NCBI GenBank assembly: GCA_002104945.1
Contig: MCFH01000065.1
Span: 1 to 64,000 of the forward strand
Reading direction: 5' to 3'
DNA: 64,000 nt
Origin: Piromyces finnis finn
Lineage: Eukaryota; Fungi; Neocallimastigomycota
Shown here one piece after another: positions 1-64,000 of this stretch. Positions within the stretch are counted from its first letter, which is position 1, and each line of letters starts with the position of its first letter. The position numbers and the translations under genes were made by a program. Under the pieces are notes generated by a model. It was not told the DNA's origin, ran no database searches, and saw only the letters and a list, made by a program, of their open reading frames with translations.

Positions 1-413
1 TAAACATACTAGTGATACTAAAAAGCTTGATAAAGTAAATGTAAAATATAAATAAATTTATAAAAAAAAAAAAAGCAAAAACTATCTTTTGTTCTTACAT
101 AAATATTGATGAGAGTGAATTTAAAAATCTAAATAATGAAGCTATTAATAAAATGGAAGACTCATTTAATAAAAATAAAACTCTTATTCCCATCTATCGA
201 TTTATATGGCAATGAAGAATTAATTACTTTTAATAAAAGAAGATCAGGTTAATTATATTGAGAAAATAATAAAACAATATACCAATAAAGAAATTAATGA
301 TAATAAACTTACAAAAGTGAATAATGTTAATAAACAATTATTTAATGCGTATAGTGATATGGGATATTATATATTTATAAGTAATAACTGATGCCTACAA
401 TCGCTTACAATAA

Positions 414-909
414 TTGGTGCTGTTATTGTTAAGTGATTGTAATGTGAATTCAATTATACAAGTAATTAAAACATCCTACGAAGGTGAAACTATTCGGTCA
501 TCTTTACCCGATAATAAATGTCTCGGTTATTCAAGTAATAAAATAAACTTTAATGATTGTGAAATGAATAATGTTGATCAACATTGGTTTATTATTCCTA
601 AAGGTAGATATGAAAAAAATTATGGAAACTTTAAATGCTCTAATAGTCAATGCTGCAGTAAGCAGAGTTGGTGTGGAATGGATGACAATTCTTGTTCTAC
701 TCTTGTTCTACCGACGGTTATCGATTATTCATTCCTTTGGTCTGTGTCATTATAGCGATGGAAAATGTGGTTCAGATATTGGTAGATGTTCTACAACTAA
801 ATGTTGTAGTAAAAATGATTATTGTGGTATTACAGATGCTAACTGTTCTGGTTGTCAAAATTTTTACTCTGTAATTAATTTTAATATTAATAATTTATTA
901 TCCCATTAA
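414..909 (+). pseudogene. Frameshifted chitin-binding (CBM18/hevein) domain gene with preceding ricin-B-like segment
   Basis: Two hevein-type Cys patterns in different frames: CSNSQCCSKQSWCGMDDNSCS (414..755) and GKCGSDIGRCSTTKCCSKNDYCGITDANCSGCQ (571..909). Upstream KCL...QHW resembles a ricin QxW repeat. An 11-bp tandem duplication TCTTGTTCTAC at 690-711 breaks the frame. Confidence 0.65.
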
Positions 910-3143
910 AATTTTATTAAAACTATTTAAATATACAAATTTATTAAAATTCAGATATCTATTAATTTTAATTATAATTTAAAATTGATATAAAATACTT
1001 AAGGATTAATAAAAAATAGAAAATAGAAATTAACTTTCAAATTACTAAAATATTTTAAATAGAAATAAAAATTAAAAGTGATATAGGATAGGAATGTTTA
1101 TATGAATATGAATTTAGTTTAAAAATATATATTTTTTTGAAATTTTTTTATTTTTAATATTTAAATTATTCTAAAAAAAAAAAAAAACTTTTTTTTTTTT
1201 ATTTCACTTTTTTATGTAAAAATTTACTATTTAAAAATGAGAATAATTACTTTCAAATATGTTAATTTCTAATTATATATAATTAATATCTTTAAATCTT
1301 TATCTAAGTGAAAAGTAAAAAAAAAAAATATAGCTTCATTGAATTTTTTTTAAAAAATAAAAATATTTTATTTCATATTTAAAAAAAAAAAAAAAAAAAA
1401 AAAGAAATTTCAATGCATTATTTTCTAATATTTAATATTGCTTTTTTTTTTTTTTTCATTCGTATTTCATTTATATTTATATTATAGTATAAGCATTTAT
1501 TTTTTAAAAATATTTTTAAATTTATAAAAAAATAAAATATATATTTTAATATTATTCTTCTTTTTACTACTGAACATTTTTCATTATTCTGAAACTAAAT
1601 AATAATTAATTGAAATATATTCTTAATATTATTTTCTAAAATATATAAAAATAATAATAATGTCCCATAATTATTTATATTTAAATATTTATTTATTTTG
1701 TATAATAATAATTTATAATAAAATATAAAATTGAATATAATAAAAAACTAATGATCCCAATTTTAATTAACTTTATTTTTTTTAATACTCGATGGTTTAA
1801 AATTAATGTTTTTTTTTTTTTTTTAAATAGATTTATTATTATTAATATTTATTTATTTTTGTCAATTTTCATATTAGTTTTAATAAGATTTATTATTTAT
1901 TATTTATTATTTATTATTTATTATTTATTATTACTATTATTTATAATTTTTTTTTTTTGTCAATTTTCATGTTATTTTTAAAGTTTACTACAAGAAATAT
2001 TTTAAATGAAAAAACCAGTTACACAGCAAATAATCAAGCAATTTCATTTAAACTTTTAATTTAAAAAAAAAGAAAAAATAAAAAGTTATTAATAATAAAC
2101 TTGATTTGACAAAAAAAAAAAAGTTTTTTTTTTATTTTATCACCAAAAGAGAGAAAAAAAAAAAGAAAAGAAAAAAACTTTATTTCATAATCAATTTTTC
2201 TATTTTAAAACGCACCAAAATTCATAAAAGTTTTAATTTTGAAAATTAAAATTTAAATTGTCGAATAAAAATTCAAATTTTATTTTATAAATTTGGGTAA
2301 ATTTGAAAATTATAAAAAATTTTAAAAAATAATAAAAATTATAAAAATTATAAAAAATAAAAAAAAAAAAAAGCAAGTTTAATAATTATTTTTTTATTTT
2401 TTTTTTAAATAAAAATAAAAGAAAGCAAATTATCTTTTATTGATTGATTATTTGTTTGTTGTTCATTTGCTTAACTTTCTTTATTATTAAAATATTTCTT
2501 TTTTATGTTAAGCAAAATTTAAAAAAAAAAAATGATTCCTTAAATAAAAATAGAGACCAATACGATAGGAATTAAATAAAAAAAACACTTTATTTTTTAA
2601 CCACAAACCCACATACAAAACTATAAATATATGAATTATTAAATAATATTAATAAATAATAATAATAAATATTAATATAATTATAATTTCTTTTTTTTTT
2701 TTTTTTTTTTTTTTATTCGAATACGTTAAAAAAAATTGATATAAAAAAGTTGTTTTTCCCAATATTTTAAAGATTATTTATGTAAATTTTATAATACAGA
2801 AAAAAAAAAAAAAAAAAAAAACTAGTACCATAGTACTTATTGTAAATATAGCTAATAATAATAATAAAAGATAAACTACCTTTTTAAAAATTTATAAACT
2901 ATGTTTTTATAAATTTTTAAAAAGTTATTAAAGAGAAAAAAGGTATATATCTATTCTTTTCACTATAACATAAATATTTTTAAGTAGATATTATATCTAT
3001 ATATCCACTAAATCTTTACACCTACTTTTCTTTAATAGTAAATACTTTAGATGTATTTTTAATTTGTAAAATAAAAAAAAAACGATATAGAATCAACAAA
3101 AATTAATTTTTAATAACAAAAACTATAGTAAAAAAAATTAAAA

Positions 3144-6100
3144 ATGAAATACTTTAATATTTTATTATTAACACGTAAGTTTCTTTTTTAATATTATAAT
3201 AGTAATAATTTCATTATATAATCATAGTTTGTAAAAAAAAATCCCATAGACAAAGAATAAAAATATTAAACTTATTCCTAATATATTTACAATTTTTTTT
3301 TTTTTTTTGTAATTCCTATAAAATATAGTTGTAGGTTCAGCCTACACAAAGGACAGTTATTTTGGTGATATTAAAAGAGCAGAATATTTTGAAAAAACGG
3401 ATTTTAAAATGCCAAAAATTACTGTTAACTTAAATGAAGAAGATTACAAAAACTTTTTCCTTACCTACCAATGTCATTATGATACAAGTAATAGATATCG
3501 TATTAGAAATGAAGAATGTTACAAAGCACCATGGATTGATCTTCATAACCTATTAGAAAATGCCTTTAGTAAATCCATTATTGAAAAAAGTAATATCACA
3601 AAATCAGAAGATTTAGAATTAATTAAAAATGTAAATATGACTCTTGAAAATTTCGAACATATTGTTCAAACCTATTCTAATAAAACTTTAGAAGATGTTT
3701 TTTCTTCAGCTCATGCATTATATAAAATTCCAGATTATGAAACTGAAAAAGCTGGTTTAACTTTTGAACTTGATGGGTAAAGATAATCTATACCATTTTT
3801 ATTTTTCCTTTTTTTTTTTTTTTTTTCAAAAATTGAATCTTTCGATACTATTGAATATTTAAAGTTTTTCTAATTATTATTATTTTTAAATATTTAATTT
3901 AATATACATATATTATAATCATTTACACTTATTTATAACTGGATTTATATATAAACTATTTATCTTTTTATTATTCAACAACTATTATTCAACAACTATT
4001 ATTCAACAATTATTATTCAACAATTATTATTCAACAATTATTATTCAACAACTATTATTCAACAATTGGTTTTATTTTTATTTAAATGATCTTTTTTTTA
4101 ATACTCAATAAAAAAAAAAATTAATTTTTAGTGAAAAAACGACAGTAGATAAAATTAAATTCTCGGTTGGTGGAAAATATACTAAATCCTTTGAAAAACT
4201 TGGATATAATGTCAAGGTTAAAAAGGGTCAACTTTTTGAAAGAAAACAATTTCGTTTTCGTTCTGAAACCGTAGATCCTTCTTTTATTAGAGAAAAATTA
4301 GCCTATGATATTTGTAATGTTATTGGCTTACCTTCCCTTTCCCTTAACTATGCTCGTATTTATTTTAATGAAAAATTCATGGGATTATACGCTGTAAGAG
4401 ACGCCTTTAAATCACAATGGATTGAATACACCTATGGAGAAAAATCTACCACACATTTATATACTTGTGATAGAAATTACGGTAGTAATATATTTTATAA
4501 TTGTATTAATGATGATGAAGACATTAAAGACGATCTTGATTGGAATAATTTTATTCAACGTCTTTCCAACACCAAGACAAGAGAAGAATTAGAAGAATTT
4601 TTCGATGTTAAAACGTTTATTAAATGGCAAGCCTTAAAATATTTATTTGGTTCCTGGGATCATATTACCAATGCTCATAATCAATTTATGTATATGTTCC
4701 ATGACACCACCACCGGAAAGGATCAATGGATTCCATTATTGTATGATTTTGATAGTGATTTTGGTGCTTATAAAGAAGCTAATCCTCGTCGATCTTTTTC
4801 CGAAGATATGGCTGAACTTTCTACCCCACTGTATAAACTTCTTAAATTAAATGATAATAATAAAGAACTTGTTGGGTATATTGAAGAATTTATGAAAAAG
4901 GCCTTCAATCCCAAAATTTTAATTCCAAGAATTGATCAATTAAAGCAATTCCTTTCACCCTACCTAAAGGAAGATCGTACTCCAGGAAACGATGATCGTT
5001 TACCCGGAAGAGTTAAACGAATTAACATTAAAATTGAAGACTATTTTTCCTATGATGATTTTAATGAAAATACCGAATTTACTACCATTAAACTTAACAA
5101 GTATTCTAGTGATACGGTATATAATACCGATAAAATTCTTGGTTTAAAATATTGGATTATTGAACGTTTCCAATATGCCTGTCAATTTTATCATTTTGAC
5201 TGTAGTTACGCCTCTGAATATTTAGATGATATTTCTTTTGCTTCCGGTGCTATTGAATACGATGAAAAGAATGGTGGTTGTCATAGTTCTGGATATGATT
5301 GTTGCTTATCCACTAAAGCCATCGTAACATCAGATGTCGTTGGTGATTGGGGTATTGAAAATAATGACTGGTGTCTTTTTGACGATTCTGTAAATAAAAA
5401 AGAAGAAGAATGTTGGTCATTATCCTATGGAACAGGTTATCCATGTTGTAAAGATAAAAACACCAAAGTTAACTATGTTTCTAAATCTACTGGAAAAGAA
5501 TGGGGTGTAGAAAATGGTAATTGGTGTGGAATAACAGATCTTCAACGTTGTCCAAGTTATGGTATTTATCAATGTTGTCAATCCTGCGATATTGTCTTTA
5601 CCGATACTGAGGATTGGGGTTTCGAAAATGGTAATTGGTGTTCTATTCCTCATTCATGTAAAACTTCTAATTCAAATACCACCACCACCACCACCACCAC
5701 CACAACAACAACAACAACAACAACAACAATATCAACTCCTACTACAACCACCACTACTACTGAAGAACCTGTTTCAACTACAACCACCACCACCACTACC
5801 ACTACTGAAGAACCAGCTTCATCTTCTACTACTACTACTACTACTACTACTACTGAAGAACCTGTTTCATATTCTACTACTACTACTACTACCACTACTG
5901 AAGAACCTGTTTCATCTTCTACTACTACTACTACTACTACTACTACTGAAGAACCTGCTTCATCTTCTACTACTACCACTACTACTACTGAAGAACCTGC
6001 TTCATCTTCTACTACTACCACTACTACTACTGAAGAACCTGCTTCATCTTCTACTACTACCACTACTGAAGAACCTATTTCAACTACCACCACAACAACA

Positions 6101-6652
6101 AGAAATAAAACTATTAATCATGAAAGAACTACTGAAACTTATAATAATGATCCAGCCACTGCTCTTACTGAAACTACTTACACTGCTGAAGAAATGGAAA
6201 CAGAAGATGAAACGGAAATGGAAACTACTATTCCAGTTACCACCACTACCACTACCACCACCACCACTACTACTACTACACCATCAACAACAACTACTAA
6301 AACAAAGAAAACTATAACTACTATAAAGGTTATTACCACAAAGAAAACAACCACAAAAACTAAAACCACAAAGAAAACTACTACTACAACAACTACTTCT
6401 ACTACTACCACAACAACTTCAAAAACAACGACTACTACTCAAATGGGATGGCCGGGTTGGCCATTCTGGCCAGGTTGGCAAGTACCAACATTTGATACTC
6501 CAAGTCCAACACCAAATGTTTGTAAAGAAGTTACTAAAGGTTATTATCCTTGTGGTGGTATTAACTATCCAAATGCTTCTCCATGTTGTGAGGAAGGTTT
6601 CCGTTGTGAAGTTCAAAATCCATATTTCCATATGTGTGTCAAGATTAATTAA
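3144..6652 (+). CDS. cotH: Secreted CotH-family kinase with 3 fungal dockerins (CBM10-like), Thr-rich linker and C-terminal CBM1-like domain; 3 exons (3144-3174, 3329-3776, 4132-6652)
   Basis: The GT-AG spliced frame is continuous and gives signal peptide MKYFNILLLTLVGSAYT. CotH motifs: GGKYTKSFEKLGYNVK, RSETVDPSFIREKL, WDH, YDFD. Three dockerins with CC...WGxENxxWC. C-terminal YYPCGGINYPNASPCCEEGFRCEVQNPYFHMC. Confidence 0.9.
3971..4067 (+). repeat. 14-bp minisatellite TTATTCAACAA(C/T)TA x7 in CotH intron 2
   Basis: Seven head-to-tail copies with no spacers. Confidence 0.9.
5670..6430 (+). repeat. Coding Thr-rich linker repeats (TTTTTEEPASSS units)
   Basis: ACT/ACC/ACA runs with about 8 EEP(A/V/I)S units, read from the ORF translation. 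Confidence 0.85.
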
Positions 6653-8030
6653 ATTTGATATTTTTTAAACTATTATTATAAATATTATATATATATAATA
6701 TTTATTGTATTATTATAAAAACATGTATACATAAATTAATATTTAACATTTTATATATTTTCTTTTATTGTGTAAAAAAAAAAAAAGATATTTAATGTAT
6801 ATTCATAGGTCAAAAACATTTTATTTTTACTCTTACATTTAATATATATTATAAAGATATATTAAATTTTACTTTAAATTTTTATTATTTATATTTTAAA
6901 TAAAATAAAAAAATTCTTTTTTTTGTTTGTTTTAATAAAAATAAAAATGAAAAAGATAATTAATTTTTATGAAACAATAATAAATAAAAAAAAAGAGTCA
7001 TTATAATTTTATTTTAGGATCCTCTCTTTGACATTGATCCAAAAAGAGAAATGATGCTTTGATTCAAAGTTACACTAAAATTTAGCAATCATTAAAATTC
7101 CTCAAATATAAAAAAAAAGTATTAGGAAAAGTATTATCCTTTATGTTATTTATTCATTCCTATTTACATTTAATTTTTTTTTATTTATTTATTTTTAAAT
7201 CTATTCAAATTATTATGGTTATTAATATAAATACTTTTAATACTTTTTAAATTTATTTTTAACTATCTTTTATTTTAAAACACATAATAATAACATTCAT
7301 AAATCTTTTATATACAATATTAATTATTAATAATAACCCAAACATAATTAATAACAAACAGAATAATAATAACGCTTACATTTAAATATTTAATTTATTA
7401 TGCCTATTAAATTTTTTATTTTTATCCCACCAAACAATAATTAATTATTACTATTATCATTTATTATTATACTTTTTTTTTTTTTTATATATATAAAATA
7501 TTATTATTATTATTATTATTATTATTATGATTATGATTATTATTAAAAAAGATATTTCTTTTTTTTTTTTTTTAGTCTTTATGTTGATATAAAACATTTT
7601 TTGTAATTAAAAAATAGATAAAAAAAAAAAAAAAGGAATTATTAATTTTATTTATAGAAACAAATTTTCATTTAAAATAATATAAACAATTCATTAATTA
7701 TTAATAGGAATAATAGCTATTTTTAATTTAAATATTATTTTCTTTTTTTTTTTTTGATTTAATCCTTTATTTTAAAGTTTAAAAAAGCATCAAATTTTAA
7801 TTATTATAAAATTAAAAAAAAAAGATGCTTCAAACAGTTACAATAATATATTCTTTTTTGTTATACATTTATTTTCTATTTTTTTTTTTTTCGTTATAAC
7901 ATTTACATTTTACACATTAATAAGTTTATAAATTTTGTGTTATAAAATCCAAAATTGAAAATTTAGAAATGATTAATGGATATTAATTATTGTTTTTTAT
8001 TTAATTTGGTTTGTTTGGGTTGAGTTTAAT

Positions 8031-9122
8031 TTATTTTGTGTCATAATCGATTGCAGGTGATTCTAATGTATCTCTGTAATCATAAGATGAGGTAACAGTG
8101 TAATTACGTTCAATATCGTAATTTGACGTAACAGTGTAATTACGTTCAATATCATAATTTGACGTCATTGTGTAATTACGATCAATATCACAATTTGATG
8201 TCACTGTATAGGTACGGTCAATTCCATCAGCAAAGATAATATCATGGAAAGCATTAATAACTTCATGACTGGATTCTTTACTAAAACTTGTATTACCACT
8301 AGTGGCGGAATGTATAGTACGTAATGTACCGGTAGAGTAATTACTACCATTATAATAGATATCATTTTGCATATTATCCATGGGTAATGGTGGTGGAGGT
8401 CTTTCTGGTGGTGGTCCTACTGGAGGGAAAGCAATACAATCATTTGGTAATGGATCTATCATACTCGTATCATTTTTATTTTTTGATGATTTTCTTTTAA
8501 TTAAGAAAATTGTACCACATACAACAACAGCTAATACTGAAAAAATAATACCACCCGTAAACATCCAAGAAGAATTGGAAATATTTTGACTGGATTTAAC
8601 AAAAGCAGAATTATTACTATTTCCAATTTGATTTACATTGTTGTTGGTATTATTACTAGTATTGTAGATAGTATTTGCATTAGAATTTACAGTGTTTGAT
8701 GTATAAGAATTGGTATTGGATGATATATCAGATCCATCTCTATTAGAAATAATTTCATTATTTGTTGTTGTTGTTTCTTTTTCAATAGTTGACGGTTTAA
8801 TTGAAGTGTTATCCGGTGATTTTGAATTATTATCGACTCTATTTGAATTTAATAAATTAAAAGTAACAGTTCCATCATTTTTGGTATTTTGCTTTGAAAC
8901 TGTTTTAATATTATTGGTTTTATTATTCTTCTTGACAGTTTGTTTGTTAACAGGTTTAAGGTTATTATTTACTTTTTGTTTTATCTTGGTGACTACTTTT
9001 TTAACAACTTTTTTATTTTGATTTGGATTGACATATCTTTTTCTTAATTCATTGTTTTTTTCCTTACTCATCTTACTCTTTTTATTTTGAATCTTGTGTG
9101 AATAATTAATATCCATTTTCAT
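8031..9122 (-). CDS. Single-pass membrane protein: Asn/Ser/Lys-rich N-terminal part, TM helix, Pro-rich motif, 12-aa Tyr repeats; 5' exon unresolved
   Basis: 363-aa ORF with hydrophobic WMFTGGIIFSVLAVVVCGTIFLI followed by KRK, PPPERPPPPLP, and 4x DI(D/E)RNYT(V/M)TSNY encoded by a 36-bp repeat at about 8092-8235. Confidence 0.7.
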   Translation of the reverse strand: MKMDINYSHKIQNKKSKMSKEKNNELRKRYVNPNQNKKVVKKVVTKIKQKVNNNLKPVNKQTVKKNNKTNNIKTVSKQNTKNDGTVTFNLLNSNRVDNNSKSPDNTSIKPSTIEKETTTTNNEIISNRDGSDISSNTNSYTSNTVNSNANTIYNTSNNTNNNVNQIGNSNNSAFVKSSQNISNSSWMFTGGIIFSVLAVVVCGTIFLIKRKSSKNKNDTSMIDPLPNDCIAFPPVGPPPERPPPPLPMDNMQNDIYYNGSNYSTGTLRTIHSATSGNTSFSKESSHEVINAFHDIIFADGIDRTYTVTSNCDIDRNYTMTSNYDIERNYTVTSNYDIERNYTVTSSYDYRDTLESPAIDYDTK

Positions 9123-10631
9123 TTTTTTTTTATTTTTATTATTTTTTATAACTATCTATCTATATTTATATTGTATTGTTTTTTTTTACAAAAAAAAAAA
9201 AAGTACTTTTTTATTCTAATATTTTCATATAATACACAATAAAACGAAATATTAATACATCATATTATTTCTTATCCACCTTCATAGAGGTAATTTTTTT
9301 TAATAATTTTTTTTAAAAAATTTAAAATAAGAAAGGGTTTTTTTACTCTATTTATACTTTTTTTTTTAATTATTATTAGTTATTATAGTTCTTTTTTTTC
9401 TTAATCACTAATCGACATGATTTTTAGTCGTTTAAAAAAATATTTAAAATTAATTAAAGTAAATGAAAAAAGGACCAAATCAATTTAAAAACAATAATAA
9501 AAACTAATTATTTTTAGTTAAAATTCTAGATTTTTTTTAATAAAACTACATAATAATAATTAAAAAAAAAAACAACTTTATATTAATAGTTTATTTTATA
9601 AAAAAAAAGTTCCTTTTCTCTTCTTCTTATCTGAATAGGAAAAAAAAAAGTTTTCAAAATAAAAACTTTAATTTTTCATAAAATATTATTTAGATTTTAA
9701 ACATATTTTTATAATTAAAAAAGTGGTACGAAAGGAAAGGAGAAAAAAAAAAACTATTAAAAAGTTGAAAAAGATATTTTATTTTATGATTAAAGGAATA
9801 ATAGTAAAAGGTAAAAAGGAAATTAATAGGAATGAGAAATGAGAAAATATGCAACGATAGATAATAAATAAAATACTATAAAACACACATAAAGTATGTT
9901 TTATTTTTTTCTATAATAATAAAATTCTCTTTTTAAAAAGATAATTATTAGATATAAATAACTTTTTTAATTATTTTTTGATTAAATAATATTAATAGTA
10001 ATTGAACTAAAATTCATTAAAAAAATATTAAAATACAACATTTTTTTAATCTTTTTTTTTTTTTTTTAAAACAGACCATTAAACCTAATTCATCCTAGAG
10101 ATAATAATAAGTAATCGTAATAATAATTTTGATATAATACTATCAATTATATAAAAGATTATTCTAATAAAGATGATAATAATTTGAATAATAAATATTA
10201 ATAAATATAAAAAATTACATTATTACATAATAATAATAAATAATAATAATAAAAAAAAAAAAGTCGAAAGTTTTTAAAAAGTTCAACAACTTCTCTCTTC
10301 CTCCTCCGTCGGAAAACTTTTTCCTTTTTTCCTAATAAAAAGGAAATTAAATTTAAAATTTTAAAATTTTATTTTTTATTTTTTTTATCCCAAAATTTAA
10401 AAATTAACCAATAAAATTCTTTTATTTTATTTTAAAATAGAATTTAATTTAAAATAAAAAAATATAATTCGTTCAAAATTTAAATAATAAATTAATTTTA
10501 AAATTAAAAATTAAATTAAAAAAAAATTGAACCAAAATTCATTAGGATTAGAAATGACGACTAGGGATAAAGAAGAGTAAGGCAAACATGCTTTTTATAA
10601 AAGTAGTTGGTAGGATATACCAGATACAACG

Positions 10632-10632
<1 letters not shown>

Positions 10633-10695
<63 letters not shown>

Positions 10696-10697
10696 TA
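10633..10697 (+). repeat. (TTTA)n microsatellite
   Basis: About 16 tandem TTTA units. Confidence 0.95.
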
Positions 10698-10919
10698 TAA
10701 AATCTATAGATTTAATAAAAATAATAAATAAATAATAGATAAAAAACTTTATTCATTCAAAATAAAATAACAAATATTATTAAGCTTAAATTAATAAAAA
10801 TTTAAACGTTGTAAGGTTTATTCAGCCTATACTTTTTTTTTTTTTATTACTACTATATAATTAAGTATACTATACATACATTATATAGCTATATATAACT
10901 ATATGTTATCTATAAAATA

Positions 10920-11427
10920 ATTTAAAAAGGTGATGTTTTTAATGACAGATATGTAACTCGGATGTATTATTTGGATAAGTTATTTGGATATGTAACTCGG
11001 ATGTGTTATTTGGATAGGTTATTTGGATAAGTTATCTTTATTTAAATATTCTTTATCTGACGATTTATTTTTTGAATGTTCTTTTTTTAATTGTTCTTTA
11101 TTTTTTATGGAAACAGAAAATTCAACAAGTAATTATTATACTTTGAGAAAGTATAACAAAAAAATATAATAATTCCTATTGATGTTTGATTTATACTATC
11201 ATTATCAGATGGTCCGTCTAATTGCATTCTACAATAGCCATTATCACATTTTTTAGATTAAAAATCTTTATTCCTTTTACACGTACCTCCTTGTGGTTTT
11301 CTACAATGTATATATGAATGTTTTAAAAAATATATCCGAATAAATATCCATCACAATGAACTATTGGAATTTCTTCATTAAAAATACAATAATGATTAAA
11401 TCATTTATTGGATAAACAATCAGAGTT
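10920..11427 (-). pseudogene. Cys-rich membrane-protein pseudogene fragment (host-type), cut off at the viral junction
   Basis: The minus strand reads NSDCLSNK*FNHYCIFNEEIPIVHCDGY.../HSYIHCRKPQGGTCKRNKDF*SKKCDNGYCRMQLDGPSDNDS-IGIIIFFC with stops and frameshifts. From recall, this Cys pattern matches a multicopy family in anaerobic fungi; not database-checked. Confidence 0.55.
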
Positions 11428-11429
11428 AA

Positions 11430-12404
11430 AATTTCATTTTAACTCTAAATCCTGGCGCTTTAGAATACTTTGCCGACATTAAGGCTTACTTAAAATCTTT
11501 GGTTGGTTTAAAGTATCTTTTGGTTACGGAACATATTGGACAGGCACAAAAACATTACCATATATTTGTCCAATACCAAAATTCAAAGAATTTGTCTATA
11601 AGAAGACTGAAGGGGGCTCACTTAGAACGCTGTTATGGCTCTGCCCAACAGAACATCCGCTACTGTAAGGCAGAGGATGAAAAACATATCAGAGACGGGG
11701 TCACTGCTATGTTAATCGAAGAAGAAGGTGAGCCTGTCTTTAAAGGTGGAAATTTTACTATCGGTTATTTACAAGATTGTGACAATCCAGATGAATTACC
11801 AGCTGTCTTATATAATACTTATCAAAAAATCAAATTGCAAAAGAAAAATAGATTATCTTTAGGGAGTTGGAGAAAGGAAGTCAAGGTTTACTACATCCAA
11901 GGTCCATCAGCAATTGGAAAATCGGAAAGAGCTGAAGAATTAATAAGAAAATATTACAATGACAAGGGCATCGAAGACCCTGACGAAATGTATTTCGATG
12001 AACTAAAATATGATAAATCTGGGTTTTATTCTGGAATAACTTTAGATAATCCATCTGAAGTTGCAGTTTTCGATGATTTCAGAGCTGGGATAATGAAGCC
12101 AGAAGAATTCATTAATCTTATTGATTATAGAGTTCATAATTTAAATATTAAAGGTGGGTCAGCTAAAAATAATTATAAATTAATAATTTTTACTTCTGTT
12201 CAAAAACTCTCTTCCATCTACAGAAATGTAGACGAATTTGAAAGAAGAGAACAATGGGAAAGAAGAATTCAATTAATTAATATGTATCCACCTGAAAGAG
12301 TTCATATAGGTGGTCTTCCAGTTGGTCATAGAACTGACTTTAACCAATTAGAAGAATATAGTGTAGAAGACACTGTAGATAACACAAGAATTGTAATAAA
12401 TTAA
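11430..12404 (+). CDS. rep: CRESS virus replication initiator (HUH endonuclease + SF3 helicase), 5'-truncated, no start codon
   Basis: Open for 324 codons. RCR motif I FILTLN, motif II HYHIFVQ, motif III NIRYCKA, Walker A GPSAIGKS, Walker B VFDDF, motif C IIFTSV, Arg finger QWERRI. Confidence 0.92.
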   Translation, partial: NFILTLNPGALEYFADIKAYLKSLVGLKYLLVTEHIGQAQKHYHIFVQYQNSKNLSIRRLKGAHLERCYGSAQQNIRYCKAEDEKHIRDGVTAMLIEEEGEPVFKGGNFTIGYLQDCDNPDELPAVLYNTYQKIKLQKKNRLSLGSWRKEVKVYYIQGPSAIGKSERAEELIRKYYNDKGIEDPDEMYFDELKYDKSGFYSGITLDNPSEVAVFDDFRAGIMKPEEFINLIDYRVHNLNIKGGSAKNNYKLIIFTSVQKLSSIYRNVDEFERREQWERRIQLINMYPPERVHIGGLPVGHRTDFNQLEEYSVEDTVDNTRIVIN

Positions 12405-12481
12405 TTTAAATAAAATTTAAATAAAGTTTATTTTACACCCATATCTTTTATTTATTTATTAATTGTTTTATATTACATTTA

Positions 12482-12868
12482 TTAATCACCAATTTGTGTT
12501 TCACTCCATGGATCATCATTTGGATCCACAATGTGAGTATCTGTTACAACTTGTAATGTTTCTTCATCAGTTGGTGTCCATCTTTGATAATGTTTAACAA
12601 GAGTATATTTAGTCTTAGGGTCTATTCTATAGTGTTTTTGTTCATAAAACGTTTTAATCATTAAACGACCACTTAAAGTACATACTTTATTAGATGGTTG
12701 AACAACAGTACCATCAGTTATAGTGGAACTTTCTGTATCACCACTAACCTGTCCCCAAAATTTAAATAAAGAACCACAAGTAAAACCTGGAATACCTGCT
12801 TGAGTCATAGTATTTCCAGTAGTCTTAAAATGTTTTTTATACTTCCATGCCCAATAACCTCTTTTAAC
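12482..12868 (-). CDS. C-terminal part of a putative capsid or second viral ORF
   Basis: The frame is open from VKRGYWAWKYKKHFKTTGNTMTQAGIPGF to PWSETQIGD* and converges on Rep. The capsid identity is inferred from position only. Confidence 0.5.
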   Translation of the reverse strand, partial: VKRGYWAWKYKKHFKTTGNTMTQAGIPGFTCGSLFKFWGQVSGDTESSTITDGTVVQPSNKVCTLSGRLMIKTFYEQKHYRIDPKTKYTLVKHYQRWTPTDEETLQVVTDTHIVDPNDDPWSETQIGD

Positions 12869-13314
12869 CGATACAGATAATGAAAATTCGGAAACAATTA
12901 TTAATAAAGCAAAAGAAATGGCTTTAAATACTAGAGATGAAAAATTAAAAAATAAGATTGTTAAACAAATGAATAATTATGTTGATTTTCACAAAAAATG
13001 AAGTTATAAAGGTTTCAGGCAAAGTTTCTGATGATGTATTCAAGACTATATATGATCATTCATTAGCATATAATAAAATTAGCATGGACGCATTAAAAGC
13101 TATAGAATTTAAAGGTTCTTATGGAAATAATGATTATAACAACAATGATGTTAATAAATTAGAGAATGCTATGAAGTACAATAAGAATTCTAATCAAAAT
13201 AATTTAAGTAATAATAAAATTCGCAATGATTTACCAAAATCATCATCCATTAATAAGGGTACAACAACTATAACTGGAAATAAAAATACAAAATATATAA
13301 AATTTTTATATTAA
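12869..13314 (+). pseudogene. Frameshifted 3' fragment of an unidentified gene fused to the right end of the viral insert
   Basis: DTDNENSETIINKAKEMALNTRDEKLKNKIVKQMNNYVDFH continues in another frame as FTKNEVIKVSGKVSDDVFKTIYDHSLAY...; no 5' part is present. Confidence 0.4.
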
Positions 13315-13326
13315 AATATTAACATT

Positions 13327-13472
13327 AAAATAAATAAATAAATAAATGAAATAAATAAATAAATAAATAAATAAAATAAATAAATAAATAAATGAAATAA
13401 ATAAATAAATAAATAAATAAAATAAATAAATAAATAAATAAATAAATAAAATAAATAAATAAATAAATAAAT
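13327..13472 (+). repeat. (AAAT)n microsatellite
   Basis: Long, slightly impure AAAT/AAAAT array. Confidence 0.95.
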
Positions 13473-13649
13473 AATAGTGATAAATAGGTCAGATTATATA
13501 AAAATGTAATTATTGGAAATAATTCCAAAAATTATATTTTTTTAAAACAATATTCTAAATCTATATATATATATATTTTAAAAAAAAATTACATATTTAT
13601 AAAATGATTTATAGTCCCTTTTATTTTTAATTTATTAAAAAATTAAATA

Positions 13650-15311
13650 ATGTTAAAATATTTATTTTTTATTATTAACATTTTAGTGTTATATGTAATA
13701 CACTTAATAATGTAAAACTACCGGATACTGACCGAGAATTTTGTATATATACTAAAAATAATATGTATAAAATGGTTAATCCATTTTATATTAATTCTCA
13801 AAATGAAACAGTTTATTTTGATAATATAGAAAATTTGGACCTGAATGGGTCGGTGTCGGTGTGTGTGGAGAAGATAAAATTGTTAATAATATGGGTGAAT
13901 ATTTTACTGTTGTTAAATCTGATAAATTGAATAAAAGATCCGATGACAATGAAACAAAACTAGACTCTGATAATAATAATGACATAAAATCTGACTCTAC
14001 TACTGCCAATGATAAAGTAGATGAAAAATTGATAGATAAAGAAAATGAAGGTATATTTAGACATCGTACTTTAGAAGAATACAAAGAATATTATAAGAAT
14101 TTATTAGATAAATTGATAAAAGATAGAACAAATAGTGTTTCTTTAACTAGTAAAAATCCAGCTTATAATCCTTATCATCCTTTATTAATTCATGCTGAAA
14201 ATACTATGGGACCTAATGTTATTACAATATTAGGTGCTCCTTACAAAGAAAAGAAATTGAATAATTTTGAATTGCAAAATGATGAAGATAATGACTTTAG
14301 AGATTGTAATATTTCGGTTAATAATATGGATAAATCTAATATGACATGTGCTGTTGCATATACTCATAATATTCAAAATACAATAACCATCTCTAGTAGT
14401 AAAGGTACAGCATACCATCAAGATTTCGGATATTCTTATGGTGAAGGAGATGCCATTACTGATGAAATTGGATCGTCATTAGAATTGGCAAGAGCTCTAG
14501 CAAGGGGTAGTTCAGTTTCATATTCCAAATCCGAAGGAGGTTCTGTTGCTCTTGAAAATGTTCATACTGTAGTTAATACAGAGTCTAGTTCTAATACCAA
14601 CTCATATGATTATACTCACACTACGACTCATGATGAATCTTATACTTTTACCGTAAGTGAAGAAAATTCACACTCAAGATCAGATGGTGGTGAAATAGTA
14701 GATGAATCTAATTGGACTTCATATAACGAAACTTCCAGAACAAATGAGTATACAAGAATGGAATTAGATGATTATAATAAAGCACTTCAAAGTGTAAACG
14801 CTGATAAAAGTAAAAAAACAAGAAACTAAGACTGCTTCGAATGTGTTAAATTCTTTAATTGAACTAATTCCAAAATCTTCTATAAATAAAAGATCTGAAG
14901 ATACAACTAAAGATAGCATAACTAACCAAATTGGTAGAATCGAAAAGCGAACAGGAAAAGCACCAGGAGGAAATAAAGTAGGAAATAAAGTGGGAAATAA
15001 TGGAGATAATGGAAATGTCGGTACAAGTGTACAAATAGGAAATTCTGGTGGTTTTAAAAAACAGACTTTCAAAATTTGTATAAGGATGTAAGACAGGTGG
15101 CTCTCTCGGTTCTTCGTTGGGTTCTTTTACAGGTATTCTCGGTTTTATTGGTGGTGGAGCTATTAGTTGCCTTGGAGGAGGAATAGCAGAACTTGCAAAA
15201 GGTGCATCTCAAGCACACTCAGCAGAAGAAGTAAATAAGATAGCTGAAAGACAATTGAATCAAGAAGATAATGTCAATGATAATACCAATCTTTTTTTAT
15301 ATGTAAATTAA
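13650..15311 (+). pseudogene. Multi-frameshifted secreted-protein pseudogene with KR sites, Ser/Thr-rich beta-type region and Gly-rich hydrophobic segment
   Basis: Signal-like MLKYLFFIINILVLYVI at 13650, then consecutive ORF pieces in different frames (13861, 14843, 15117). Contains LNKR, INKR and IEKR, alternating S/T-x segments, and GILGFIGGGAISCLGGGIA. Confidence 0.55.
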
Positions 15312-16944
15312 CCTGAAATATTTTTTATATATACTTAAAATTAATACATATTTATAATTATCTTAAATCATTTTATTATTATTAATAATGGTATTTAATT
15401 TTTTTTTTAAAAAAAAAATATTTCTTTTAATTATAAAGCATTTTTTTTTTATTTTTTGTAATTTATCTATAGTTCTTTATATTATTATTAATATTATTAT
15501 ATATATATTTTTAAAGTATATTGTATTAAATTGTTTTTAAAATAATAGATAATTAAATAATTTTTTTTTACTTTACACATATTAATAAATGGAATAAAAT
15601 CTATAATCTATTATAGAGAAAAGTAATTTAATAAAAATTCGTTTTGATTTCTATTACACAATTCTACTTTAAAAAGGATAGTTAATTTTCTTCTCTTTCA
15701 ATACTTTTTATTTGGTAATAATTTTAAATGACAACAAACACAATCATAGTAAAAGTCCACTTTATTGGCGCAGTAAATTATTTTTTATTTAAGCCTCATT
15801 ATATTTAATCCCAATGATTCATGCTTTTTAATTTATTTTATGTTATAATAATTGAATTTTATTAATAATTAAAGTTTCCTCTTCATAATTTTATGTGATC
15901 CAAAAAAATAAAATTTTTAAATTAATTAGTCAAAAGTTAAGTTTTATCATTTACTTTTAAATAAAATATTAATGGATATTTATGAGCAATAATGGAGTAT
16001 GGATGAATATTTTAAATAGTAGTATATACTTGAATAGTATCAATTAGTATTTAATCATAATAATGAACATTAATGAATACTTAAATGTATTATTAACTAT
16101 TAATTCGTATTAAAATATAATTATTTTATTAATTATTATTAGTAGAGTATTAAATATAAAAAATTTATTATTAACTCTTACTATAGGTATTATTATTAAT
16201 TATTAAATAGTATTAAATAGTAATTAATAGTATTAAATACTATGTTTTATTAATTATGAATTAATATAAACTATTATCAATTATGAATTTTTAGTAAATG
16301 ATAAATGATATTATGAAGTATTATCATTATTTATTATTATTAAGCTATTTTATTATTTTATTATTATTATTTCTTTTTTTTTTTTTTTTTTATTATGCTC
16401 CTAAAAAAAGATAATTATGAAAATTTTATAAACTATAATCTTTTTTTTTTACTTTATATTAATAATTATCAAATATGTATTATATATAGTTAATCATTAG
16501 GATATGAATTCTTTTTCATAACATAAATAATGTAAAAACTTTAATATTTAGTAAAGAATGAATTTTTAAAATATAAATAGATACTAAATGTTAATAATGA
16601 TGTTAATAGATTCCAATTATTAAAGTCGTTAATGTATGATGAAATTTATGGTATCAAAATAACAAATAAAATATAAAAATTAAATATCGAGTAAAAAGAA
16701 AAGAAAAATAAAAAAGAATAAATATATTGGTAAATGTTTAAATTATAAAATATGAATATAAAATAATTTCTGAAAGTTTTAATCGATGTTGCTTGATGAT
16801 GATGATGATGATGATTTAAAATATATATATATATATATAATAAAAATAAAAAATAGGATTAAAAAATTTAAGTAAAATAAAATTGAAAAAAAAAAAAAGT
16901 TTTCTTTTTCTTAAAAATTATAATTATGATGCTAACGATGAGAA

Positions 16945-18086
16945 TTATTTTTTAATTTTTGTTTTAGTGATTGGCATTACACCAAGATATGGTGAAGTAT
17001 TGTATGGTTTAGTAAGAGTTGGCACCATATTAACACCAGGAGAACCATAATATGGATTTTGATTATAAGCTGCATAATATGGATTTGCAACTTGAGCTGC
17101 GGCAGCATTATACATTTGTTGATAATATAATTGTGAATTTATGGTGCTACCACCAACATGATTAAGGTATGGAGAGGGTGGTGCAGCAATAACTGTAGGT
17201 ACATTCACTTGACTTTGTTCTACCTTCTTTTTTCCAGTTTTATTTTTACCCGACTTCTTCTTACTACTATTACTTTGAGTAGAATGAATAGAAGCAGTTT
17301 CAATGGAAGCCATAGATATTGGAGTGGGTGGAATGGAAGGATCAATTCTTGAAGCAATCTTGGCAGTGGCATTAACCTTTTTAGGACGACGAGGCTTTTC
17401 ACCATCAAAATTTAATAATGGAGAGGGTAAATTAGTCTTTTTTTGTTTTTCTTTAATGATAGGTGAAGAAGTCACGGATGTTTTTGAACTTTCAATCTTT
17501 ATTGATGCAAGATCAACAGACGTATCTTCATATAAGTCATTTTTAGAATATATTTTGGCTGTATTTCCATGAGATTTTTTACCATGCTTACTGATTTCTT
17601 CTTTAACTTCCTTTTGTGGATTAATAACTTTCTTAACTGTTGCTGCTGTGGAAGAGGTGTCACTTTCATCCTGACTATTTTTTTTGTGTTTGGTATTTTG
17701 ACTATGCTCATAAAGATATTTTCTTTTTTTGTTTTCTTCAATTGCTTTGGCACTATTTCTACCAATACACCAACACCACAAACAAAAGAAAATAAATATA
17801 AATGGTATACTAACAACAGTAATAAATATCCAAAGATTAATACCAAGAATAGTTATAGTTTCTTTTGAGGAACCTTTTTCAAAGTCATAATATTCATCTA
17901 TTAATTAAAATTTAAAAAAGTTTTTTTTTCTATTAGTTTAAATAAATGACATTAACTATTTGACTATATAGTTTTTTTTTTAATATTAATTTGACTATAA
18001 AAATTTTTTTAATACATACTTTGTGGAAGTGCAGCTATACTTTCAAAAATGCAAAAAAATAAAAACAACCTTGATGTATTTTTCAT
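16945..18086 (-). CDS. Type I membrane protein with tiny ectodomain, TM with CLWCWC, and long Lys/Ser/Pro/Tyr-rich tail; exons 18086-18020 and 17897-16945
   Basis: The GTATGT...TAG intron joins signal peptide MKNTSRLFLFFCIFESIAALPQ in frame to NEYYDFEKGSSKETITILGINLWIFITVVSIPFIFIFFCLWCWC. Confidence 0.8.
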
Positions 18087-18397
18087 TTCTGAGTTTTTTT
18101 TAATATTAAAATTCTTATTGCTTATATTATTGTACTATGTACTACTGTAGAGTAGATACTATTTTATTATATTGTATTTTATATTTTATTTTATTATACT
18201 TTATATTTTATTCGAAAATTTGACTTTTTATTTCAATACAACTGTTTAACAACAAATGGCAAAAAGTTATTGTTAACAATTATATATATATATTTATTTT
18301 TTTTAATATATAAAAAAAAAAAGAATAAAGGTAGTTGATTAAAGGTGTAAAATGACAATGAAATTTATATTTTTTTTATACTATTAAAATATATATT

Positions 18398-18432
<35 letters not shown>

Positions 18433-19607
18433 TCATATATTGTTATTATTATTTTTATTATTTCAATTTTTTATTAGATATATTCTTTTTTTTTTCTTCT
18501 AATATGGTATATTATGCATTTACTATTGCTTTACTATTGCTTTACTATTCATGGTTATGGATAGTTTTCTTTTTTTTCAATGTTACAATTCTTTTTTTTT
18601 TTTCAAGAAAGCTTTTAACATTCAGTTTTATTTTAAAATAAAATTAAATATTTCTTCTTTCTTCAACAACATTCATACTTTTTTATTGCTTGCTGCTGCT
18701 TGCGGTTGCTTACGGTTGCTTGCTGTTGCTGCTGCTCAACCTTTAGAAATTGAACTTTTTTTAAAAGTAAAAAAGTAAAATAAAATAAAAAAATTTATTT
18801 TAATCTCTTTTTATTTATCTTTTTAATTAAATCTTTTTTTTTTAATTTTATTAATGATTAAAAAATTTCATTTAAAGTTTATTATAATAAATAACATTTT
18901 TATTGATTCCACATAATCACCAATATATTGGATTGTATTTAAATATATATATAATTTAGTTTAATAGCCAATTTTTTAGTCTATTTTTTATAGTTTCAAT
19001 TGAATTATACTTTGCAATATATTATAATATATTGGATACTTTATTTTTATAATAAATAAAGTTGAAAAACATTCCATTGATAATAAATAAATAATATATA
19101 AAATGGTACAAATATAAATTTAAGTGTAAATATATTATAATATAAACATAATATATTGTTTACATTTAGTTTAATGTAAATTAATGTAATGTATTTGGTG
19201 GGCATCTTTAATAAAAAGGCAAACATGAAGCAAGAGGAAGCAAAACAAAGAAAAATAAATTATTTATTATTTCTTTATTATTTCATTGCTATTTCTTTCT
19301 TATTTCATTGTTACGATGATGGTCTGTTTAGTCCAAATGTAAATAAATATTGATATTACGGTTACATTGAAAGATGAATAAAGGAATGTTATGGTTACAT
19401 TTTAAAAGTAGACTTTGTTCATGATTTAAACTTTTTAAAATTTAATTAATATTTCAATTGAATAATATATTGCAATATATTTTGTAATATATTATCTAAT
19501 CCAATGAAATAGAGTTTAAATTTGAAAGGATTAAACTTATGATGGGGAACGCTTTTTTCAAAAGAAAAATGGAACAAAAACTCAATTGAATATGAAAGGA
19601 AAAAAGA

Positions 19608-19624
19608 TAATAATAATAATAATA

Positions 19625-19668
<44 letters not shown>

Positions 19669-19706
19669 GTGATAATAATAATAATAATATAATAATAATA
19701 ATAATA

Positions 19707-19744
<38 letters not shown>

Positions 19745-19775
19745 GTGATGGTGATGATGATGATAATGATGATAA
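19608..19775 (+). repeat. (AAT)n/(GAT)n microsatellite
   Basis: Long tandem AAT run. Confidence 0.95.
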
Positions 19776-20665
19776 CAAAAAAAGTTGATTAGAATAAATA
19801 AAAGAAAAAATATTATGACTTTTCTTGATTTGACAAATTTCATTATAATATTAAAAAAAGATAAAAAGGAATGACAATATTTACAGATACTTAAACTTTA
19901 AATAATAATAATCATAACAATAAAATTCCTTTTTAGAATTTATTGGTTATTTATAAGGATAATAGTAAAGGGGAAAGGAATGGTTTTTAAAGAAATATAT
20001 AAAATATCAAATGGCTATTATTAGTATAGTCTTGGAATAATATTACTTCTTGGTGATAAAGAGTTTTATTTCATCGGAATAAAAATAAAAAAAAAACTTT
20101 GGATATCTATAGAGAATAGGTAAAGAGGAAAGAAGAGAAATGATGTAAAAATTAAAAAAGAAAATATTTACTATAAAAAATGCTATTAACTTTAAATTGG
20201 ATATATTGAAATAAAGTTATACATGGATACTTTATATTCATTTCATATATTAAAGGAATAATAATAATAGACTGTGAGTAAATATATATCTACCAAATAT
20301 GTTTTTATTAATATTTTGTAAATAATAGTTTTATTTTTTTTATATCATAGATAGGTCTTAATAATGTTAAGAACTTGAACTTGTATACAATAGGCAAACA
20401 ATGAATACATTAGTTTTAATAGGTGTCAATACCATATCAATATTTATTAAAAACTATTTTTTTTTTATAAAAAAAATAATAATCCTTGGTATACATATTT
20501 AGTTTACCTTTTTGTAAAGTTTTATTTTAAAAAGGCAAAAAAAAAAAAAAGTTTCAACTATTTAGAATATTCTTTTGGTAGTTAAAGCTTTAATCATTTT
20601 TGTGACACCCTAAGGATGAAAAAAGAATTTCTTTTATTTATTATTAATATATCTTGAAAATTTTT

Positions 20666-20705
<40 letters not shown>

Positions 20706-21016
20706 CTAGCTATAACAAAAAAAAATAAATAATGAGTCTATTTCATTTTTGCACAGACGATTCATCCCTCCTTTTCACATTTCAAAAATTAAGACTATTG
20801 TAAATATTTCAAATGTTTCATTGCTATTGAAAAACATAGCATTCGTACTTTTTTATAACAAATAACCCCTTTGATTTCATAAAGAGAAATAGGGAAATGT
20901 ATAAAGATTTAATTTTATTTAATTTTGGTGTATTATATAAATAATATATTTTATTTATTTATTTTTTAATTCAAAAAATTTTAATTATAAATACTTTAAG
21001 AAAACATCATTTTCTT

Positions 21017-21122
21017 CAAACAAACAAACAAACAAACAAACAAACAAACAAACAAACAAACAAACAAACAAACAAACAAACAAACAAACAAACAAACAAA
21101 CAAACAAACAACAACAACAACA
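21017..21122 (+). repeat. (AAAC)n microsatellite
   Basis: More than 20 tandem AAAC units grading into AAC. Confidence 0.95.
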
Positions 21123-22030
21123 AAAAAAAAAAAAAAAAAAAAATAGATGTTTTTTTAATATATAATTACATTTTTAAATGATAAATTATTATTGATGAAT
21201 AATATATTTCCAAAATCCATTAAAAATTTATGTAAATATATACAACAAATAATTTTTTATTTATTTATTTTTTTTTTTCGTATAAACTATATTGTTTATG
21301 TTTATTAAAAGGAAATTGTTGATTATTATTTTTTAACACACACACGCATGTGATATATATTTTCTGTACATTTATAAATCTTGTAGAGTTAATAGATTGA
21401 TCATTTATACATTTTTTATGTTAAGGAATTTAATAACATATAAATTTTTATTCTATTTTTTTATTTCGCATTATTTATTTATTTTTATTTCTTTTCTTTC
21501 TTTTTTTTTTTAATTATATATGAAATGGTAAATACTTAAAAAAAAAAAAAAGTGCTTATTTGACTTAAAAGTTTACAAGAAGTTGCTTATACGCCTTTTA
21601 ATTTTTCATTCTATTTTATGAATACACTTTGGTAGTGATTGGCTTATTTAGAGAGTCATAAGCCACAATATTTATACCTTTGAAATTCAAAATTTACTAT
21701 CATCCAGTTGTTTATTCATTAATCCATTCCTATTTTGTTTAATTCATATTTGAATAGGCTACTTTTTTTCACATACCATATTATTTTAATATTTCATTAT
21801 ATATATATATATTAGGTTCAAAGGAATAGAATAAAATAGGCAATAAAATATATACATATTAGCACTTTAATATTTATTATAAATATTATTATTTTAATAA
21901 ATAGTTAAAATCAAATTTTTATCACTACATTTTATTTTTTTTTTTTTAAAAAAAAATAGTTTATTATTCTATTATCCATTAAATTTTGTTTGAAATTTTT
22001 ATATTAAAAGTTTATAATAAATAAATAAAA

Positions 22031-28191
<6,161 letters not shown>

Positions 28192-29343
28192 ATAACAACA
28201 TTCCATTTAAATATTTTATCCCTATGGATCTCATCATTAGTCAGAATGAAGACATTTTAATAGTTTTCATTTTTTTTAAAAAAAAAAAATAACAAAAGTC
28301 ATAACTATCTTTAACAAGTTTTAAAAAAAAAAAAGGTATCTCCATTATTATCAATATAGTATATTTGAAACTTTGGAATTATCCTTTTTCTAAAAGGTAA
28401 TATATATAATAAATAAGAAAAATAATTCATCAAAAAAAAAAAAAAAAAAAAAAAAAAACATTTTTATTTTATTAAAGATAATATACTTTAAAAAATTATA
28501 AGTCTTTTATTATTATATGTATTATTTTTTTTTCATTCTATGTTTTCTTTTTTTATTGAAAATCTATTATATACCTCTTTTTTTTTATATATATACACTA
28601 ACAAAGTTTTTATTAATTCAATTTTTTTTTTATATGAAATTTTATATAATTAAAAAATAATAAAGAATTTTATTTTATATTAAATTTTTTTTTATTATAA
28701 TTTTCTTATTAATAAGAAAAAAATATTTTTTCTTTCATTTTAAAATTCATAAAGAATCAAGATTTTTCAATTTAAATTATTTTATTATTATAAATATTAA
28801 AACAAAAACAGAAAAAAAAAAAAAAAACTTGACAAAAGGAATAATGGAAAAATGTTTTTACGAAATATTTGAATGTAAAATCAATATTTATTAAAAATTA
28901 TTATTATTTTAATAAAGAAGAATTTATAAATTATTCAATTGAAATTGTATCTTTTTTTTTTTAATGATTTAATAATAATTAGAGTAATAATTGAATAAAT
29001 GAATGATAAAAAAAGAAAAAGAAAAACTAAATATATATTGATAAATATTTTACAAAATTTATTTTTATTTTAATTTTAAATAACTGTATATATTTAGATA
29101 TTTTTCGTCTAATTAAAAAAAAAAAAAAATTAAAATTTTAATTTACTTTTCAATAACAACAGCAGAAATAAATAAATAAATAATAAAAAGAAATTGAAAT
29201 TGAGAATGAAAATGAAAATGAAATTATGAAAAATGAAATTTCAATTTTTAATTACTTTTTTTTTTTTGTAAATCTTTCTATTATAATAATGATGATGATA
29301 AAGGTATTTACTACTTTAATGGAATTTTTCTTTATAATTATAT

Positions 29344-29757
29344 TTATTGAAAAATAATATCTTTATGATGTTCAATTACCCTTAAAATATGTTCCATATT
29401 ACAATTGCCTGCAAAACGATCAGAATCACAAAAATTTTCTGTTCTATCTACCCATAATAATTTATTTACTTCTTCAACCAAAATGACATCTTTTTTAAGT
29501 TTACCAGAATAAACTTCAAGTTCTAAATTTGACATATAATAATTTAAATCTAATACGCGTGTAAGGTGTATATCTTCTTTGGAAATTCCGGTTTCTTCAA
29601 CTAATTCACGATAGGCAGCCTCATCTTCCGTTTCGTCGGGTTCTACTTTTCCTCCAACAAAATTTAATTTTCCTTTAAACGGATCCTTTGCTCGTTCACA
29701 TACAAGTATTTTTTTTTCAGTTTTATCAAAAATAACAATAATATTATACTTTTTCAT
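29344..29757 (-). CDS. Nudix (MutT-like) hydrolase, intronless, bacterial-like
   Basis: Complete Nudix box GGKVEPDETEDEAAYRELVEETGI (GX5EX7REUXEEXGU); 137 aa; single exon. Confidence 0.9.
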   Translation of the reverse strand: MKKYNIIVIFDKTEKKILVCERAKDPFKGKLNFVGGKVEPDETEDEAAYRELVEETGISKEDIHLTRVLDLNYYMSNLELEVYSGKLKKDVILVEEVNKLLWVDRTENFCDSDRFAGNCNMEHILRVIEHHKDIIFQ

Positions 29758-29772
29758 TTCTCCTTCTCCTCG
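29758..29772 (-). promoter_or_regulatory. Shine-Dalgarno-like sequence upstream of the Nudix ATG
   Basis: The minus strand reads CGAGGAGAAGGAGAA-ATG: GAGGAG lies 8 nt before the ATG, directly downstream of a poly-A tract. Confidence 0.45.
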
Positions 29773-30072
29773 TTTTTTTTTTTTTTTTTTTTTAAAAAAT
29801 TTAATGTTTGATTTTTTTTATTTTATTGTTACCTTTTATTTAGTTCTTTACAACTCTTTTTTTTTTTTTTTTTTTACATTTATAAAATACAAAAATTCAT
29901 TAATTACATTTTTAATGTATACAAAAAATTTTTTTTATTTTAAATTTTTAAATAGTATATATATATTTAAAGTAATAAAATAGTACATTGTTAAAAAAAA
30001 AGTATACAATTTTTATAAAAAAAATAAAGAGAAATATTAACATAAAAATAACAAATTATTAATAATAAATAA

Positions 30073-31163
30073 TGTTGTTACTGTTAGAATTCTAGGTTTT
30101 TTAATATTTACTTTATTATGGTAAATTAATTACTTTTTCATTACAAAGATTTTAATTAACAATTACAAGTAGGTATTTATATACTAAAATTTATGGCTTA
30201 TGCTCTAATACATACATTATTAATACATTACATTATATTAAATACCTTTTACTAATGAATAAAGTTTATAATAAAATTTGATATTTTCCAACATTCCCTT
30301 TCAAATTTGATTTCATTTGGAATTCAATGTTTGGAAGTTTTGTTTTAAAATAAGATAAAGTTAAGTAAAATAAAATAAAATAAAAAAATAAAATAAAATA
30401 AAATAAAAAATAAAAAATAAAATAAAATAAAATAAAACTCCTTTTTTTTCATATTATTGTGAATGTATAAAAGTAATAAAGTAAATAATTGTTTTATATA
30501 ATTTATTGTTTTATAAAAATTTTATCTGTAAAATTTCTAATTTTTGTGGGGTTTAAGTCCTTTGTGAGTGCATCCGCCAACATTTCATTTGTGTTCTTGT
30601 ATTCTAGCTTTATTCTTTTGTTTGTGATATTATCCTTATTGAAATAATATTTTATTGAAATATATTTGAGTTTTGGGTTGGCCTCTCCATTTTTAATAAT
30701 TGCTTTGCTTGGTTTGTTGTCCGTAAATATCGTAATAATTATTTTTTGGTTGAATCATTCTTTTATTAGATTTCTTATCCATAAAGCCTTTTTTACACAT
30801 TTTGAGGTGCTAATGTATTCTGCTTCTGCAGTTGATGTAGTGACTATGGATTGTTTCTTTGAAAACAAGCAGATTGGAGAGTTCCCCATAAGTATTATGT
30901 GACCAGATGTTGATTTTCTGTCTTTAGTGTCCCCCACAAAATCTGCATCTGTATAGGCTATAATAAAACCCTTGCCGTCGTATTTCAGTTTGTAATGGAT
31001 GGTGTTGTGTAAATACTTATGAATAATAAGGACACAGTGCCAGTCTGATACAGTGGGATTTTTGCAAGATCTATCAGCTTTATGTACTGCAAAAGAAATA
31101 TTCGGTCTAGTGCATTATGCAAAGATATATAAGAGAGCCTAATGCACTTTTATACATTGTGGC
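30073..31163 (-). mobile_element. Ty1/copia 3' remnant: RT end, RNase H and 3' LTR (30073-30293)
   Basis: SALGSLIYL..TRPNISFAV, YTDADFVGDTKDRKSTSGH, SKKQSIVTTSTAEAEY and MLADALTK, with internal stops. LTR has TGTTG...CAACA ends and is preceded by purine tract AAGGGAA. Confidence 0.85.
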
Positions 31164-31589
31164 TGTAACGAGTTTCTATATATAGAATTTATTAATGTAG
31201 GAATTAATAATATTTATATAGAAAAATAAATTTTGTATTCCCTATAAGTCAATAAATTTATTTATTTAAAATAATTTTTTTATTATTATTAAGTTTTTTT
31301 AAAAATAAAGATTTAAATTTAAAAGTTAATAAAAACACCACTATTTAATTTTTGATTCACATCACTTCTATTTATACTTTTTCTAAATCTGATGTGGCTA
31401 AATTAAAAATTAAATTTTCTTTCTAAATTATTCTTTAAATTAATTAAAAATTACATAAAATGAATCTCGTGATAAAAATACATAAAATATTTAATTTTTC
31501 GAATATTCGAACTTATTCTTTTTCGAATAAGTTCTATAAGTTTCTATGAGTCATAAATTAAATTGTTAAATAAATAATTTAAAATAAAT

Positions 31590-31659
31590 TTTGGATCAAG
31601 GTGTGAGTCGAACCCGAGTGATCCAGATTAATGTCTTAAATACTAATCATTAAGACAAT
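31590..31659 (-). other. tRNA-like Pol III cassette in the 3' LTR of element A
   Basis: Sense strand TTGTCTTAATGATTAGTATTTAAGACATTAATCTGGATCACTCGGGTTCGACTC: A-box-like start and B-box GTTCGACTC at tRNA spacing. Confidence 0.55.
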
Positions 31660-32034
31660 ATTAATTTTCTAATAGATTCGTTACATGGTCCTCCTCCAGG
31701 ATTCGGATACCAGACGAATCTTTGGGTTCATTTTATGTTTTATTAAATTAATTTTTTAGGCTATATAACTACTATAAACTTAAACTATACTAATTGAATT
31801 ACAATAAAAATAATTTTTTATATTATACATTTGATATTAAATACATGCTTAAAGTAAATTTAAAATTTAAGAAAATAAATTTTTTTTTTTTTTTTTTTTT
31901 AAGAATAAAATTAAAAATAAAATTAAAATAAATTAAAATAAAGTTTCCGTTGAAATCATTTCTTTTCGTTGAATTCCTTAAGTAGCTCTGGACAATTCAA
32001 ATTATTTTCTGGCTCCCAAGATGCTTCAGATATC

Positions 32035-32403
32035 TGTAACGAAATATTATAATAATAAACACACACACTCTAATGTAATCAAATATATATATATATTTTT
32101 TTTAATAATGTTTATTTATTAAATTTATTATTATAATACGACTAACTCGCTAGGTCAGTGTATTATCAAACTAAAGACGAAACAAAAAAACTAATTTTTA
32201 TTAATTATTAATAAAAACACTAAAGAACTATTTTATCTTTCTTATTCTCTCTTTTATACATGAAAATTATTTTTTTTAATACAATTTGATAAGTGAATTA
32301 ATTACTTAATGATTGGTTATAAAAATATAATTATGAAATTTTCATTAATCTAACCTTAATGATTTTCTAGTCTAACCCTTATCATTAGATATACCTCATT
32401 ACA
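32035..32403. mobile_element. Solo LTR (369 bp) inserted in the chromodomain coding region of A; TSD ATATC
   Basis: TGTAA...TTACA ends; ATATC at 32030-34 and 32404-08. The chromodomain resumes as SEASWEPENNLNCPELL* below 32030. Confidence 0.9.
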
Positions 32404-34483
32404 ATATCGGATATCCTTTCCATTTAATTAGGTATTGAACTTTACCATAATATCTTCTTTTGTCCAATATCTCCTCAACTTCAAATTCTTCATTATTATC
32501 TACAATAACTGGTGGAGGTGGCGGTTGCTTTCTTTTGAACTTATCTTCATGGTAGGGTTCCAATTCTGAAACGTGGATAACTGGATGAATACGAATTTCT
32601 TTTGGTAACTCCAATTTGAAAGAAACTGGTGATATTTTTTCAATTATTTTGTACGGACCAAGTTTTCTAGGTTTTAGCTTCTTATTACCGTTCCGCATTA
32701 TTAGAGAACTGTTAATCCAGACCTTGTCATTTACCTTGAGTTCAGGAGCTTTACTTCTGTGTTTGTTTGCAAATTTTTCTTGTTGATCAATAGATTTCTT
32801 TAAGTTATCTTTAAGAGTTTTAATTATTTCTTTGAAATTTCTTGTAAATTCATCCGCAATTGGTACATCGGTACGACTTGGTAAAATTGGAGAATATTTC
32901 GGATTATAGCCGTAGTTAGCAAAAAATGGTGAAGTTTTAGTAGATTCTTGAACGGCATTGTTGTAACTGAATTCGGCAAGATGTAAGAATTTGTACCAAT
33001 TGGAACCTTTATAATTTGAGTAACACCTTAAGTATTGTTCTACAACGGAGTTTACCCTCTCCGTCAGTCCGTTAGTTTGGTGATGGTAGGATGAAGAAAA
33101 TTTTAGGTTTATATCGAAAGATTTACAAATAGAATTCCAGAATTTAGAGGTAAATTGAGTACCTCTATCCGAAAGAATTTCATTAGGTAATCCATGGAGA
33201 CGAAAAACGTTAATCATGAAAGCATCAGCAGTAGTGGAGGCAGAAGGGATGTTTTCAAAAGGAATAAAGTGGCATAATTTAGTTAATCTATCGGTGACTA
33301 CGAGAACGCAAGTATACTTTTGAGAAGGTGGGAGATCTGTAATAAAGTCCATAGATACGGAAGACCAAGGACGTTCAGCAATTTCCAAAGGAGAAAGAAA
33401 TCCATAAGGTTTGTGTCGAGAGTCCTTCGAACGGCAGCATATTTCACAAGACTTTACATATTCTTTTACATCAGAGAGAAAAGGCCACCAAAAATCACGA
33501 ACAATAAGGGAAATAGTTTTCTTTAGTCCGAAGTGTCCAGCGGAGGGTGAGTCGTGACAAATTTTAAGAACTTCCAAACGACAATCTTGGGGGACATAGA
33601 TCCTATCATTGAATAATAATACACCATCTTGAATTTTAAAGTTTTCGATTTGCGAATGAGGGACAGGTGGAATTTGAGTTTCTAAGTATTTGCATACTTC
33701 AAAGTAGAATTTATCATCTTTGCTATTTGAAATGATTTTATCCATAAGGGGGTTGTTATCCAGAACCAGGGCACAAAAGTTTTCGGGTCTAAGAACGGAA
33801 TTTGGAGTATCATTGGAATCCTTAAAATTTTCTAAGTAATCTGGTCTTCTGGATAAAGCGTCAGGTTTACCATTAGCAGAACCCGACCGATAAACAATAA
33901 TAAAATTAAACTCTGCAAGAAACAAAGACCAACGAACTAATCTTTGTGTCATTTTTTCGGGTTTCTTCTGGTAAAGCAAATTCCTGTGATCCGAGAAAAT
34001 TTTGAAAGGCTGAGCAGTCCCCTTAAGTAAATGACGCCAATTTTCTAAAGCAGCTACAATTGCTAAAAGTTCTTTATCGTAGATCGGATAGTTTCTTTCA
34101 GAAGAATTAAGCGATCTGGAGAAAAATGCTACAGGGTGAACCGTATTGTCTTTTGGATTCGTTTGGGAAAGAATGGCTCCTATAGCAAAATTACTTGCAT
34201 CTGTTTCCACCATGACCACCATGAAGGGTATATCGCGATTCGGGTATGCAAGAACAGGAGAAGAAGCAAATTTGGTCTTGATTAAATTAAAAGAATTCAC
34301 ACACTGATGAGAGAAGCAGAATTTAACATCCTTTTTAAGTAATGCATTAAGTGGTTGTGCGAGATCAGCAAAACCGGCAATGAATCTTCTATAATAATTA
34401 GCTAACCCAAGAAACGCTTGAACCTCTTTAACGTTTCTAGGAGTTGGCCATTCCAGGATAGATGAAATTTTCTTTGGATCCAT
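32399..34483 (-). pseudogene. pol: Element A pol 3' part (RT end, RNase H, integrase, interrupted chromodomain)
   Basis: [62 protein letters not shown]. Confidence 0.9.
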
Positions 34484-34512
34484 TAATATTCCATCAGACG
34501 ATATACGATGAC

Positions 34513-36576
34513 CTAAAAAATCGATAAATGGGACAAAGAACTCACATTTTTCAAGTTTTGCATAAAGTCCGGCTTTTCTAAGTCTTTTAAGTACTTCTTT
34601 GACTTGTATAACATGAGATGAGTTTTAAAATTTTCCGAAAATATAATTAAGTCATCAATATAATTGAAGACAAATACTCCCAAGATTCCATCAAGCCCAT
34701 CATTAATGAAATGTTGGAATACTGCAGGCGCGTTCTTCAAACCAAACGGCATTACAGTATATTCAAAGTGTCCATATTTGCAAGTAAAAGCAGTTTTGAA
34801 TTCATCACCTTCTTTTATCCTCACAAGATTATAAGCTGATCTTAAATCAAGTTTGGAGAAGATCTTGCTTTTACCTAAATGCTCCAACATGTCGTTAATT
34901 AATGGTAAAGGGTAGGAATCACGGACTGTGATTTCATTTAATTTCCTATAATCTTGACATAGACGTAGCTCACCATTTTTTTTCGGAACAAAAAGTACTG
35001 GGGCACCTGCCGGTGATTTTGAAGGTCTGATGAAACCTTTTCGCAAGTTTTCATCAATGTATTCCTTCAATGCCATTGATTCTTTATCCGTTAAAGGATA
35101 AATTGGTCCATAAAAAAGTTTAGAGTCCGGTTTAAGACGGATTTCACAGTCGTATTGCCTGTGAGACGGCAATTGTTCAGCGGTTTTTTCATTAAATACG
35201 TCTTCAAAGGCTTGGAGTTCAGCAGGAAGAAAAACTTCTTTATTGCTTGGAGGGTTGATGGTGGAATCATTATTTTTAGGAAGATTTTTTGTTGAATCAT
35301 GGATATAAGAATTTGTTGAAGTGCTACAAGAAGATTTGGAATCATTAGAAATAGAAGAAATAGCATAAGTAGGGGCAACGTTAGGAATAACAGAGCAATG
35401 TGACAGACAGAAATTTGAATTAAAAGATAATTCTTTTCCAACGAAGTTAATATTAGGGTTGTGCTGATGTAACCATTCAGCACCTAAGATGCCACAATAT
35501 CCCGGAAGGTCTACAATATAGAATATAGTTTTACATTGGTGGTTTTTGTATTTGATCGAAATTGGGATAGATTTACCTAAGATTTGTTGTTCCCCACCAA
35601 TGCCAGAGATTTTGTTGAAAGAGACGGATTTATCAAAAGGAATATTATTTTCTTCGGCAAAGATCACATCTAGTAGGTTAAGTTGAGATCCTATTTCAAT
35701 TAGTAGTTTAGTATTCACGGAGACGTCGGAAGTATTGAGTTGGAACTCAAAGACTGGTTGTTTCAGATTGGGATTATCGGAGAATCTTATTCTAGGCTTC
35801 TTTTCAGGCGTAGTGTTAGAAATATGAGTCCCAGCTGATTTTTCATTTTTACTTCTTTTTGGGCAGTTACTTAACTTATGATCTGGAGAACCACAATACA
35901 GGCAGAGATTTTCCTTAATTCTTCTAGCTTTTTCTTCTGAGGAAAGCGGTCCATAAGTTTTCTTATTTCTTGAAGTGAAAGGTTTTCTATTTGCTTCAGT
36001 TCTTCGGTTTTGAATAGTGTTATTAGAATGATTGTTGTTGAAAAATCTTCTGTTGGTATCGATTCTAGAATCGATTCTTGATGCAATAACTTGTAAATTT
36101 AATAGCGTTTGTGGACCGGGAAACATTTCTAAAATCCTATTGGCGACTTGATCTTGTAATCCAGCTAAGAAGGCGTCCATTTTTGCACTTTCGTTCCAAG
36201 AGGAGTCATCGGAGTATCGGTTAAATTCAAGAATATATTTTTGAATCTCACCGATTTTTCTTTGCTTTATAGTTCGAAGTTTTTGATTAGCCACAAACGT
36301 TGAGTCGTTGTCACCAAACACAGATTTAAGCTTGGCAACAAATGAGTCATAATTTAATAGGCATTCATCATGATTGTGAATTAATGATGCAGCCCAATTC
36401 AAAGCTTCACCATATAGTCTCGAAATGATATAAACGATTTTTGTTTCGTCATCCGCGTAACGCTCTGGGTAGACCATAAAGATTAATTCTATTTTGGCAA
36501 GAAAACCCTTAAAGAAACGACGATTTCCAGCGAAACCATCCTTCAACGTAGCATTATTCATCAATTCTTCATCCAT
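34513..36576 (-). pseudogene. gag-pol: Element A gag-protease-RT, frameshifted near 34613
   Basis: Gag FAGNRRFFKGFLAKIELIF, knuckle CLYCGSPDHKLSNCP, protease motif mutated to IEIGS, YIDD. A 5-bp duplication ATGAG at 34613-22 breaks the frame. Confidence 0.9.
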
Positions 36577-37261
36577 TTTCTTTATTTTATTTATAATATC
36601 TAATTTTAATTTAATTTAATCAGTATAATATATCCAAAAGAATCCAAAAGAATCCAAGAGAATCCAAGAGAGTCCAAAAGAGAGTCCAAAAGAGTCCAAA
36701 AGAGTTCAAAAGAGTTCAAGAGAGTTCAAGAGAGTCTAAGAAAATTCAGGAAGGTTTCAATAAGTTAAAATTTTTTTTTTTTAAAAATAAATAAATTAAT
36801 TAAGGTAAAGGGAATATGTTACAACCGGTGTTTTTATTGTAACGCGATTCTATATAAAGAATTTATTAATGTAGGAATTAATAATATTTATATAGAAAAA
36901 TAAATTTTGTATTCCCTATAAGTCAATAAATTTATTTATTTAAAATAATTTTTTTATTATTATTAAGTTTTTTTAAAAATAAAGATTTAAATTTAAAAGT
37001 TAATAAAAACACAACTATTTAATTTTTGATTCACATCACTTCTATTTATACTTTTTCTAAATCTGATGTGGCTAAATTAAAAATTAAATTTTCTTTCTAA
37101 ATTATTCTTTAAATTAATTAAAAATTACATAAAATGAATCTCGTGATAAAAATACATAAAATATTTAATTTTTCGAATATTCGAACTTATTCTTTTTCGA
37201 ATAAGTTCTATAAGTTTCTATGAGTCATAAATTAAATTGTTAAATAAATAATTTAAAATAA

Positions 37262-37333
37262 ATTTTGTATCAAGGTGTGAGTCGAACCCGAGTGATCCAG
37301 ATTAATGTCTTAAATATTAACCATTAAGACAAT
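37262..37333 (-). other. tRNA-like Pol III cassette in the 5' LTR of element A
   Basis: Second copy: GTCTTAATGGTTAATATTTAAGAC hairpin and GGTTCGACTC B-box. Confidence 0.55.
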
Positions 37334-38218
37334 ATTAATTTTCTAATAGATTCTGTTAAGGAATGAACATAAATAGTTGAATTAGCTAGAATTTTAGGAA
37401 TTAACCTTCAACTATTTATATTCCTTACTAGTGTTTAACTCTATTTTTAAAATATAAAAATTATAATATATAATTTTTATACATTTTTCTAGTAATTATT
37501 CATATTTTTATTATATAGTTATATTATTTGTATATAGTTATTTAAGACCTTTATTATTAGTATTAGTATAATTACTTATAATATTTTATACTTATAAATT
37601 TTACAAAATTTTATTATTAAAATAGTTATAGGAATTTTATTATTATTTAAGGTTTATTTTATTAATTAACTTTATTGTATAATATTTTATAATTTGAAAT
37701 TATGACATAGAATTTAATTATAATTTTTACTAAAAGAGGCAACTGTTACACACAAAACAGAAGATACCTCGACAGAAAAATTATTATTTATGTCTAAAAA
37801 AGGGCATAATTAATTGAATAATATAATTTTATTATATGTCATAATTAAATATATAATATATGATATGCAAAAATGTTACACATATCATAAATTAAAATTT
37901 TATTAATTATAAATTAAAAATTTTTCTATTCAAATATTAAGAGATTATTCATAATATATATTAAGGATTTAATTAATATATGTTACAGTGAATGATCCAT
38001 ATATTATGAATGAAATCAATTTAAATCCTTAGCTATCCAAAACCATTAAATTTCAAATAATGGATAGTTGGAAAAAGTACGAGGATTTTTGAGAAAATTT
38101 TTAAAAATTGAAAAATCAAAAATAAATTAAATGAATAAAAATTAAAATTAAATAAATTTTTATTTTTATAACTATTCAAGTGTTTTGTGATATCTTATTT
38201 GAACCGTAGCATAATTAA

Positions 38219-38237
38219 TGGTGGAGATATCGGGGAT
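38219..38237 (+). promoter_or_regulatory. Primer-binding site of element B, tRNA-Ala-like
   Basis: TGGTGGAGATATCGGGGAT, 7 nt after the 5' LTR; its complement ATCCCCGATATCTCCACCA resembles the eukaryotic tRNA-Ala 3' end. Confidence 0.75.
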
Positions 38238-38627
38238 AATAATAACATATTGATATCACACTACATTTTTATAGTTACTTTTATAATTGTTTTTGTATTA
38301 TTATTTAATTAAAATAGTTAATAATTCAAAAGAGGGTTATACTAGTATAATAAAAAGTTATATACTTCAAGGCACAAATTAAAATAGTTAATAGAGAGAA
38401 ATTAATATTGTTAATTGGTGCAGTTAAGGAAGTATTTTATATTGGTATTACTAGTTTAACTAAAGAGAATAATTATTAGTGTTGTTAATTAAATATATTT
38501 CAAATATTGTTGTAATTCATTCTTTTAAATTCTTATAAAAGAAAATTATTTTTTTTTAAACTTGTTTCATTCTTTAATATTATTGTAAAATTGTATTTTT
38601 ATCTTTATTTAAAACTTGTATATAAAA

Positions 38628-39536
38628 ATGAGTACGGGAGCTGATAAATCTATTGACTTTGCTAAATTAATGAAGGAATTAAAGCATGTCACTAGATTAA
38701 CCGAAGATAATTTGGACATTAAGACTTGGTATAGTCAATTAAAGTATTGGACTATGCTTCAAGATGTTAAAAGTCCAAAAATGGTGTTTCTAGCTTGTTT
38801 GTTTACTACTACAGGAACACCAAATGAACTTATTCAAGAGTTGAATCCTAATAAGGACTTCGAAAGTGATGAAGACAGTGAAGATAGTGATGAAGAAGAT
38901 GAAGGTAGAGGAAAGAGAAGAGCTCACTACCCTTCCCTTAAAAAGATAGTCACTATGTTAGAAGAATTTTATGGAGTAAAGGAAGATCAAATAGAACTTC
39001 TCAAGGAGCTTAGGGATATGCGAATCAAAAAGAATGAAAAAGTAAAAGACTTCAACATAAGGTACCGTTCCTTGTATGTCAAACTAGACAAGAAGCGTAG
39101 AAGGAAAGTAGATGTTGAAGATTACTTAGATTCCATTGAGCCTAACTATAAAGCCTGGGAAAATGTGCGTAGGGAAAAAGAAGTTACCTTAGCAGAAGCC
39201 TACAAGCTTGCCGAAGATGGGGACAGACTAAATTTAAGAAATCGTCATAAAGCTAACAATTATGATGTATCCACCTCTTCTAACTCTGATAAAAGATATA
39301 AAAATAAATATGAAAGAAAAGAAGATAGCTATGAAAGGAACAAGAAGCCAACAATAGCGAATTATGGTAATGATAAGAAAGATCCTATGAATGAGTTGAC
39401 GGAGAAAATGAGAAACTTAACTATCAAAACTTGCTACTTTTGCAACGAGAAGGGACACTTTCAATATCATTGTCCTAAGCTGAGTGCCATAGTAGAAGAA
39501 AACAAACAAAAGGCCAGAAAAGGTCATTTAAATTAG
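38628..39536 (+). CDS. gag: Element B Gag with CCHC zinc knuckle
   Basis: ORF from ATG 38628; CYFCNEKGHFQYHCP; ends GHLN*. Confidence 0.9.
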   Translation: MSTGADKSIDFAKLMKELKHVTRLTEDNLDIKTWYSQLKYWTMLQDVKSPKMVFLACLFTTTGTPNELIQELNPNKDFESDEDSEDSDEEDEGRGKRRAHYPSLKKIVTMLEEFYGVKEDQIELLKELRDMRIKKNEKVKDFNIRYRSLYVKLDKKRRRKVDVEDYLDSIEPNYKAWENVRREKEVTLAEAYKLAEDGDRLNLRNRHKANNYDVSTSSNSDKRYKNKYERKEDSYERNKKPTIANYGNDKKDPMNELTEKMRNLTIKTCYFCNEKGHFQYHCPKLSAIVEENKQKARKGHLN

Positions 39537-42500
39537 ATAGTGGGAGAAGAAGCACTCCCAGTAATCCAAAAATAGCTTCACTTAATAACAGTTCAGTTGA
39601 TAATAATGAGTACTCTGAATATTCTGAGTATTCTGACTTATCAGATAATGAAGAAATATCTTCTATTGAAGATAAAATTATTGCTGCAGCTAAAAGAAAA
39701 GCTAATGATGAAGAAGACTCTTCCAAGAAAAGAGTACAAAAATCATTAAAAGAAGACCCAAGACCAATAGTTACCCCTGCTACTAGGAAGCAACAAGAAC
39801 GTGAACTCAGTAATGAGAGTTTAGAATCAGGTTCACCATCACAACCCAAGAACCAACTTGACACGTCTGTTCTGAGTCAACCTAATATTAACAAGGAAAA
39901 AGAAAAAAGTAAAAGACTCAGAGAAAAACAAAGAAGTAAACCACCAACCCCCATAAATAAAGACGAAAGAGAAGAAAACGAAGATATGGAGGTCAGTATT
40001 GATACGGAAGATAAAGTAGAAGTAGAAAAAGCTAAAAAGAAAAATACAGATATTCTACCGACGTTATTGAAAATGACTAAAGATAAAGAAAAAGATAAAA
40101 CTAAAGAGGAGAAAGTCACACGTAATATCCAAATGAGAGGTGATACCAGTGATTATGATATTTTTGAAGATTTAAACACAGCTAAATGTGATATTACTTA
40201 TGGACAGTTATTTAATGTATACCCAAAAATAAGAACACAACTTTCCCAAGGACTAAAGTTAGAGAAAGTACAAAGCAAGGTATCAGGTGCATTAAATAAC
40301 ATAGTAGCTACTACAACCTTATTAAATAATATCTACCATGACTATATAAGTAAGAATAATGAAGCTTCAGAAGAGGATATAGCAATGGTGGATGCGACTG
40401 TGGATGGAATACCAGGAAAACTACTGGTGGATACGTGTAGTAACTTAAATGTTATTACATCTTCTTTTTACAAAAGACTACCAAAGGAATATGAAGTGGT
40501 AGGAATAAGCAAAGGACGTATTCGACTAGCTACTACTGATGAAGAATACTCTGAGGGTACTGTGGTGCGTATACCAGTTAGAATAGGAGAGGTAGAACTA
40601 GTGGTTGACTTCAGAATACTTGAAAAAGAAGAACCGTTCTATGATATGTTAATAAATTATAAAACTCAAGTAGATAATTTATTATATATAAATCCAGTAA
40701 CCAAGAGCTTATGTCAAGTGAAAGAAAGAGGTGTAGTAGAAGAAATAGTACCTATCAATAACCAATATTATAATGAAGGAAAATTGGTATGTACTATTAA
40801 GAAGATACCAGATGGAGATACTAAAAGCTTGAAGTCTATTGAAGGTTTACCACCTCAGGAGTATATACACAATGAGATATTCTTGAACACCTTACCAAAA
40901 GATAAACGGAAAGAAATACTCCGACTTTTGGAAGAAAACTTAGAGATTATTGCGACGTCTTCTGAGGAATTAACGCCTTCTAAATTATCACCACATAAAA
41001 TAAATCTAAAGGCTGGTGTAAAACCAGTTAAACAAAGAGCTTATAGGTTAACTAAATTTAAATCAGATATACTAAAAGAAGAGTTAACTAAGCTAATAGA
41101 AAAAAAGTTAATAGAGCCGTCCTATTCAGAATGGTCCTCCCCTGTAGTTCTGGTTCCAAAACATAATGGTAAGTGGAGAATGTGTGTGGACTATAGGAGA
41201 GTGAACGACCTCACGGAAAAGGACTCTTATTCACTCCCCTATATTGATGAAATATTTGATAGTCTGAACGGAGCCAAAATATTCACTACTATGGACTTAT
41301 ATTCAGGTTATCATCAAATTTCTATGCATGAGGAAAGCACTGAGGTTACTAGTTTTACTACCAAGTTTGGTAACTATCAGTTTAAGGTCATGCCGTTTGG
41401 GTTAACTAATGCACCAGCAACTTTTCAGAGGGAAATGAATAAGATATTATTTCCTTTAATAGGAAATTGTGTATATAATTTTATTGATGATGTACTCATA
41501 TATTCCAAGAGTGTGGAAGAACACATGGAACATATTAAGAGAGTATTTGAAATATTGAAAGAAAATGAATTAAAAATAAATCTTGAGAAATGTAGTTTTA
41601 TGAAGGAAGAAGTAAATGTATTAGGTCACAGGTTATCTACTAAAGGTTTGAGTCCTTTGGAAAGTAAAATAGAAGCCATAAGGAAGTGGGAAGCTCCAGG
41701 AAATATTCATGAGTTACGTTCATTTTTGGGTGCAGTAGGATATTATCGAAATTTTATTCCTAATTATTCTCAAGTAACCGCGCCCTTATGTGAGTTATTA
41801 AAGAAAAATGTACGATATAAATGGGAAGAAAAACATGAAAAAGCATTTAAAGTATTAAAAGAAAAACTGATAAACGCTCCCATTTTAAAGTTTCCTGAAT
41901 TTGATAAGCCTTTTATCATACGTACGGACGCGTCGTATGAAGGAGTGGGTGGTGTTTTATTACAAGAAGATGAAACTAACAAAATAGAACACCCTGTACA
42001 TTATATTAGTCGAAGTCTTAGTAAAGCGGAGAAGAACTATGGAATAACAGAGTTAGAAGGTGCTGCGTTATTCTTTTGCGTGAGTAAGTTAAAACCTTAT
42101 ATTTTAGGAAACCCGTACACTACTATGGTTTATACGGACCATAAACCACTTTTGGGTTTATTTAAAAATAAGGAACCAAATAGTGCACGTCACAACAGAT
42201 GGTGTCTTACAGTAAGTCAGTTGGATATTGATATTCAATATGATAAAGGAAAGAATAATGTTATAGCTGATGCATTATCAAGAATGAAGAATAAAGAGGA
42301 GAAAAAGATACTGGTAACAAAAATTAATAAAACTAATAATGAAGAGTTATTAACCAAAGTTATTAAGGAGTTTATAGCTGAAAAATTTACTACCATAGAT
42401 GGGAAGGACTATTTCGTAGATGGTAATAACTTACGTCAGCTAATATCTACTGTAGAAGAAAAAGTAAAGTTAATATTTCAAGCACATAACGTAGGTCATG

Positions 42501-43504
42501 AAGGTTATTATAAGACTTATCAAAGGTTAAAGAAAAATTATTATTGGAATGATATGATAGCGGATATTAAAAGAATTATTAGCAAGTGTGAGAAGTGTCA
42601 AGTAAATAGACCACAACCTTATCCAGAACCAACTGAGGACAAAGCTACTAAAGTGGAAGGACCATTTGTACATCTAGGTTTGGATATTATTGGGCCATTA
42701 CCTAAGACAAGAAATAGTAAACAATATATAATAGTCATAGTTGACTATTTTACTAAATGGGTAGAAGCCGAAGCGGTGGAAACTGTTACTTCTCTGGACG
42801 TGATAAAGTTTTTAATAAATGTGTTTGCAAGACATGGGGTACCACAAGTTATTACTACAGATAATGGAACTCAATTTACCTCAGATATGACAAAGATATT
42901 TCTAGACCTATATGACGTATATGTGAAGTTCACAGTTCCCTACCACCCTGAAAGTAATGGATTAACAGAAAACCGAAATAAGGAAATTGGGAAACTTTTA
43001 AGACTTTTAGGGAAAGAAAGTAAAGACTGGGATGAAGTTCTACCTTCCGCGCTTTGGGCCTTAAGAACTACAAAGAATACGGCTACGAAACATTCAAGTT
43101 TTGAGCTAGTTTATGGTAGGGAAGACCAACAACCTTTTGATATAGCTGCCCGACCCACTAAAGATCAAAACAAGAGTTCCGATGAAATTCTTTTGGAAAA
43201 GTTTATAAATCACTACCGATGGACCCTAGAAGCTGCTGAAAATGTAAAGACGGCTAATAAATATTGGTCTATGAGAAGAGAAGAAAAATTAAGTATGAAC
43301 CAAGCTAAGAAAATAAAAGTAGGTGACCTAGTTTTGGTAAGAAACTTCAGTAGAACAAAATTGGAACCTTACTTTGTAGGACCTCTCAAAGTGGTCCAGA
43401 AACAGTTCAATACAGTAGTCTTAGCAGACCCAGAAACTGGAGTACTAATGAACAGAAACGTACATTTCAAAAATGTCGTTAAATATAACTCAGCAACGGA
43501 GTAG
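39527..43504 (+). CDS. pol: Element B Pol (PR-RT-RH-IN), -1 frame entered at slippery site T TTA AAT (39527-33)
   Basis: The -1 frame is stop-free from 39527 to 43504. VDTCS protease motif, FIDD RT motif, TDAS, HNVGH..CEKC, LDII/TDNG/ENRN, YFVGP. No chromodomain. Confidence 0.9.
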   Translation, partial: FKLDSGRRSTPSNPKIASLNNSSVDNNEYSEYSEYSDLSDNEEISSIEDKIIAAAKRKANDEEDSSKKRVQKSLKEDPRPIVTPATRKQQERELSNESLESGSPSQPKNQLDTSVLSQPNINKEKEKSKRLREKQRSKPPTPINKDEREENEDMEVSIDTEDKVEVEKAKKKNTDILPTLLKMTKDKEKDKTKEEKVTRNIQMRGDTSDYDIFEDLNTAKCDITYGQLFNVYPKIRTQLSQGLKLEKVQSKVSGALNNIVATTTLLNNIYHDYISKNNEASEEDIAMVDATVDGIPGKLLVDTCSNLNVITSSFYKRLPKEYEVVGISKGRIRLATTDEEYSEGTVVRIPVRIGEVELVVDFRILEKEEPFYDMLINYKTQVDNLLYINPVTKSLCQVKERGVVEEIVPINNQYYNEGKLVCTIKKIPDGDTKSLKSIEGLPPQEYIHNEIFLNTLPKDKRKEILRLLEENLEIIATSSEELTPSKLSPHKINLKAGVKPVKQRAYRLTKFKSDILKEELTKLIEKKLIEPSYSEWSSPVVLVPKHNGKWRMCVDYRRVNDLTEKDSYSLPYIDEIFDSLNGAKIFTTMDLYSGYHQISMHEESTEVTSFTTKFGNYQFKVMPFGLTNAPATFQREMNKILFPLIGNCVYNFIDDVLIYSKSVEEHMEHIKRVFEILKENELKINLEKCSFMKEEVNVLGHRLSTKGLSPLESKIEAIRKWEAPGNIHELRSFLGAVGYYRNFIPNYSQVTAPLCELLKKNVRYKWEEKHEKAFKVLKEKLINAPILKFPEFDKPFIIRTDASYEGVGGVLLQEDETNKIEHPVHYISRSLSKAEKNYGITELEGAALFFCVSKLKPYILGNPYTTMVYTDHKPLLGLFKNKEPNSARHNRWCLTVSQLDIDIQYDKGKNNVIADALSRMKNKEEKKILVTKINKTNNEELLTKVIKEFIAEKFTTIDGKDYFVDGNNLRQLISTVEEKVKLIFQAHNVGHEGYYKTYQRLKKNYYWNDMIADIKRIISKCEKCQVNRPQPYPEPTEDKATKVEGPFVHLGLDIIGPLPKTRNSKQYIIVIVDYFTKWVEAEAVETVTSLDVIKFLINVFARHGVPQVITTDNGTQFTSDMTKIFLDLYDVYVKFTVPYHPESNGLTENRNKEIGKLLRLLGKESKDWDEVLPSALWALRTTKNTATKHSSFELVYGREDQQPFDIAARPTKDQNKSSDEILLEKFINHYRWTLEAAENVKTANKYWSMRREEKLSMNQAKKIKVGDLVLVRNFSRTKLEPYFVGPLKVVQKQFNTVVLADPETGVLMNRNVHFKNVVKYNSATE

Positions 43505-44396
43505 CTTGAGTTTTAACGAAGGGCATTCTGTTAAGGAATGAACATAAATAGTTGAATTAGCTAGAATTTTAGGAATTAACCTTCAACTATTTATATTCCT
43601 TACTAGTGTTTAACTCTATTTTTAAAATATAAAAATTATAATATATAATTTTTATACATTTTTCTAGTAATTATTCATATTTTTATTATATAGTTATATT
43701 ATTTGTATATAGTTATTTAAGACCTTTATTATTAGTATTAGTATAATTACTTATAATATTTTATACTTATAAATTTTACAAAATTTTATTATTAAAATAG
43801 TTATAGGAATTTTATTATTATTTAAGGTTTATTTTATTAATTAACTTTATTGTATAATATTTTATAATTTGAAATTATGACATAGAATTTAATTATAATT
43901 TTTACTAAAAGAGGCAACTGTTACACACAAAACAGAAGATACCTCGACAGAAAAATTATTATTTATGTCTAAAAAAGGGCATAATTAATTGAATAATATA
44001 ATTTTATTATATGTCATAATTAAATATATAATATATGATATGCAAAAATGTTACACATATCATAAATTAAAATTTTATTAATTATAAATTAAAAATTTTT
44101 CTATTCAAATATTAAGAGATTATTCATAATATATATTAAGGATTTAATTAATATATGTTACAGTGAATGATCCATATATTATGAATGAAATCAATTTAAA
44201 TCCTTAGCTATCCAAAACCATTAAATTTCAAATAATGGATAGTTGGAAAAAGTACGAGGATTTTTGAGAAAATTTTTAAAAATTGAAAAATCAAAAATAA
44301 ATTAAATGAATAAAAATTAAAATTAAATAAATTTTTATTTTTATAACTATTCAAGTGTTTTGTGATATCTTATTTGAACCGTAGCAATTCATTACA

Positions 44397-44505
44397 GTGG
44401 CCTCAAATTTTTCATCTCGTATTTGTGGCTTGATAATGCAGTATGGAGTGTTGCATCGATTAATGTATTTTGTGTTAATGATGCCAAAACTAAGTAATAG
44501 ATTCT
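44397..44505 (-). pseudogene. Continuation of the copia RT upstream of the A insertion
   Basis: The minus strand reads KNLLLSFGIINTKYINRCNTPYCIIKPQIRDEKFEAT, contiguous with MYKSALGSLIYL at 31158. Confidence 0.8.
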
Positions 44506-45075
44506 TGTAATGGTGACACAGAAAGAATAGATTAGGATATCTATTCTATTACAATAACACTAAATTTAAAATAAAAAATAAAAATTGGTTTATTAAAAAA
44601 ATATCTTTTATTATAATAGAAATTTTATTAATAACAATTACATTGATAAAATGATGAAAAATATCTTCTATTTATATTTTTCCTAAATACATTTATATTA
44701 TATAATAACTATTTATTTAAAATATATTATTATTTAAAACCTATACTAAAATATTAATTATTAATAAAATATTTAAACTATAATTATTTTAGTAAAATTA
44801 AATAGGCAATTCAAATCAAATACTATTCAATTTGAATATGTGCCCATGTATTATTGATATATTAATCATTTATTATTTATCTATTTCTATAAAAAAACAA
44901 TACTAAAACTAGGGATTTAAATTGAGAATATTAATTTACTTGTTAAACATTAAAGATAAATTAATAATTTATTTTGTTTTAAACTTTAATTATTAATAAA
45001 TAAATTATGTCTCATTTTCTTTTTCTGTAATATAAATTGTGTAACTTTAACAAGTGCTTAAGTTACATTAAAGAT
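44506..45075 (-). mobile_element. D-family (L-type) LTR, truncated by a 23-bp F-like LTR stub at 45076-45098
   Basis: Colinear with 60081-60684 from TGTAATG.TGACACAG to GTTACATTAAAGAT, then TGTAAAAGAAATGTGTTCTTAAC, which resembles the F LTR tip. Confidence 0.75.
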
Positions 45076-45141
45076 TGTAAAAGAAATGTGTTCTTAACTG
45101 TAATGCTGACACAGAAAGAATAGATTAGGATATCTATTCTA

Positions 45142-46502
45142 TGTAAAGATATCAAGCGCCTCTGTTTGATATCTTTAATGTAACTTAAGCCACAAGTATT
45201 ATTGTTTAAGTTACACAAATTATATTCAGAAAAAGAAAATGAGACATAATTTATTTATTAATAATTAAAGTTTAAAACAAAATAAATTATTAATTTATCT
45301 TTAATGTTTAACAAGTAAATTAATATTCTCAATTTAAATCCCTAGTTTTAGTATTGTTTTTTTATAGAAATAGATAAATAATAAATGATTAATATATCAA
45401 TAATACATGGGCACATATTCAAATTAAATAGTACTTAATTTGAATTGCCAATTGTATTTTACTAAAAATAGTTTGTAAAGATATAATATATATCTTTAGA
45501 TTATTTAATAATTAACTATTAATTATTAAATAATAAATTAATATTTATTAAAATTAACTATGAAATTTTTAATATTCAATGGAATAATTTAATAATAAAT
45601 TATTTTATAATAATTCCGTCAAAATTAAATAAAGATAAATATTTAAATTTAAGGAACAAAAGAATCTTAATTAAATTTAAATATTTCAAATATTTTAAAT
45701 ATTCATAATAACTTTAAATACTTTTTATTTAATTTTAGAATAGTTTAATAATAATATACTTTCTTATTTAAATTTAGAATAGTTTAATAATTTTAACTGA
45801 GTTTTAAAAATAGATGTGTTTATATTTCAATAGGAAATATATTAAGAATAGTATTGATAATATTAAATTAATTTATAGATAATACCTGAGCTTTATTCAA
45901 TTTTGAGTTTACTCAAATTAAATTAAAAGTATAATGAATTAGTTTTAGTTTAGTTTTATTATTTTATTATTTAATTAGATTAGTTTTGTTTATTTTATAT
46001 TAAATATATGTTTATTTAAATAGAATAATATATTAGAATATAATTATGAAAAAATATAAATACATGTAAATTTTATCAATTGAATCGATGTAATTGTTAT
46101 TTTATTTCTAACCATTAATATAGAAGATAATTTTTAAAAAAAAGAAACTCCTATTTTTATTTTATCGTGTGTTTAATTGTTTTATTGTTAAATATAAAAT
46201 CTGTTTTAAGATTAATATTTTACATAGTTATAGTTTAAATATTTATTAATAATTAAGATTTTAGTGTAGATTTTAAATAATAATATATAAGAAATAAATA
46301 GTTATAATATAATATAAATGTATTTAGGAAAAATATAAATAGAAGATATTTTTCATCATTTTATCGATGTAATTGTTATTATTAAAATTCTATTATAATA
46401 AAAGATATTTTATAAAACAATTTTTTATTTTATTTTTCAAATTTTTGTGTTATTGTAATAGAATAGATATCCTAATCTATTCTTTCAGTGTTCAACATTA
46501 CA
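45142..46502 (+). mobile_element. Inverted D-family solo LTR inside D's 3' LTR; TSD TTCTA
   Basis: Reverse complement of 60081-60684; TTCTA at 45137-41 and 46503-07. Confidence 0.88.
45474..46224 (+). mobile_element. X-family solo LTR (751 bp) nested in the previous solo LTR; TSD TAGTT
   Basis: TGTAAAGATAT...TTTTACA; TAGTT at 45469-73 and 46225-29. Confidence 0.88.
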
Positions 46503-47117
46503 TTCTATTACAATAACACCAAGTTTAAAATAAAAAATAAAAATTGTTTTATTAAAAAATATCTTTTATTATAATAGAAATTTTAATAATAACAATTACA
46601 TCGATAAAATGATGAAAAATATCTTCTATTTATATTTTTCCTAAATACATTTATATTATATTATAACTATTTATTTCTTATATATTATTATTTAAAATCT
46701 AAACTAAAATCTTAATTATTAATAAATATTTAAACTATAACTATTTTTAGTAAGATACAATTGGCAATTCAAATTAAGTACTATTCAATTCGAATATGTG
46801 CCCATGTATTATTGATATATTAATCATTTATTATTTATATATTATTTATCTATTTCTATGAAAAAACAATACTAAAACTAGGGATTTAAATTGAGAATTT
46901 TAATTTACTTGTTAAACATTAAAAATAAACTAATAATTTATTTTGTTTTAAACTTTAATTATTAATAAATAAATTATGTCTCATTTTCTTTTTCTGAATA
47001 TAATTTGTGTAACTTAAACAATAATACTTGTGGCTTAAGTTACATTAAAGATATCAAGCTGAGGCGTTTGATATCTTTACAATCTCTCTCTCTAAGTCGA
47101 GCTCCTGCGAGATTAAT

Positions 47118-48734
47118 TTATATAGAATCCTTTCTCGAAGGAATTTCAATTACAAATGGTTGGTATCTGTGCTTGATTAGATTACCAGCTTTATTCTTTC
47201 TAATTTTCATGGAGGAGTCGTTCGACTTATGTTTTGACTTTTTAGAGTTTCTTTTAAACTCTTGTATTAATTGTTTATCTGGAATCTGATCTTCCGAAAT
47301 CCAAGTGGATTTGTCAAATCCTTTCCACGATGAATTATAAAATGTTTCACCATTAACAGATTTCATCTTCTCAATTTTCTCTGGATTTTTTTCAATCAAA
47401 TCTGTGTTAAGGTGAATGTTCCTCTTCCTACGATTAGACCTATCGTTAAACTCGTTTTCAAAGTATGGTTCTAACAATGAGACATGAAAGACTGGATGAC
47501 ATCTCATTGTCTTTGGAAGTTTCAATTTGAAAGCGAGAGAACTAACTTTTTCAATTATCTCAAATGGACCAAGCATTTGAGGTGCTAATTTTTTCTTTAA
47601 GTTAGTTCCAGGAGAATCTTTCAATAACCATACTTTCTTTCCCACTTCGAACTCCGGGGGACTCATTCTTTTCATATCGGCATATTTCTTATATGTTTCT
47701 TTTGCTTTTTCTAAATTTTCTTTTAATAATTTAAAGTTTTCATTCATATCAATTACTCTTTGTTCAGCTCTACTAGGTCTATCATTAGCTGGAATTTCTA
47801 AGCTGAACTTTAGATGAAAACCATAATTAGCAAAGAATGGCGATTGATTTATAGATTGTTGTAAAGTATTGTTATATGCAAATTCAGCAAATGGGATAAG
47901 ATCAACCCAGTTATTCTGCTTTTTATTTATAAAACAACGGAAATATTGTTCTAATATGCCGTTCACCCTCTCCGTTTGACCATCTGTCTGCGGATGGTTG
48001 GCAGTTGATAATGAATGATTGATATTAAGAAGGTCACAAAGTTTTGACCAAAAATCAGAAGTAAATTGCGAGCCTCTATCAGAGATGATGGAATCAGGAA
48101 GACCATGCAAACGGAAGACATTAGCAATAAAAGCATCAGCAGCAATCGAAGCGGTAGGAAGACAACGTAAAGGAATGGCGTGAGCAAATTTAGTAAATCT
48201 ATCGACAACAACCATGAGAGTTGTCATATCTCTGGACTTAGGAAGATCAACAATAAAATCAATAGAAATATCAGACCAGGGCCTACTGAGAGTGACCAAA
48301 GGGGATAACAATCCATAAGGCTTATGTCTGGGGACTTTGGATTTGCAACAAGTCACGCAAGATTTGATAAAAGATTTAACATTTGAATGAAATCTTGGCC
48401 ACCAAAAGTTTCTATAAATCAGTTCAGTGGTTTTCTTAATACCGAAATGACCAGCAGCAACAGAATCATGATGAAGTTCCAAAACTCTTGTCCTAAGAGA
48501 TTTAGGAACATAAATAAGATTATTATATAACAAAAATCCTTCATTATCAATAATAACTTTATCAATATTTTTAATAGGTACATTACATGCAGAACCATTC
48601 ATTTTAAATTGGACAATAGAATTATACAAATCGTCATTTTTAAGTTCTAATAAAATAGAATCGATTAACGGTTTGTTATCGCTATGATGAAGCGAAATAG
48701 TAAGACAAAAAACATCAGAATTAATATTATTCAC
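47118..48734 (-). pseudogene. pol: Element D integrase and degenerate chromodomain
   Basis: HHDSVAAGHFG..CVTC, IDFI/SDRG/ERVN, LGPFEI, NPEKIEKMKSVNGETFYNSSWKGFDKSTWISE. Confidence 0.85.
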
Positions 48735-49389
48735 TAAATGGTCACTTCTACGAGACAGGATATCAGGCTTACCTGATTTCTTTCCAGCTCTATAAATGAG
48801 TTTAAAATCAAATCTGGATAAGAATAAATTCCATCTAATTTGTCACTGAGCTAGCATTTCAGGTTTTCTAGGAAATGTTAAATTCTTGTGATCAGTATAA
48901 ATTATGAACGGATGGCGTGCACCTTCTAAATAATGACGCCATTCTTCAAGAGCAACTATAATAGCTAAAAGTTCCTTGTCATATATAGGATAGTTTCTTT
49001 GACAACTCGTCAAACTTTTAGAAAGAAATGCAATAGGATGTAATCTGCTGTAAAGAAATGTGTCTTTAACAATAAAACAAATTATAATATTTACTAAATA
49101 ACTTAGTAATATTAACACTTTAAAATATTCTGTAAATTATTAATTTATAAAAATATCATTAAAAACACATAGAATTTAACTTAATAAGTTAGTGTTTAAT
49201 AATATAATTATTTATTAATAAAATCTCGATTCTTTAAAATATTTGGGAAAATTCACTCGTATTTATACTAAAAATTTTTTAAATTAATTTATAAAATTTT
49301 TTCAACTTAAAATTCTTAACCAATCAATAATCTTCATATAAAATAAAATTTAAAAATAAAATAAAATAAAATAAAATTATAATTTTTTT

Positions 49390-49462
49390 AAAATAGTATC
49401 TATGAGGTCTCGAACTAGTGTCATTCAGACTCAAAGTCTTAGCTACTAACCACTAAGACAAT
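49390..49462 (-). other. tRNA-Gln(TTG)-like Pol III cassette in the 3' LTR of F
   Basis: TTGTCTTAGTGGTTAGTAGC-TAAGA-CTTTGAG-TCTGA-ATGAC-ACTAG-TTCGAGA-CCTCA..TATTTT: A-box, anticodon arm, 5-nt variable loop, B-box and T-tract. Confidence 0.65.
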
Positions 49463-49793
49463 TTAGTTATTTCTAGTATTCGTTACATGGTCCTCCTCCA
49501 GGATTCGGATACCAGACGAATCTAGAATTTTAATATTTAAATATATGTTTTTCTTTTTTAATAAACTAAACTAAGGAGTGAATTTTCTTAATTATAAAAA
49601 TACATTTAATATAATAAAATACATTTTTTTTTAATATTACTAAAGTTAAAAATAAAATATTGATAAATTTGATATTAATAAATTGTTTAATAATAAAATT
49701 GATATTGATAATGATATTAATAAGTTTTGATAATAATAATAATTGTGATTTTAATATTAATAATAAATATAATTTGAATTTTTTAACTATTTT

Positions 49794-52700
49794 TTATTTC
49801 TTTCTATTAAATTTTTTAAGTAGCCCCTTGCAATTTAGATTTTCTTCAGGCTCCCACGAAGCTTCATTAATTGAATACCCTTTCCATTTAATCAGGTATT
49901 GTATTTTTCCGTAATGTCTTCTTTTATCCAGAATTTCTTCAACTTCGTATTCTTCTTCATTGTCAACGGTAATAGGTGGCGGTGGTGGTTGAGATCTTCC
50001 AAATTTATCTTCGACATATTTCTCGAGATTGGATACATGAATAACTGGATGAATCTTAATAGATTTTGGGAGACTTAATTTAAATGTAACATTTGATATT
50101 TTTTCCAAGATTTTGTATGGGCCGAGTTTTCTTGGCTTAAATTTTTTATTTCCTTTGTGGATAATTAAAGAACTATCCAGCCAAACTTTAAAATTCGGAG
50201 CTTCTTTTCTACGTTTGTCAGCATGCTTCTTCTGGGTTTCCATGGCAGATTTTAAATTTTCTTTTAAGGTATTAATTAAAGTTTTAAAATCTCTTGTAAA
50301 CTCTTCTGCTCTTGGGACTTTAGATAAGTCTGGAATAACTGGTGAATATTTTGGATGAAAGCCGTAATTCAAAAAGAATGGAGAAAATTTGGATGATTCT
50401 TGAACCACGTTGTTATAACTAAATTCTGCAAGACTAAGAAAACTTTTCCAATTTGAACCTTTATAATTTGAGAAACATCTTAAATATTGTTCTATAACGG
50501 AGTTCACCCTCTCCGTCTGACCGTTTGATTGATGATGAAATGGAGTAGACAACTTAAGTTCAATGCCAAGGGAGGAACAGATGGATTGGAAGAATTTAGA
50601 AGTAAATTGAGAACCTCTATCCGAGACAATAGATTCAGGTAGGCCATGAAAACGGAAAATATTATCAATAAAGGCTGTGGCTGTTTCGGCGGCGGAAGGA
50701 ATACTTTTGAACGGAATGAGATGAACCATTTTTGTAAGACGATCAACAACAACAAGAATGCAAGTGAAACCAGAAGATGAAGGCAAATCTGTAATGAAAT
50801 CCATTGAAATGGATGACCAAGGACGCTCAGCAATATCAAGAGGATTCAGAAGACCATAAGGTTTATGACGAAAGGTTTTTGAACGACAACAAACTTCACA
50901 AGAACGAACGTAGTCTTTAACATCAGAAGAAATAGAAGGCCACCAGAAGTCTCTAGCAATAAGAGAAGATGTTTTCTTTATTCCGAAATGACCAGCTGAA
51001 GGAGAGTCGTGACAGAGTTTAAGAATTGAAAGACGACAATTTGGAGGAACATAGATTCTGTCAGTAAAAAGGAGAAAACTATTGCTTAAGGAAAATTTGT
51101 CAATTTGAGGGTGAGGTATTGGAGGTTTCCTACAATCAAGATATTCACAGATTTTATTGTAAAAGTCATCATTTATATATTCGGAAAGAAAAGAATCACT
51201 AATGGACGAAACAGAAGTCACAATGGCACAAAAGTTTTCAGGGCGAAGAACATTAAAAGGAACATCAGAAGAGGAATTCGAATTGATAGCATAATCAGGA
51301 CGACGAGATAGAGCATCAGGCTTACCGTTAGAAGAACCAGAACGATAAATAATAACAAAGTTAAATTCAGAGAGAAACAAAGCCCAGCGAACAAGACGTT
51401 GAGACATTTTTTCAGGTTTCTTTTGATAGAGTAAATTTCGATGATCCGAGTAAATCTTAAAAGTAGAAGAAGAGCCTTTAAGTAGATGACGCCATGTTTC
51501 AAGAGCAGCAACGATAGCTACGAGCTCTTTATCATATATTGGATAATTACGTTCAGGACCAGTAAGAGAGCGAGAAAAGAAAGCAACTGGATGGGTCATA
51601 TTATCAATTGGAGAGACTTGCGAGAGAATAGCACCAATGGCAAAGTTACTTGAATCAGTTTCGACTATGAATGGAAGTTCACGATTAGGAAATATAAGAA
51701 CAGGAGCAGAAACAAATAAGGACTTGAGTGAATCGAAAGCATCTTGAGCTTCTTTAGACCATACAAATTTAACATTTTTCTTCAAAAGTTTATGCAAAGG
51801 ATGAGCGATCTTTGCAAAATTTGGAATAAATCGACGGTAGTAGTTCGCAAGACCAAGAAAAGATTGAACCTCTTTAACATTAGATGGAGTAGGCCAGTTT
51901 AAAATAGAAGAAACTTTATTTGGGTCCATGTGAATACCATCAGTAGAAATCCTATGACCAAGGAAATCAATAAAAGAAACAAAAAACTCGCATTTTTCCA
52001 ATTTAGCATAGAGCCCAGCATCCCTCAGGAGTTTCAAAACAGTTTTGACATGAGAAATATGAGATTTATAATCAGAGGAAAAAATAATAATATCATCTAT
52101 GTAAGAGAAAGCGAATTTACCAAGAACGTCTTCAAGAACATCATTAATGAAATGTTGAAAAACAGCAGGTGCATTTTTCAACCCAAAAGGCATCACACAG
52201 TATTCAAAATGACCTAACTTGCAAGTAAAAGCGGTTTTATATTCATCACCACTTTTAATCCTGACCAAGTTATAGGCAGAACGAAGATCCAATTTTGAGA
52301 AAATCTTCCCTTTTCCAAGATGTTCAAGCATATCTTGTATAAGAGGAAGGGGATAAGAATCACGAATAGTTATGGAGTTTAATTGGCGATAGTCAACACA
52401 CATACGAAGTTGACCGTTTTTCTTAGGTACAAACAGAATAGGAGCTCCCGCAGGCGATTTTGATTTTCTAATAAATCCTTTCTTGAGATTTTCTTTTATA
52501 TATTCTTCTAAAGCAATTGATTCGGTTTCTGTTAGAGGATAAATCGGTCCATAAAACAGTTTTGAATTTTCTTTGAGTTTTATTTCACAATCGTATGGAC
52601 GGTGTGGAGGAAGTTTTTCAGCATTAGATTCATTGAAGACATCAGCAAAGTCAGAGAGAACATCCGGAAGTATAATAGAAGAATTGGGTTCTGATTTAGA

Positions 52701-54224
52701 GTTTGAATCGGATTTGAGAATAGAATTGGATTGAATATTAGAATCAGAAAAAGAAGTCAAAACAGAAGTTGGTTCTTGATTTGAGAGAGACGAAGTAGAA
52801 AAGTTAACAGAAGACTTCTTAGAAACAGAATTGTTAATATTTTTTGAAGAACCCGAACAGAGAATAGTACAAGTACGATTAGTTTCGTTTTGAGATTGGA
52901 TGTTTTGTTTATCGACAAATATAGGGTAAGCGAATGAATCATGCGGAGGTTCGTAGGAAGGATCTTCCATTGCAGGAAAAGCAGATCTTTCTTCAGGAAA
53001 TTCAGAGACATTATTGGAGAGTGTTATACAACGATTATAACAGTAATCGGATACAAATGAAATTTTGTTCTTTGTGAAATCGATAGAAGGATTGTGTTCT
53101 TTAAGCCAGTCTATTCCAAGAATACAAGGATAATAAGGTAGATCAGTTACATAGAATTGTGTTCGACAGAGATGATCTTTGTAGCGAAGATTCAAAGGAG
53201 ATGTAATTCCAAAAAGAGATTGTCGACCACCGATACCAACGATATTTGGGAGGTTACCATCATCATGATAAGGAATGTTATTATCGTTACAGTAATCTAC
53301 ATCAATTAAATTAAGTTTGGATCCTGAGTCAATAAGAATATCCGTATTTAGTTCATAAGAAAGTTTAAATTTAGTTGTCATTTTATTATGAGTTTTGTTT
53401 TCTTCTTTAGGAGCGGATATAAGTGTGGGAATAGATATTAGTGAAGGATTTTCACGATCTTTATTCTTTCTTTTTGGACAATTATTAATCTTATGACTTG
53501 AAGCACCACAATACACACAAAGATTTTCTTTCTTTCTTCTTTCCTTTTCTTCGTTTGAGATAGGGCCATGGTTATTCCTGTTTGTAATGGACTTTGTTAT
53601 TTTTGAAGAGTGATGAAAAGATCTTTTCTTTCGGTTTTGGTCATTGTTTGAACCAGAAGGGAAAAAGGTATGGTGTGTAGATAATCTTGAATCGATTCTT
53701 GAAGCAATAGTCTGTAATGAAAGAAGATCCCTAGGACCCGGAAACATTTCCAAAATACGAACTGCAACTTGTTGATTAAGGCCAGCTATAAATGCATCCA
53801 TTTTGGCTTGTTCATTCCAGTTTGATTCATCAGCATAGCGGTTAAATTCCAAGATATAGCCTCTAATTCCTCCTAATCGGCGTTGTTTTAAGGTTCTAAG
53901 CATTTGATTTGCAACATAGGTAGCATCGTTATAACCATAAAAAGCCTTAAATCTGTCAACAAAAGCTTGGTAGTTATTAAGACACGGATCATGGTTGTTT
54001 ATAAGAGTAGCAGCCCAATTCATAGCGTCCCCATAAAGTCTTGATATTATATAGAGAATTTTGGTTGCGTCGTCTTGATACCGTTCAGGATATAGCATAA
54101 ACACTAGCTCCACCTTAGCTAAGAAACCCTTCAGATACCTGCGATCCCCTGCAAAACCATCCTTAAGAGTTGCGTTTTCGAAAATATTATTATTATCCAT
54201 GTGGTTGTTTTCGTTCTCTTCCAT
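49794..54224 (-). CDS. gag-pol: Element F single-ORF Gag-Pol with C-terminal chromodomain (1476 aa)
   Basis: [102 protein letters not shown]; no stops. Confidence 0.95.
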
Positions 54225-55456
54225 AGTACTTATGATGTTTTCTTTAATAAGCTTTAATAAATTTGTAAAAATAATAGAATAAAGTATTTAATTATATTTA
54301 TTAATTGAGTAAATCTTTTTATTAAATAATAATACAAACCAGATTATATAGTGTTAAACCATCAAATATATAACCTGTTTTATTCTTTATAATAAGTCCT
54401 TCGTAGCTCTTCACGATAACACGTATAAAGTCGATTGTTAATATTAATTAAATTAATAAAAGAAAGGAACGGTGTAAAAATTTTTTTTAGTGTCTAACTT
54501 ATTGTTAGCAATAAAAATTATTACAGGTTTTCTTTCCCTATATCAACCTTATCCGAACGTAGAAGTATTATGTATAAGAGTTTAACTTCTCACGCTAAAG
54601 GAGTTATAAAGAATATTATTTTATTTTATTACAATTTTAATAAATTGTCTTAACAATTAATAATTATAATTAAAAATTAGAAATTGTTTTATTAGAAAAC
54701 TTAATTTTAAAATGTATTAATTAAGAAATATTATTTTATTAAAGTAAGGCATTTCCGGCTATTTTCCGGTCTATAATCAAACAGCAAAAGATAGTATACA
54801 ACTATAAATCTCACGCCAGCTTGCTTATTACAGCGTCTTGTACGTGGTGTACCTCGGATTCTCCTACTTCCTTATTCAAAGTAGAATAGCTCAGAGCCTG
54901 CCAACCCAATTATTGTACAGGTTAAACTCGATCCCGTTAATCTTTTACTTTTTATAGTTTGAATTATATACCGCTTCTAAAGCGTACTAATTCTACTACT
55001 TTAAGTAAAAATATTTCTTTAAAGAAAAGCTTCAACAATAAAACTTAAAAGTTTTATCTATAACAATTCCTTAAACACTAAGGTATTAAGCTTTTATATT
55101 ATAAGGAGATTTTATTGTAAAGAAATGTGTCTTTAACAATAAAACAAATTATAATATTTACTAAATAACTTAGTAATATTAACACTTTAAAATATTCTGT
55201 AAATTATTAATTTATAAAAATATCATTAAAAACACATAGAATTTAACTTAATAAGTTAGTGTTTAATAATATAATTATTTATTAATAAAATCTCGATTCT
55301 TTAAAATATTTGGGAAAATTCACTCGTATTTATACTAAAAATTTTTTAAATTAATTTATAAAATTTTTTCAACTTAAAATTCTTAACCAATCAATAATCT
55401 TCATATAAAATAAAATTTAAAAATAAAATAAAATAAAATAAAATTATAATTTTTTT

Positions 55457-55529
55457 AAAATAGTATCTATGAGGTCTCGAACTAGTGTCATTCAGACTCA
55501 AAGTCTTAGCTACTAACCACTAAGACAAT
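55457..55529 (-). other. tRNA-Gln(TTG)-like Pol III cassette in the 5' LTR of F
   Basis: Identical copy of 49390-49462. Confidence 0.65.
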
Positions 55530-55641
55530 TTAGTTATTTCTAGTATTCGTTACATCTGCCATCAAATTCTTGAGAGAGAATAGCACCGACAGCATAATTA
55601 CTAGCATCAGTTTCTACAATAAATTGTTTATTACTATCCGC

Positions 55642-57121
55642 TGTAAAAGTTTATAAAAAACAGATTATAAAATTTTACAATAAAACATAAAACACGAAAT
55701 AAATAAAAAGAAACAAGAAAAACAAAATCTATTTAAAAATATCTCTTTTATTAATTTTATTTAGTTATTAACTAAATAATAGTCAATAACAATTACATCG
55801 TTTTAATAAAGAAATTTTACATGTATTTATATTTTTCGTAAATTATATTTTAATATACTATTCTATTTAATTATACATATATTCAATATAAAATAAACAA
55901 AACTAATTTAATACTAATTTAATTAAATAATAAAATAATAAAACTAAACTAAAACTAATTAAATAAACTTTTGATTCAATTTGAGTAAACTGCAAATTGA
56001 ATACAGTCCATGTATTACCTATTGTAAAATATTAATCTTAAAACAGATTATATATTTAACAATAAAACAATTAAACACACGATAAAATAAAAATAGGAGT
56101 TTCTTTTTAAAAATTATCTTCTTTATTAATGGTTAGAAATAAAATAACAATTACATCGATTCAATTGATAAAATTTACATGTATTTATATTTTTTCGTAA
56201 TTATATTCTAATATATTATTCTATTTAAATAAACATATATTTAATATAAAATAAACAAAACTAATCTAATTAAATAATAAAATAATAAAACTAAACTAAA
56301 ACTAATTCATTATACTTTTAATTCAATTTGAGTAAACTCAAAATTGAATAAAGCTCAGGTATTATCTATAAATTAATTAAATATTATTAATACTATTCTT
56401 AATATATTTCCTATTGAAATATAAACACATCTATTTTTAAAACTCAGTTAAAATTATTAAACTATTCTAAATTTAAATAAGAAAGTATATTATTATTAAA
56501 CTATTCTAAAATTAAATAAAAAGTATTTAAAAAATATTTTAATTATTTAAAATATTTAGAATATTTAAATTTAATTAAAATTCTTTTATTCCTTAAATTT
56601 AAATATTTATCTTAATTTAAATTTAACGGAATTATTATAAAATAATTTATTATTAAATTATTCCATAAAATTTATTCAAAAATTTTATAATAAGTTTTAC
56701 TAAATATTAATTTATTATTTAATAATTAATAATTAATTATTAAATAATCTAAAGATATATATTATATCTTTACACCTATATATTAATTAAATATTAACAA
56801 TACTATTTAATATATATTTATAATCAAAAATGCTAATTTCAAACTACGCTAAAGTTATTAAACTAATTTTAATTAAATAAAAACTTTTTTAAGATTTAAT
56901 TTGAATATTTAAAATATTTAAATTTAATTATCCATTAATTTAAATATTTATCCAAATTTCATTTGTAACTTTGATATTTTAAAATTAATCTTTATTTAAT
57001 TATTCCATAAAATTTATACAATAAATTTTATAAATAATTTTTTATTAAAATATCAAAATTATTATTCAATAATTATTAATTAATTATTAAATAATTTAAA
57101 GATATACTTTATATCTTTACA
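55642..57121 (-). mobile_element. Older X-family solo LTR in D's RT/RH junction; TSD TCCGC/TCCTC
   Basis: TG...CA ends; flanks 55637-41 and 57122-26 differ by one base; contains a second X LTR. Confidence 0.8.
56023..56774 (-). mobile_element. X-family solo LTR (752 bp) nested in the older X LTR; TSD CCTAT
   Basis: Reverse complement of 45474-46224; CCTAT at 56018-22 and 56775-79. Confidence 0.88.
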
Positions 57122-57612
57122 TCCTCATGTTTCAGAATAGGAGCTGACGTGAACAGAGTTTTTAATAAAATAAAAGCGTCCTGATCTTCTTTCACCCAGT
57201 TAAAAGCAACATTCTTTCTAGTGAGTTTGTGAAGAGGGTTTGCAATTTTAGCAAAGTCTTTAATAAAAATTCTGTAATAGTTGCATAAACCAATAAAAGA
57301 CTGAACCTCTTTAACATTCTTGGGAACCGGCCAATCGAGAATTGCTTTAACTTTATTTTCGTCCATTTGTAACCCATCTTTTGAAATGACATATCCAAGA
57401 AAAGTGGTTTTCTCAACATCAAACTCGCATTTTTCTAATTTAACATAGAGGTTATTTTCAAGTAGTTTCTTAAGTACCTTTTTAACATGTTCATGATGTT
57501 CTTCGATATTATTAGAATAAATAAGAATATCATCAATTTATGAGATAACAAAATCGTCTAAATAGTCACTAAGAACATCGTTAATGAAGTGTTGAAAAGT
57601 TGCAGATGCATT

Positions 57613-59706
57613 CTATAATCCAAAAGGAATAATCAGATATTCAAAATGTCCATATCTAGTACGAAAAGCCGTTTTGTATTCGTCACCTTCTTTAATACGA
57701 ACAAGATTATAAGCGGATTTAAGATCTAATTTAATAAAAATCTTAGCATTTTTCACCCTATCCAAAAGGTCACTAATTAAAGGTAAAGGATATGAATTAC
57801 GAATGGTAATATCATTCAACTTTCTATAATCGATACAAAGTCTTAGGGAGCCATCCTTCTTTTTAACAAATAAAATTGGGGCACCAGCAGGAGACGATGA
57901 TTTCCTAATAAAACCTTTATTTAAATTATCATCAATATATTTTTTAAGTTCCTCTCTTTCAACTTCAGTTAATGGATACAAAGGTCCATAAAATAAAGTC
58001 GAATCATCTTTAAGTTTGATTTCACAATCATAAGATCTATGAGGAGGTAACACTTCACAATTTTTTTCATTAAACACTTCACTAAATTCTAAATATTGGG
58101 TTGGTACGGCGACCAATTTATCTTTATTAATATCTTTTCCATTATTATTATTATTACTACATGATTCGTTATCATTATTACATGTTTCATTAATTTTTGT
58201 TACAATACATTTAACTTTTTTATTAAAACTAATATATTCATCATCGCTATCATCTTCATCATTGATGGTTCTAACAAGGCGGCCTTTAACATATTCTTTT
58301 TCTTCATTGTTTGGGACAGAGGGATCTACTTTTGGCTTTTTGGTCAAGCTTCGGTCGAGAACATCATGATCTAACTGATCATTCTTTGACTTCTTTCTTG
58401 GTTTTCTCTTTCTTTTGCCTTTATTACAATGTCTGGCACAATAACCAGAACTAAAAGCGATTTTCTTAGAGTCGTAGAAAGCATTTGGATTATGCTTCTT
58501 TATCCACGGCAAACCAAGAATAACATCAACACCGGGGACTTGTAATCCATAAAGTTGAATTACTTCGAAGTGATTTTTGCAACGGAGCATGCACTTCTCA
58601 GTCCTTTCCCAAACACTAACAACTCCATCACTAACACCTGAAACACGGAATGGTTCCACTTTTTCCAAATTAATACCAAGGTCTTCAGCAAGACTTGGAT
58701 TAATGAAATTTAATTCAGAACCGGAATCAATTAAAACCTTAATTTTAACTTCCGAAACTTCATTGGTACTCAAGTAAAAATCCACAAGGTTTAAATCACT
58801 TTTCACTCCCTTGACTCCAACTTTGTAAATTTTTGGATTAACAATTTTTGGAGTCCTTTCTTTAACAATTCTTAACACTTTTCTGGGCTTTACTCTATTA
58901 GGACAATTAAATTTTAAATGTCCCGGTTGTTTACAAAGAAAACATAACCCTTTTTTCTTTTCTTCTTCAAAGTTATCTATGTTTTCATTGTAATTTTTAC
59001 TTGATCCTTGGATATTCACATACCTTCTACGCTTGTTTTCTCAACTAATTCTAAATACATCCACATCCATAGGATCATCAGCCCTTCTACTATTAAAATA
59101 AAATTCACTAAGCGAATTTCTTTTCATCATATCTTCAACTAAAATAGTTGAAGAAATCAATTGTTCAATTGAAGTTGGGTTTGATTCAATGAAAGCCAAC
59201 TTCTCCCTAAGTGGTGGTAATAAACCTTTCAGAAACATGTAGATTTTTGCGCTATCATTAAAGCTTGAATTTTGGCTAATACGTTGAAACTCGGTAATGT
59301 AATCTAATACCTGACCAAGTTTCCTTTGGCCAAGATTATCTAATTTTCCGTTAGCTACAACGGTATCGTATCTATAACTGCCAAAATTAGCCTTCAACCT
59401 ATCTACAAATTCATCATAATGATTTAAAACCCCACTATTATTCTTCATCAACACTGAAGCCCATTCCAAAGGTTTACCAGAGAAGTATGATATAACGAAG
59501 TCGACCTTGACTCGATCTGTATTATACAGTGTCGGTCGAGTACGAAATACCAACTCCACTCTAGTTAAAAATCCATCTAATCCACGTTGTTTACCAGAGA
59601 ATATCGGTGGAGCATTAATAATGTTCCCCGAGTTCCCGGAAACACCCACATTCCTATCACCCATTTCCAAATTCAAATTTTCAAATTCACTAATTAAACC
59701 CTCCAA
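57613..59706 (-). pseudogene. gag-pol: Element D gag-protease-RT N-terminal part with in-frame TGA at 59041-43
   Basis: Gag ends PMDVDVFRIS*, then the same frame continues [12 protein letters not shown]...[21 protein letters not shown] and RT start. Confidence 0.88.
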
Positions 59707-60684
59707 CTTACTAAAATAAATAAAATGTTTTCTTACTACTATTTCAAGTAAGTAATTTTTTTTTTTTTTTTTTTTTTTTTAATTATTTATAAAAGATAAT
59801 TTTAGTATATCTAACAATACAAAAGTTATTCAGACGCGTTCTGCAAAAGCAGTGTCGAACAAGTTTTGTACTACTAATCAATCCTTAATGGTTATTCTTG
59901 GTCCTTTCTTCCCACTCGGCGGCTGTAGATTCAATTTCAACCCAGTAGTTATTCCTTCTTTTTTCTTCTTTTACTCGGCGATAGACTCAATTTCAACTCA
60001 GTAGTTATTCCTTCTTTTCCTTCTTTTACTCGGCGGTAGATACCCTAACGTATTCTTGGTTTTCGTTAGGTAATTGTTATTGTAATGTTGACACAGAAAG
60101 AATAGATTAGGATATCTATTCTATTACAATAACACTAAATTTAAAATAAAAATAAAAAATTGTTTTATTAAAAATATCTTTTATTATAATAGAATTTTAA
60201 TAATAACAATTACATCGATAAAATGATGAAAAATATCTTCTATTTATATTTTTCCTAAATACATTTATATTATATTATAACTATTTATTTCTTATATATT
60301 ATTATTTAAAATCTACACTAAAATCTTAATTATTAATAAATATTTAAACTATAACTATTTTTAGTAAAATACAATTGGCAATTCAAATTAAGTACTATTC
60401 AATTTGAATATGTGCCCATGTATTATTGATATATTAATCATTTATTATTTATTTATTTCTATGAAAAAACAATACTAAAACTAGGGATTTAAATTGAGAA
60501 TATTAATTTACTTGTTAAACATTAAAAATAAACTAATAATTTATTTTGTTTTAAACTTTAATTATTAATAAATAAATTATGTCTCATTTTCTTTTTCTGA
60601 ATATAATTTGTGTAACTTAAACAATAATACTTGTGGCTTAAGTTACATTAAAGATATCAAACAGAGGCGTTTGATATCTTTACA

Positions 60685-61410
60685 ATATCTTTAGGTTATT
60701 TAATAATTAAATATTAATTATTAAATAATAAATATTTAGTAAAATTAATTAAAATTTTTGAATAAATTATTATGAAATAATTTAATAATAAATTATTTTA
60801 TAATTCCGTTAAAATTAAGATAAATATTTAAATTTAAGGAATGAAAGAATTTTAATTAAATTTATATATTTCAAATATTTTAAATAATTAAAATATTTTT
60901 TTTAAATATTTTTTATTTAAATTTAGAATAGCTTAATAATTTAACTTAGTTTTATAAATAGATTTGTTTATATTTCAATAGGAAATATATTAAGAATAGT
61001 ATTGATAATATTAAATTAATTTATAGATAATACATGGACTTTATTCAATTTTGAGTTTACTCAAATTGAATTAAAAGTATAATGAATTAGTTTTAGTTTA
61101 GTTTTGTTGTTTTATTATTTAATTAGATTAGTGTTGTTTATTTTATATTAAATATATGTTATTTAAATAGAATAATATATTAGAATATAATTATGAAAAA
61201 ATATAAATATATGTAATTTTTGTTTATTAAATCGATGTAATCGTTATTTTCAATTTTTTAATTATTAATTATTATATAGTTATTAATATTTTTAAGAGTT
61301 TAATAAAAATGTTTTTTTAAATAAATTTAATATTTTATTTTTTATTTTTGTGTTAATAAAAATTTTTTTGTTTTAAGTATAAAATCTGTTTTAAATTTTA
61401 TACTTTTACA
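60685..61410 (+). mobile_element. X-family LTR missing its first about 15-18 bp (cut by D's 5' LTR)
   Basis: Colinear with 45490-46224; ends TACTTTTACA. Confidence 0.7.
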
Positions 61411-63053
61411 GTAACATTAAGAATTTTTTAGTGCCATTTATTATTTTAGTTTAGAATAGTTCATAAAAATTTAAAAGTATGGAATTAAGCTTTTAAAATT
61501 TGAAAATATTATTTAAATAACAAAATTCTTTTATTCTTACTTAAATATTTATTTTAATTTAAATATTAATTTTAAAATATCAAAATTAAAATTGAAATTT
61601 GGATAAATATTTAAATTAATGGAGAATTAAATTTAAATATCTTAAATATTCAAATTGAATCTTAAAAAAGTTTAATGACTTTAGCGTAGTTTTAAATTAG
61701 CATTTTTTTAATAGTAAATATATAATAAATAGTATTATTAATATTTAATTAATAAGTAATAAATGAACTGTATTCAATTTGTAGCTTGCTAAAATTGAAT
61801 CAAACGTTTAATGTTTTACTATTTTATTAATATTTAGAATAGTTTTGTTTATTTTATAAATGTTTTTGAATAAAATAATATATTAAAATAATTTATACAT
61901 TTAAATATTTATTGAATCTAATTGCTTTTTAATAAATCAATAATTAAAAAAGTTTAAAATTTTTTTATGAAATGTCTAAAAATTAAATGAAAACAAAAAA
62001 AAAAAAATTAAAATTAAAATTAATGATGAATCATTAATGAAAGTAATATTAGTAATAAATAATACCATAAGATAATACTCCTAGTGCACCCTCAAATATT
62101 ATTCAGGTGAAAAGAATTTTTTATAATTTTTATTCATAATAAATTAAATAATATTTGTGCGCCTATTGCTCCACTTCTTAATATTTACTTTAGAATTTCC
62201 ACTTTTCCAAATCCATGTAGTCCGAAAGTTCCAAAAAAAAATTTTAAAATGAAATTTTTTAAATAACGAAATAAAATTTTTAAAACATTTTTCAAAATTC
62301 AAATTTATTTTTAAAATTTTTTCATTTAAATCTTGGTAATAGGCATACCACTATCATTTACTAATATTACTGTTTTATGTGATCATTAGTGAATTACAGA
62401 ATTTAATAATATAGGACTTTCCTAATTTAATAAATTTAAACTAGATTACAACACAAAATGAAATATCATGTGACATAATGATAGACACATTTTATAAAAT
62501 AAACTTTGGGGAGAATAGTATGTTAAGATGTTAAAGGTAGCAAAACAAAATTTAATACGGTTTAAAAAAGCATAGAAGTAATGGAATATTACTGTTGATA
62601 AATTCTTAAATAATATTAAATCATTTAAATATAAACCATGTATTTAATATATTAAAGAAAAATAAAATCATGAAATGAACAATTGCATTTATTCTATAAA
62701 TATTTTATGCTATATATAAGAAATTATTAAAAATAAGTGAAGTTATTACTTTTATTGTGATGTTTATTTACTTATATGGTTTGCTTCATATAATAATACA
62801 TTGAAAAAGAGAAAATAAGATACACTGATTTTGACTATTGAGGTTTCGAAATTATAAATCTACTTCAGAAGGTAGAACACTTATAAACAATAATCTATTT
62901 TATTGAGTATTTAAAAGTATACTAGTGTGGCTTCATTTACTATTGAGGCTGAGCATAATGATTGTCCAAGAACTATACATATGGTCACGTGATATTTTTT
63001 AAAAGTATAGCCATGAACTAAAAGGGTTGAAAATATAATTTTAATTCAAAAAT

Positions 63054-63661
63054 TGTGAGGAAACAATAATTAGTTAAAACATAGTAATTAATATTTTTTA
63101 GTTTAATATTTAAAATATATTAAATTTACTTTCAATTTTTTTAATTTAAGTATTTTAAAAAGAACTTTAATTTTAAATATTTCAAATATTTTTAATATTT
63201 AAAATAATTATAAAGACTTTTTTAGAATAGTTTAATAATTTTAACATAGTTTTAAAAATAGATTTGTTTATATTTCAATAGGAAATATATTAAGAATAGC
63301 ATTGATAATATTAAATTAATTTATAGAAAATACATGGGCTTTATTCAATTTTGAGTTTACTCAAATTGAATTAAAAGTATAATGAATTAGTTTTAGTTTA
63401 GTTTTGTTATTTTATTATTTAATTAGATTAGTGTTGTTTATTTTATATTAAATATATGTTATTTAAATAGAATGATATATTAGAATATAATTATGAAAAA
63501 ATATAAATATATGTAATTTTTGTTTATTAAATTGATGTAATCGTTATTTTCAATTTTAATAATAAAATAATAATTTGTGATAAAAAATAATTATTTTTTA
63601 TTTTTGTGTTTAGTTGTTATATTGTTAAATATATAATCTGTTTTAATATTATTATTTTACA
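63054..63661 (+). mobile_element. Diverged X-family LTR copy
   Basis: Shares long blocks with 60900-61400 (TTTATTCAATTTTGAGTTTACTCAAATTGAATT...); ends TTTTACA. Confidence 0.6.
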
Positions 63662-63718
63662 ATAACTATTCAATGAAAAAACAATAAATTATGACCACTT
63701 TTTCTATTCTAGTTTAAT

Positions 63719-63998
63719 ATTGTGGCTTAAATTCTATATGGTATTTAGTTATCATGTGATTTTGGAATGGAAAAGTCTTAAAAAACGAGTGTAATTCATG
63801 AGGTAAAAAGTATTATATAGTCTTTTTATTCTATTCTATTTTTTTGAATAAATTTTGAACAAAATACCTCTTTTTTTTAACTTTTTAGAAAAAAGAATGT
63901 AAAGTAGCATGGCGTTATTAAATTTATGTAATAATTACAAGACGTATTATAAAGTAAATGTAATATGTAGTTAAATTTTGATTAAATTTAGCCACAAT
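63719..63998. mobile_element. Possible MITE-like element with about 15-bp terminal inverted repeats
   Basis: ATTGTGGCTTAAATT at about 63719 versus AAATTTAGCCACAAT at about 63984-98 (1-nt indel). Confidence 0.3.
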
Positions 63999-64000
63999 AT

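What the first reader, a model, noticed from the sequence alone, without database searches (positions are those of the whole stretch)
11428..12404. Endogenous CRESS-DNA virus Rep with an unbroken frame in an anaerobic fungus genome
Seen: 324 stop-free codons carry all RCR motifs (FILTLN, HYHIFVQ, YCKA) and SF3 motifs (GPSAIGKS, FDDF, IFTSV, WERRI), while the flanking genes are frameshifted pseudogenes. Only the few residues before motif I and the ATG are missing. Established: endogenous Reps are used to link orphan faecal CRESS viruses to hosts. Inference: this records an ssDNA virus infecting gut fungi and is either recent or under selection. The atypical motif C (TSVQ) suggests it is not a genomovirus; I cannot assign the family.
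Basis: partly seen in the sequence, partly recalled or inferred. Interest (0 to 1): 0.8.

Follow-up and report, generated by a model that had tools for sequence, protein, structure and literature searches.

The report
ssDNA virus fossil in gut fungus
About half of a small circular single-stranded-DNA virus genome, with its replication gene still fully readable, sits in a chromosome of the anaerobic gut fungus Piromyces finnis, which points to anaerobic fungi as hosts of a large group of metagenome viruses that had no known host.

Summary
The window is the first 64 kb of Piromyces finnis scaffold MCFH01000065.1.

The virus-derived stretch is 11428-12868. It holds Rep without its start, a 77-nt spacer, and the last 128 codons of a converging capsid gene. 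It has no replication origin.

A related copy elsewhere in P. finnis runs origin to origin over 2,908 bp and carries a hairpin origin. Further copies lie in Piromyces sp. E2 and two Neocallimastix genomes. More than 100 unnamed metagenome Reps (43-73% identical) sit mostly on 2.65-3.25 kb contigs, and the fungal copies fall at four or more separate places among them.

The unbroken frame is best explained by a recent insertion. Rep and the useless capsid stump both diverged from the other P. finnis copy under purifying selection, which points to divergence as viruses. Neutral drift since insertion is bounded at about 0.03-0.05 substitutions per site.

The Rep is of the circovirus/nanovirus type, not the geminivirus/genomovirus type. 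No classified family is close.

The library holds no paper linking such viruses to anaerobic fungi. I rate it a new member of a known kind.

The parts
11428..12868 (.). Whole virus-derived insert (endogenous viral element), 1,441 bp. This is about half of a ~2.9 kb circular ssDNA virus genome. It is cut at both ends inside genes and has no origin hairpin.
   Evidence: It is the only stretch of the window with DNA homology to the P. finnis unit in L002/L003 (83% over 1,440 bp). tblastn bounds come. GC is 0.316 against 0.19 and 0.23 in the 5-kb flanks. The origin 9-mer is absent here.
11430..12404 (+). Rep gene: 324 stop-free codons plus the stop codon. The start codon and about four first codons are absent (one 5' truncation). 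There are no internal stops or frameshifts.
   Evidence: All 28 columns invariant across 69 family members are kept. The copy departs at 1 of 84 columns conserved at 90% or more.
11430..11729 (+). HUH endonuclease domain of Rep (residues ~1-100), with motif I, motif II (H-Y-H) and the motif III Tyr.
   Evidence: Pfam Viral_Rep matches residues 26-81.
11883..12299 (+). SF3 helicase domain of Rep (residues ~152-290), with Walker A, Walker B, motif C and the arginine finger.
   Evidence: Pfam RNA_helicase matches residues 155-256 at 25.1 bits against a cut-off of 21.5.
12405..12481 (.). Spacer of 77 nt between the converging 3' ends of Rep and Cap.
   Evidence: It is included in the blastn match to L002. 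A similar stretch also lies next to the second P. finnis unit.
12482..12868 (-). Capsid (Cap) gene stump: the last 128 codons plus the stop codon. The N-terminal ~360 codons are absent (one 5' truncation). There is no stop or frameshift in what remains.
   Evidence: It is 83% identical to residues 362-489 of the unbroken 489-aa Cap ORF of L002 and 39% identical to the 463-aa Cap P0144. The Cap family is identified.
11107..12404 (+). Public gene model BCR36DRAFT_416125 (P0001, 320 aa). A 22-nt first exon and a 335-nt GT-AG intron (11129-11463) join an upstream ATG to the Rep frame and skip motif I.
   Evidence: read against the sequence. No expression data were available to me.
4379..6652 (+). 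Neighbouring host gene, not part of the element: a CotH kinase-like protein with three CBM_10 dockerins and a CBM_1.
   Evidence: It marks the surrounding DNA as that of an anaerobic fungus.

Best explanation
This is an endogenous viral element: a dead, partial copy of a circular Rep-encoding ssDNA (CRESS) virus captured in the nuclear genome of Piromyces finnis. The parent virus had a genome of about 2.9 kb. Its roughly 330-aa Rep (HUH nickase plus SF3 helicase) and its 430-530-aa jelly-roll capsid protein are read towards each other, and a hairpin origin lies just upstream of Rep on the opposite strand. In such viruses Rep nicks the loop of the hairpin, primes rolling-circle replication, and unwinds DNA as a hexamer; this is established knowledge for the class and was not tested here. 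The window holds only Rep without its start, the 3' spacer and the last quarter of Cap. It has no origin and no whole capsid gene, so the fragment cannot act as a virus. Both ends lie inside genes and not at the origin nick site. I therefore infer capture of a fragment of double-stranded replicative DNA by non-homologous joining, or later deletion, and not Rep-mediated insertion. The Rep frame is unbroken most likely because the insertion is young, not because the fungus maintains it. The window copy and the other P. finnis copy are separate insertions of two related viruses. The lineage has entered Neocallimastigomycota genomes repeatedly, which makes anaerobic fungi the probable hosts of the free relatives.
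For: Shown:
- Host scaffold identity and the dockerin-gene neighbour.
- Rep identity by Pfam, profile against PDB, and fold.
- Cap identity: 56 relatives, two of which depositors call capsid proteins, and a pLDDT-82 model matching many CRESS capsids.
- Insert bounds of 11428-12868.
- An origin-to-origin unit in P. finnis scaffold 57 / contig 148. Its hairpin has a 12-bp stem and an 11-nt loop, folds with z -4.95, and the two origin 9-mers lie 2,908 bp apart.
- Metagenome relatives pile up at 2.65-3.25 kb: 47 of 114 Rep contigs and 36 of 49 Cap contigs. Only 4 and 0 contigs lie between 3.25 and 10 kb.
- Fungal Rep copies are never monophyletic in 100 bootstrap NJ trees, and three have metagenome sisters (support 100, 84, 66).

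For a recent insertion:
- dN/dS between the window and the L002 copy is 0.03 for Rep (dS 1.45).
- It is 0.19 for the Cap stump, which cannot make a capsid, so that constraint must predate truncation.
- There is no flank homology between the two loci.
- The stop-free state bounds neutral change at about 0.03-0.05 substitutions per site (95%).
- The window copy departs at only 1 of 84 highly conserved columns, against a median of 2 for the metagenome Reps.
- The insert GC of 0.316 has not drifted to the flank level of 0.19-0.23.

Against an artefact: the assembly was made from PacBio reads of DNA size-selected above 10 kb (PMC5622200).
Against: No read-level check of the two junctions was possible. 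No expression data were seen, so host use of the frame is not excluded. The three P. finnis Rep copies group together (100/100) and are closer to each other than to any metagenome Rep. One old insertion followed by copying would also give this pattern, and only the Cap-stump constraint and the lack of shared flanks argue against it. I did not inspect the DNA of the metagenome contigs. Ten contig lengths are shared between the Rep and Cap lists, but several such coincidences are expected by chance. NJ trees on gene-model proteins are rough.
Confidence: 0.85

Rival explanations
1. Domesticated Rep: the fungus keeps and expresses the frame under its own purifying selection, for example through the annotated spliced model. 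The product would be a helicase or a Rep-like protein that interferes with incoming viruses.
For: The frame has 324 unbroken codons. All invariant residues are kept. A GT-AG intron can join an upstream ATG to the frame in the public model. dN/dS against the paralogue is 0.03. Rep of the integrated chytrid virus BdDV-1 is highly expressed.
Against: The Cap stump is useless as a capsid gene, yet it is equally free of stops and also shows dN/dS below 1. The lack of decay is therefore a property of the whole insert, not of Rep alone. The model skips motif I. The other copies I read through show damage. The P. finnis paralogue Rep has one in-frame stop. The N. lanati Rep runs in two frames. The Piromyces sp. 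E2 Rep matches in at least three pieces in different frames. No orthologous copy is known, and the search for a flank orthologue failed.
Confidence: 0.1
2. Assembly artefact or contamination: reads of a free virus present in the culture were wrongly joined to fungal DNA.
For: The insert lies only 11 kb from a scaffold end in a repeat-rich region. A near-complete relative exists in the same assembly.
Against: The library was PacBio-only and size-selected above 10 kb, which removes 3-kb circles. The insert is a half genome cut inside two genes, not a unit circle. It is 83% identical to the other copy, not identical, so it is not a mis-placed duplicate. Relatives lie in large scaffolds of four other assemblies.
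Confidence: 0.03
3. Not viral: an HUH protein of a bacterial plasmid, or of a Helitron-type transposon.
For: Pfam Viral_Rep is below its curated cut-off for this single sequence (21.8 against 26 bits). Motif III lacks the usual lysine.
Against: A capsid gene converges on Rep here and in three other fungal loci. The paralogue has a hairpin origin. The helicase is SF3, and there is no Helitron-like architecture. The family profile hits solved viral Rep structures. The 50 listed best fold matches are viral Reps wherever a name is given. No bacterial or plasmid name appears among the 120 listed of 204 hits.
Confidence: 0.01

Closest known systems
BdDV-1, the CRESS virus integrated in the chytrid Batrachochytrium dendrobatidis (preprint 10.1101/2023.03.16.532857)
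   Same: It is a Rep + Cap ssDNA virus found integrated in the nuclear genome of a zoosporic fungus. Extra partial Rep copies lie beside it, and it sits in a gene-poor region near mobile elements.
   Different: BdDV-1 is placed in Circoviridae, has an inferred unit of 2.2 kb, and lacks a recognisable hairpin origin. The lineage here has a 2.9-kb unit with a clear hairpin in the paralogue, a capsid protein about twice as long, and a different host phylum. I made no direct sequence comparison.
Unclassified metagenome CRESS viruses with a 430-530-aa capsid protein, e.g. QCH00643.1 'Cap [Gemycircularvirus sp.]' (3,085-nt record) and WPS96436.1 'MAG: capsid protein [Cressdnaviricota sp.]'
   Same: Their Cap is 37% identical over 85% of the P. 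finnis Cap. The best viral fold match is a 459-aa protein at 38% identity. Genome size is the same.
   Different: They are free genomes of unknown host. The 'Gemycircularvirus' label is the depositor's and does not fit the Rep type found here. Their Reps were not among the 120 listed Rep hits.
Circoviridae (Rep type and origin)
   Same: Rep has the PF02407-type nuclease plus an SF3 helicase. The family profile matches the solved structure 7lar at E 3.8e-7; the library holds a paper on the porcine circovirus 2 Rep structure (PMC8406172). The loop 9-mer read from L002 is, to my knowledge, the form common in circoviruses; this is from memory and was not tested.
   Different: The unit is 2.9 kb and Cap is 460-490 aa, against roughly 2 kb and a much shorter Cap in circoviruses (from my knowledge). 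No Rep in the viral fold library is more than 25% identical. Motif III lacks the conserved lysine.
Host assignment of orphan CRESS families through integrated Rep copies in protist genomes (Entamoeba and Giardia; Naryaviridae, Nenyaviridae, Vilyaviridae). This comparison is from my own knowledge and was not checked here.
   Same: The logic is the same: integrated Rep copies in a gut eukaryote, nested among faecal or metagenome viruses, point to the microbe as host and not to the animal.
   Different: The hosts and virus lineages differ. No sequence comparison was made, because the reference genomes were not fetched.

Membership tests
CRESS-DNA virus Rep (Cressdnaviricota-type HUH + SF3 protein) | HUH endonuclease motifs I, II and III in order | tested here: met
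   All three are present in the frame. The motif I Asn, both motif II His and the motif III Tyr are invariant in 69/69 relatives. One departure: there is no conserved Lys after the Tyr.
CRESS-DNA virus Rep (Cressdnaviricota-type HUH + SF3 protein) | SF3 helicase with Walker A, Walker B, motif C and an arginine finger | tested here: met
   Pfam PF00910 scores 25.1 bits against a cut-off of 21.5 and hits 64/69 relatives. The profile against solved Rep structures gives E 2.5e-15.
CRESS-DNA virus Rep (Cressdnaviricota-type HUH + SF3 protein) | Curated Pfam nuclease model Viral_Rep (PF02407) at its gathering score | tested here: inconclusive
   The window copy scores 21.8 bits, below the cut-off of 26. 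42 of 69 relatives hit at E <= 0.01. The fold search supplies the missing support.
CRESS-DNA virus genome | Linked capsid gene and a hairpin origin with a loop nonanucleotide | tested here: met
   Met in the P. finnis paralogue unit. In the window itself only the last 128 Cap codons are present and there is no origin.
Endogenous viral element | Virus-derived DNA contiguous with host chromosomal DNA and incomplete as a virus | tested here: met
   The insert lies inside a 291-kb fungal scaffold between host genes and is cut in both genes. Read-level support for the junctions is not testable with these tools.
Circoviridae | Genome of about 2 kb with a short capsid protein, and Rep clustering with members of the family | tested here: not met
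   The unit is 2,908 bp and Cap is 463-489 aa. The best viral-library Reps are 25% identical or less and are unclassified. A family-level tree was not built because the reference genomes were not fetched.
Genomoviridae / Geminiviridae-type Rep | Gemini_AL1-type catalytic domain (PF00799) | tested here: not met
   There is no hit for the window copy. It hits 1 of 69 relatives, weakly, at E 0.0049.
Domesticated (exapted) viral gene | Orthologous copies across species, constraint on host branches, and expression | not testable with these tools
   The exact protein is found on one contig only. The flank-orthologue search found nothing in other fungi. There is no RNA-seq tool. The constraint seen also covers the Cap stump.
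Helitron or plasmid rolling-circle Rep | No capsid partner, with a Pif1-type helicase (Helitron) or a bacterial plasmid context | tested here: not met
   The helicase is SF3 and a capsid partner is present. No plasmid or bacterial names appear among the listed hits.

The most novel reading that the evidence does not exclude
The fungus keeps the Rep frame as a gene of its own and expresses it through the annotated spliced model. The product would lack motif I and so could not nick DNA. It could still bind or oligomerise like Rep and act as a brake on infection by the related free viruses, making it a virus-derived defence gene in an early-diverging fungus.
Probability: 0.1. Interest if true: 0.8.

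Novelty: new member of a known kind. Interest (0 to 1): 0.6.

Why it matters
Most small circular ssDNA viruses found in gut and faecal metagenomes have no known host. This case gives a concrete host lead for a large group of them. That group comprises more than 200 Rep clusters at 90% identity and about 50 capsid clusters. Their relatives are inserted at four or more separate points of the Rep tree into genomes of Piromyces and Neocallimastix.

Within the paper library I could search, no paper links CRESS viruses to Neocallimastigomycota. The one described case in zoosporic fungi is in a chytrid.

Anaerobic fungi are major fibre degraders in herbivores, so a resident DNA-virus lineage bears on their ecology. 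The finding also shows that many 'animal-associated' CRESS viruses may belong to gut microbes and not to the animal.

Tried and rejected
1. A second Rep copy in the window: none found.
2. More virus-derived sequence in the flanks (10.4-11.4 kb and 12.9-13.9 kb): only low-complexity repeats and short ORFs without similarity.
3. An origin hairpin in the window: absent. The single 9-mer match at 24002 is at chance level.
4. A synteny test for the age of the insert, using the 363-aa left neighbour: one distant metagenome hit and no orthologue in another fungus.
5. Pfam on the Cap: no family.
6. The Cap model against solved structures: only generic jelly rolls at low TM-score.
7. Linking Rep and Cap contigs by equal length: ten shared lengths, but several are expected by chance, so I do not lean on it.
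8. Tracing the two named Cap records in the literature: nothing found.
9. The large all-against-all protein search was not used, because the word search and family scans had already settled the protein.
10. I did not build or search the joined two-exon product of the public gene model. Its second exon is the open frame itself, which was searched by reference.

Full report
**1. The observation**

Translating the + strand in the frame of the listed ORF gives 324 codons without a stop, from 11430 to 12401, with a stop codon at 12402-12404.
- Every quoted motif is in that frame.
- No ATG opens the frame.
- The other five frames of the same 972 nt hold 20-34 stops each.
- At local base composition, an open run of this length has a probability of about 1e-12 to 1e-15.

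The only virus-derived neighbour is a truncated capsid stump with no break in it, and the rest is host ORFs and AT-rich spacer.

**2. Where the window comes from**

The best protein hit is Piromyces finnis BCR36DRAFT_416125 (99% identity). Its contig look-up returns coordinates identical to the window's, so the window is the first 64 kb of scaffold MCFH01000065.1 of GCA_002104945.1.
- GC is 14-36% across the window.
- A gene 5 kb to the left encodes CotH plus three CBM_10 dockerins plus CBM_1, a hallmark of anaerobic-fungal cellulosome proteins.
- The right half of the window is packed with Ty3/Gypsy-type retrotransposon ORFs.

The public gene model reaches an upstream ATG through a 22-nt exon and a 335-nt GT-AG intron, and it skips motif I. 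I could not check whether any transcript supports it.

**3. What the protein is**

Several independent searches agree that it is a CRESS-type Rep.
- Pfam gives RNA_helicase (SF3) above its cut-off and Viral_Rep just below its cut-off.
- Across 69 relatives, 64 hit RNA_helicase, 42 hit Viral_Rep and only 1 hits Gemini_AL1.
- A profile of the family matches solved 'Replication-associated protein' structures at E 2.5e-15, and 7lar at E 3.8e-7.
- An AlphaFold model built with that alignment has mean pLDDT 86.7.
- Its 50 listed best matches in the viral fold library are CRESS-virus Reps wherever a name is given, and none is more than 25% identical.

The 28 columns invariant in the family are all kept in the window copy. 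Two features are family traits and not decay:
- Motif C reads T-S-[V/I]-Q in nearly all members.
- Motif III keeps the Tyr but has no conserved Lys after it.

**4. The extent of the insert**

DNA homology to the other P. finnis locus (L002/L003) runs from 11428 to 12865 at 83% identity and stops there on both sides. Downstream of Rep, on the minus strand, the last 128 codons of a gene (12485-12868) are 83% identical to the end of an unbroken 489-aa ORF in L002.

That protein family has no Pfam model, but three results identify it as a capsid:
- It has 56 relatives, two of which depositors name as capsid proteins.
- A model of the 463-aa P. finnis member has pLDDT 82.
- That model matches many CRESS-virus capsid proteins, and only generic jelly rolls among solved structures.

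The insert is therefore Rep without its start, a 77-nt spacer and a quarter of Cap, 1,441 bp in all.

**5. The whole virus as seen in the same fungus**

L002 (contig 148) and L003 (scaffold 57) are 99.6% identical over 12.8 kb, so I treat them as one locus. That locus contains:
- A hairpin lying roughly 10 nt upstream of the Rep start, with a 12-bp stem and an 11-nt loop. It folds far better than shuffled controls (z -4.95) and carries its loop 9-mer on the strand opposite Rep.
- A second copy of that 9-mer 2,908 bp away, followed by the first codons of another Rep. This makes an origin-to-origin unit with a short terminal redundancy.
- A Rep with one in-frame stop and an unbroken Cap within that unit.
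- A second, partial unit nearby, with an unbroken 463-aa Cap, the first 93 Rep codons and a remnant of a Rep 3' end.

**6. Other fungi and the free relatives**

Rep copies are present in four other fungal assemblies.
- Piromyces sp. E2 has two Rep copies. One lies beside a Cap on a 155-kb contig that carries four Cap-like gene models in all. That Rep matches in at least three pieces in different frames.
- Neocallimastix lanati has one copy running in two frames, with no Cap within 6 kb. The same protein occurs in three assemblies and in at least 24 metagenome contigs.
- Neocallimastix sp. 'constans' has one copy.

More than 100 unnamed metagenome Reps are 43-73% identical to the window copy. 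Their contigs pile up at 2.65-3.25 kb: 47 of 114 for Rep and 36 of 49 for Cap. Almost none lie between 3.25 and 10 kb. This is the pattern of complete small genomes, and it matches the 2,908-bp unit.

In NJ trees with 100 bootstraps:
- The fungal copies are never monophyletic.
- Three fungal lineages have metagenome sisters (support 100, 84 and 66).
- The three P. finnis copies group together (100).

**7. Recent, or maintained by the fungus?**

Between the window copy and the L002 copy, Rep is 84% identical in DNA but 93.5% in protein. That gives dN/dS 0.03, with dS 1.45. The Cap stump gives dN/dS 0.19.

A quarter of a capsid gene cannot be useful as a capsid. The constraint it records must therefore have acted before the truncation, while both lineages were still viruses. 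Together with the absence of shared flanks, this makes the two loci separate insertions of related viruses.

For the time since insertion:
- 6-9% of possible substitutions in the Rep frame would create a stop. An intact frame therefore bounds neutral change at about 0.01 (median) to 0.03-0.05 (95%) substitutions per site.
- The copy departs from highly conserved columns no more often than the metagenome Reps do: 1 of 84, against a median of 2.
- Its GC has not relaxed towards the flanks.

I therefore favour a young insertion, at about two chances in three within the main explanation. Host use remains possible and is the main rival.

**8. Artefact?**

The assembly came from PacBio reads of DNA size-selected above 10 kb (PMC5622200). 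That selection would exclude 3-kb circles, and such reads would be long enough to cross a 1.4-kb insert. I could not inspect the reads.

**9. Family placement and novelty**

The Rep type is circovirus/nanovirus-like, not geminivirus/genomovirus-like. To my knowledge the loop 9-mer is of the circovirus kind (memory, not tested). However, unit length, capsid size and Rep distance all exclude Circoviridae as defined. No classified family came back as a close named hit.

Searches of the paper library found nothing linking CRESS viruses to Neocallimastigomycota. The BdDV-1 preprint describes its virus as the first CRESS mycovirus of zoosporic fungi. The kind of finding is well known: an integrated Rep that points to a host. 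The host phylum and the virus lineage appear to be new.
Noticed in passing
window 32399-59706: At least five Ty3/Gypsy-type LTR-retrotransposon gag-pol ORFs lie here. One (49794-54224, minus strand) is a single 1,476-aa ORF with gag, RT, RNase H, integrase and a chromodomain. The viral insert therefore sits in a repeat-rich, gene-poor stretch 11 kb from the scaffold start.
   Followed up: partly
L002 3758-6740 (= L003 ~7920-10900), P. finnis contig 148 / scaffold 57: An origin-to-origin 2,908-bp copy of a related virus. It has the hairpin origin, a Rep with one in-frame stop and an unbroken 489-aa Cap. A partial second origin and the first codons of another Rep follow it.
   Followed up: yes
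L002 11084-12823 and L008 6701-8392: A second, partial unit. An unbroken 463-aa Cap (only 39% identical to the first Cap) lies head to head with a 93-codon Rep fragment. Only about 21 nt and no hairpin lie between the two starts.
   Followed up: partly
L005-L007 (Neocallimastix lanati and relatives), gene at 6001-6861: The N. lanati Rep copy occurs as the identical protein in three assemblies and in at least 24 metagenome contigs of 2-20 kb. It looks like a fixed chromosomal copy that surfaces in metagenomes. It runs in two frames, and there is no Cap within 6 kb.
   Followed up: partly
window 10948-11038: A tandem repeat with a 13-nt period (about seven units) lies 390 bp left of the insert. 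It is not shared with the L002 unit and is not obviously an iteron set.
   Followed up: partly
window 10636-10707 and 13328-13480: (TTTA)n and (AAAT)n microsatellites bracket the insert region in inverted sense, about 2.6 kb apart. This is probably the ordinary low complexity of this genome.
   Followed up: no
window 23674-28191 (+): A 1,505-aa ORF with no Pfam hit lies in a stretch with strong A-over-T and G-over-C skew.
   Followed up: no
alignment A1, window Rep residues 78-83 and 255-258: Two lineage signatures. Motif III has an invariant Tyr and an invariant Asp five residues later, but no conserved Lys. Motif C is T-S-[V/I]-Q.
   Followed up: partly
window 11430-12401 versus 12485-12868: Synonymous divergence from the L002 copy is 1.45 for Rep but 0.68 for the Cap stump. 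This could be recombination between the two gene modules, or saturation noise.
   Followed up: no

What the first reader, a model, noticed from the sequence alone, without database searches (positions are those of the whole stretch)
49390..49462. tRNA-shaped RNA Pol III cassette built into the U3 of two chromovirus LTR families
Seen: 25-95 nt inside each F LTR, the sense strand has tRNA geometry. There is an A-box-like TTGTCTTAGTGGTTAG, an anticodon arm TAAGA-CT[TTG]AG-TCTGA (4 of 5 pairs, Gln anticodon), a 5-nt variable loop, the B-box GTTCGAGAC about 46 nt after the A-box start, then TATTTT. The otherwise highly diverged A LTRs (31590-31659, 37262-37333) keep the same layout with GGTTCGACTC. 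Both families fold the A-box into a 7-bp hairpin with a compensatory change (GTCTTAG/CTAAGAC in F, GTCTTAA/TTAAGAC in A). The acceptor and T stems do not pair, so this is not a tRNA gene. Established: A/B boxes recruit TFIIIC; tRNA genes and B-boxes can act as heterochromatin barriers in yeasts; plant Cassandra elements carry 5S sequence in their LTRs. Inference: these elements may carry a captured tRNA-derived promoter or insulator about 165 bp upstream of their Pol II start in F (about 260 bp in A), shielding it inside a TE-dense region, or may make a small Pol III RNA. I do not know of this being described for fungal chromoviruses.
Basis: partly seen in the sequence, partly recalled or inferred. 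Interest (0 to 1): 0.85.

Follow-up and report, generated by a model that had tools for sequence, protein, structure and literature searches.

The report
tRNA-derived Pol III boxes in chromovirus LTRs
A group of full-length retrotransposons from anaerobic gut fungi keeps the two promoter boxes of a long-decayed tRNA gene near the start of each long terminal repeat, so each copy probably carries its own docking site for the RNA polymerase III machinery, something so far described only for tiny non-coding retrotransposons.

Summary
All four LTRs of elements F and A carry, on the sense strand about 21-98 nt into the LTR, an A-box, a B-box at tRNA spacing (43-45 nt) and a T-run. I found the same module in 11 further LTR variants from other anaerobic-fungus assemblies. 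Conservation sits on the positions that are universal in tRNAs and Pol III promoters: 10 of 12 such positions are at least 90% conserved, against 9 of 53 other columns (p = 2.5e-5). Beyond the first 100 nt, the F and A LTRs are no more alike than shuffled sequence. It is not a tRNA. ARAGORN and Rfam find nothing, and the cloverleaf stems pair no better than chance. Two non-tRNA hairpins are kept instead, with some changes on both sides of a pair. The best reading is a tRNA-derived Pol III type-2 promoter (a TFIIIC site) kept under selection in U3. It lies 160-250 bp upstream of a TATA-driven Pol II start in Tf1-like self-priming chromoviruses. Whether it makes a small RNA, acts as a chromatin boundary, or both is untested. 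The closest known case is Helenus (TRIMs with tRNA-like LTRs, Kojima 2024), but these elements are autonomous and 6.5 kb long. One unrelated Ty3/gypsy element sits 12-15 bp upstream of one module, the position Ty3 and DGLT-A take at real tRNA genes. That is a single event and only a hint.

The parts
49390..49467 (-). Module copy in the F 3' LTR. tRNA-position-1 equivalent at 49467, A-box 49450-49460, hairpin 1 arms 49453-49459 / 49436-49442, B-box 49406-49416, T4 run 49390-49393.
   Evidence: covariance-model hit 49382-49471, 77.6 bits
55457..55534 (-). Identical module copy in the F 5' LTR (A-box 55517-55527, B-box 55473-55483).
   Evidence: model hit 55449-55538
31580..31668 (-). Module copy in the A 3' LTR (B-box 31604-31614; the A-box begins at 31657).
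   Evidence: 78.2 bits
37254..37342 (-). Module copy in the A 5' LTR (A-box 37321-37331, B-box 37278-37288). It differs from the 3' copy at 3 positions.
   Evidence: 77 bits
49049..55554 (-). Element F, a complete chromovirus. LTRs 49049-49487 and 55116-55554 (439 nt, identical, TG..CA). 5-bp target duplication at 49044-49048 and 55555-55559. Polypurine tract 49488-49499. One uninterrupted gag-pol ORF 49794-54224 (1476 aa) ending in a chromodomain.
55284..55334 (-). Inferred Pol II promoter and start in the F 5' LTR. TATA box at 55327-55334. The 11 nt at 55284-55294 are complementary to the primer-binding site 55105-55115 plus the last LTR base, which marks Tf1-type self-priming and the U3/R border at about LTR position 261.
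   Evidence: the same layout is seen in A
31164..44396 (-). Element A, a chromovirus with element C nested in its 5' LTR. 3' LTR 31164-31685; 5' LTR 36838-37353 plus 44391-44396. 5-bp target duplication 31159-31163 and 44397-44401.
32399..36576 (-). gag-pol of element A. It is broken once, by a frameshift, and so reads as two ORFs. All domains from gag to the chromodomain are detectable.
37354..44386 (+). Element C, a Ty3/gypsy element without a chromodomain. It has 858-nt identical LTRs and a tRNA-type primer-binding site. Its 4-bp target duplication is at 37350-37353 and 44387-44390. It is inserted at positions 7-10 of the A 5' LTR, which is 12-15 bp upstream of the module's tRNA-position-1 equivalent.
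47118..59706 (-). gag-pol of an older Ty3/gypsy element (H) into which F is inserted, inside its RNase H region. It is broken by that insertion and further split into several ORFs. Its LTR start (about 47062) has no A/B-box module.
49502..49522 (-). Conserved 6-bp hairpin just upstream of the polypurine tract. The same hairpin is at 31700-31720 in A.
   Evidence: one relative keeps the pair through a change on both sides

Best explanation
The segment is the relic of a tRNA sequence captured once, in sense orientation, about 20 nt inside U3 of an ancestral chromovirus of anaerobic gut fungi (Neocallimastigomycota).

The tRNA itself has decayed: there is no acceptor, D, anticodon or T stem. What selection has kept is the internal Pol III type-2 promoter: A-box, B-box, their tRNA-like spacing, and a body free of T-runs followed by a T-run.

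Most likely mechanism (inferred):
1. TFIIIC binds the B- and A-boxes of every LTR copy.
2. TFIIIC places TFIIIB over the LTR edge.
3. Pol III probably makes a 75-90 nt RNA that folds into two short hairpins and ends in U's.
4. The bound complex sits 160-250 bp upstream of the element's own TATA-driven Pol II start. There it could also shield that promoter from the H3K9-methylated chromatin into which chromodomain integrases direct these elements.

Shown here: the module exists, derives from a tRNA, is confined to the first 100 nt of the LTR, and is conserved across at least 15 diverged LTR variants exactly at promoter positions.

Inferred: TFIIIC binding, transcription, and any barrier or small-RNA role.
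For: 1. 15 distinct variants from the window and from other assemblies all carry the module 21-105 nt into the LTR.
2. 10 of 12 universal tRNA / Pol III-box positions are at least 90% conserved, against 9 of 53 other columns, Fisher p = 2.5e-5. T8, A21, G53, T54, T55, A58 and C61 are invariant.
3. T8-to-G53 spacing is 43-45 nt in all variants.
4. The F and A LTRs match at 75 of the first 100 nt (shuffles 61 +/- 2.5). The rest matches at 252 positions, which equals the shuffle value of 254 +/- 4.
5. The module is a G+C island (0.30-0.52) in LTR sequence of 0.07-0.28. It contains no T4 run, and a T4 run follows 11-26 nt after C61 in 14 of 14 variants; the background chance of one within 30 nt is 0.69 per copy.
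6. Relaxed ARAGORN calls a sense-strand tRNA-like fold in 10 of 14 variants, against 9.7% of 1400 shuffles. This is residual tRNA likeness.
7. The non-tRNA two-hairpin fold is kept: 78.9% of cells pair, against 27-53% when partners are slid. Some pairs change on both sides, including in a hit that was not used to build the model.
8. Element C lies 12-15 bp upstream of the module's position-1 equivalent. Ty3 and DGLT-A sit at about 15 bp at real tRNA genes (PMC5006619), and Tj1 at 5-11 bp (PMC4600332).
9. The same logic (conserved boxes, non-functional tRNA) was used to infer Pol III promoters in Helenus LTRs (PMC10886601).
Against: - There is no binding or expression data of any kind.
- The A-box pattern alone is not above chance in this A+T-rich window.
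- T-runs are common here, so the terminator argument is weak (about 0.005 for 14 of 14, and the copies are related).
- The 14-15 variants share ancestry, so counts by column overstate independent evidence.
- The two conserved hairpins are not needed for a DNA-level promoter, and they could point to an RNA- or cDNA-level role in the element's own replication.
- The hairpin-1 register differs between subgroups.
- The element C insertion is a single event, and I could not show that relatives of C target tRNA genes.
- No host tRNA gene was available, so the donor tRNA is unidentified.
Confidence: 0.6

Rival explanations
1. TFIIIC-only boundary element. The boxes bind TFIIIC, as at extra-TFIIIC sites or the fission-yeast IR boundaries, without productive Pol III transcription. 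They serve only to stop heterochromatin from silencing the element's Pol II promoter. This overlaps with the best explanation and differs only in denying an RNA product.
For: - The elements encode a chromodomain integrase and sit nested in other retroelements. A built-in barrier would therefore be useful.
- B-box clusters and tRNA genes act as barriers in fission yeast (PMC4502379, PMC2040200, PMC7474672).
- The B-box is the most conserved block, with a mean column share of 0.89.
Against: - The A-box and its tRNA spacing are conserved as well. Known B-box-only boundary sites do not need them.
- The T4-free body followed by a T-run, and the conserved hairpins, fit a transcript.
- It is not known whether Neocallimastigomycota chromatin behaves like that of fission yeast.
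Confidence: 0.2
2. Replication element of the retrotransposon itself. The two hairpins just downstream of the polypurine tract act in the genomic RNA 3' UTR or in plus-strand DNA synthesis. The A/B-box letters survive only because they form the loop and stem of those hairpins.
For: - Hairpin 2 uses the 5' half of the B-box as its 3' arm, and hairpin 1 encloses the 3' half of the A-box. Both are kept, with pairs changed on both sides.
- The module lies within 100 nt of the polypurine tract, next to another conserved hairpin.
- U3 of the 3' LTR is part of the Pol II transcript.
Against: - A58 and C61 are invariant but lie outside hairpin 2. T8, A21 and the G18/G19 loop letters are conserved without pairing.
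- The hairpin-1 register shifts between subgroups while the box letters stay in place.
- The H and C elements in the same window have no such module.
Confidence: 0.12
3. Pol III-driven small regulatory RNA precursor, like the Pol III pri-miRNA hairpins encoded in the U3 of foamy-virus LTRs. The hairpins would be processed into small RNAs that act on the host or on rival elements.
For: - Same place (U3), same promoter type, and a two-hairpin layout.
- Foamy-virus LTRs encode Pol III-directed dumbbell pri-miRNAs (PMC3993851, PMC7693620, PMC7104284).
- Anaerobic fungi have RNAi machinery (PMC5796279).
Against: - The stems are short: 5-8 bp in F and A, and at most about 16 interrupted pairs in one subgroup. 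That is far below usual Dicer substrates.
- The stem sequences are not conserved, as a guide strand would be.
Confidence: 0.05
4. Neutral relic or chance resemblance. This would be a recent tRNA or SINE fragment with no function, or simply A+T-poor motifs that happen to resemble the boxes.
For: - The A-box alone is at chance level.
- Rfam and default ARAGORN see no tRNA.
Against: - The module is kept in 15 variants whose polyproteins are only 60-70% identical and whose LTRs are otherwise random to each other.
- Conservation is concentrated on promoter positions.
- Relaxed tRNA detection is 7-20 times above shuffles.
- No free-standing copy exists outside LTRs in the window.
Confidence: 0.03

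Closest known systems
Helenus (TRIMp3): terminal-repeat retrotransposons in miniature with tRNA-derived LTR sequence (Kojima 2024, PMC10886601)
   Same: [quoted passage not shown]
- The predicted tRNA is non-functional and its isotype calls are inconsistent.
- PBS and PPT are present, and fungal members make 5-bp target duplications.
   Different: - Helenus elements are non-autonomous, 311-1263 bp long, have no genes, and are thought to use Pol III for their own genomic transcript.
- Fungal Helenus is reported from Pucciniales and a few Agaricomycetes, and is linked to Copia partners.
- Here the carriers are autonomous 6.5-kb Ty3/gypsy chromoviruses of Neocallimastigomycota. They have a separate TATA-driven Pol II start 160-250 bp downstream and a self-priming PBS.
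- The paper itself argues that autonomous partners 'must use' a Pol II promoter and share no long LTR stretch with TRIMp3.
Cassandra TRIMs of plants (5S rRNA-derived Pol III promoter in LTRs; PMC7215508, doi 10.1101/2023.07.14.548913)
   Same: A small-RNA gene fragment with its internal Pol III promoter is kept in both LTRs over long periods.
   Different: The fragment derives from 5S, not tRNA. The elements are non-autonomous, occur in plants, and use the Pol III transcript as their genomic RNA.
Tf1 / Tf2 / Tj1 self-priming chromovirus-type elements of fission yeasts (PMC4600332)
   Same: - Ty3/gypsy gag-pol with the Tf2-type SH3 domain and a chromodomain.
- The PBS is complementary to an 11-nt stretch 38-40 nt after the TATA box, i.e. 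the predicted 5' end of the transcript.
- 5-bp target duplications.
   Different: No A/B-box module has been reported in their LTRs, to my knowledge. Tj1 targets tRNA genes rather than carrying a tRNA relic.
tRNA genes and B-box (TFIIIC) boundary elements of fission yeast (PMC2040200, PMC4502379, PMC7474672)
   Same: Both have a B-box, or full A/B boxes, at the edge of a heterochromatic, repeat-rich domain.
   Different: Those are host loci with demonstrated TFIIIC binding. Here the boxes travel inside a mobile element, and binding is untested.
Pol III-transcribed pri-miRNAs in the U3 of foamy-virus LTRs (PMC3993851, PMC7693620)
   Same: A Pol III unit sits inside U3 of an LTR, upstream of the Pol II promoter, with a two-hairpin layout.
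   Different: The hairpins here are much shorter, the stems are not sequence-conserved, and no small RNA is known. The two cases are unrelated in sequence and host. No sequence comparison was made.

Membership tests
Functional tRNA gene | Cloverleaf: acceptor, D, anticodon and T stems pair | tested here: not met
   37.5% of cells pair, against 42.4% in shuffles. Each stem pairs at 33-43%. Only G53-C61 is invariant.
Functional tRNA gene | Recognised by tRNA detectors or covariance models | tested here: not met
   ARAGORN at default settings finds 0 in the window and in all loci. Rfam finds no tRNA hit at gathering score or at E<=10. Only relaxed ARAGORN (-ps70/80) gives hits, and the anticodons are inconsistent.
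Pol III type-2 (tRNA-type) internal promoter | A-box and B-box matching the consensus at the invariant positions | tested here: met
   T8, A21, G53, T54, T55, A58 and C61 are invariant. G18, G19 and C56 are at 93%, and A14 at 86%. B-box hits have at most 1 mismatch.
Pol III type-2 (tRNA-type) internal promoter | A-to-B spacing within the working range | tested here: met
   T8 to G53 is 43-45 nt in all variants.
Pol III type-2 (tRNA-type) internal promoter | Oligo-T terminator downstream and none inside | tested here: inconclusive
   A T4 run lies 11-26 nt after C61 in 14 of 14 variants, and none lies inside. But the background frequency is high (0.69 within 30 nt), and T5 is absent from the 160 nt examined from the LTR start in 3 variants.
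Pol III type-2 (tRNA-type) internal promoter | TFIIIC / Pol III occupancy and a transcript | not testable with these tools
   No expression or binding data are available.
Helenus / TRIMp3 | tRNA-derived sequence with conserved A and B boxes inside both LTRs | tested here: met
Helenus / TRIMp3 | Non-autonomous, under about 1.3 kb, no coding capacity (PMC10886601) | tested here: not met
   F is 6506 bp with an intact 1476-aa gag-pol.
Chromovirus (Ty3/gypsy with chromodomain integrase) | gag, RT, RNase H and integrase followed by a C-terminal chromodomain | tested here: met
   Pfam finds RVT_1, RT_RNaseH, Integrase_H2C2, rve, SH3_Tf2-1 and Chromo (E = 3e-15) in F. The same set occurs in A.
Tf1-type self-priming elements | PBS complementary to the 5' end of the element's own transcript rather than to a tRNA 3' end | tested here: met
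   A unique 11-nt complement lies 38-40 nt downstream of the TATA box in both F and A. The PBS has no TGG start. The transcript start itself is inferred, not measured.
tRNA-derived SINE | Free-standing copies with a tRNA-like head plus a LINE-related or A-rich tail | tested here: not met
   The covariance model finds only the four LTR copies in 64 kb. All 11 copies elsewhere lie at the same place in an LTR. A genome-wide search was not possible.
Foamy-virus-type Pol III pri-miRNA | Hairpins long enough for Dicer, giving about 22-nt RNAs | tested here: not met
   Stems are 5-8 bp in F and A, and at most about 16 interrupted pairs elsewhere. Small RNAs could not be tested.

The most novel reading that the evidence does not exclude
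An autonomous chromovirus lineage carries a working pseudo-tRNA gene in each LTR. Every insertion would then seed a new TFIIIC/TFIIIB/Pol III site. That site would make a small two-hairpin RNA and insulate the element's Pol II promoter inside heterochromatin. It would also become a landing pad for Pol III-directed Ty3-like elements such as C, so that one family's promoter module steers where another family nests.
Probability: 0.2. Interest if true: 0.8.

Novelty: new variant of a known kind. Interest (0 to 1): 0.6.

Why it matters
LTRs with captured Pol III promoters are known only from miniature, gene-less elements, where Pol III is thought to make the element's own short genomic RNA. Here the same kind of module is kept in full-length, recently active, Pol II-transcribed chromoviruses, where it cannot have that role.

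If it binds TFIIIC, it would be a mobile, self-carried Pol III site or chromatin boundary. That would bear on how heterochromatin-targeted elements stay expressed. It would also bear on how extra TFIIIC sites and tRNA-like loci spread through genomes, and on why retroelements nest where they do.

On the practical side, it explains tRNA-like false positives in relaxed tRNA scans of anaerobic-fungus genomes. It also gives a short, specific marker for this chromovirus clade.

Tried and rejected
- **tRNA detection.** Rfam at gathering score and at E<=10, and default ARAGORN, find no tRNA or other RNA family at the module. The weak SNORD56 hit (E = 1.5) is noise.
- **RNAalifold on the first alignment.** It recovered only hairpin 2, because the hairpin-1 register differs between subgroups.
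- **Whether C-type elements target tRNA genes.** Four long contigs carrying relatives of C had no tRNA genes, no LTR pairs and no recognisable LTR ends. The result is inconclusive. B-box-like hits next to their gag genes turned out to be long tRNA-type primer-binding sites.
- **Viral-contig scan for a 15-nt B-box block.** It gave only unrelated, G+C-rich chance hits.
- **Exact-protein look-up of the F polyprotein.** Not on record. One relative's contig could not be fetched.
- **Self-priming in relatives L011 and L001.** The check was confounded by tandem repeats and partial LTRs.
- **A 'CCA' about 13-16 nt after C61 in 8 of 14 variants.** It might be a trace of a mature tRNA end, but it is 3 nt out of register and lies in low-complexity sequence. 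I left it as a weak lead.
- **Left out.** Comparison with host tRNA-Gln or any host tRNA.
- **Covariance model.** I built a statistical profile from 14 natural 89-nt module copies, for searching only.

Full report
**Context.** The window is extremely A+T-rich, with G+C of 14-36% in 2-kb windows. It encodes a CotH protein with CBM10 fungal dockerin repeats. Relatives of its retroelement proteins include Orpinomyces gene models. The source is therefore most likely an anaerobic gut fungus (Neocallimastigomycota). Coordinates 31-60 kb are a nest of Ty3/gypsy elements.

**Anatomy of the carriers.**
- Element F (49049-55554, minus strand) has two identical 439-nt LTRs (TG..CA), a 5-bp target duplication and a polypurine tract abutting the 3' LTR. 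Its single uninterrupted 1476-aa gag-pol ends in a chromodomain.
- F sits inside the RNase H region of an older element, H.
- Element A (31164-44396, minus strand) is a second chromovirus. Its LTRs are 522 nt, it has a 5-bp target duplication, and its gag-pol is broken once by a frameshift.
- A third element, C (37354-44386, plus strand), has no chromodomain, 858-nt identical LTRs and a tRNA-type primer-binding site. It is nested in the 5' LTR of A with a 4-bp duplication.
- In both F and A the sequence after the 5' LTR does not start like a tRNA-type primer-binding site. Instead it is complementary over 11 nt to a unique LTR stretch 38-40 nt downstream of a TATA box.
- That is the Tf1/Tj1 self-priming layout (PMC4600332). 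It places the U3/R border at about LTR position 261 in F and 348 in A.

**The observation.** On the sense strand of all four LTRs, starting about 21 nt from the LTR end, there are five features:
- an A-box-like 11-mer;
- a 7-bp hairpin around it;
- a B-box-like 11-mer with one mismatch;
- 43-45 nt between T8 and G53;
- a T4 run 13-20 nt after the B-box.

The B-box pattern is rare in this window: 5 hits, 4 of them in these LTRs, against 1.7 expected. The A-box pattern alone is at chance level.

**Is it a tRNA?** No.
- ARAGORN at default settings and Rfam, even at E<=10 on the LTR alone, find nothing.
- I mapped tRNA numbering onto an alignment of 14 variants. The four cloverleaf stems pair in 37.5% of cells, below the shuffled mean of 42.4%. 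Only G53-C61 is constant.
- The F-specific 'Gln anticodon arm' is not conserved. Relaxed ARAGORN assigns Gln, Leu, Thr, Val or His to different variants.
- Residual tRNA likeness is nevertheless real. At the relaxed setting, 10 of 14 variants give a sense-strand call, against 9.7% of 1400 dinucleotide shuffles.

**Relatives.**
- The F polyprotein has relatives at 60-72% identity in rumen and gut metagenomes and in NCBI assemblies.
- I fetched their contigs. I also scanned metagenome contigs for the 20-nt junction of polypurine tract and LTR start, taken from the window. Together these gave 10 further distinct LTR starts.
- A covariance model built from the alignment then found another, independent copy: L012:796-884, 77.6 bits.
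- All 15 variants carry the module at the same place.
- In the alignments, the invariant and near-invariant columns fall on T8, G9, T16, G18, G19, A21, G53, T54, T55, C56, A58 and C61.
- 10 of 12 universal tRNA / Pol III-box positions are at least 90% conserved, against 9 of 53 other columns (p = 2.5e-5).
- The F and A LTRs match at 75 of the first 100 positions (shuffles 61 +/- 2.5). The remaining 340-420 nt are exactly as similar as shuffled sequence: 252 matches against 254 +/- 4.
- The module is a G+C island (0.30-0.52 against 0.07-0.28). It has no T4 run inside, and a T4 run follows 11-26 nt after C61 in 14 of 14 variants.
- The LTR of H has no module, and the model finds none in C. The model finds only the four LTR copies in the window.

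**Structure.**
- Each variant folds into hairpin 1, which encloses the 3' half of the A-box (6-8 bp, up to about 16 interrupted pairs in one subgroup).
- Most variants also fold into hairpin 2, whose 3' arm is the 5' half of the B-box.
- Counted on the alignment, this fold pairs 78.9% of cells (hairpin 2: 89.7%), against 27-53% when partners are slid. Several pairs change on both sides.
- The independent L012 copy shows a further two-sided change in hairpin 1.
- Two cautions apply. The structure was derived from these sequences, and the hairpin-1 register differs between subgroups.

**Interpretation.** Loss of every tRNA stem, combined with retention of exactly the promoter positions, the spacing and a terminator-like T-run, is the signature used to infer Pol III promoters in SINE heads and in Helenus LTRs (PMC10886601).
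- I therefore read the module as a tRNA-derived type-2 Pol III promoter, a TFIIIC site, under purifying selection in U3.
- The conserved A-box and the hairpins favour a real transcription unit giving a 75-90 nt RNA.
- The chromodomain integrase and the nested, repeat-rich setting make a boundary role plausible as well, as with tRNA genes and B-box elements in fission yeast (PMC2040200, PMC4502379, PMC7474672).
- These two roles are not exclusive, and sequence alone cannot separate them.
- A role of the hairpins in the element's own RNA or cDNA remains a serious rival.

**A hint from the nest.**
- Element C is inserted at LTR positions 7-10 of the 5' LTR of A. That is 12-15 bp upstream of the module's tRNA-position-1 equivalent.
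- Ty3 and DGLT-A insert about 15 bp upstream of mature tRNA starts (PMC5006619), and Tj1 inserts 5-11 bp upstream (PMC4600332).
- A random insertion would land within 10-20 bp upstream of one of four modules in 64 kb with a probability of about 0.001. That figure is post hoc.
- I could not confirm that C-type elements target tRNA genes, because the available contigs of relatives lacked usable flanks. This remains a single suggestive event.

**Comparison with what is known.**
- The closest described case is Helenus/TRIMp3, alongside Cassandra (5S). These are non-autonomous miniature elements whose LTRs hold a small-RNA-derived Pol III promoter (PMC10886601, PMC7215508).
- The present elements share the LTR feature but fail the defining features of that group: non-autonomous and under about 1.3 kb. 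They are Tf1-like self-priming chromoviruses with a separate Pol II promoter.
- Kojima's screen kept only elements under 1 kb. It remarks that other Repbase LTRs contain tRNA-like pieces, so the phenomenon may be wider than described.
- I found no paper describing it for autonomous fungal chromoviruses or for Neocallimastigomycota.
- Foamy-virus U3 Pol III pri-miRNAs are a functional analogy only (PMC3993851, PMC7693620).

**Verdict.** 'tRNA-shaped' is wrong. 'tRNA-derived Pol III promoter or insulator kept in U3' is well supported as a conserved sequence feature and untested as a function. It is a new variant of a known kind.

**Declared slips and limits.**
- The A/B-box patterns were general consensus motifs from my own knowledge.
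- I once began recalling a tRNA sequence in my reasoning and stopped. Nothing from memory entered a conclusion.
- The comparison with host tRNAs was left out because no host tRNA sequence could be referenced.

Noticed in passing
window 49502-49522 (-) and 31700-31720 (-); same place in L001, L011, L014-L019, L021: A 6-bp hairpin with a 9-nt loop lies immediately upstream of the polypurine tract, in the non-coding stretch after the pol stop. It is almost invariant across families. In L014 the outer pair is changed on both sides (G-C to A-T), so it looks like a selected RNA or DNA structure next to the plus-strand primer.
   Followed up: partly
window 37350-37353 / 44387-44390 (target duplication of element C, 37354-44386): A chromodomain-less Ty3/gypsy element is inserted 12-15 bp upstream of the tRNA-position-1 equivalent of the module in the A 5' LTR. 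Ty3 and DGLT-A use the same position at real tRNA genes. This is a single event.
   Followed up: partly
window 55105-55115 with 55284-55294; 36827-36837 with the A LTR about 38 nt after its TATA box: Both chromoviruses have a primer-binding site complementary to their own predicted transcript 5' end (Tf1-type self-priming) rather than to a tRNA.
   Followed up: yes
window 11499-12404 (+): An ORF of 301 aa has weak Pfam matches to a viral replication protein (Viral_Rep, below cutoff) and an RNA_helicase (P-loop) domain. It may be an endogenous Rep-like gene of a small circular ssDNA virus or a related plasmid-like element.
   Followed up: no
window 23674-28191 (+): A 1505-aa ORF without any Pfam match is built largely of degenerate 15-nt (5-codon) tandem repeats (repeat families D1 and D2).
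   Followed up: no
window 4379-6652 (+): A CotH kinase-like protein carries three CBM10 (fungal dockerin) repeats and a CBM1, an architecture typical of anaerobic gut fungi. It supports the assignment of the source organism.
   Followed up: partly
L023 about 657-679 and L026 about 612-635 (minus-strand text): Relatives of element C have unusually long tRNA-type primer-binding sites. Complementarity runs 20 nt or more from the CCA end into the T-loop.
   Followed up: no
L012 572-884: Two module-bearing LTRs lie head to head about 90 nt apart. The plus-strand LTR lacks its first about 4 nt, so its start is truncated or interrupted close to where C interrupts the A LTR.
   Followed up: no
window 47020-47062 (-): The LTR of the older host element H starts with an 11-bp perfect hairpin instead of an A/B-box module. 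Several unrelated elements here therefore place a hairpin just inside U3.
   Followed up: no
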